Assembly: GCA_044869275.1 (NCBI GenBank)
Contig: JBIOXB010000117.1
Span: forward strand, 1-35,617
Length of the DNA stretch: 35,617 nucleotides
Direction of reading: 5' to 3'
Source: a bacterium
Lineage (GTDB): Bacteria; Zhuqueibacterota; Zhuqueibacteria; Zhuqueibacterales; Zhuqueibacteraceae
Both the position numbers and the translations under genes were made by a program. The first letter of the stretch is position 1. The number at the start of each line of letters is the position of its first letter. Positions 1 to 35,617 of the stretch are shown piece after piece. The notes under the pieces are model-generated. The model was given only the letters and a program-made list of their open reading frames with translations, ran no database searches and was not told where the DNA came from.

Positions 1-345
1 CCCTTGAGTGCAATGCTCGAACGCGGCGAAATCATCGACCGCGTTTTTTGTATCGGCCCGGTGCCGATGATGCGTGCCGTCGCCGATTTGACGCGGCCGT
101 TCAAAGTCCCGACCATGGTGAGCTTGAACCCGATCATGGTCGATGGCACCGGCATGTGCGGCGGCTGCCGCGTCACCATCGGCGACCAGATCAAATTCGC
201 CTGCGTGGACGGCCCGGATTTCGACGCGCATCAAGTCGACTTTGAGGAGCTGGTGCGAAGACAGCAGATGTATCGCAGCGACGAAAAAGAGGCTTTGCAG
301 CAGGTGGTTCAAAGGCAATGCCATGGTGAGGGAGTTTTGCTGTGA
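1..345 (+). CDS. nfnA: NfnA/SudB-like ferredoxin:NADP+ oxidoreductase small subunit (5'-partial)
   Basis: IGPVPMM and MVDGTGMCGGCRV...FACVDGPDFD [2Fe-2S] signature; lies directly upstream of a GltD-like gene; frame is open from base 1. Confidence 0.85.
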   Translation, partial: PLSAMLERGEIIDRVFCIGPVPMMRAVADLTRPFKVPTMVSLNPIMVDGTGMCGGCRVTIGDQIKFACVDGPDFDAHQVDFEELVRRQQMYRSDEKEALQQVVQRQCHGEGVLL

Positions 346-354
346 GGGATCGGT

Positions 355-499
355 GGATGGTGTATAGTAGATTGTGGATGGTAGAGTGGCGGATTGTTGG
401 ATTACTGGATTACTGGATTGCTGGATTGAGTTTCAACAGTGACCTTCAGATCAATCCATCGATCCATTAATCCAACAATCCCATAATCCAATAATCCAA
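355..499. repeat. Inverted short-period tandem array (7-mers, then 8-mers TGGATTAC versus AATCCAAT)
   Basis: ggattgtt ggattact ggattact ggattgct ... aatccatc gatccatt aatccaac aatcccat aatccaat in the nfnA-nfnB spacer. Confidence 0.8.
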
Positions 500-527
500 A
501 ACTTGGAGCGAGAGACGAGCGAGGCTT

Positions 528-1919
528 ATGGCGAAAAAAGTCATTCCAGAAAAAACTCCCATGCCGGAGCAGGCGCCGCAGCGGCGCATTACGAATTTCG
601 ACGAGGTCGCGCTCGGATATGGCGACGATCAAGCCGTGATCGAGGCCAGCCGCTGCCTGCAATGCAAAAAGCCGGTGTGCATCGCGGGTTGTCCGGTGGG
701 CATCGATATTCCGCGTTTCGTTGATATGGTGGCACACGGCGATTTCAGACGTGCGGCCGAGATCATTCGCGAGAAAAATGCGTTGCCGGCCGTTTGCGGC
801 CGTGTCTGCCCGCAAGAGAGCCAGTGTGAGCTGGTGTGCGTCATGGGCAAAAAATACCAGCCGCTCGCGATTGGCCGCCTCGAACGTTTCGTGGCGGATT
901 ATGCCTCGCAGCAAAATCATGGCGTCGCGCATTTTGAACGCGCGCCCTCGAGCGGAAAATCCGTGGCCGTGGTAGGTGCAGGGCCGGCGGGATTGACGGT
1001 TGCCGGTGAATTGATTCGTCTCGGCCATCGCGTCACCGTGTTCGAAGCGTTGCACAAGCTCGGCGGCGTATTGGTCTATGGCATTCCGGAGTTTCGTTTG
1101 CCTAAAGCCATTCTGCAAGCCGAAGTCGATCGCCTCGCGGAGTTGGGTGTCGAGTTCCGCACGAACCACGTCATTGGGCGCACGGAAATGGTGGAGGAGT
1201 TGTTGAGCCGTTATCAGGCGGTCTTCATCGGCACAGGCGCGGGCTTGCCGTATTTCATGGAGGTGCCGGGTGAGAACCTGAACGGCGTCTATTCCGCCAA
1301 TGAATTTCTCACGCGCATCAATCTCATGCGCGCGTATCGTTTTCCGCAATGGGACACGCCGGTAAGGGTCGGCAAACGCGTGGCCGTGATCGGTGGCGGC
1401 AACACGGCGATAGATGCCGTGCGCACCGCCAAGCGCTTGGGCGCAGAGCATGCGTATTTGATTTATCGCCGCTCGCGCCTCGAGCTGCCGGCGCGTCTCG
1501 AGGAAGTGCATCATGCCGAGGAGGAAGGCGTCGAGTTCCGTTTTCTCGAAGCGCCGGTCGCCGTGAAAGGAGCGGCGAATGGCTGGGTCACGGGCATCGA
1601 GTTGGTCAAAATGCAGCTCGGCGAGCCGGATGAATCTGGACGCCGGCGGCCGATCCCAATCGAAAATTCCAGCTATGTGCTTGACCTCAATACTGTCGTC
1701 GTGGCCATTGGACAAGGCCCCAATCCCCTCATTCCGCGAACGACTTCGGGATTGCACACCAGCAAGCGCGGGGTGATTGTGGTCGACCCGGAAAACGGAG
1801 CCACGAGCAAGCCAGGTGTTTTCGCCGGCGGCGATGTCGCGACCGGCGGCGCAACCGTGATTCTGGCGATGGGGGCGGGTAAGAAGGCGGCGCAGGCCAT
1901 CCACTCGTATCTGGGCTAA
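528..1919 (+). CDS. nfnB: NfnB/SudA-like large subunit (GltD-like, often annotated NADPH-dependent glutamate synthase)
   Basis: EASRCLQCKKPVCIAGCP and CGRVCPQESQCE Fe-S motifs; GAGPAG FAD-binding and GGGNTA NADPH-binding motifs. Confidence 0.88.
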   Translation: MAKKVIPEKTPMPEQAPQRRITNFDEVALGYGDDQAVIEASRCLQCKKPVCIAGCPVGIDIPRFVDMVAHGDFRRAAEIIREKNALPAVCGRVCPQESQCELVCVMGKKYQPLAIGRLERFVADYASQQNHGVAHFERAPSSGKSVAVVGAGPAGLTVAGELIRLGHRVTVFEALHKLGGVLVYGIPEFRLPKAILQAEVDRLAELGVEFRTNHVIGRTEMVEELLSRYQAVFIGTGAGLPYFMEVPGENLNGVYSANEFLTRINLMRAYRFPQWDTPVRVGKRVAVIGGGNTAIDAVRTAKRLGAEHAYLIYRRSRLELPARLEEVHHAEEEGVEFRFLEAPVAVKGAANGWVTGIELVKMQLGEPDESGRRRPIPIENSSYVLDLNTVVVAIGQGPNPLIPRTTSGLHTSKRGVIVVDPENGATSKPGVFAGGDVATGGATVILAMGAGKKAAQAIHSYLG

Positions 1920-1978
1920 GGCACAGGGCGTACGAATTATGGGTTGATGGTCATCTTGCATTTGGTTATCATATTTCA

Positions 1979-2046
1979 ACCGCGAAGGCGCGAAGAACGC
2001 AAAGAAAGCGCCAAGAAAAGCTTCGCGCTCTTTGCGTCTTCGCGGT
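1979..2046. repeat. Inverted array of 8-9 nt units (ACCGCGAAG...CTTCGCGGT), hairpin-forming
   Basis: accgcgaag gcgcgaag aacgcaaag mirrored by cttcgcgct ctttgcgt cttcgcggt. Confidence 0.8.
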
Positions 2047-2116
2047 GAACAAATCGGTTGTGGCTGCGAGCCGCAAAATTACTTTCTCAATGCAACTTAA
2101 CATGGTCAAGGTCATC

Positions 2117-2500
2117 ATGAGTTACTATTTTGCTAAACTGACGTCATACACCTTTGATGAGTCCCTCCTCCGCGTCACCGAGGAGCTTAAGAAGGAAGGG
2201 TTCGGCGTTCTCACTGAAATTGACGTGAAAGCTACGCTGAAGCAAAAACTGAACGTCGACTTCCGCCGCTACAAAATTTTAGGCGCGTGTAATCCGTCTT
2301 TTGCCTATCAGGCGCTGCAGGCGGAAGAACATATCGGCGCGATGTTGCCGTGCAACGTCATCGTCCAGGATAAGGGCAAGGGGGTTGAGGTTGCTGCCGT
2401 CGATCCCCTGGCCTCGATGGCAGGGATTAAGAACGACATGCTGGCCGGCATTGCCGGGCAGGTGCGTGAAAAACTTGCGAAGGTCATTAAAAACGTTTGA
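2117..2500 (+). CDS. DUF302 domain protein
   Basis: EGFGVLTEIDVKATLK...YKILGACNP...IGAMLPCNVIV pattern; start reassigned to ATG 2117 (MSYYF). Confidence 0.85.
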   Translation: MSYYFAKLTSYTFDESLLRVTEELKKEGFGVLTEIDVKATLKQKLNVDFRRYKILGACNPSFAYQALQAEEHIGAMLPCNVIVQDKGKGVEVAAVDPLASMAGIKNDMLAGIAGQVREKLAKVIKNV

Positions 2501-2509
2501 GGAAATCAA

Positions 2510-2938
2510 ATGATAAACAAGCAAACTTTGATTGACCATTTGAATGACGATTTCGCCGGTGAGCTGGGCGCGATCATTCAATATTTGACTTACGCTGCCA
2601 AGGCCAGCGGGCCTTTCCGTCCTCAACTCGCGCAATTTTTTTTGCAGGAGGTTGCGGATGAGCAACTGCATGCGCAATTTCTCGCCAACAAGATCGTAGC
2701 ATTAGGCGGCGAGCCCATCACCAAGCCGCGCGCCGTTCCGGCAGCGCGCACCAATCGCGAAATGTTGGAGGCCGTGCTGGCGGCCGAACGCCAGGCGACG
2801 AAAGACTACACGCAACGCGCGAAGGAAGCTGAAGAATTCGGCGACAAAGGTCTCGTCGTGCAATTGGAAGACATGGTACGCGATGAAAGCGGCCATTCCG
2901 AAGAGACCGAAAGGATTCTGCGCGACTGGCCCGTGTAA
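2510..2938 (+). CDS. Ferritin-like (bacterioferritin-related) diiron protein
   Basis: ELGAIIQY, DEQLH, ER and DESGH diiron ligand pattern; GAGGA RBS. Confidence 0.8.
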   Translation: MINKQTLIDHLNDDFAGELGAIIQYLTYAAKASGPFRPQLAQFFLQEVADEQLHAQFLANKIVALGGEPITKPRAVPAARTNREMLEAVLAAERQATKDYTQRAKEAEEFGDKGLVVQLEDMVRDESGHSEETERILRDWPV

Positions 2939-2950
2939 AGGAGGGAATGA

Positions 2951-4318
2951 ATGGAAGATGCACTTCTGCTCGGTCGTTTCCAGTTTGCTTTCACCGTGAT
3001 GTTCCACTATCTATTCCCGCAACTCACCATGGGGCTGGCCTTACTGATCGTCATCCTCAAAGGATTAGCACTCCGGAAGAAAGATGAGCACTACAACCAT
3101 GGCGCCAGGTTTTGGGCAAAAATCTTTGCCGTTAATTTCGCTATTGGCGTGGTCACCGGCATTCCCATGGAATTTCAATTCGGCACCAATTGGGCGAAAT
3201 TCTCCGCCTTTGCCGGCGGCGTAATCGGACAAACTCTGGCGATGGAAGGAGTGTTCGCTTTTTTCCTGGAATCGAGCTTCCTCGGCTTGTTTCTGTTCGG
3301 CGAAAAGAAGCTGGGCCCAACCTGGCATTTCTTCTCGGCCCTGATGGTTTTCCTCGGCTCATGGCTTTCCGGCTATTTTATCATTGCCACCAACGCCTGG
3401 ATGCAGCATCCAGTGGGGCACGAGATGGCCGCCAACGGCGCGGTGGCACTAAATAGCTTTTGGAAGCTGTTGTTGAACCCATGGATCGGCTGGCAATACA
3501 CGCACAACATGCTGGGCGCAGTCGTCACCTCCGCGTTCGTCATGGCTGCCGTGGGCGCTTATTATCTCTTGGCGAATCGCGATCTTGACTACGGCAAGAT
3601 ATTTCTCCGCGTTGGCGTGACCACAGGCTTGCTCGCGGCGATCTTGGTCGCATTCCCGACCGGCGATGGACAGGGCAAGAATGTCGCCAAGTATCAGCCG
3701 GTCACGCTCGCCGCCATGGAAGGCTTGTTCGAATCCAAAGCAGGTGCCGAGCTGATTCTCGTCGGCCAGCCCGACATGGAAAAGCTGAAAATGGACAATC
3801 CCATTCACATTCCGCGCCTGCTCAGCTTTTTGACGTACAATCGCTGGCGAGCCGAGGTGAAAGGTTTGGACGCCTTTCCGCGGTCGGATTGGCCCACGAA
3901 CATTCCGCTGTTGTATTACGGCTACCACATCATGGTCGGACTGGGAACCATTTTTATTGCGATTTTGATACTTTCGGCTTTGATGCTTTGGAAGGGCAAG
4001 CTCGCCTCCGCCCGCTGGCTGCTTTGGATTCTGATGCTGAGTTTTCCCTTTCCTTATATAGCCAACACCGCCGGCTGGATGACGGCCGAGCTGGGACGCC
4101 AACCCTGGTTGGTTTATGGATTGATGCGCACGAGCGCGGGGCTTTCTCCCACGGTTTCAGCAGGAAACAGCCTGTTCACGTTGCTCGGCTTCATGGGCAT
4201 GTATATGCTGCTGGGTTTGCTGTTTCTCTTCCTGGTGATGCGGGAAGTGCAGCATGGGCCGGGCTATTTGGCGGATGGTGTGGATGGTGGGTTGTTGATA
4301 GTGGATCGTAGATCGTAG
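2951..4318 (+). CDS. cydA: Cytochrome bd quinol oxidase subunit I
   Basis: RFQFAFT..FHYLF, EFQFGTNW, NAWMQHP, LAAMEG and ELGRQPW motifs. Confidence 0.96.
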   Translation: MEDALLLGRFQFAFTVMFHYLFPQLTMGLALLIVILKGLALRKKDEHYNHGARFWAKIFAVNFAIGVVTGIPMEFQFGTNWAKFSAFAGGVIGQTLAMEGVFAFFLESSFLGLFLFGEKKLGPTWHFFSALMVFLGSWLSGYFIIATNAWMQHPVGHEMAANGAVALNSFWKLLLNPWIGWQYTHNMLGAVVTSAFVMAAVGAYYLLANRDLDYGKIFLRVGVTTGLLAAILVAFPTGDGQGKNVAKYQPVTLAAMEGLFESKAGAELILVGQPDMEKLKMDNPIHIPRLLSFLTYNRWRAEVKGLDAFPRSDWPTNIPLLYYGYHIMVGLGTIFIAILILSALMLWKGKLASARWLLWILMLSFPFPYIANTAGWMTAELGRQPWLVYGLMRTSAGLSPTVSAGNSLFTLLGFMGMYMLLGLLFLFLVMREVQHGPGYLADGVDGGLLIVDRRS

Positions 4319-4382
4319 ATAGTGGATAGTAGATCGTAGATAGTGTCCACATCCACGATCTACCATCTACGATCTACGATTT
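4273..4382. repeat. Inverted heptamer array (TAGATAG/TAGATCG versus CGATCTA) overlapping the cydA stop
   Basis: tggatcg tagatcg tagatag tggatag tagatcg tagatag ... atccacg atctacc atctacg atctacg. Confidence 0.85.
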
Positions 4383-4400
4383 TCATAACGGAGTAGGAAA

Positions 4401-5441
4401 ATGGAAACCTTCTGGTTCATCGCCGTCGGCTTCATGCTTACGATGTACGTCATCCTGGACGGCTTCGATCTGGGCGCGGGTATTATTCATTTGTTTGCCG
4501 CGAAAACGGAGGACGAGCGGCGCGTGGTTTTGAATGCGATTGGTCCGGTGTGGGACGGCAATGAGGTCTGGTTGCTGGCCGCGGGTGGGACGCTTTACTT
4601 CGCTTTTCCAAAACTCTATGCCTCCAGCTTCAGCGGATTTTATTTGCCGCTGATGATCGTGCTCTGGCTGCTCATGTTGCGCGCCATCGGCATTGAATTT
4701 CGCCATCATATTCATCATCCCATGTGGAAATCTTTTTGGGACGGCACCTTTGCCGTGGCCAGCATCTTGCTGACGATTTTTTTCGGCGCCGCGTTGGGCA
4801 ACGTCGTGCGCGGCGTGCCGCTCAATGCCGAAGGTTACTTCTTCTCGCCGCTCTGGACGACCTTCACCATTGTCCCCGAGGCCGGTATTCTCGATTGGTT
4901 CACCGTGCTCATGGGACTCGTCGCGTTTTTCACTTTGACGGCGCACGGGGCAAATTTTATCGCTATGAAAAGCGACAACGACTTGCAACAGCGTGCCCGT
5001 GCGCTTGCCAAGCCGGCATGGTGGGGCGCGGTCATGACCTCGATTCTGGCATTGTTTGCAGCCTCTTACGTGCGCCCAACGATTTGGAATAATTACGGTG
5101 AACATGTCTGGGGCTGGATTTTCCCGCTGACTGGGCTGGCGGGCGCTCTCGGGGTTTTCTATTTTCACGCGCGGCGGCAGGAGACACGTGCGTTTCTGGC
5201 CTCCACCGTTTTTATTGGCGGCATGGCCGCCAGCACCGCTTTCGGCTTGTTCCCGAATGTTCTGCCCGCTTCCACCGCTCCGGAATTCAGCCTGACGATT
5301 TACAATGTGGCCGGGCCGGCTTATGGTCTGCGGGTGGGATTGGTATGGTGGGTGATCGGCATCACCATCGCCTTGGCGTACTTCGGGTATCTGTTTTATT
5401 CATTTCGCGGCAAAGTCAAACTGCGCGCAGAGGGGTACTAA
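4401..5441 (+). CDS. cydB: Cytochrome bd quinol oxidase subunit II
   Basis: ILDGFDLGAG and IGPVWDGNEVWL motifs; follows cydA. Confidence 0.96.
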   Translation: METFWFIAVGFMLTMYVILDGFDLGAGIIHLFAAKTEDERRVVLNAIGPVWDGNEVWLLAAGGTLYFAFPKLYASSFSGFYLPLMIVLWLLMLRAIGIEFRHHIHHPMWKSFWDGTFAVASILLTIFFGAALGNVVRGVPLNAEGYFFSPLWTTFTIVPEAGILDWFTVLMGLVAFFTLTAHGANFIAMKSDNDLQQRARALAKPAWWGAVMTSILALFAASYVRPTIWNNYGEHVWGWIFPLTGLAGALGVFYFHARRQETRAFLASTVFIGGMAASTAFGLFPNVLPASTAPEFSLTIYNVAGPAYGLRVGLVWWVIGITIALAYFGYLFYSFRGKVKLRAEGY

Positions 5442-5450
5442 GCGGATTGA

Positions 5451-5520
5451 CAAACAAATTCAAAATCCAAAGCTCAAAATCCAAGACCACTTTGGATTTT
5501 GTGTTTTGAATTTTGAGCTT
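5451..5520. repeat. Inverted heptamer array (CAAAATC/CAAAATT versus GATTTTG/AATTTTG)
   Basis: caaattcaaaatccaaagctcaaaatccaa ... ttggattttgtgttttgaattttgagctt immediately after cydB. Confidence 0.75.
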
Positions 5521-5536
5521 CCAGATGAATCCATGC

Positions 5537-5567
5537 TGTAACCGAAGCGAGGCAGAATTCATCTAAT
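5537..5567 (+). promoter_or_regulatory. Putative ECF sigma autoregulatory promoter TGTAACC-N16-CATCTAAT
   Basis: Same motif with identical spacing recurs at 6425-6455; ends 1 nt before the sigma ATG. Confidence 0.7.
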
Positions 5568-5568
5568 C

Positions 5569-6168
5569 ATGAAGAAGGACGAGAAGCAATGGCTGGCGTC
5601 CATGCGCCGCGGCGAAGCGCGCGTGCTGCACAAATTGATCGATGCCTACAGCCCGAAGTTGTACACCGTCGCGTTGCGCATTTTGCGCCATCCGCAGGAT
5701 GCCGAAGATGCCGTGCAGGAAGCTTTGCTCACGGCGATTAGAAAGATTGATCAATTCGATGGCCGGTCCAGTTTGCAGACGTGGCTATATCGTATCGCCG
5801 TGAACGCGAGCTTGATGGCTCTACGCAAACGGCGTGTGAAGCGCCGGCGCGAAGAATCTTTCGAAGTGCCGCGTTTCGAAGATCTGCGCTCGCGCGAATT
5901 GGCGGATTGGAGCGCCGACCCGGCGCGCAAAATGCTGACCGCGGAAATGCGGCAGGTCATGGAGCAGGCGATTGATCATCTGCCTGAGAAATATCGCGTC
6001 GTTTTTGTTTTGCGGGATTTGGAGGACATGTCCACGGAGGCCACAAGCGAAATTCTCGGCCTCACGCCGGCCAATGTCAAAATCCGTTTGATGCGCGCGC
6101 GCTTGTTTTTACGCGAGCGGCTGGACGATTATTTTCACGAGCATAAATCCCGCAGGGTGCGGAAATGA
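5569..6168 (+). CDS. ECF sigma-70 factor
   Basis: DAEDAVQE and TWLYRIAVN (region 2); LPEKYRVVFVLRDLE...NVKIRLMRAR (region 4). Confidence 0.92.
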   Translation: MKKDEKQWLASMRRGEARVLHKLIDAYSPKLYTVALRILRHPQDAEDAVQEALLTAIRKIDQFDGRSSLQTWLYRIAVNASLMALRKRRVKRRREESFEVPRFEDLRSRELADWSADPARKMLTAEMRQVMEQAIDHLPEKYRVVFVLRDLEDMSTEATSEILGLTPANVKIRLMRARLFLRERLDDYFHEHKSRRVRK

Positions 6169-6410
6169 AGCATCGCCAAATCTTAAACAAAGTGTGCGAG
6201 TTCATCGACGGTGAACTCGATGACGAGACTTGTGCAGCCCTGCAGCAACACCTCGCCGCTTGCCCGCGCTGCCGGATTTTCGTCGATTCCATGCGCCAGA
6301 CCATCGTGCTGTATCGCCTTTGTGACTCTCCGAAGAAAATGCCGCGGGCGGCACGCCAGCGCTTGCATGCCAAGATCGCGTTGAAATGGAAGGTTAAGAA
6401 AAAGAAGTGA
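6165..6410 (+). CDS. Zinc-binding (zf-HC2/ZAS) soluble anti-sigma factor
   Basis: FIDGEL...HLAACPRC (HxxxCxxC); ATGA overlap with the sigma stop; no transmembrane segment. Confidence 0.88.
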   Translation: MKHRQILNKVCEFIDGELDDETCAALQQHLAACPRCRIFVDSMRQTIVLYRLCDSPKKMPRAARQRLHAKIALKWKVKKKK

Positions 6411-6424
6411 TCCCGAGACGGCTT

Positions 6425-6455
6425 TGTAACCCGTTCGAGGTCATGAGCATCTAAT
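6425..6455 (+). promoter_or_regulatory. Second copy of the putative ECF promoter, upstream of the selenopeptide/thioredoxin unit
   Basis: TGTAACC (6425-6431), 16-nt spacer, CATCTAAT (6448-6455). Confidence 0.7.
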
Positions 6456-6506
6456 TGATTGAATGAACCGGAAACGAGTCATCAGAAGCAGTGGAGGGAA
6501 AAGATA

Positions 6507-6722
6507 ATGGATTTGTTTTCAGGATTGCTGTTGCTGGCGTTTTACTTCTTATTGCAGTTGGTCATTTTGCCCAAATTGGGCATTCGCACTTGAATGTCGG
6601 AAGCCTGCCAGGTTCCGGGTGAACCGCGAAAGAGTAACGCTAGCACAGCCGCAAAAGAAAATGAGTCGTTGGCCAACGCGGCAAATGACTCCAGTTTATG
6701 GAAATACCAAGAGGAGATAAAT
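6507..6722 (+). CDS. Small membrane peptide with an in-frame UGA, probably selenocysteine (MDLFSGLLLLAFYFLLQLVILPKLGIRT-U-MSEACQV...); the read-through frame continues without a stop into thioredoxin to 7049
   Basis: RBS GGAGGG 6493-6498; ATG 6507; 28 mostly hydrophobic codons; TGA 6591-6593; SECIS-like hairpin 6606-6628; UxxxxC motif. Confidence 0.6.
6606..6628 (+). other. Candidate bacterial SECIS hairpin
   Basis: TGC(CA)GGTTC-CGGGT-GAACC-GCG; 22 nt separate the UGA from the apical loop, which has G at position 2. Confidence 0.5.
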
Positions 6723-7049
6723 ATGAGCAAGCCCATTGAAATTACCGATGCGAATTTTAAGAGTGAAGTCCTGGACGCGAGCGTCCCAGTACTGGTCGAC
6801 GTCTGGGCCGATTGGTGCATGCCCTGCCGTATGATTGCTCCGGCAGTAGAGGCCGTTGCCGTGCAATACGCCGGCAAAGTCAAGGTCGGCAAAATGGATG
6901 CGGACCGCAATTTCACGCCCTCGCAATTTGAGATTCGCGGCATTCCCACGCTGCTGTTGTTCCGCAATGGCAAGGTGGTGGATCGCATTGTCGGCGCCGT
7001 GCCGCAACAGGCCATCGCCAGCCGGATCGACAAGATTTTGCTGAACTAA
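6723..7049 (+). CDS. trxA: Thioredoxin (WCMPC)
   Basis: PVLVDVWADWCMPCR and IRGIPTLLLF; own RBS GAGGAG at 6711-6716. Confidence 0.93.
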   Translation: MSKPIEITDANFKSEVLDASVPVLVDVWADWCMPCRMIAPAVEAVAVQYAGKVKVGKMDADRNFTPSQFEIRGIPTLLLFRNGKVVDRIVGAVPQQAIASRIDKILLN

Positions 7050-7057
7050 ATTTGATC

Positions 7058-7084
7058 TGCGGCGCACGAGCAGAGTGCGCCGCA
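7058..7084 (+). terminator. GC-rich 10-bp hairpin after thioredoxin (weak terminator or mRNA-stabilising stem)
   Basis: TGCGGCGCAC-gagcaga-GTGCGCCGCA followed by a pyrimidine-rich, non-poly-T tail. Confidence 0.4.
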
Positions 7085-7131
7085 TCCTCTCTGCTTTGAT
7101 CATCCACCTCATTTCCATGCGGGAATGAACG

Positions 7132-8544
7132 ATGCGCGGCACGCATACCCAATCCTCAGCACAAATAAATCAAGCTGAGTTTCATGTTGATTACATTTGG
7201 GTGGCGCTGGCGGCGGCGCTGTTCATCGGCTTTGCGATCGGCGCGCACGTGGCTGCCGTCATCGGGTTCGATTTTCCGTTAGGCCCGGGGTTTTATAGCT
7301 TCGTTCAGGTTCACGGTCACGTGCAGCTCGTGGCGTGGGTGGGATTGTTCATCATCGGTATCAGCCTGCACTTTATTCCCCGTCTGGCCGGTGTTCCCAT
7401 TACGCCTCCCAAGTGGATCGCATGGATTTTATGGCTGATCGGCTCGGGCCTGATTATCAGAAGCCTCGGCCAGTGTGTGATGCCTTATGTTGCCAACGGC
7501 ACACTCTTCGTTGCGGTGGCGTGGACGGTCGTGGTGTCCGGCTTGTTGGAATGGCTTGGCATCATTTTGTATGCGGCTCTGCTGTACAGCGCTTTTCGCC
7601 GTGTCAAAGATTTTGGCAAACGTCCGGGCTTGTCTCAAGTCGCGCCATTCTTTTTGATGATGCTGGCCGGGTGGAATCTTTACGCCGGCATCAATTTCGC
7701 TTTGCTGATGGAAATGGCCTTAAGCCAATCCCTGGTGGTGATGCAATCTTGGAATGAATTTGCGATTCAGGCCTTCATCGGTTTGGTGCTCATGCCGGTG
7801 GCGTTTGCCTTTTCCGTGCGCATGTTTCCGCTTTACCTCCGGCTGCCCGCGCCCGAGTGGCCCGTGCGCAAACTGGCATTTGCCTATGGTTTCGTCTTCA
7901 GCCTGCAGGCCGTGCCCAACCTGCCGCCGCTTGCAAGTCTTCCTTCCCAATGGCCGCTATTGCTCTCGAGCCTGGGCATGATTCTCAAAGGCAGCGTGAT
8001 TTTGATCTTCATTTGGAAGCTGGACTTGCTTACGCGCCGGCGTCTGCCTTGGACCGCCAATCGCATGTTTTCTCCCGGGGCGGAGCGGCCACGCACGCGG
8101 CCAGGCCTGCCGGACTATGGCGAGTTTGGCCGATTCGAGCGCTTGGTTTATGCTGCTTATTTCTGGCTGGTGCTCGGTGCCATACTGGAAATGCTTTCCG
8201 GCGCCAGCACAATTTTCGGTTTCACCCTCACGCACAGCAGCGACGCCGGCCGCCACGTTTATCTCATGGGCTTCATCACTCTTCTGCTCTTTGGCATGTC
8301 GGTGCGTATGATTCCCGGATTCATGCAGAAGAAGAGAATTTGGAGCGCAAAACTGGTGGGGGCGACGTTTTGGCTGGGAAATGCCGCAGCTATTCTGCGC
8401 ATCATGCCGCTGCTTTTGCCGGCGGCGGTGTTTGAGGCCGCGCCGGCGATTCTGGTTGCACTCCAGGCCGCATTCGCTGTTTCCGGCATGGTTGCCATGG
8501 CGGCGGTATTATGTTTGACCATTAATTTAATGAAGACGGTCTAA
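7132..8544 (+). CDS. NnrS-like polytopic membrane protein
   Basis: About 12 hydrophobic segments; QVHGHVQL..W.G..IIG..LHFIPR and RHVYLMGFIT..LFGM..RMIP His motifs resemble the NnrS family. Confidence 0.6.
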   Translation: MRGTHTQSSAQINQAEFHVDYIWVALAAALFIGFAIGAHVAAVIGFDFPLGPGFYSFVQVHGHVQLVAWVGLFIIGISLHFIPRLAGVPITPPKWIAWILWLIGSGLIIRSLGQCVMPYVANGTLFVAVAWTVVVSGLLEWLGIILYAALLYSAFRRVKDFGKRPGLSQVAPFFLMMLAGWNLYAGINFALLMEMALSQSLVVMQSWNEFAIQAFIGLVLMPVAFAFSVRMFPLYLRLPAPEWPVRKLAFAYGFVFSLQAVPNLPPLASLPSQWPLLLSSLGMILKGSVILIFIWKLDLLTRRRLPWTANRMFSPGAERPRTRPGLPDYGEFGRFERLVYAAYFWLVLGAILEMLSGASTIFGFTLTHSSDAGRHVYLMGFITLLLFGMSVRMIPGFMQKKRIWSAKLVGATFWLGNAAAILRIMPLLLPAAVFEAAPAILVALQAAFAVSGMVAMAAVLCLTINLMKTV

Positions 8545-8631
8545 AGACTGTCGAGCTTCGGCGCGCGGCGAAAATCTGCTCCATAACTTCTCGAGCGGCC
8601 GAACGGAATTACCTTTCTCCCATTACCAACT

Positions 8632-9603
8632 ATGAAATCCCTTGCCAGCGCGAAGAACGCGAACGATGCGGTGCGGCAATCGAAATTTGCGATGAGCCTT
8701 TCGCTGGTCGTTGGCGTTGTTATGTTCTTTACCAAAGTCATCGCCTATATGATGACGCAATCGGCGGCCATCCTGTCCGATGCTGCGGAATCCGTTGTTC
8801 ATCTCTTCGCCGTTGCTTTCGCGGCCTATAGCCTCTGGCTCAGCATGAAGCCGGCGGACAGGTCTCACCTCTACGGCCACGACCGCATTAGTTTTTTCTC
8901 CGCCGGTTTTGAGGGCGCGATGATTATGATTGCCGCGGTGTTCATCATTCATGCAGCGATCCAAAAATGGCTCGCGGGATTGCAACTGCAAAACCTCGCC
9001 GCCGGCGCCGGTTTTGTCGCGTTCGCCACGCTCGCCAATGGTGCATTGGGCTGGTATCTGGTTCGGCAGGGCCGCAAGCACCATTCCCTGGTGCTCGAGG
9101 CCAACGGCAAACATGTGCTCACGGATAGCTGGACCAGCTTGGGCGTAATCGTCGCGTTACTGTTGACGCTTTGGACCGGCTGGCTGCCCTTCGATCCGAT
9201 CATCGCCATACTCGTTGCACTCAATATTCTCTGGACGGGCTCGAAGCTGATCCGGCGCGCGGTCGGGGGCTTGATGGATGAGATGGATCCGGAAATTGAT
9301 GCCAAGCTTCGCGAGATTTTGCAGCGCGAAACGCAGAAGCACCATATGCAATTTCACGGCCTGCGGCATCGCAATTCCGGCCATAGACTGCTGGTTGAAT
9401 GCCATATGCTCTTTCCTGAAAAGACGTCAATTGCGCAAGCGCACGAGCTGGCCACCCTCATTGAGCAGGAAATTCACCACGCTTTTCCCATGGTCATAGA
9501 AATCACCACGCACCTGGAGCCGATAGAAGGGCATGACGAAATCCACGAGAAGCTCTTGGAAGGCGACGAACATGGCGATGCACTCAAGCCGGCACAGCGA
9601 TGA
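8632..9603 (+). CDS. Cation diffusion facilitator (FieF-like) transporter
   Basis: SAAILSDAAESVVH, HLYGH and HVLTDSWTS; C-terminal dimerisation domain ending THLEP. Confidence 0.92.
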   Translation: MKSLASAKNANDAVRQSKFAMSLSLVVGVVMFFTKVIAYMMTQSAAILSDAAESVVHLFAVAFAAYSLWLSMKPADRSHLYGHDRISFFSAGFEGAMIMIAAVFIIHAAIQKWLAGLQLQNLAAGAGFVAFATLANGALGWYLVRQGRKHHSLVLEANGKHVLTDSWTSLGVIVALLLTLWTGWLPFDPIIAILVALNILWTGSKLIRRAVGGLMDEMDPEIDAKLREILQRETQKHHMQFHGLRHRNSGHRLLVECHMLFPEKTSIAQAHELATLIEQEIHHAFPMVIEITTHLEPIEGHDEIHEKLLEGDEHGDALKPAQR

Positions 9604-9761
9604 AAATTCCAAGGCCCGGGGAGTACTGGCGCAAAGAGCGAATTGTGCAAGTCTTCCCAAAGATAAGAACTGCCGCCATTCGTTTTACCAAGACTAAGAA
9701 AAAACACGGGAGGAGGCCATGATTCGGTAAACGGCAGGAGCACGATAATTAGCTGTTTTAT

Positions 9762-9793
9762 AGCCGTTTGTGTACGCACAAACGGCTTTTTTT
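9762..9793 (+). terminator. Rho-independent terminator
   Basis: Perfect 11-bp stem AGCCGTTTGTG-TACG-CACAAACGGCT followed by a T run. Confidence 0.85.
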
Positions 9794-9984
9794 GTTTTCT
9801 GGCGGATCAGGGCATGTCGTTTGAAGTGTGAAGCTTCAGCGTTTGCAACGCAGTGAAATCGAAGTTGGTTGCAAGGAGATCGTGCAGCTAGACTTATACA
9901 AGCCCTGCGGGAAATGGTGCGCGATCCTTTGGCACCTCATTTCACGGTTGAAAATGACCGTGCAGAATGCTAGGAAGTCTCAAG

Positions 9985-12900
9985 ATGAAAACAGAGAATT
10001 TTGTAACGCTCGACGGCAATGAAGCCGTGGCCCATGTGGCATTTCGGCTGAATGAAGTCATTGCGATTTATCCGATCACGCCGTCTTCGCCCATGGGGGA
10101 ATGGGCGGATGCGTGGGCCTCGGAGCGAAATCCGAATCTCTGGGGCACGGTTCCCTCGGTGGTAGAAATGCAAAGCGAAGCCGGCGCCGCCGGCGCCGTG
10201 CATGGTGCGTTGCAAGCCGGCGCGCTGACCACCACCTTCACTTCCTCGCAAGGCTTGCTGCTGATGATTCCCAATATGTACAAGATCGCCGGCGAGCTGA
10301 CCTCGACGGTGTTTCATGTGGCGGCGCGCTCCCTGGCAGCACAGGCACTTTCCATTTTTGGGGATCACAGCGACGTGATGGCCACGCGCGCCACGGGCTT
10401 CGCCTTGTTGTCTTCCGCCTCCGTGCAAGAAGCGACGGATTTCGCCGTGATCGCGCAGGCAGCCACGCTCAAATCGCGTATTCCGTTTTTGCACTTCTTT
10501 GACGGCTTCCGCACCTCGCACGAAGTCTCAAAAATCAAGATGATTTCTGATGACGACATGCTTGCGATGATCGACGATGAGCTGATTTTGGCGCATTGTG
10601 CCCGCGCGCTTTCTCCCGATCATCCGGTGCTGCGCGGCACGGCGCAAAACCCCGACGTGTATTTTCAGGCGCGCGAAACCGTCAATCCTTATTACTTCGC
10701 TTGCCCCGACATTGTGCAAGGGGCAATGGACAAATTCGCCAGGACCACGGGGCGGGCGTATCGCTTGTTCGAATATTACGGCGCGCCCGACGCCGAGCGC
10801 GTCATGGTGCTCATGGGCTCGGGTTGTGAAACGGTGCAGGAAACCGTCGACTACCTCAATCGGCATGGTGAAAAAGTGGGCGTGCTCAAAGTGCGGTTGT
10901 ATCGCCCGTTTGATCTCAAGCGCTTTATTGAAGCCCTGCCGGCAGCCACGCAGGCCCTGGCGGTGCTGGACCGCACCAAGGAACCGGGCAGCGCCGGCGA
11001 GCCGCTATATCTCGACTGCGTCAATGCGCTGCACGAAGGCAGGAACAACGGGGGGCTGAAAAGCCTTCCCAAAATCATCGGCGGGCGCTACGGCTTGTCT
11101 TCGAAAGAATTCACGCCCGCCATGGTGAAAGCGATCTTCGACCAGCTCGCGCAGACCGCGAGCAAGAATCATTTCACCATTGGCATCCATGATGACGTGA
11201 CGCACACCAGTCTGCCATATGATCCCGCTTTCTCTACGGAGCCGGACAGCGTGATCCGCGCGTTGTTCTACGGTCTGGGCTCCGACGGCACGGTCGGCGC
11301 CAATAAGAATTCCATCAAGATCATCGGCGAGAACACGGACAACTATGCGCAGGGTTATTTTGTCTATGATTCCAAGAAAGCCGGAGCGGTCACGGTTTCG
11401 CATTTGCGCTTCGGGCCGGAACCGATTCATTCGACTTATTTGGTGACGCGGCCTAATTTCGTTGCCTGCCACCAGCCGATTTTTCTCGAGCGGTATGAGA
11501 TGCTGGACGGCATCGTTGAAGGAGGTACGTTTTTGCTGAATAGCGCGCATGGACCGCAGGAAGTGTGGCAGCTTCTGCCGGCGGGTTTGCAAAAACAAAT
11601 TCTGCAAAGAAAACTGAAGTTCTATGTGATCGATGCCAACAAAGTTGCGCGGGAAAGCGGCATGGGCGGGCGCATCAATACTGTGATGCAAGTTTGCTTT
11701 TTTGCCTTGTCGGGCGTGCTGTCGAAAGACGCCGCCATTGCCGCGATCCGGCAATCGATCGAGGAAACCTACGGCAAGAAGGGGGAGGAAATCGTCCGTA
11801 TCAATCTCGCGGCCGTTGACCAAACGCTGGCGCATTTGTTCGAAGTGCAAATTCCGAATCATTTGAACGGCCACCTCGCTTTGCCACCGCCGCCCTTGGC
11901 GCAAGCGGGTACGTTCGTGCGCGAGGTATTGGGAAAAATTATTGCGGGCAAAGGCGATGAACTGCCGGTCAGCGCGCTGCCCATCGATGGCACATTCCCG
12001 ACCGGCACGGCAAAATGGGAGAAGCGCAACCTGGCGATGGAAATTCCGGTGTGGGAGCCGGAGATTTGCATTCAATGCGGCAAATGCGCGATGGTCTGCC
12101 CGCATGCCGTGATTCGCATCAAGGCCTACGATGAAAAACATCTTGCCGGGGCGCCGGCCACCTTCAAGGCGTGTGACGCACGCGATCGCGAATGGCAAGG
12201 GCTGAAATACACGATTCAGGTCGCGCCCGAGGACTGCACCGGCTGCGCCCTCTGCGTCGACGTTTGTCCCGCGAAGAAAAAATCCGAAACCCGCATCAAA
12301 GCCATCAACATGCGCCCGCAGCCGCCGTTGCGCGAACCGGAGCGTGAGAATTGGGATTTCTTCCTGTCCCTGCCGGAAATGGATCGCCGCCAAATCAAAG
12401 TCGCGAGCATTCGCCAGCAGCAAGTGCAGGAGCCGCTCTTCGAATTCTCGGGCGCGTGTGCCGGTTGTGGTGAAACGCCCTATGTCAAGCTGGTGACCCA
12501 GTTGTTCGGCGATCGCGCCATCGTCGCCAACGCCACGGGCTGCTCGTCGATTTACGGCGGCAATCTCCCGACGACACCCTGGACGGCGAATGCCGACGGA
12601 CGCGGGCCGGCGTGGTCGAATTCCCTGTTTGAAGACAATGCCGAGTTCGGCTTGGGCTTTCGCCTGGCCATTGACAAGCAAAAGGAGTTTGCCGCGCAAT
12701 TGCTGCAAAGGCTGTCCGGCACGATCGGCGATGACTTGGTGGGCGCCATTCTTGCCGGGGAACAGCAAGACGAAGCGGACATTTATGAACAGCGCGTGCG
12801 CGTCGATCTGCTCAAAAAGAGACTGCAACGCCTGGCTTCGCCCGAGGCGAAAAAGCTCCTGGCTCTCGCCGACATGCTGATCAAGAAAAGCGTGTGGATC

Positions 12901-13566
12901 ATCGGCGGCGACGGCTGGGCCTATGATATCGGCTTCGGCGGCCTGGATCACGTGTTTGCGAGCGGGCGCAACGTGAACATGCTTGTGCTCGACACGGAAG
13001 TGTACTCCAACACCGGCGGGCAAATGTCCAAGGCCACGCCGCGCGGGGCGGTGGCAAAGTTCGCCGCCGGCGGCAAGCCCGCGCCGAAAAAGGATCTGGG
13101 CTTGATCGCCATGACTTACGGCAACGTTTACGTCGCAAAGGTGGCCATGGGCGCGAAGGACGAACATACGCTCAAAGCTTTTCTCGAAGCCGAAGCATAT
13201 GAAGGACCGTCGTTGATCATCGCATACAGCCATTGCATCGCGCATGGCATCAACATGGCGACTGCGATGCAAAATCAAAAGGCCGCGGTCGATACCGGCC
13301 AATGGCTGTTGTACCGCTATCATCCCGAGCGCGCAAGCAAAGGTGAGAACCCGCTGCAGCTTGATTCCCAGCCTCCCAAAATGCCGGTGGAAAAATATTT
13401 ATACATGGAGAATCGCTTCAAGATGCTCACCAAGAGTAGGCCGGAAGAGGCCAAGCATTTGCTCAAAGCGGCGCAGGAAGACGTGAATTTGCGGTGGAAG
13501 TTTTACGAGTACCTGGCGGCGCGGAGCGTTGAGGGTCGAGAAGCGAAGATAGTAGATGGTAGATAG
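9985..13566 (+). CDS. nifJ: Pyruvate:ferredoxin (flavodoxin) oxidoreductase, single-chain
   Basis: YPITPSS, two CxxCxxCxxxCP ferredoxin motifs, GACAGCGE, and the GGDGWAYDIG TPP motif; start set to MKTENF. Confidence 0.97.
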   Translation: MKTENFVTLDGNEAVAHVAFRLNEVIAIYPITPSSPMGEWADAWASERNPNLWGTVPSVVEMQSEAGAAGAVHGALQAGALTTTFTSSQGLLLMIPNMYKIAGELTSTVFHVAARSLAAQALSIFGDHSDVMATRATGFALLSSASVQEATDFAVIAQAATLKSRIPFLHFFDGFRTSHEVSKIKMISDDDMLAMIDDELILAHCARALSPDHPVLRGTAQNPDVYFQARETVNPYYFACPDIVQGAMDKFARTTGRAYRLFEYYGAPDAERVMVLMGSGCETVQETVDYLNRHGEKVGVLKVRLYRPFDLKRFIEALPAATQALAVLDRTKEPGSAGEPLYLDCVNALHEGRNNGGLKSLPKIIGGRYGLSSKEFTPAMVKAIFDQLAQTASKNHFTIGIHDDVTHTSLPYDPAFSTEPDSVIRALFYGLGSDGTVGANKNSIKIIGENTDNYAQGYFVYDSKKAGAVTVSHLRFGPEPIHSTYLVTRPNFVACHQPIFLERYEMLDGIVEGGTFLLNSAHGPQEVWQLLPAGLQKQILQRKLKFYVIDANKVARESGMGGRINTVMQVCFFALSGVLSKDAAIAAIRQSIEETYGKKGEEIVRINLAAVDQTLAHLFEVQIPNHLNGHLALPPPPLAQAGTFVREVLGKIIAGKGDELPVSALPIDGTFPTGTAKWEKRNLAMEIPVWEPEICIQCGKCAMVCPHAVIRIKAYDEKHLAGAPATFKACDARDREWQGLKYTIQVAPEDCTGCALCVDVCPAKKKSETRIKAINMRPQPPLREPERENWDFFLSLPEMDRRQIKVASIRQQQVQEPLFEFSGACAGCGETPYVKLVTQLFGDRAIVANATGCSSIYGGNLPTTPWTANADGRGPAWSNSLFEDNAEFGLGFRLAIDKQKEFAAQLLQRLSGTIGDDLVGAILAGEQQDEADIYEQRVRVDLLKKRLQRLASPEAKKLLALADMLIKKSVWIIGGDGWAYDIGFGGLDHVFASGRNVNMLVLDTEVYSNTGGQMSKATPRGAVAKFAAGGKPAPKKDLGLIAMTYGNVYVAKVAMGAKDEHTLKAFLEAEAYEGPSLIIAYSHCIAHGINMATAMQNQKAAVDTGQWLLYRYHPERASKGENPLQLDSQPPKMPVEKYLYMENRFKMLTKSRPEEAKHLLKAAQEDVNLRWKFYEYLAARSVEGREAKIVDGR

Positions 13567-13668
13567 TGGATGGTGGTTCGTTCCCAAGCCCTTCAATTAA
13601 GGCTGCTTTACGTCTCAGGTATTGCGATATGGACGTTACGATCTATGATCGACTATCTACGATCCACA
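13547..13668. repeat. Inverted heptamer array overlapping the nifJ stop
   Basis: agatag tagatgg tagatag tggatgg ... cgatcta tgatcga ctatcta cgatcca; same unit family as 4273-4382. Confidence 0.75.
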
Positions 13669-13688
13669 AAAAATCTGGAGAACACCGA

Positions 13689-14720
13689 ATGGACCTCACG
13701 ACCACCTATCTCGGCATGAAGCTGCGCTCGCCGTTGCTGCCTTCGGCTTCGCCGCTTTCTGAAGACATTGGCAATGTGCAGCGCATGGAAGAAGCGGGTG
13801 CGGCAGCGGTGGTGTTGCATTCTTTGTTCGAGGAGCAACTGCGCCTCGAAACGTACGAGCTCAATCATCATCTCAGCTACGGCACCGAGAGTTTTCCGGA
13901 AGCGCTCTCGTATTTCCCGCAGCCGGAAGAGTTTCATCTCGGCCCGGATGGTTACCTCGAGCATATTCGACGCGCGAAACGGGCGGTCGACATTCCCATC
14001 ATCGCCAGCCTCAACGGCTCGACGGTCGGAGGCTGGATCGACTTTGCGCGTTTGATCGAACAGGCCGGCGCGGATGCGTTGGAGTTGAATGTCTATCATA
14101 TTCCCACCGACATGAACGTGACCGGCGCGGAGATCGAGCAACGCTATATCGACGTGCTCAAAGCCGTCAAATCCGCCGTGAAAATTCCGGTGGCGGTCAA
14201 GCTCAGCCCGTTCTTCAGCAATTTTTCCAATATGGCGCGCTGCTTTGACGAAGCGGGCGCGAATGCGCTGGTGCTTTTCAATCGCTTCTATCAACCGGAC
14301 CTCGACCTCGAAACTTTGGAGGTTCGCCCCCACGTGCTGCTCAGCACGCCGCAGGCGCTGCGGCTGCCGCTGACTTGGATCGGCATTCTCTACGGCCGGG
14401 TGCGGGCCGATCTTGCCGCCACCAGCGGGATTTACGATGCGCTGGACGTGATTAAAATGCTGATGGTAGGCGCGAATGTGACGATGATGGCCGCGGCGCT
14501 GCTGCGTCACGGCATCGATCATCTGCGCCGCGTTGAGCTCAGTGTGCGCCATTGGATGGAGGAGAACGAGTATGATTCGGTCCAGCAAATGCAGGGCAGC
14601 ATGAGCCAGAAGCATTGCGCCGATCCTTCCGCCTTTGAACGCGCACAGTACATGAAAGCATTGCAGGGTTACAAGCCGGATTCATCCCCAGCGCAAGAGG
14701 CCAATGAAGCCGTTTACTAG
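13689..14720 (+). CDS. Dihydroorotate dehydrogenase-like FMN protein (nifJ-associated)
   Basis: MDLTTTYLGMKLRSP, IPIIASLNG, IPVAVKLSPFF and FNRFYQPD; GGAG RBS at 13677. Confidence 0.88.
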   Translation: MDLTTTYLGMKLRSPLLPSASPLSEDIGNVQRMEEAGAAAVVLHSLFEEQLRLETYELNHHLSYGTESFPEALSYFPQPEEFHLGPDGYLEHIRRAKRAVDIPIIASLNGSTVGGWIDFARLIEQAGADALELNVYHIPTDMNVTGAEIEQRYIDVLKAVKSAVKIPVAVKLSPFFSNFSNMARCFDEAGANALVLFNRFYQPDLDLETLEVRPHVLLSTPQALRLPLTWIGILYGRVRADLAATSGIYDALDVIKMLMVGANVTMMAAALLRHGIDHLRRVELSVRHWMEENEYDSVQQMQGSMSQKHCADPSAFERAQYMKALQGYKPDSSPAQEANEAVY

Positions 14721-14869
14721 ACCGCGCACCAGCCCGATTTTTTGATGATTCTTTGACTTGATTTTTGAAATAATATTCTTATCTATGGAAGAGATGGGTA
14801 CAGGGAATCGAGTACTCAGAACAAAAGCACTGCGCACGTACGATGCAACTCTCAGAAAGGGAGCCGAAA

Positions 14870-15421
14870 ATGATGAAGCGTTGGAAAAGTGTATTCATGT
14901 CCGTTGCGGTCTGTATGATCGTGCCGAGCGCGCTTTTGGCGCAAAGCAAATTTAAATACGTCGGAGCAAATACTTGCAAGCCGTGCCACATGACAACCAA
15001 AAGCGGCGCGGCGTTTACCGTCTGGCAGAAAAGCTCGCATGCCAAGGCTTTCGCCACCCTGGCCACGCCGGCGGCATTGGAAATTGCCAAGAAAAAAGGC
15101 ATTGCCGATCCACAAAAGGACGCCGCGTGTTTGAAGTGCCACGACACTGCGGCAGGAGTTGCTGCGACGCAATTGGCGTCCACGTTTAAAGCAGGGGAGG
15201 GCGTGGGTTGTGAAGCTTGCCACGGCCCGGGCTCGGAATTCAAGACCATGCAAGTGATGAAAGATATCGATACCGGCAAGATCAAGGGCGAAACCGTCGG
15301 CTTGATGAAGGGGGACGAAAAACTTTGTTTAACGTGCCACAATTCCGAAAGCCCAAATTTCAAAGGTTTCAATTTCGCGGAATACAGCAAAAAAATTGCG
15401 CATCCGACGCCCAAACCATAG
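14870..15421 (+). CDS. Periplasmic tetraheme cytochrome c, c554-like
   Basis: Signal peptide (LLA-Q); YVGANTCKPCH, CLKCH, GVGCEACHGPGS and CLTCH. Confidence 0.88.
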   Translation: MMKRWKSVFMSVAVCMIVPSALLAQSKFKYVGANTCKPCHMTTKSGAAFTVWQKSSHAKAFATLATPAALEIAKKKGIADPQKDAACLKCHDTAAGVAATQLASTFKAGEGVGCEACHGPGSEFKTMQVMKDIDTGKIKGETVGLMKGDEKLCLTCHNSESPNFKGFNFAEYSKKIAHPTPKP

Positions 15422-15610
15422 CGCCAATGAACTACCTCGGAATTTCAGACGAGCTGAGAACCAAGGCCTGAGCGCAGCAGCAATGGCACAATTATCCTGA
15501 TTATTTCTTGCTCTTGGTCAATCGGTTGATCTTAAAGGCTTTCAGGTTTTATTCCAATTTTGATGAGCTCAAGGCTTATCGGATTGTTGGATTTATGGCG
15601 CGAGGGAATA

Positions 15611-16915
15611 ATGGCGAGTGCTCAACTCAACGTAAAAATAGATTTGTTCGCTGTAAAGGTTGTCGCTTCCGTCATTAGGCCATTCAGCCATTATTCCCTT
15701 GCTCCTCTGGTTCTTTCTCTCCTTCTGCTCGCCACTGCGGATTTTGCGCAAGCTCAAGACGATTGTCTCTCTTGTCACGGCGATAGCGCATTCGTCGCCA
15801 CGGACAGTGCGGGGGTGGAGCATTCGTTGTTTGTGGACGCCGCGAAAATGGAACACGCGGTGCATGCCGGCTTCGATTGTGTCACCTGCCACGCTGACGC
15901 GAAGGAAATTCCGCATGCGGAAAAGCTGGCACCGGCAGTTTGTGGCGATTGCCACCCGGACGCTTTGGCCGAGGTGGGGGAAAGCGTGCATGCCCGGCTC
16001 GAGGGTGCAGCATCTTCCGATACTCCAACGTGCAGCGACTGCCACGGTACCCATGAGATTCGCGCGAAAACGGATTCGCTTGCCTTTGTCAATCCCCGGC
16101 AGCTCGCCTTCACTTGTGGCCGCTGCCATGCCAATCCTGAAATCGTGCAAAAACACAAAATTCCCATTCGAGATCCGGTCACCGCTTACAGTCACAGCAT
16201 TCATGGGCGGCTGGCATTGGCGGGCGTGGACAGCGCCGCGACGTGCAGCAGTTGTCACGGCGGCCACAAGATATTAGCTGCCAATAATTCGGTCTCACCG
16301 GTTTACCATTTCAACATTGTGCAAACCTGCAGCCAGTGTCATTCCGCCGTTGCGGAAGAATTCGCGCAGAGCCTTCACGGTGCGGCGGCGGCGCGTGGCT
16401 CGCGAGACGCGCCGGTTTGTACCGATTGCCATAGCGAGCATGCCATCGAATCTCCCAGCGTCGCTTCCGCGCCAACGTCTGCTCAGAATCTGGCGGTGGA
16501 GACCTGCGGCCGATGCCATGCGTCCACACGATTGGTTGAAAAATATGGCATCCGCGGGGAGCGGCTGTCGACTTTTGCCGACAGCTATCATGGTTTGGCG
16601 TTGCGCTCTGGCAGCGTGACGGTCGCCAATTGCGGAAGCTGCCACGGGGTGCACAACATACTGCCCTCGAGCGACTCCCGCTCTATGATTCACGCTTCGA
16701 ACCTGGCAAAGACCTGCGGCCAGTGCCATCCCAATGCCGGCGAGAATTTTGCAGCCAGCCCTGTGCATCTGAGCACCGCCGAAAGCGAGGGCCGGGCGGT
16801 CGCCGTCATCCGCGCGATTTATGTCGGATTGATTGTCGTGGTCATCGGCGGCATGCTGATTCACAATGCGCTGGATTTTGTACGAAAAAGCAAGCATGTG
16901 TTAAGGCGAGAATAG
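15611..16915 (+). CDS. 11-heme cytochrome c with C-terminal membrane helix (c-domain of a split CbcL-like protein)
   Basis: 11 CxxCH; signal peptide AQA-Q; C-terminal TM ending GGMLIHNALDF; GAGGG RBS before ATG 15611 (start uncertain). Confidence 0.88.
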   Translation: MASAQLNVKIDLFAVKVVASVIRPFSHYSLAPLVLSLLLLATADFAQAQDDCLSCHGDSAFVATDSAGVEHSLFVDAAKMEHAVHAGFDCVTCHADAKEIPHAEKLAPAVCGDCHPDALAEVGESVHARLEGAASSDTPTCSDCHGTHEIRAKTDSLAFVNPRQLAFTCGRCHANPEIVQKHKIPIRDPVTAYSHSIHGRLALAGVDSAATCSSCHGGHKILAANNSVSPVYHFNIVQTCSQCHSAVAEEFAQSLHGAAAARGSRDAPVCTDCHSEHAIESPSVASAPTSAQNLAVETCGRCHASTRLVEKYGIRGERLSTFADSYHGLALRSGSVTVANCGSCHGVHNILPSSDSRSMIHASNLAKTCGQCHPNAGENFAASPVHLSTAESEGRAVAVIRAIYVGLIVVVIGGMLIHNALDFVRKSKHVLRRE

Positions 16916-16927
16916 TGATTATGCTTG

Positions 16928-16981
16928 GGATCGCCGTTTGAATAAACAGCCCGTTTTGAAACCGCTAATGAACGCAAATGT
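16928..16981. repeat. Left arm of a ~55-bp inverted repeat (partner 20857-20911)
   Basis: Reverse complement aligns to 20857-20911 at 49 of 55 positions by manual alignment. Confidence 0.85.
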
Positions 16982-17184
16982 TTGGACTTCATCTATCAGT
17001 TGGAGTCGCCCGCAGGGCTACGGTTTTCATCCCGCCCCTTCGGCATGAAAATCCGTTAGAGATCAAGGAACATTACTGGGATAGCTACGCAATGTTCAGG
17101 GAAGATTATCTTTTCACTGTGCAAGCAGCAGCACGGCAGCTCCATCCGCTCCTAAAAGTACGAGAAGACCAATTTGGAGGTAAA

Positions 17185-18351
17185 ATGACTACAAAAATTT
17201 TATTGGCAGCGATCATTTTAGCGTCGCTTATATCTTGTCAAAAAAATATCACACCTCCGGATGCGGCGGAGACTGTAATGCAGAATGCGATGATCTCAGT
17301 GTCGCTACAGAATATTGCGCCTAATACGTGGGTGGAAATTCCAGCAACCTACATGGTACCGCCAAATGGCGGAAATCACTTTCCGCAAGGGTGGAACAAA
17401 GCGGTCTACGATCCTGTAGGAGAAAGAATTTTGGTATTTGACCGATGGTACGATGTGGTACGCGGCAGCACTATTTACGCCAACGCCGTCATAGATTTTT
17501 CCCCATCTTCGGGTCAAGCATCACTCGTGAAAATCAACAATTGGAAAAAGCAATCGACTCCTACTGGAGGATATAAGACTGTTGAAATGCTGCCCGAGAA
17601 CTCGATTGATCCTACGCCGGTTGATAGACACCCATACGGCGCATTAGCATTCATTCCAGAGCAAAATGCGTTGTACATCGCGAATGGAGCTAATCAATCC
17701 GCCCCAAACGGTCATGTTGATGCAAAGAACACTTGGAAGCTTGACATGTCGAGCCGTACTTGGACAAAAGTGTCATCAACTTTGCATCCACCAAACAATC
17801 TGGAAGACTGCATGACTTATGATGTATTAAATCATATGCTCATTTATTTCGCGCATGGCCCTGCCTATGCACCTGAAACATGGACTATGGATGTGTTCAC
17901 AGGACAATGGATAAAAACCACTTTGCAGGCACCATCACCGCCCGGACGCATGGGTGGCAGCATGGCATACGATCCCGTTCGCAATGTTTCCATGTTGTTC
18001 GGCGGGGCGAGGTATCCGAACCCCGGCAGAGATTTGTGGGCATACGATGCCGCTCTAAATACGTGGACGCGCAAAGCCGATGCGCCGGTCGATATGCGTA
18101 TGGCTGGATTTGCTTATGATTCGTTGCATGATGTATTTCTTGCTGTAGCAAACGTAAATGGCGTTACGCGAGTTGTGATATACGATCCAATTCAAAATAG
18201 TTGGGCGGAATTGATCAAACCAGTCGGAGCAAGTTGGCCAGCAATGACTAATAAGCAATCAATGGCCTACGATGCCAAAAACGACGTGTTTGTTTATCAG
18301 GGGGGCAATTGGCAAAAGGCACAATGGTATATTTTGGGATACCAACCATGA
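17185..18351 (+). CDS. Kelch-like beta-propeller lipoprotein
   Basis: GGAGG RBS; lipobox-like LISC; repeated MAYDP..N...LFGG / W.YD...NTW units; visibly more AT-rich than the flanks. Confidence 0.75.
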   Translation: MTTKILLAAIILASLISCQKNITPPDAAETVMQNAMISVSLQNIAPNTWVEIPATYMVPPNGGNHFPQGWNKAVYDPVGERILVFDRWYDVVRGSTIYANAVIDFSPSSGQASLVKINNWKKQSTPTGGYKTVEMLPENSIDPTPVDRHPYGALAFIPEQNALYIANGANQSAPNGHVDAKNTWKLDMSSRTWTKVSSTLHPPNNLEDCMTYDVLNHMLIYFAHGPAYAPETWTMDVFTGQWIKTTLQAPSPPGRMGGSMAYDPVRNVSMLFGGARYPNPGRDLWAYDAALNTWTRKADAPVDMRMAGFAYDSLHDVFLAVANVNGVTRVVIYDPIQNSWAELIKPVGASWPAMTNKQSMAYDAKNDVFVYQGGNWQKAQWYILGYQP

Positions 18352-18413
18352 TTCAAAAATACTATGAAACCGGAAATAAACTCAGTGTAGCTTATTAGGG
18401 TAAGGAGAATACG

Positions 18414-19409
18414 ATGAAATATCGCAGACTAGGAAAATCCGAGGCCCAAGTATCGGCCTTGGGCTTGGGATGCATGGGAATGTCGGATTTTTATGGCGGG
18501 CGGAAGACGAACGATGCGGAAAGCGTGGCAACTATCCGGCGCGCGCTCGAGCTCGGTGTAAATTTTCTCGACAGCGGCGACTATTACGGCGTCGGGCACA
18601 ACGAAGAGCTTATCCGTGAAGCCATGAGAGGCTTTCCGCGTGAGCGCGTTTTTATTGCGATCAAGTTTGGCGGCCTGCGCAATCATGACGGCAATTTCAT
18701 CGGCTTTGACACCCGGCCCCTGGCCATTAGAAACTATTTGTCCTACAGCCTGCAACGCTTGCGCGTTGACTATATTGATCTCTACTACCCGGGTCGCGTT
18801 GACCCGAACGTGCCAATTGAAGAGACCGTGGGAACACTTGGGGAGCTTGCAAAGGAGGGCAAGATCCGTTACCTCGGTCTGTCCGAAGCAGGACCGGCAA
18901 CGCTTCGCCGCGCCTCCGCGACCCATCCCATTGCCATGCTCCAAACCGAGTACAGCCTGTGGACACGCGAGCCTGAAACCGACGTCCTGCCTGTTTGCCG
19001 CGAGCTGGGTATCAGTTTGGTGGCTTACTCCCCGCTCGGACGCGGTTTTTTGACCGGCGCCTTTCAGAAACCGGAGGACTTTGCGCCCAATGATTTTCGC
19101 CGCCACATGCCACGTTTTCAAGGGGACAATTTTGAACGCAATTTACGGCTGGTTGAAAAGGTCAAGCAAATCGCCGACGAAAAGAACTGTACGCCGGCGC
19201 AACTTGCTCTCGCATGGCTGCTGGCCCAGGGCGAGGACATCGTGCCGATTCCGGGGACCAAGCGCCGTGAACGGCTCGAAGAGAATGTGCAGGCTGTGGG
19301 CATTGAGTTGAGCGCCGCCGATTTGCGCCGCATCCAGGAGGTTGCGCCGCTTGGAGCCGCCGCCGGCACGCGCTATCCCGAAGCGATCATGCACACGGTT
19401 AATCGCTAA
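18414..19409 (+). CDS. Aldo/keto reductase
   Basis: [36 protein letters not shown] and PIPGTKR. Confidence 0.94.
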
Positions 19410-19427
19410 TCGAGTACAAGTCAGCCA

Positions 19428-19492
19428 TTCGTAAAATACGCATTACGTATTATGTTTTACGCCTTACTAACGCAATGCGTAATTCGTAATTC
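19428..19492. repeat. Degenerate inverted heptamer array (CGTAA-/TTACG-type)
   Basis: cgtaaaa tacgcat tacgtat tatgttt tacg ... tgcgtaa ttcgtaa ttc. Confidence 0.6.
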
Positions 19493-19508
19493 AACTTAAA
19501 AGCATGGC

Positions 19509-20249
19509 ATGAGCACCAATAACCAGCAATACTATCTCCGCTGGACCCGCAGCGAGCGCTATCAGCATTGGATTCTCGCGATCAGTTTTATCATTCTCGC
19601 GATTACGGGCTTTGCGTTGAAATACCCTGAAGCGGCGTGGGTGCAGCCGCTGTTGATTTTTGAAGGGAATTTTGCTTTGCGCGGATGGATACATCGCATT
19701 GCTGCTCTCACGCTCGTTGGTTTGAGTATTCATCACGTTGGCTACATGCTGCTGATGGCACGCGGGCGAACCTTGCTCAAGGCGCTGGCACCAACGCGGC
19801 AGGACTACGTCGATTTCATAGATAATGCTCGTTTCCTGCTCCATCGGCGCGAAGCGCCGCCGGAGTTTGATCATTTCTCCTACATGGAGAAGTTAGAGTA
19901 TTGGGCCTTGGTGTGGGGCACGGTAGTGATGGCAGTGACCGGTTTTTTGTTGTGGTTTGAAAACTTGGCGCTGAGGGTTTTTCCGTTGTGGATGATGGAA
20001 GTGTTCACCGTGATTCATTTGTACGAAGCATGGCTGGCGACATTGGCGATCTTGGTCTGGCATTTTTATGCGGTGGTCTTCAATCCGGAGATTTATCCGC
20101 TCAATCAGAGCATGATCGACGGCAAGATGTCCGAGCACGAGATGGAAAGAGAGCACGGCAGGGAACTGGCGCAGCTAAGGGCGAAGGCAGAAGAAGCGAC
20201 GGAAGAAATGACTCAAGTCGCGGCAGAGGATGAGCCGGTGGTGAGGTGA
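19509..20249 (+). CDS. FdnI/HydC-like diheme cytochrome b (b-domain of a split CbcL-like protein)
   Basis: R..HW, WIHR, FSYMEKLEYWALVWG and VIHLYEAWLATLAILVWHFY; clearly homologous to the C-terminus of 21012-23789. Confidence 0.88.
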   Translation: MSTNNQQYYLRWTRSERYQHWILAISFIILAITGFALKYPEAAWVQPLLIFEGNFALRGWIHRIAALTLVGLSIHHVGYMLLMARGRTLLKALAPTRQDYVDFIDNARFLLHRREAPPEFDHFSYMEKLEYWALVWGTVVMAVTGFLLWFENLALRVFPLWMMEVFTVIHLYEAWLATLAILVWHFYAVVFNPEIYPLNQSMIDGKMSEHEMEREHGRELAQLRAKAEEATEEMTQVAAEDEPVVR

Positions 20250-20339
20250 GGTTTTCTGTCTCATGGTAAGGAGGCAACGCCAAAGCATTTTTCGTTGCAT
20301 GCCAGGTTTGATGCAAAACTGACGTAGCAATCTACTCGA

Positions 20340-20630
20340 CTAAGCTGCAGCAAGTTGACGGGCGTGAAGAATGTCTTTTCTGGTCGTCGCACGAAGGAGA
20401 GCCGCTGGCACGGAGACAACCGCAAGCGTTTCACCGTTGCCGGCAAAGAACTCAACTTCGTATCCTTCCGGATAGCGATCGGTTGCCGGATGGTATTCGA
20501 CGACCGTTCCCATATCGCCAGCCAGGAGGTTTCCTTCTGGAAGGTCTGCAACAAGAACAACTCGTGAAAAAAATGGAAAAGTCTTTGATGAGAGCTTCAC
20601 AACAATTCCCCTCACTGGATTTTGATTCAT
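20340..20630 (-). CDS. DUF4926 domain protein
   Basis: VVLVADLPE.NL.AGDMGTVVE...GYEVEFF...GETLAVVSV...L; start uncertain. Confidence 0.75.
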   Translation of the reverse strand: MNQNPVRGIVVKLSSKTFPFFSRVVLVADLPEGNLLAGDMGTVVEYHPATDRYPEGYEVEFFAGNGETLAVVSVPAALLRATTRKDILHARQLAAA

Positions 20631-20698
20631 GCTTTCGTAGTATAAAAAATACGGGTCTAGTTATTGAGAAGCAATAGACTTTTTTGATTTCACAAGCT

Positions 20699-20848
20699 AT
20701 GAACAACCAGCAACAAACTCTTTATCTCCGCCGGACGTCCGCCGACGTACAAAGTGTGGCTGGCAACGTTGGCAATATTGGTCTGGCATCAGTATGTGGT
20801 GCTGTTGAATCCGGAGATTTATCCGCTCCATCAGAGCATGATCGCCGG
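20699..20848 (+). pseudogene. Internally deleted relic copy of the 19509-20249 cytochrome b gene
   Basis: 5' piece MNNQQQTLYLRRT matches MSTNNQQYYLRWT; joined out of frame to YKVWLATLAILVWHQYVVLLNPEIYPLHQSMIAG, which matches YEAWLATLAILVWHFYAVVFNPEIYPLNQSMIDG. Confidence 0.85.
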
Positions 20849-20856
20849 AATAGCGT

Positions 20857-20911
20857 ACATTCGCGTTCATGAGCGGTTTCAAAAACGGGCAAGTTATTCA
20901 AACGGCGATCC
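20857..20911. repeat. Right arm of the ~55-bp inverted repeat (partner 16928-16981)
   Basis: acattcgcgttcatgagcggtttcaaaaacgggcaagttattcaaacggcgatcc. Confidence 0.85.
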
Positions 20912-20925
20912 TAAATGCAAGTGAC

Positions 20926-20939
20926 TTGACTTCGATCAA
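20926..20939. promoter_or_regulatory. FNR/CRP-family-like box TTGAC-N4-ATCAA
   Basis: One mismatch to TTGAT-N4-ATCAA; about 70 bp upstream of the 19-heme gene. Confidence 0.4.
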
Positions 20940-21011
20940 CCCCGTCAGCGGAGCCGCCACGGCCGCCCCGCGATACGTCGAAGTCCCGAATGATCTCGCG
21001 CAGGTGGATGG

Positions 21012-23789
21012 ATGAAATCACGCCGCATGGTGATCGCGCTCTTGGTTTTGACCGCATTCGGCATTTTATCGGCTCAAACCAACGAAGCCTGCCTCGAATG
21101 TCACTCCGATCCCAGCTTCACCACCGAACGAGGCGGCCGGCAAGTTTCGCTCTTTGTGGACATGAAGGTGTTGAGCAAATCAATCCACAAAGAAGTGGAG
21201 TGTGTTTCCTGCCACCTCGACGCGGCGGTGGAGGAGTTTCCCCATCCGGAAAAACTCGCGCGGGTAAACTGCGCAAACTGCCATGACGAAGTCCAGCTCG
21301 ATTTCGATGCCAGCATTCACGGCCAGGCCTTGAATCGCAAAGCAGCTTATGCGCCAACGTGCTCGGAATGCCATGGCACGCATGAGGTCCTGGCTGCAAG
21401 CCTGCCGGAATCACCCACCTTCAAAATGAATATTCCCTATTTGTGCGGCAAATGCCACCGCGAAGGTGCGCCCGTGGCAAATGTCTACAACATCTCCGAG
21501 CACAACATTCTTGAAAATTACAGCGAAAGTATTCACGGCGTCGGCCTCTTCAAAAAAGGTTTGATCGTTTCGGCCACCTGCAACGATTGCCACAGCAGCC
21601 ATAAGATTCTGCCGCACACGGTTCCCAGTTCGACGATTTCCTTGCACAACGTGGCGAAGACTTGCATGAAATGCCACAGCCGCATCGAACAAGTGCATCA
21701 GAAAATTATTCGCGGGGAATTGTGGGAGAAACGGCCGGGCGCCATTCCGTCTTGCACCGATTGCCATCAACCCCATATCCTGCGGCGCGGTTCGTTGGTG
21801 CTCAACATCGACGACCGCGATTGCATGAAATGTCACGAAAAGGACGAGGTCCACAAGATCGTCGACGGGAAATCGGCTTCGATGTTCGTCAGCAAACGGG
21901 AAATCGAAAATTCGGTACACAGAAACATTCCGTGCGTCAAATGTCATGCCGATGTGAATCCGAAGTTGTCTCGTCCCTGTGAGCCGGCGGGCCAGGTGGA
22001 TTGCTCCAACTGTCACGTTAAAATGGCCGAAGAATACGCGCAGAGCGGGCATGGGCAGGCGCACTTTGAGAAAAAAAATGACGCCCCGTATTGCACCACC
22101 TGTCATGGCAATGGGCACACCACGAAGTCGCGTTTGGATGAATCGTCGCCCACTTACCGTGCGTCGATTCCGGCCCTGTGCGGTGATTGCCACAAAAAAG
22201 GCGGCAAAGCCGAGCAGGTTCCCGGCCTCGCCGAAACCAATGTGTTTTACGACTATTCCTTGAGCGTACACGGCAAAGGTCTGGTTGAAAAAGGCCTGTT
22301 GCCCATTGCGATTTGCACGGATTGCCACAACTCGCATTTTGTGTTGAAGCACACGGATGAGCGTTCGTCGATCAATCCGAAAAATATTCCGGCCACCTGC
22401 GCCAACTGCCATCGTGGCATTTACAAAGATTTTATCAAAAGCGTGCATTATGCCGGCGATGGCAACGGCGAAAAAAAGTTGCCGACGTGCATGGATTGCC
22501 ACACGGCGCACGGCATCTCGCGGGTTGAGCAAGACGCGTTCATGAATGAAGTCACGCAGCAATGCGGTTCCTGCCACAAGGAATTGGCGGAAACTTATTT
22601 CGACACCATGCATGGCAAGGCCTATCGCCTGGGTTACTTGAAGGCGGCCAAATGCTCGGATTGCCACGGCGCGCATGCGATTGTGAATGTCAACAATCCC
22701 AATTCCTCCGTCGGTCTCAGCAACGTGGTCGCCACTTGCCAGAAATGCCATGTGGACGCCAATCGCCGCTTCACCGGCTACCTAACGCACGCCACGCATC
22801 ACGATAAGGTCAAATATCCCATTTTGTTTTATACCTATTGGGGCATGACCTCCCTGCTCGTCACCGTCTTTGGATTTTTCGGCGTACATACCTTGCTGTG
22901 GCTGCCGCGATCTTTCAAAGCTTTCCGTGAAAGAACAAAGCAATCCCAGGAGCACGAAGGTCGATACTACATTCGACGATTCACGCCGGCGCAGCGCCTC
23001 ATGCATCTCTTCGTCATCATCAGTTTCATGTCGCTGGCATTGACCGGCATGATGCTGAAGTTTTCCAGCATGGCTTGGGCCGGATTCGTTGCAAATCTGC
23101 TCGGCGGCGTGGCGGTGGCGGGCAAGATCCATCGTTTCGCTGCGATCATTACCTTCGGCTATTTCTTTTATCATCTGTACACATTGATCCGGAACAAGCG
23201 CCGGCAACGTCAGAGCTGGCGCCAGTTCGTTTTTGATGCCAAATCCCTATGGTTCACCCAGCAAGATATGAAAGACTTTGCCGCCACCATCAAGTGGTTT
23301 CTGGGCAAGGGGGAGCGGCCGGCTTATGGGCGGTGGACGTATTGGGAAAAGTTCGATTACTTGGCGGTCTTCTGGGGTGTCGCGATCATCGGCGCTTCCG
23401 GCTTGATGTTGTGGTTCCCCGAATTCTTCACCCGGCTTTTGCCGGGCTGGCTGATCAACGTCGCCACGATCATTCACAGCGATGAAGCTTTGTTGGCGGT
23501 GGGCTTCATCTTCACCATACACTTCTTCAACACGCATCTGCGCCCGGAAACCTTCCCCATGGACAAAGTGATTTTCACGGGTGTTACGCCGGTGGAGGAA
23601 TACAAAGCTTTGCGGCCGCGTGAATATGAGGAATTGAAAGCGAGCGGCGAGCTGCGTAAAGTACTGGTCACCAAGACCCTCTCACCAAAATGGGAGAAGG
23701 CCATTCATGCGTTCGGGTTTTTCTTCCTGAGCCTGGGCGTCATCCTGATTGGGTTGATTATTTATTCCGTGTTGTTTGGCTACAAATAA
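21012..23789 (+). CDS. CbcL-like fusion: 19-heme periplasmic cytochrome c plus FdnI-like cytochrome b
   Basis: Signal peptide; 19 CxxCH; then TM helices with RLMH, KIHR, WTYWEKFDY and IIHSDEALLAVGFIFTIHFFN. Confidence 0.9.
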   Translation: MKSRRMVIALLVLTAFGILSAQTNEACLECHSDPSFTTERGGRQVSLFVDMKVLSKSIHKEVECVSCHLDAAVEEFPHPEKLARVNCANCHDEVQLDFDASIHGQALNRKAAYAPTCSECHGTHEVLAASLPESPTFKMNIPYLCGKCHREGAPVANVYNISEHNILENYSESIHGVGLFKKGLIVSATCNDCHSSHKILPHTVPSSTISLHNVAKTCMKCHSRIEQVHQKIIRGELWEKRPGAIPSCTDCHQPHILRRGSLVLNIDDRDCMKCHEKDEVHKIVDGKSASMFVSKREIENSVHRNIPCVKCHADVNPKLSRPCEPAGQVDCSNCHVKMAEEYAQSGHGQAHFEKKNDAPYCTTCHGNGHTTKSRLDESSPTYRASIPALCGDCHKKGGKAEQVPGLAETNVFYDYSLSVHGKGLVEKGLLPIAICTDCHNSHFVLKHTDERSSINPKNIPATCANCHRGIYKDFIKSVHYAGDGNGEKKLPTCMDCHTAHGISRVEQDAFMNEVTQQCGSCHKELAETYFDTMHGKAYRLGYLKAAKCSDCHGAHAIVNVNNPNSSVGLSNVVATCQKCHVDANRRFTGYLTHATHHDKVKYPILFYTYWGMTSLLVTVFGFFGVHTLLWLPRSFKAFRERTKQSQEHEGRYYIRRFTPAQRLMHLFVIISFMSLALTGMMLKFSSMAWAGFVANLLGGVAVAGKIHRFAAIITFGYFFYHLYTLIRNKRRQRQSWRQFVFDAKSLWFTQQDMKDFAATIKWFLGKGERPAYGRWTYWEKFDYLAVFWGVAIIGASGLMLWFPEFFTRLLPGWLINVATIIHSDEALLAVGFIFTIHFFNTHLRPETFPMDKVIFTGVTPVEEYKALRPREYEELKASGELRKVLVTKTLSPKWEKAIHAFGFFFLSLGVILIGLIIYSVLFGYK

Positions 23790-23805
23790 TACTCGGGAGC
23801 TGGCG

Positions 23806-24252
23806 ATGGTCAAAAAAACTGAGGGCATGAGCCGCCGTTCGTTCATCGACTACTTTCTGGGCGGGGGCGTGTTGGGGCTGGTCGGCGCGATTTTTCTTCC
23901 CGTGATCAAATACATCATGCCGCCGGCGATTCCGCAGGCGGTGCAAAATGATGTGGTGGCTGCGAAAGTCGGTGAGCTTGCGCCCAACTCCGGCAAGGTT
24001 TTCCGCTTCGGCAACAAGCCCGGCGTTCTGGTGCACACGCCTGAGGGCGACTATCGCGCCTTCTCAGCGGTGTGCACGCATCTGCAATGCACCGTGCAGT
24101 ATCGCAATGATTTCAAGCATATTTGGTGCGCCTGCCACAACGGCCATTTTGATCTGGCCGGACGCAACCTCGAAGGGCCGCCACCACGGCCACTGGAGGA
24201 GTTCCGCGTCGAAATTCGCGGCGACGACGTTGTTGCTATCCGGCAAATATGA
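23806..24252 (+). CDS. Rieske [2Fe-2S] protein, Tat-exported
   Basis: SRRSF twin-arginine motif with TM helix; CTHLQC, CACHNG and GPPPRPL. Confidence 0.93.
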
Positions 24253-24265
24253 TAGGAATAGCCCC

Positions 24266-25351
24266 ATGGCCATACCATCTGAAAAGAAGAGCTTCTGGCG
24301 CGAGCGTTTCCCGATTGACGCCATTGCGCACTTTTTTACCAAAAAGACCGTGCCTATGCACCGCCACACGATCTGGTACTACCTCGGTGGCATGACGCTT
24401 TTCTTCTTTATGGTGCAGGTGGGCACGGGAATTCTGTTATTGCTTTACTATCGCCCCACCGCCGAGGCCGCATTTGAGAGCGTGCAATTCATCATGACCA
24501 AAGTGCAATTCGGCTGGCTCATTCGTTCGATTCACAGCTGGTCCGCCAACTTGATGGTCGGCGCTGCCATGATTCACATGTTCAGTGTTTTTTTCATGAA
24601 GGCGTATCGTAATCCCAGAGAGATGACCTGGCTCTCGGGCGTAGTGCTCTTTTTTCTGACGCTCGGTTTCGGATTCAGCGGCTATCTTTTGCCCTGGAAC
24701 ACGCTCGCATATTTTGCCACCAAGGTTGGCACTGAAATCGCGTCCGTCATTCCTATTGTCGGTGACGATATTCTGATCTTTTTGCGCGGGGGGGAAGAAG
24801 TGACCGGGGCCACACTGACGCGTTTCTTTGGCATTCACGTCGCAGTGCTGCCCATGCTGGCGGCGGCGCTATTGGTCTTACATCTGCTGCTCGTGCAAGT
24901 GCAAGGCATGAGTGTGCCGCCTGCGCAGCGCGAGAATTCCGCCAAGCAAAAACCCATGCCGTTCTTTCCTCATTTTTTGCTGCGGGATCTTTTGGGCTGG
25001 CTGGTCGCCCTCGGCGTGCTGGCGGCACTGGCGGCGCTCTTTCCCTGGGAGCTCGGTGAGAAGGCGGATCCGTTCGCCCCAGCGCCACCGGGTATCCGGC
25101 CGGAGTGGTATTTTCTCTTCATGTTTCAAACGCTCAAGTACATTCCCGCGAAGGTCTTGTTTATCGACGGCGAGGTGTTGGGCATCATCGGATTTGGTCT
25201 GATTGCCCTGTTCTGGATATTGGTGCCCTTTGTTGACCGTCGCCCCGATGAACCCCGCAGTACGCGGTGGTTTACGGCCTTCGGCTGGGCGGCTATTGCC
25301 TTCATTATCTTCATGTCGCTGATTGCCTATGTCATACCACAAACATTCTAA
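24266..25351 (+). CDS. Cytochrome b of a Rieske/cytb complex (b6-like plus subunit IV, fused)
   Basis: YYLGG, RSIHSW...MIHM, GYLLPW, FGIH...VLH and the PEWY Qo motif. Confidence 0.93.
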
Positions 25352-25490
25352 TGCGCAGAGAGCATGGCGCATGGCGCATGGCGCGAGATGCATGGCGCAA
25401 AGCGCATGGCGCATGGCGCATGTTGCCTGGAAACGCTATGCGCTATGCGCTGTGCTCTATGCTCTCTGCTCTATGCCCTCTGCCCTCGCG
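25351..25490. repeat. Inverted heptamer array (TGGCGCA)n ... (TGCGCTA/TGCTCTA)n overlapping the 5' end of the next gene
   Basis: About ten TGGCGCA-like units followed by about seven complementary units. Confidence 0.9.
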
Positions 25491-26696
25491 CAGACCTCCC
25501 AAGAAAGCAGTTGCATCACCTGTCATAAACAGCTTGACGGCGAGCTGGCGGCGGCGGTGACCGCGTGGAGTACCGATATCCACGCGCACAGTGGTTTGGG
25601 CTGTGAAAGCTGCCACGGTGGCAATCCTAGCCCGGCGGTGTCCGAGGATCCAGAAGCAGCGATGAGCCGTGCCGCCGGTTATCTCGGTAAACCGGCACGC
25701 AAAAGTATTCCTCTGCTTTGTGGAAAATGCCACAGCGATCCGGCGTTGATAAAGAAGTTCAATCCGGCGCTGCCGACGGATCAGCTCGCGGCCTATCGCA
25801 CCAGCCAGCACGGCCAGCGTTTGTTCCAAAACGGCGACGAGAAAGTGGCCGTCTGCAGTGATTGCCATGGCAATCATGGCATCCTGGCGGCGAATGACTC
25901 GCGTTCCTCGGTTTATCCGCTGAACGTGCCCGGCACATGCGGCCGCTGCCACGGCAATGCCGAATACATGGCCGGGTATCCCATCAGTACCGACCAAGTC
26001 GCCGACTACGAAGCTGGCGTGCACGGCATCGCTTTGTTGCGCAAGCGCGATGTCGCGGCGCCGGCTTGCAACGATTGTCACGGCAATCACGGTGCGATTC
26101 CGCCGGAGGTGAAATCTGTGGCGCACGTTTGCGGCCGCTGCCATCTCAACAATGCGGATTTGTTTGCGTCCAGCCCGCATGCCAAAGCCTACGAAGAAAT
26201 GGGCTTGGCGCAATGTGAAGCGTGCCACGGCAATCACAAGATCGCCGCGCCGAAGGATGAAGGCCTCAACCCGGCCGGTGGCGAATTCGCCTGCGCGCAG
26301 TGCCACGAGCCGGAGAGCGCAGGCTGGAAAAATGGCGCCGAGATGTTTGTTGTTCTCACCGAGATGAAATCCAAGATTCATCTGGCCGACAGCCTGGTGC
26401 GTCGCGCCGAGCGCGCCGGCATGGAAGTGAGCGAAGCCAAATTCATCATCTCTTCCTCGGATGACGAGCTCATCAAGGCGCGCACGCAGATTCACAATTT
26501 TCGCGCCGCCATTCTGCGTGAACGGGCACAGGCGGGGGTCGGACTGGCCACGCAGGCCGTGGCGCTCGGGCGCGCCGCTCTCACCGAGCTGCAATTCCGG
26601 CGCAAAGGCTTGGCGGTGTCGATGATCATTATTTTTGCGGTCGCGGCCGCATTATATGTCAAGATTCGGCAAAAGGATCAGGAGTGGAGAAGGTAG
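25413..26696 (+). CDS. 9-heme cytochrome c with C-terminal membrane anchor (probable acceptor of the Rieske/cytb complex)
   Basis: 9 CxxCH; signal peptide KRYALCAVLYALCSMPSALA-Q; C-terminal TM; start ambiguous (in-frame ATG at 25329, 25371, 25392 or 25413). Confidence 0.85.
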   Translation: MAHVAWKRYALCAVLYALCSMPSALAQTSQESSCITCHKQLDGELAAAVTAWSTDIHAHSGLGCESCHGGNPSPAVSEDPEAAMSRAAGYLGKPARKSIPLLCGKCHSDPALIKKFNPALPTDQLAAYRTSQHGQRLFQNGDEKVAVCSDCHGNHGILAANDSRSSVYPLNVPGTCGRCHGNAEYMAGYPISTDQVADYEAGVHGIALLRKRDVAAPACNDCHGNHGAIPPEVKSVAHVCGRCHLNNADLFASSPHAKAYEEMGLAQCEACHGNHKIAAPKDEGLNPAGGEFACAQCHEPESAGWKNGAEMFVVLTEMKSKIHLADSLVRRAERAGMEVSEAKFIISSSDDELIKARTQIHNFRAAILRERAQAGVGLATQAVALGRAALTELQFRRKGLAVSMIIIFAVAAALYVKIRQKDQEWRR

Positions 26697-26795
26697 AAGA
26701 TAGTAGATAGTAGATAGTGGATAGATGGGTTGAAGATTGCGGGCTGCGGTGTTCCGGGCTCGATTTTCCATCTTCAATCTTCTATGTTCAATTTC
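26692..26795. repeat. Inverted heptamer array (TAGATAG versus CCATCTT/CAATCTT)
   Basis: aagatag tagatag tagatag tggatag ... cgatttt ccatctt caatctt ctatgtt caattt. Confidence 0.7.
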
Positions 26796-26810
26796 GGAAC
26801 GCGGTGACAT

Positions 26811-28481
26811 ATGAACGCATCTGCGCAGCCGCCTGCCTTGGCCCCCGCCGGACTGGAGGAGGCTTTGCGGCGCCTCGAAGCGCGTGTTAGTCGCCTTGAG
26901 GCATATCTTCATCTTGAACCACCGCCAGTGCGGGACGAAAGCGGGACGCTCGGAAGCGATACGCCGGAGCCGGCGATCTCCAGCCGGGAAGCAGAAGAGG
27001 CGAAGGCCGCAGTGCTGGAGCTCAAGATCGGCGAATTCTGGTTGGCACGCGTCGGCATTGTGGCGCTGCTATTAGGCACGGCGTTTTTCATCTCCTATCC
27101 TGTGTCAATTTTGTCGCCACTCGCGCACAGCTGCATCGGGTATTTTGCCGTGGCCGGACTTTTCGCTCTTGCCCATTGGGGTCGTGCGGCTTATCCCTTT
27201 CTCTCGCGCATCCTGTTCGGCGGCGGGTTGCTCCTGCTCTATTACGCCACGTTGCGCTTGCACTTTTTCACCGGCCAGCCGCTGCTTCCGCAACGCGCCC
27301 TCGCGCTGGTTTGCTTAATGATCGTGGTCGCTGTGCATTTCTATTTCGCGGCGAGACACCGCCGCCAATTCCTGGCGAGTGTCGCCCTCGTGCTCGGCCA
27401 CGCGACGGCCCTGGTTGGCGACGCAACGCACTTCACGCTGCCGCTGGTTGCCGTCACCTCTGCGGCTGCTATTTACTTTCTATTGAAATATCGCTTTCAA
27501 ACCATGGCCTTGATCAGTGTGGTACTGGCCTATACGATGCATCTGCTTTGGTTGTTGAACAACCCATTGCTCGGACATGCCCTTCAGGCCGTGGGCGAGC
27601 ATCAGTACAATCTCGTTTATCTGTTCGTCTATGCGGCGATTTTTGCTTTGCCTACCTTGTTGCGTGCGGAAGACGCTTATCCGGAGGCGACGAAAGTTCT
27701 GCTGCCGCTGTTAAACGGCCTCGGTTTCACCGGTCTGACTTTTCTGGTCGTGCTCACCTTTTTTGAGCACGCACCTGCCAGCCCGTACTTCTTGATTGCC
27801 GTTTACCTTTTACTCTTCGCCACCACCAGCTGGGTCAGGCGTGGCAGCCGCTTCGCAACTTCGTTCTACGCCAGTTTCGGATATTTGGCACTCAGCGCCG
27901 CGATTTTCGCTCGCTTTCCAGCACCCCATTTTTTCATCTGGCTGGGCTGGCAGAGCTTGCTGGTGATCTCCACCGCAATCTGGTTTCGCTCCAAAATTCT
28001 GGTGGTGGCCAATACCCTGATCTATCTCGGGATTTTTTTGGCATATCTTATTTCGGTGCCCTCCAACCCCGTCGTCAATTTCAGCTATGCCGTGGTGGCT
28101 TTGCTCAGTGCGCGCCTGCTGAATTGGAAAACGGAGAGACTGGCGTTGAAAACAGAGCTGATGCGCAACCTCTATCTCGCTTCTGCATTCTTGATCATTC
28201 CTTATGGTTTGTATCATGTCGTGCTGCGCAACTATGTGAGCCTCTCCTGGCTGGGGGCGGCGTTGTTTTACTTTCTGATGAGCTTGATGCTCAAAAACAA
28301 GAAGTATCGCTGGATGGCGATTCTCACTTTGTTCTTGGCAGTACTCTATGTTTTTGCCTTCGACCTGGCGCGGTTGGAGCCTGGTTATCGCATTCTGTCT
28401 TTTCTCGCATTGGGCGTGGTTTTGCTCGTGACTTCTTTGTTGTACGCGCGCTCGCGCAAAAAAAACGTCGTCTCGCCGTGA
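26811..28481 (+). CDS. DUF2339-like polytopic membrane protein
   Basis: N-terminal LEARVSRLE coil; LELKIGEFWLARVG; many TM helices; C-terminal DL..L..GYRILSFLALG.VLL.TS.LY. Confidence 0.75.
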   Translation: MNASAQPPALAPAGLEEALRRLEARVSRLEAYLHLEPPPVRDESGTLGSDTPEPAISSREAEEAKAAVLELKIGEFWLARVGIVALLLGTAFFISYPVSILSPLAHSCIGYFAVAGLFALAHWGRAAYPFLSRILFGGGLLLLYYATLRLHFFTGQPLLPQRALALVCLMIVVAVHFYFAARHRRQFLASVALVLGHATALVGDATHFTLPLVAVTSAAAIYFLLKYRFQTMALISVVLAYTMHLLWLLNNPLLGHALQAVGEHQYNLVYLFVYAAIFALPTLLRAEDAYPEATKVLLPLLNGLGFTGLTFLVVLTFFEHAPASPYFLIAVYLLLFATTSWVRRGSRFATSFYASFGYLALSAAIFARFPAPHFFIWLGWQSLLVISTAIWFRSKILVVANTLIYLGIFLAYLISVPSNPVVNFSYAVVALLSARLLNWKTERLALKTELMRNLYLASAFLIIPYGLYHVVLRNYVSLSWLGAALFYFLMSLMLKNKKYRWMAILTLFLAVLYVFAFDLARLEPGYRILSFLALGVVLLVTSLLYARSRKKNVVSP

Positions 28482-28555
28482 AGGCAAACCGTTAACACCC
28501 GAATTTTGCAACGAAAAGAGAACCGCAACAAAAAAATCCGTTGGCTTTTCTTGAT

Positions 28556-28584
28556 TTGCGCTTTACGGATTTTCGAGTTATAAT
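28556..28584 (+). promoter_or_regulatory. Sigma-70-type promoter TTGCGC-N17-TATAAT
   Basis: Perfect -10 box with 17-nt spacer, 50 nt upstream of ATG 28634. Confidence 0.55.
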
Positions 28585-28633
28585 TTCGCTGTGCATCAAT
28601 GTGAAATCGACCAACTTCTCAGAGGAGAAATTC

Positions 28634-30151
28634 ATGGAGAATGACACTGGCACCCCGCGCAAGCTTCCTGGTTCATTTTACAATACCGTCAGTATTTCAG
28701 GCGCGGGCATTGCAGGGTTGAGTTTTGTTGCAATCCTGTTTTTCTTTCTGGTCGATTATTTCGTAGAGAGCTCCACGCCGTATTTGGGCATCATCAACTA
28801 TCTGGTGTTTCCCATCACCTTGTTGTCCGGCTTGATTATGGTGCCGATCGGCATGTGGCGCGAGCATCACCGGCGTGCCAAATTTCATGACCTGCCCTCC
28901 TTGCCACGCGTCGATCTCAATGTTCCTCACCATCGCCGCATGGTCGTGCTTTCCGTCTCCACCATCGGCCTTTTCCTGCTCTTCTCGGGTGTGGGAAGCT
29001 ACAAGGCGTACGAGTTCACGGAGTCCACCGCCTTTTGTGGCAAAACTTGCCATACGGTAATGGAGCCCGAGTACACAGCTTACCAACATTCGCCCCACGC
29101 GCGCGTAACTTGTGCCGGCTGCCATGTGGGTTCGGGCGCGGGCTGGTACGTGCAATCCAAGCTTTCCGGCGCCTATCAAGTTTATTCGGTTTTGTTCAAG
29201 AAATATTCTCAGCCGATTTCGACGCCGATCAAGAATCTGCGTCCGGCCCGCGAAACGTGCGAGCAGTGCCACTGGCCGCAGGCTTTTTTCGGCAACAAGC
29301 AGGATTTGCGCGTGCATTTCATGAAAGACGAGCAGAATACGCGCTGGGCCTACAATCTGCTCGTTAAGATTGGCGGCGGCAGTCCACAGCTCGGGCACAC
29401 CTCCGGTATCCATTGGCACATGAACATCAGCAACAAGATCGAGTACTATGCCGCGGACGAATCGCGCGAGACCATTCCCTGGGTGCGCGCCACCAATGCC
29501 AAAGGCGAAGTCACCGTTTATTCCGCCGATCCTGCGCTGATGTCAGACGGACAAATCGATCCCACGAAAATTCGCCTGATGGACTGCATCGATTGCCACA
29601 ACCGGCCGTCGCACATTTTTCAATCCCCCAATATTGCCTTGAACAGAATCATGAATAACGGCTTGATCGATATGACCCTGCCTTCGATCAAAGCTACGGC
29701 GGTGGAAGCACTCACGCCGGAATACTCCACCAAGGAGGCGGCGCTGGCGTCGATTGATTCGACGATTCGCGCATTTTATGACGGCAATTATCCCGGCCTC
29801 GCGCAGCAAAGACGACCGGCAATTGACAACGCGATTCAGCGCGTGCAAGAAGTGTATGGCCAGAATAACTTCCCTTACATGAAATCGAGCTGGCGCGCGT
29901 ATCCCGACCACATCGGGCATTATCTCAGTCCAGGTTGTTATCGCTGCCATGACGGTTTGCACCAAAGCTCGGAAGGTAAAACCATCACGCGCGATTGCAA
30001 CGCCTGCCATTTGATTATCGAGCAAGGCGACGGCAAAGAGGTTCAACAAGTCGATCTGAAAGGCCTGGAGTTCGTGCATCCCATCGACATCGGCGAAGCC
30101 TGGAAGGAGACGAGTTGCCATGAATGCCACGGCATTGCCGCCGGGATCTAG
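28634..30151 (+). CDS. ImcH-like NapC/NirT-family 7-heme inner-membrane cytochrome c
   Basis: Three N-terminal TM helices; TESTAFCGKTCH (CX3CH) plus six CxxCH; GAGGAG RBS. Confidence 0.85.
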   Translation: MENDTGTPRKLPGSFYNTVSISGAGIAGLSFVAILFFFLVDYFVESSTPYLGIINYLVFPITLLSGLIMVPIGMWREHHRRAKFHDLPSLPRVDLNVPHHRRMVVLSVSTIGLFLLFSGVGSYKAYEFTESTAFCGKTCHTVMEPEYTAYQHSPHARVTCAGCHVGSGAGWYVQSKLSGAYQVYSVLFKKYSQPISTPIKNLRPARETCEQCHWPQAFFGNKQDLRVHFMKDEQNTRWAYNLLVKIGGGSPQLGHTSGIHWHMNISNKIEYYAADESRETIPWVRATNAKGEVTVYSADPALMSDGQIDPTKIRLMDCIDCHNRPSHIFQSPNIALNRIMNNGLIDMTLPSIKATAVEALTPEYSTKEAALASIDSTIRAFYDGNYPGLAQQRRPAIDNAIQRVQEVYGQNNFPYMKSSWRAYPDHIGHYLSPGCYRCHDGLHQSSEGKTITRDCNACHLIIEQGDGKEVQQVDLKGLEFVHPIDIGEAWKETSCHECHGIAAGI

Positions 30152-30192
30152 TGGCATACGCCCAAGTGAACGTTTACCTCATGAAGGACAGA

Positions 30193-30374
30193 AAGATGGC
30201 AATAGATCTCATGCCCGGAGGCCTGCTGGTGACGTGATTGGGCAAACGACAGACATTTTTCTGTCATACATCTTTCTGTCTTCTTCTTTTATGGATGATG
30301 ATTGTGCCATTGCTGCCGTCCTCAGGCTTCGTCCCGAAGCGTCGGGATCAGCTCGGCTGAAAATCCGGGGTAGG
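30193..30374. repeat. Left arm of a 182-bp inverted repeat (partner 31665-31846)
   Basis: Colinear, ungapped match to the reverse complement of 31665-31846; contains the REP-like palindrome GTCCCGAAGCGTCGGGATC. Confidence 0.9.
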
Positions 30375-30561
30375 GAGGCGCTTCCCAGAGTCTCACTAAA
30401 TATCAGCGAAATTTTGGGAAGCATCCGGCATTACTGAATTCGAGAATAATGCTGGGAGTGATTTTCGCTTCTAAGAATAGATTGCCATACGCTCTTTGTC
30501 CTCGCGGGCGTAAAGACTTGATTTTTTTGACAGCGATCGCCCGAACATTTTTGCCCGCCGG

Positions 30562-30577
30562 TGGCATTTCCTTTGCG
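30562..30577 (+). promoter_or_regulatory. Putative sigma-54 promoter TGGCATTTCCTTTGCG
   Basis: GG(30563-4)-N10-GC(30575-6) with TGGCA and TTGC, upstream of the activator gene. Confidence 0.6.
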
Positions 30578-30656
30578 TGGTCTCGGGCAAAGCGGCTGAA
30601 TGAAATGCAACACACGCAGCCAGGCATTTATCGACTTGAATTCTGAGTCCGCGGAT

Positions 30657-31661
30657 ATGAGCAAAACTCACTTAGATACCATCATCGGCAACAGCGCTGC
30701 GATGCGAAAGATTTTCGAGTTGATTGAGAACGTGGCGCTGACCGATATCAATGTTCTGATCACGGGGGAGAGTGGCACCGGCAAAGAGTTGATCGCGCGC
30801 AGCATTCATCACCACAGCGCGCGCTGCGGCAAGGCTTTCGTTCCCGTGAATTGCAGTGCCTTTCCCGAAAGCCTCTTTGAAGCGGAATTGTTCGGATATG
30901 AAAGGGGCGCTTTTACCGGGGCGGCACAGAGAAAGCTGGGCTTGCTGGAATTCGCACACGGCGGCACTTTTTTTCTGGACGAAGTCTGTGAATTGCCCAT
31001 TTCTTTGCAGGCAAAGCTCTTGCGGGTGCTGCAAGACAAACATCTGCGCCATCTCGGCGGTAACGAGCTAACGCAAGTCGATGTGCGCCTGATTTCCGCT
31101 TCCAATCGTAATCCCGAGGAGGCGCGCGCGCATGGCATGCTGCGGGATGATTTTTATTATCGGCTCAATGTCATCAACATTCACCTGCTTCCGCTGCGCG
31201 AACGCGTGGACGACATCTTGCCGCTCGCCAATCATTTCCTGCACGAGACGCTGAAATTCTCACCCAAGTGCATTCACGGATTTAGGGGAGAAGTGTTGTC
31301 GCGCTTCGAGCACTATCCTTGGCCCGGCAATATCCGCGAGCTCGAGAACGTGGTGCAGCGGGCAGTCACGCTGGCGCACAACGACTGGATCAGTTTGGCG
31401 GATCTCCCTGCCCACTTTCACCATGAGACCAACCCGCCCAAGAACGGCAAGCTCACGCTGGTAGAAGCCAAGCAAATGGCCATTCAGCAGATCGAGCGCG
31501 AATATCTTTTGGAAATGCTGGCCAGATACCAGGGCAATGTTACCAAAATCGCGGCGGATTCGGGCATGACCAGGCGAAATTTGCACCGTCTGCTGAATCG
31601 CCATCAACTGAAAGCGCACGAATGGCGCGAGATTTCTCAAACAAATGAAATTCATCCCTAA
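30657..31661 (+). CDS. Sigma-54-dependent activator (AAA+ and HTH) with no N-terminal regulatory domain
   Basis: GESGTGKE, ELFGYERGAFTGA, FFLDE, WPGNIRELEN and a Fis-type HTH; alternative start at 30600. Confidence 0.93.
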   Translation: MSKTHLDTIIGNSAAMRKIFELIENVALTDINVLITGESGTGKELIARSIHHHSARCGKAFVPVNCSAFPESLFEAELFGYERGAFTGAAQRKLGLLEFAHGGTFFLDEVCELPISLQAKLLRVLQDKHLRHLGGNELTQVDVRLISASNRNPEEARAHGMLRDDFYYRLNVINIHLLPLRERVDDILPLANHFLHETLKFSPKCIHGFRGEVLSRFEHYPWPGNIRELENVVQRAVTLAHNDWISLADLPAHFHHETNPPKNGKLTLVEAKQMAIQQIEREYLLEMLARYQGNVTKIAADSGMTRRNLHRLLNRHQLKAHEWREISQTNEIHP

Positions 31662-31664
31662 CAG

Positions 31665-31846
31665 CCTACCTCGGATTTTCAGACAGGCTGATCCCGACGC
31701 TTCGGGACGAAGGCAGGGGGCGGCAGCAATGGCGCAATCATCAAGCAAAAAAGCAGAAGACAGAAAGATGTAGGACAGAAAAATGTTTGCCGTTTGCCCT
31801 GTCCCTTCACCAACCATGCTCCGGACATGAGATCGGCTGCCATCTT
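31665..31846. repeat. Right arm of the 182-bp inverted repeat (partner 30193-30374)
   Basis: Begins just after the activator stop at 31661. Confidence 0.9.
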
Positions 31847-32127
31847 GCTTTCGAGACCTCGATGTCTCATCCGCCATGTTTCTTGAAATAGGTTAGAATA
31901 CTTTGATAAATCTTGACTTCACGCGAGATCAGATTAGGCATATGCGACGGTAAAGTCTCACAACGTTTTTCGAGTCAAGCAAAGTCCCACGAAAATTCAT
32001 TAGGAGATAGTGCATTCAACTTATTGGCAATGAACGGTTTGTCCAGCCGAGATTCAAGCGCGTCACCACTACCTCTCACCCCGGAATGATATTTGATGGA
32101 TGAATTGAAAAACCGCTGCAACTCAGT

Positions 32128-32538
32128 ATGGCCAAGAATAGCGCCATGCAATCACCAACCGGACTGCTCAGAAGCTGTGAGGGTGAGCTTATCGGTTCAT
32201 GCAAAGCGATCGGCAACGAGCTGGGACTCGATTGGCGCGTGCAAAACAGAGCCACCGCCTGGTTGCTCGAATTGTTGAAGGATGACTTCGCGCTCGCGGT
32301 TTTGGATTTCGAAAGGCTGGATCCTGACAACCTCGCTTGGATTCAGCTGGCGCGCCGCTTGCGCCCAAAGGTTCCTTTGATCGTTATTCATGAGCCCCCG
32401 ATTGACAATGCCACCGGGGCTGAGTTTTGCGAAGAGAAGGTTTTTTACTTTTGCCCGCGCCCGGTGGATCGCCAACTGTTACTTCAAGTGCTGAGTGCGG
32501 CATTGCGCTCCTCGTACCAGCAGGAGAGGTTTTTGTGA
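32128..32538 (+). CDS. Stand-alone atypical receiver-domain protein
   Basis: FALAVLD, LARRLRPKVPLIVI and FYFCPRPVD follow the CheY-like pattern; the acidic pair and conserved Lys are missing. Confidence 0.7.
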   Translation: MAKNSAMQSPTGLLRSCEGELIGSCKAIGNELGLDWRVQNRATAWLLELLKDDFALAVLDFERLDPDNLAWIQLARRLRPKVPLIVIHEPPIDNATGAEFCEEKVFYFCPRPVDRQLLLQVLSAALRSSYQQERFL

Positions 32539-32688
32539 CATTGAAGCTCTTGTGGACGGACGCTGACCGTGCTTTCCGTAATTTGAGAAAAATATAGCAC
32601 CGTTTCCCGAATCTGATAAAAAGGGCCTGAAAGCAATTGGAATCGCATCAAAAAATCAACGGGTTAAGGTGATTATTACCGTGTTGCT

Positions 32689-32705
32689 TAGGTACGACAG
32701 TTGCT
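32689..32705 (+). promoter_or_regulatory. Putative sigma-54 promoter TAGGTACGACAGTTGCT
   Basis: GG(32691-2)-N10-GC(32703-4), close to the TGGCACG-N4-TTGC consensus; about 130 nt upstream of ATG 32837. Confidence 0.55.
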
Positions 32706-32836
32706 TGTATCCTCCTCACAAAACTTTAAGGGTTTGGCAACGGTTGCGACGACGCGATCGAAATATGTGATGCATCTGAATGGTGAGTTGTTGCCCGAAA
32801 TGGCTTGTGGCTGCGAAAATTCTACGGAGGTGTTTA

Positions 32837-35617
32837 ATGAATCGACCGATAACGTGGCTTGTGCTTCTCACAATGGTGATAGGGCTGGCATTTTTGGCAT
32901 CGCCAGCGTCCGCGCAAGCGCCAACGGCCATCATCAAGATTGAAGGTTACAGCCCTCAAGAGATCCACGATTTGGGCTGGACCTCGCCGCGATCCACCGG
33001 TTTGCCGGTCGTAGGCGTGGGGCAGGTGGTTTATCTCCTCGGCAGAGACTCGCTCAATGCCGCCGTGACCAGCTATGCCTGGTCGTTTACGGCAAGGCCG
33101 GCAGGCTCCACCGCGGCGCTGGATAGCACGAACAAGAGACAAACCACATTCAAGCCGGACATGGTGGGTAAATTCACTGTGCAATTGGTCCTCACCACCG
33201 CGGGCGGCACCAGCGCGCCGAGGACGAGCACGATCACTTCGTCAAAGTTCGTCGGCGTCGGCGGCATGGATAGCTTGCCTACGAATCCTGCAGAAGGGCA
33301 ATGCAGCTTGTGCCACAGCGCCAATTTCGCCGCTTGGAGCAAAACCGCACACTCGACATTTTTCAAACGAGCGATTGACGGCCAGGCCAGTCCTTCTTAC
33401 AACGAATCCTGTATCGAATGCCATAATACCGGATTTGATGATAGCCCCGCGGCAGTGAATGATGGTTTTGATGATGTAGCGCGAGAAACAGGCTGGGTCT
33501 TCCCGGCGGTGTTGCAGCCGGGGAATTATGCCAACCTGCTCGCGACCAACCCCAGACTCGCGGCGCGCGCGAATATTCAATGCGAAAGCTGCCATGGCCC
33601 GGCAAGTCAGCACAAAGGCGACAAGACCAGCATCGCGATGCGCCTGGAGGAGGCGACGTGCGGCTACTGCCACGAAGAAGAACCGTATCATCGCATCGAC
33701 ACGCAGTGGAAAGAATCCGGACATGCGGTGGAGTCTGCTGAAGCAACCAATGCGAGTTGCGCAAGATGCCACTCCGGTTGGGGATTTATCCGCCGCGTCG
33801 ATCCCAAAAATCCGGATACCCGTCCGGCACTTGGGTTTGGACAAGTGAGCTGCGCCGTTTGCCACGATCCGCACCGGTCGGAATTGTTGCCAAATCAGGT
33901 GCGGACACTGGATAATGTCACCCTGGGCGACAGTGTGACCGTGGTTGATTATGGTGGCATGGGCAAAATCTGCATGCAATGCCATATTAGCCGCCGCGAC
34001 GCGGAAGACTATGTTAACAGCGTAGCCAATCTCAGCACCCGCTTTGGACCGCATCATAGCAATCAGGCGGACATGCTTGACGGTTCAAATTCCATCGACT
34101 ATGGCGTGCCCATCGGCAGCTCCGGCCACAAGTTCGCCACGGCAGATGCCTGTGTGACTTGCCACATGGGTGCAACGCCCGCAGAGGGCCAGCCCGGACA
34201 TGACATAGTCGGAGAACACACCTTCGCAGTGAGAACGGACAACGGTACTCCGACCGATCCCAGCGATGATGTGCAGAACGTGGCCGTCTGCCAGTCTTGC
34301 CACGGGCCGATCACCTCTTTCGATGACATCATGGCCAAAGCCGATTACGATGAAGACGGTGCAATCGAGGGCACACGTCATGAAGTCGAAGGATTGCTCC
34401 ACCGGCTCGATCAGTTGCTCCCGCCGCGCACTTCGAATGCGGTGATCAAAGCAAACTATGATTGGACCCTGCCAGGCTTGTCGCAGTCTGAGATTGAGCA
34501 GCGCCACGCCTATACTAAAGCCTGGTACAACTTGCTGTTTGTCGAGGAAGACGGCAGTGGCGGCGTACACAATGCCGGTTACGCGATTGCTCTGCTGCGC
34601 CGCTCCATCGCTACGCTGACCACCGGCGACATAGGCGCGGGCGATATTGTCTCGATCAAAGACGTGGCCGAAGATCAAGGCAAACAAGTGAGGATTATGT
34701 GGTCGAAGTTTGCCGCTGACGGTCCAGCCTCCACGAATCCGGTGACAAGCTATTCGATCTGGCGGCGCGTTGATGATGCCGGAGCCACCGCAGGCGTCAA
34801 GCTGTCTTCGCGTGCAGAAATGTTTGCCGCCGGCGTTTTGAACAATGTCGGCAAGCGCTACACCGTCAATCAAGCTGGAACCTGGGACTTTGTGGGCTGG
34901 CTGCCGGCTTCCGGCTACGAGGCATACAGCACGGTCGCACCCACGCTTTATGATAGCACCACCGCAGGCGTTCATTGGTCAGTGTTCTTCATCTCCGGCC
35001 AGGCGCATAGCGTGACTTATGAAACTGCGCCGGACAGCGGATTTTCGGTCGACAATCTTGCCCCGGCGCCGCCCAACAATATCTCGGCGAGCTATGTTGC
35101 CAGCACGGTCAGGTTGAGATGGGACGAATCCGTCGATAAAGATTTCAAGTATTTCGCCATCTATCGCGGCACGACTCCCGGTTTTGATCCCAAAGGCGCA
35201 CCCCCGCTGGCCACATCGAGTGAGACGGAATACACTGATAGTCAAGTAAGCGGCGGAAGCGCATATTACTATCGCCTGTCCGCCTATGACTTCGCGGGCA
35301 ATGAAAGCATCTACTCCTCCGAGGTGGGCGTCATCACGCGCGTGGAAGAACGCGGCAGCGGCACACCCACGGAATATGCGCTGGAGCAGAATTATCCGAA
35401 CCCGTTCAACCCCGAAACCACGATCAAATATCAACTCCCGCAGCCGGGCCATGTGCGCCTCGTTGTTTTTGATGCGCTCGGCCATCAAGTGCGGGAGTTG
35501 GTGGATCGCGATCAGGCCGCGGCTTATCACCTCATCGTTTGGGACGGTCGCGACCAGGCTGGCCACGTCGTGCCTTCCGGCTTGTACTTCTATCGCCTGG
35601 AAAGCGAGAAGTTCTCG
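32837..35617 (+). CDS. Secreted 9-heme cytochrome c with PKD-like and FN3-like domains and a C-terminal T9SS-type sorting/FlgD-Ig domain (3'-partial, at least 927 codons)
   Basis: Manually translated and absent from the ORF track: GGAGG RBS; signal peptide ASA-Q; CSLCH, CIECH, CESCH, CGYCH, CARCH, CAVCH, CMQCH, CVTCH, CQSCH; DGSGGVHN; then YALEQNYPNPFNPETTIKYQLP...WDGRD..G..VPSGLYFYRL. Confidence 0.92.
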   Translation, partial: MNRPITWLVLLTMVIGLAFLASPASAQAPTAIIKIEGYSPQEIHDLGWTSPRSTGLPVVGVGQVVYLLGRDSLNAAVTSYAWSFTARPAGSTAALDSTNKRQTTFKPDMVGKFTVQLVLTTAGGTSAPRTSTITSSKFVGVGGMDSLPTNPAEGQCSLCHSANFAAWSKTAHSTFFKRAIDGQASPSYNESCIECHNTGFDDSPAAVNDGFDDVARETGWVFPAVLQPGNYANLLATNPRLAARANIQCESCHGPASQHKGDKTSIAMRLEEATCGYCHEEEPYHRIDTQWKESGHAVESAEATNASCARCHSGWGFIRRVDPKNPDTRPALGFGQVSCAVCHDPHRSELLPNQVRTLDNVTLGDSVTVVDYGGMGKICMQCHISRRDAEDYVNSVANLSTRFGPHHSNQADMLDGSNSIDYGVPIGSSGHKFATADACVTCHMGATPAEGQPGHDIVGEHTFAVRTDNGTPTDPSDDVQNVAVCQSCHGPITSFDDIMAKADYDEDGAIEGTRHEVEGLLHRLDQLLPPRTSNAVIKANYDWTLPGLSQSEIEQRHAYTKAWYNLLFVEEDGSGGVHNAGYAIALLRRSIATLTTGDIGAGDIVSIKDVAEDQGKQVRIMWSKFAADGPASTNPVTSYSIWRRVDDAGATAGVKLSSRAEMFAAGVLNNVGKRYTVNQAGTWDFVGWLPASGYEAYSTVAPTLYDSTTAGVHWSVFFISGQAHSVTYETAPDSGFSVDNLAPAPPNNISASYVASTVRLRWDESVDKDFKYFAIYRGTTPGFDPKGAPPLATSSETEYTDSQVSGGSAYYYRLSAYDFAGNESIYSSEVGVITRVEERGSGTPTEYALEQNYPNPFNPETTIKYQLPQPGHVRLVVFDALGHQVRELVDRDQAAAYHLIVWDGRDQAGHVVPSGLYFYRLESEKFS

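Follow-up and report, generated by a model that had tools for sequence, protein, structure and literature searches.

The in-frame TGA at positions 6591-6593 of contig JBIOXB010000117.1 almost certainly encodes selenocysteine (Sec). The recoding is strongly supported by homologues that pair TGA with Cys at the same site, by conservation that continues past the TGA, by a covarying SECIS-type hairpin and by the presence of selA, selB and tRNA-Sec in the genome. As far as the sequence comparisons indicate, the conserved unit is a single-helix membrane selenoprotein of 50-65 residues with a U-x4-C motif, and not the 180-residue fusion with thioredoxin that is open in this copy. The family appears to be real and widespread and is apparently absent from the catalogues checked, and fusion to thioredoxin is a rare variant that has arisen repeatedly and gives a hint of the function. 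The features of the window (the whole stretch of 35,617 nucleotides that was analysed) are as follows:

5537-5563, + strand: TGTAAC-N16-[G/T]CATC, predicted promoter motif for an ECF sigma factor, upstream of the sigma gene (motif search)
5569-6168, + strand: ECF sigma-70 factor (TIGR02937, 115.5 bits, cut-off 42.9)
6165-6410, + strand: Cys/His-rich, RsrA-like anti-sigma factor (TIGR03988, E 2.5e-10, below cut-off)
6425-6451, + strand: second copy of the predicted promoter motif, ahead of the selenoprotein-thioredoxin unit (motif search)
6493-6498, + strand: ribosome-binding site of the small gene, GGAGGG (sequence)
6507-6590, + strand: codons 1-28, comprising a single predicted membrane helix (roughly residues 3-23) and the motif LP[KR]LG[VI]xT (hydropathy, structure model, invariant residues)
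6591-6593, + strand: TGA, putative selenocysteine 29 (site codons of homologues; Cys in 109 of the best 150 database proteins)
6606-6608, + strand: Cys34, partner in U-x4-C (conservation of the +5 Cys in the family)
6611-6625, + strand: SECIS-type hairpin with loop 6616-6620 (consensus test, covariation, RNAalifold)
6627-6722, + strand: polar, unconserved tail and linker, predicted to be disordered (pLDDT; tails vary among homologues)
6711-6716, + strand: internal ribosome-binding site of thioredoxin, GAGGAG (sequence)
6723-7049, + strand: thioredoxin of 108 residues with WCMPC, in frame with the selenoprotein (TIGR01068; tree grouping)

Reading frame of the locus

The first-pass annotation had described a ribosome-binding site, a hydrophobic peptide of 28 residues, a TGA and a frame open into a thioredoxin with its own ribosome-binding site, and all of these are present in the sequence. 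The 28 codons from ATG 6507 end in LPKLGIRT, the TGA follows, and the frame then stays open to TAA 7047-7049, giving a product of 180 residues with U29 and C34 when the TGA is read as U. The thioredoxin starts at ATG 6723, behind GAGGAG, and scores 107.2 bits against the TIGR01068 cut-off of 96.8. A second contig from another study spans 6389-7050 with 54 substitutions and no gaps, indicating that the reading frame is not peculiar to one assembly. The changes listed for codons 1-28 of that contig are four synonymous and three conservative ones, and its linker may still contain a stop.

Selenocysteine site and the homologous family

Comparison of 130 distinct homologous loci, a subset biased to the best hits, showed TGA at the site in 117, a Cys codon in 12 and TAA in one. 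Nine of the 12 Cys loci were found with a search pattern that demanded Cys, so that the ratio of TGA to Cys is not a frequency. The annotation had asked for TGA or Cys at codon 29 in homologues with conservation past it, and these loci bear out both. Matches to the first 48 residues occur in 47 of 61 genomes, this one included, and each match spans a TGA. The residues L21, P22, G25 and T28 are invariant in the family, and a Cys stands five residues after the site in 102 of the 117 TGA forms and all 12 Cys forms. No Cys lies within 12 residues of the site in 11 of the 117 TGA forms, including two that stand beside TrxA (L207 and L208).

A family profile, built from 28 of 30 fetched loci after omission of two near-duplicates, matches 83 of 133 genomes (62%) of this phylum, 110 of 251 (44%) in the phylum of the Desulfobacteraceae record (sulfate reducers) and 23 of 251 in that of the Planctomycetaceae record. 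In protein databases, the same profile finds 1243 cluster representatives at E <= 0.001. The site residue in the best 150 of these is Cys in 109, Trp in 28 and another residue in nine, and four are truncated at the site. The Trp forms (P0004, P0012, P0015 and others) probably arose where gene callers mis-read TGA under genetic code 4. In the clusters looked up, the named members are called 'hypothetical protein'. A genome-wide reading of TGA as Trp or Gly was rejected, since 2697 long open reading frames of this genome end in TGA.

The SECIS-type hairpin

A hairpin of bacterial SECIS-like geometry with a bulged lower stem had been proposed behind the UGA. The geometry stands: positions 6611-6625 form a stem of 5 bp and a loop of 5 nt that starts 22 nt after the UGA, with G second in the loop. 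The bulged lower stem is not part of the family consensus, which comprises the upper six pairs only and holds no conserved lower stem. Single-sequence folding of this copy is not significant (z = +0.2 to +1.0 against shuffles), and its minimum-energy folds favour a competing stem. The hairpin rises above chance only by comparison with its relatives.

A test devised for this analysis from the published bacterial consensus (PMC13188914, Fig. 2A and Table 1, the latter covering 119 prokaryotic selenoprotein families), and written after the sequences were seen, called for a hairpin 16-37 nt after the UGA with G at loop position 1 or 2. It was passed by 104 of the 117 TGA forms and four of the 12 Cys forms, against 235 of the 2697 TGA stops of long open reading frames in this genome (9%) and 10% of sequences recoded synonymously from the TGA forms. 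For covariation, a gap-free alignment was made of 37 of 47 TGA loci, leaving aside ten that were near-duplicates or had a shifted hairpin. RNAalifold predicted the identical hairpin unprompted from this alignment. All seven pairs show two-sided changes, and none of 500 shuffles reaches the covariation score. Of the cells, 87% pair, whereas slid controls were 32-56% paired. In the copies left aside, the hairpin has shifted along with a 15-nt insertion or given way to another at 17-19 nt, which likewise argues for selection on the element. In L018, L020, L022, L024, L026 and L027, it stands at 37 nt behind such an insertion or a new hairpin is present at 19 nt, suggesting that the SECIS element is turning over within one family.

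Selenium machinery of the genome and its relatives

The genome, 94% complete, carries selA and selB above the model cut-offs and the tRNA-Sec gene selC. Of the four sel genes that the first-pass annotation had listed for a check, only selD was not found: TIGR00476, PF00586 and tblastn with SelD of five relatives gave no match in this assembly. Since selD is present in 55 of 60 relatives, the same genus included, an assembly gap is more likely than true absence. The genome has a second selenoprotein, a SelW-like gene (PF10262) with CxxU read through one TGA at G000:C208:42069-42281 (L213). Searches of this genome found no formate dehydrogenase alpha gene with an in-frame TGA, and no Sec form by TIGR01591 and TIGR02187. 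A search for Cys/TGA pairs with 5998 hairpin-bearing candidates against the genome's own open reading frames yielded only repeats and wrong-frame noise. Among the relatives, selA is present in 43 of 46 that carry the small gene and in three of nine Cys-form genomes searched, counts that include related, hence non-independent, genomes and several incomplete ones. In one genome (G050, contig C19, locus L035), selD immediately precedes the small gene, which is followed by genes for a zinc ribbon and a glutaredoxin-like protein.

The TGA could instead be a true stop that closes a 28-residue peptide and is followed by re-initiation at ATG 6594 or by chance sequence. An ATG does follow the TGA directly in 82 of the 117 loci, one homologue has TAA, selD was not found and the hairpin of this copy is weak when taken alone. 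However, Met follows the site also in contiguous Cys homologues, and L, V, G, A, I or T takes its place in the other 35 TGA loci. A true stop would moreover drift to TAA or TAG, yet only one of the 118 non-Cys loci has done so while 117 keep TGA, and the hairpin covaries at a fixed distance from the UGA. Termination at this codon is scarcely credible. The sole TAA homologue (L091, G133:C54:21471-21593) lies in a genome with selA and retains a weak hairpin. The annotation had named lack of the Sec machinery, homologues ending in TAA or TAG and loss of conservation behind the TGA as outcomes against Sec insertion; none of these was found, apart from that single TAA in 130 loci and the missing selD.

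Protein anatomy and topology

The small protein has one hydrophobic stretch, with a hydropathy of 2.48 over residues 3-21. The structure model, computed from an alignment of only three rows, shows a helix at residues 3-23 and a confident thioredoxin fold. Residues 30-72 between them are of low confidence, with pLDDT below 50 at residues 30-58 and 64-72, and the model holds no ordered structure around Sec29. By the positive-inside rule, the more basic flank of a membrane helix faces the cytoplasm. In 117 of 118 members, the segment behind the helix holds more Lys and Arg than the one in front of it, so the tail with U-x4-C would face the cytoplasm. The thioredoxin here has no signal peptide and would thus work on the cytoplasmic side. 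Lipoproteins are recognized by a lipobox and signal peptides by a basic N-region; the sequence has neither, and both assignments were rejected.

Recurrent fusion with thioredoxin

The membrane-anchored fusion of 180 residues that had been predicted for this locus is open in the DNA, but the conserved product is the small protein, as the frame ends 13-51 codons past the site in 128 of the 130 loci (median 26 over all 130). In-frame fusion to thioredoxin was found in two of the 130 loci, this one and L201, and in the database protein P0141; its frequency among the best 150 database proteins is 1/150. L201 belongs to another phylum and is a Sec form that has a hairpin and an internal ribosome-binding site of its own, and P0141 is a Cys form on one short contig. 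In the tree, the thioredoxin of this locus groups with unfused orthologues (support 100/99), apart from those of L201 and P0141; the three fusions apparently arose independently. A metagenome scan with the fusion gave thioredoxin orthologues, none of them fused. Word-index searches for longer or fused forms, weak tests because gene callers do not report Sec fusions as proteins, gave nothing new, returning P0141 itself and two unnamed proteins of 110 and 124 residues. Long open frames in eight genomes (G444, G575, G645, G603, G233, G281, G343 and G254) were rejected as fusions, being upstream read-through.

In the same family of organisms, orthologues of this thioredoxin follow other genes, and both parts are separate there. 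An unfused TrxA lies next door in L176, L207, L208, L053 and L058, and in L207 and L208 the stop of the small gene overlaps the thioredoxin start. At this locus, the +1 frame closes at TAA 6718-6720; together with the overlap in L207 and L208, this indicates that a shift of one base is enough to turn one layout into the other. The fusion would be easy to reach by accident, and here it may be accidental; the chances that it is under selection are about even. The small gene of L111 is the first in an operon of zinc ribbon, DUF6132, DUF302, ferritin-like and OsmC-like genes that ends in the orthologous thioredoxin, an order that makes origin of the fusion by loss of the operon's middle genes plausible. 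The DUF6132 gene of that operon (L111:1254-1856) encodes a hydrophobic stretch followed by C-x-S-G-x-C, which resembles the C-M-S-G-A-C of the family as a likeness of motif alone. The proposal that selenium supply switches between the anchored and soluble products would go no further than what the layout allows.

Neighbouring genes and proposed function

The favoured reading, held with somewhat better than even confidence, is that the small protein is a membrane-tethered, cytoplasm-facing Sec-Cys redox pair re-reduced by thioredoxin. Upon expression, SelB bound to the hairpin, whose loop starts 22 nt after the UGA, would direct the insertion of Sec29, and a single helix would anchor the protein, leaving Sec29-x4-Cys34 on a disordered cytoplasmic tail. 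The pair would be oxidised by peroxides, disulfides or sulfane sulfur and then re-reduced by thioredoxin. At this locus, recoding would give the anchored fusion and the internal start the soluble thioredoxin. The fusions here, in L201 and in P0141, with the unfused TrxA neighbours, argue for thioredoxin as the partner. The redox reading is weakened by the 11 TGA forms with no nearby Cys and the lack of ordered structure around the Sec, and also by the rarity of the fusion and the identity of the commonest neighbour, which is a zinc ribbon rather than thioredoxin.

Neighbours were counted by motif search within 1.5 kb in the 130 loci. The small gene is followed directly by an FmdB-type zinc ribbon in 51 and preceded by one in two, across two phyla, and a thioredoxin-fold motif was found in 22. 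The downstream zinc ribbons start 70-270 nt after the TGA (L017, L025, L036 and 48 more loci). The zinc ribbon has an extra invariant Cys near its C-terminus, and with its frequency this would fit a Sec/Cys pair that binds either a metal or another protein, with the zinc ribbon as the likeliest candidate, and tethers the latter to the membrane, the thioredoxin fusion being an accident of operon shuffling. However, the zinc-ribbon motif stands beside none of the Cys-form or Planctomycete loci examined, and the 130 loci hold no zinc-ribbon fusion against three separate thioredoxin fusions, so that such tethering seems unlikely. No zinc ribbon adjoins the small gene at the present locus.

Other neighbours across the loci are ferritin-like, OsmC, DUF302, rhodanese/metallo-lactamase and TauE genes. 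Five Cys forms (L054, L056, L057, L060 and L180) lie amid rhodanese, metallo-lactamase-rhodanese, TauE and flavin oxidoreductase genes. These surroundings, and the position of the small gene directly after selD in G050, would suit a membrane-side sulfur or selenium carrier, in which the Sec/Cys takes a persulfide from rhodanese and passes it to a TauE-type exporter or an oxidoreductase, and thioredoxin strips it. Such neighbours are, however, rare among the Sec forms, and the usual second Cys suggests an internal bond over a free persulfide; a carrier role is distinctly unlikely. Elsewhere in the window, a membrane protein of 470 residues at 7132-8544, with no Pfam match and a weak cbb3-oxidase hit, also lies near this thioredoxin in L142 and L143. 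Genes for multihaem cytochrome c, cytochrome b561 and cytochrome b/b6 cluster at 14843-26696, and cytochrome bd oxidase, ferritin-like, DUF302 and pyruvate:ferredoxin oxidoreductase genes are found at 2045-13566.

The predicted promoter motif stands ahead of the sigma orthologues in L112, L113, L114 and L141, and ahead of thioredoxin orthologues too. It precedes the small gene in ten of 129 loci, all from this family of organisms or near it, against one on the reverse-strand control. Genome-wide it is only slightly enriched, with eight sites at spacer 16 against one to five at other spacers, and a sigma-70 scan gave nothing beyond chance. The adjoining RsrA-like anti-sigma factor and the common promoter motif suggest a disulfide-stress regulon of the sigma/anti-sigma pair and the small gene as the simplest reading. 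The pair would induce the gene through this motif under disulfide, oxidative or sulfur stress.

The small gene is often the first after the promoter motif, and the overlap in L207 and L208 suits translational coupling. Both would accord with a short open reading frame that acts as a selenium-sensing leader, in which read-through tunes the downstream gene and the product matters little. The abundant Cys forms with the same protein motif, however, cannot sense selenium. The helix, the LP..G..T motif and the +5 Cys are conserved as protein features while the downstream genes vary, and a leader is very unlikely.

Comparison with known systems

Searches of 28 members against NCBIfam 20 and Pfam gave no credible match, the best being E 0.0028 to an unrelated family in two of the 28. 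Two hypothetical families of PMC12013277, NF049953 and NF049942, do not match this locus. No description of the family was found in the available portions of the literature, including PMC12013277, 10.1101/2021.05.15.444318 and PMC10298544; the groundwater candidates of Deng et al. 2026 could include it. A term search of the supplement of PMC13326102 gave no hit. The ESM Atlas holds one unnamed cluster at 0.88, a lead only. Protein databases list the family as hypothetical Cys forms, as truncations of 28-29 residues or with Trp in place of the Sec. Selenoproteome counts for these phyla would therefore lack a common gene. At about 55 residues, the protein can be synthesised or expressed, which opens membrane Sec-Cys chemistry to direct tests, and thioredoxin, to which it is naturally fused, is the first candidate partner.

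Like the known bacterial selenoprotein genes covered by PMC13188914, the present gene has a UGA aligned with Cys, a hairpin in the coding region with G in the first two loop positions at 16-37 nt, and SelA, SelB and tRNA-Sec. Its layout is without counterpart in the family table of that review (Table 1): no listed family has UxxxxC or a name suggesting this anatomy, some rows being given without a motif, and the nearest listed motifs are UxxxxU of TsoB and LULAxC of TsoA. The Sec-thioredoxins with UxxC in the same table likewise combine a thioredoxin fold and Sec in one polypeptide. However, the thioredoxin here has an ordinary WCMPC active site, and the Sec belongs to a separate membrane module, 75 residues upstream. 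The pairing of an ECF sigma factor with a small Cys/His anti-sigma factor beside thioredoxin resembles SigR-RsrA, which responds to disulfide stress in Actinobacteria (PMC4960319, PMC3961337), whereas the anti-sigma factor here falls below the TIGR03988 cut-off and the likeness of the regulon is the co-occurrence of a motif alone.

A further likeness in layout is to the eukaryotic SELENOK and SELENOS, which also combine one hydrophobic helix with Sec in a disordered segment, here by prediction. No such Pfam hit was obtained at E <= 1, and the layout is an analogy rather than homology. In contrast to those proteins, the small protein is half the size or less, and its Sec lies just past the helix rather than near the C-terminus. 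Tentatively, and with considerable doubt, the family might be a bacterial counterpart of SELENOK and SELENOS and among the most widespread uncatalogued bacterial selenoproteins. Sec-x4-Cys might then serve as a thioredoxin-driven switch at the inner membrane face, with fusions that are selected and selenium setting the share of anchored and soluble thioredoxin.
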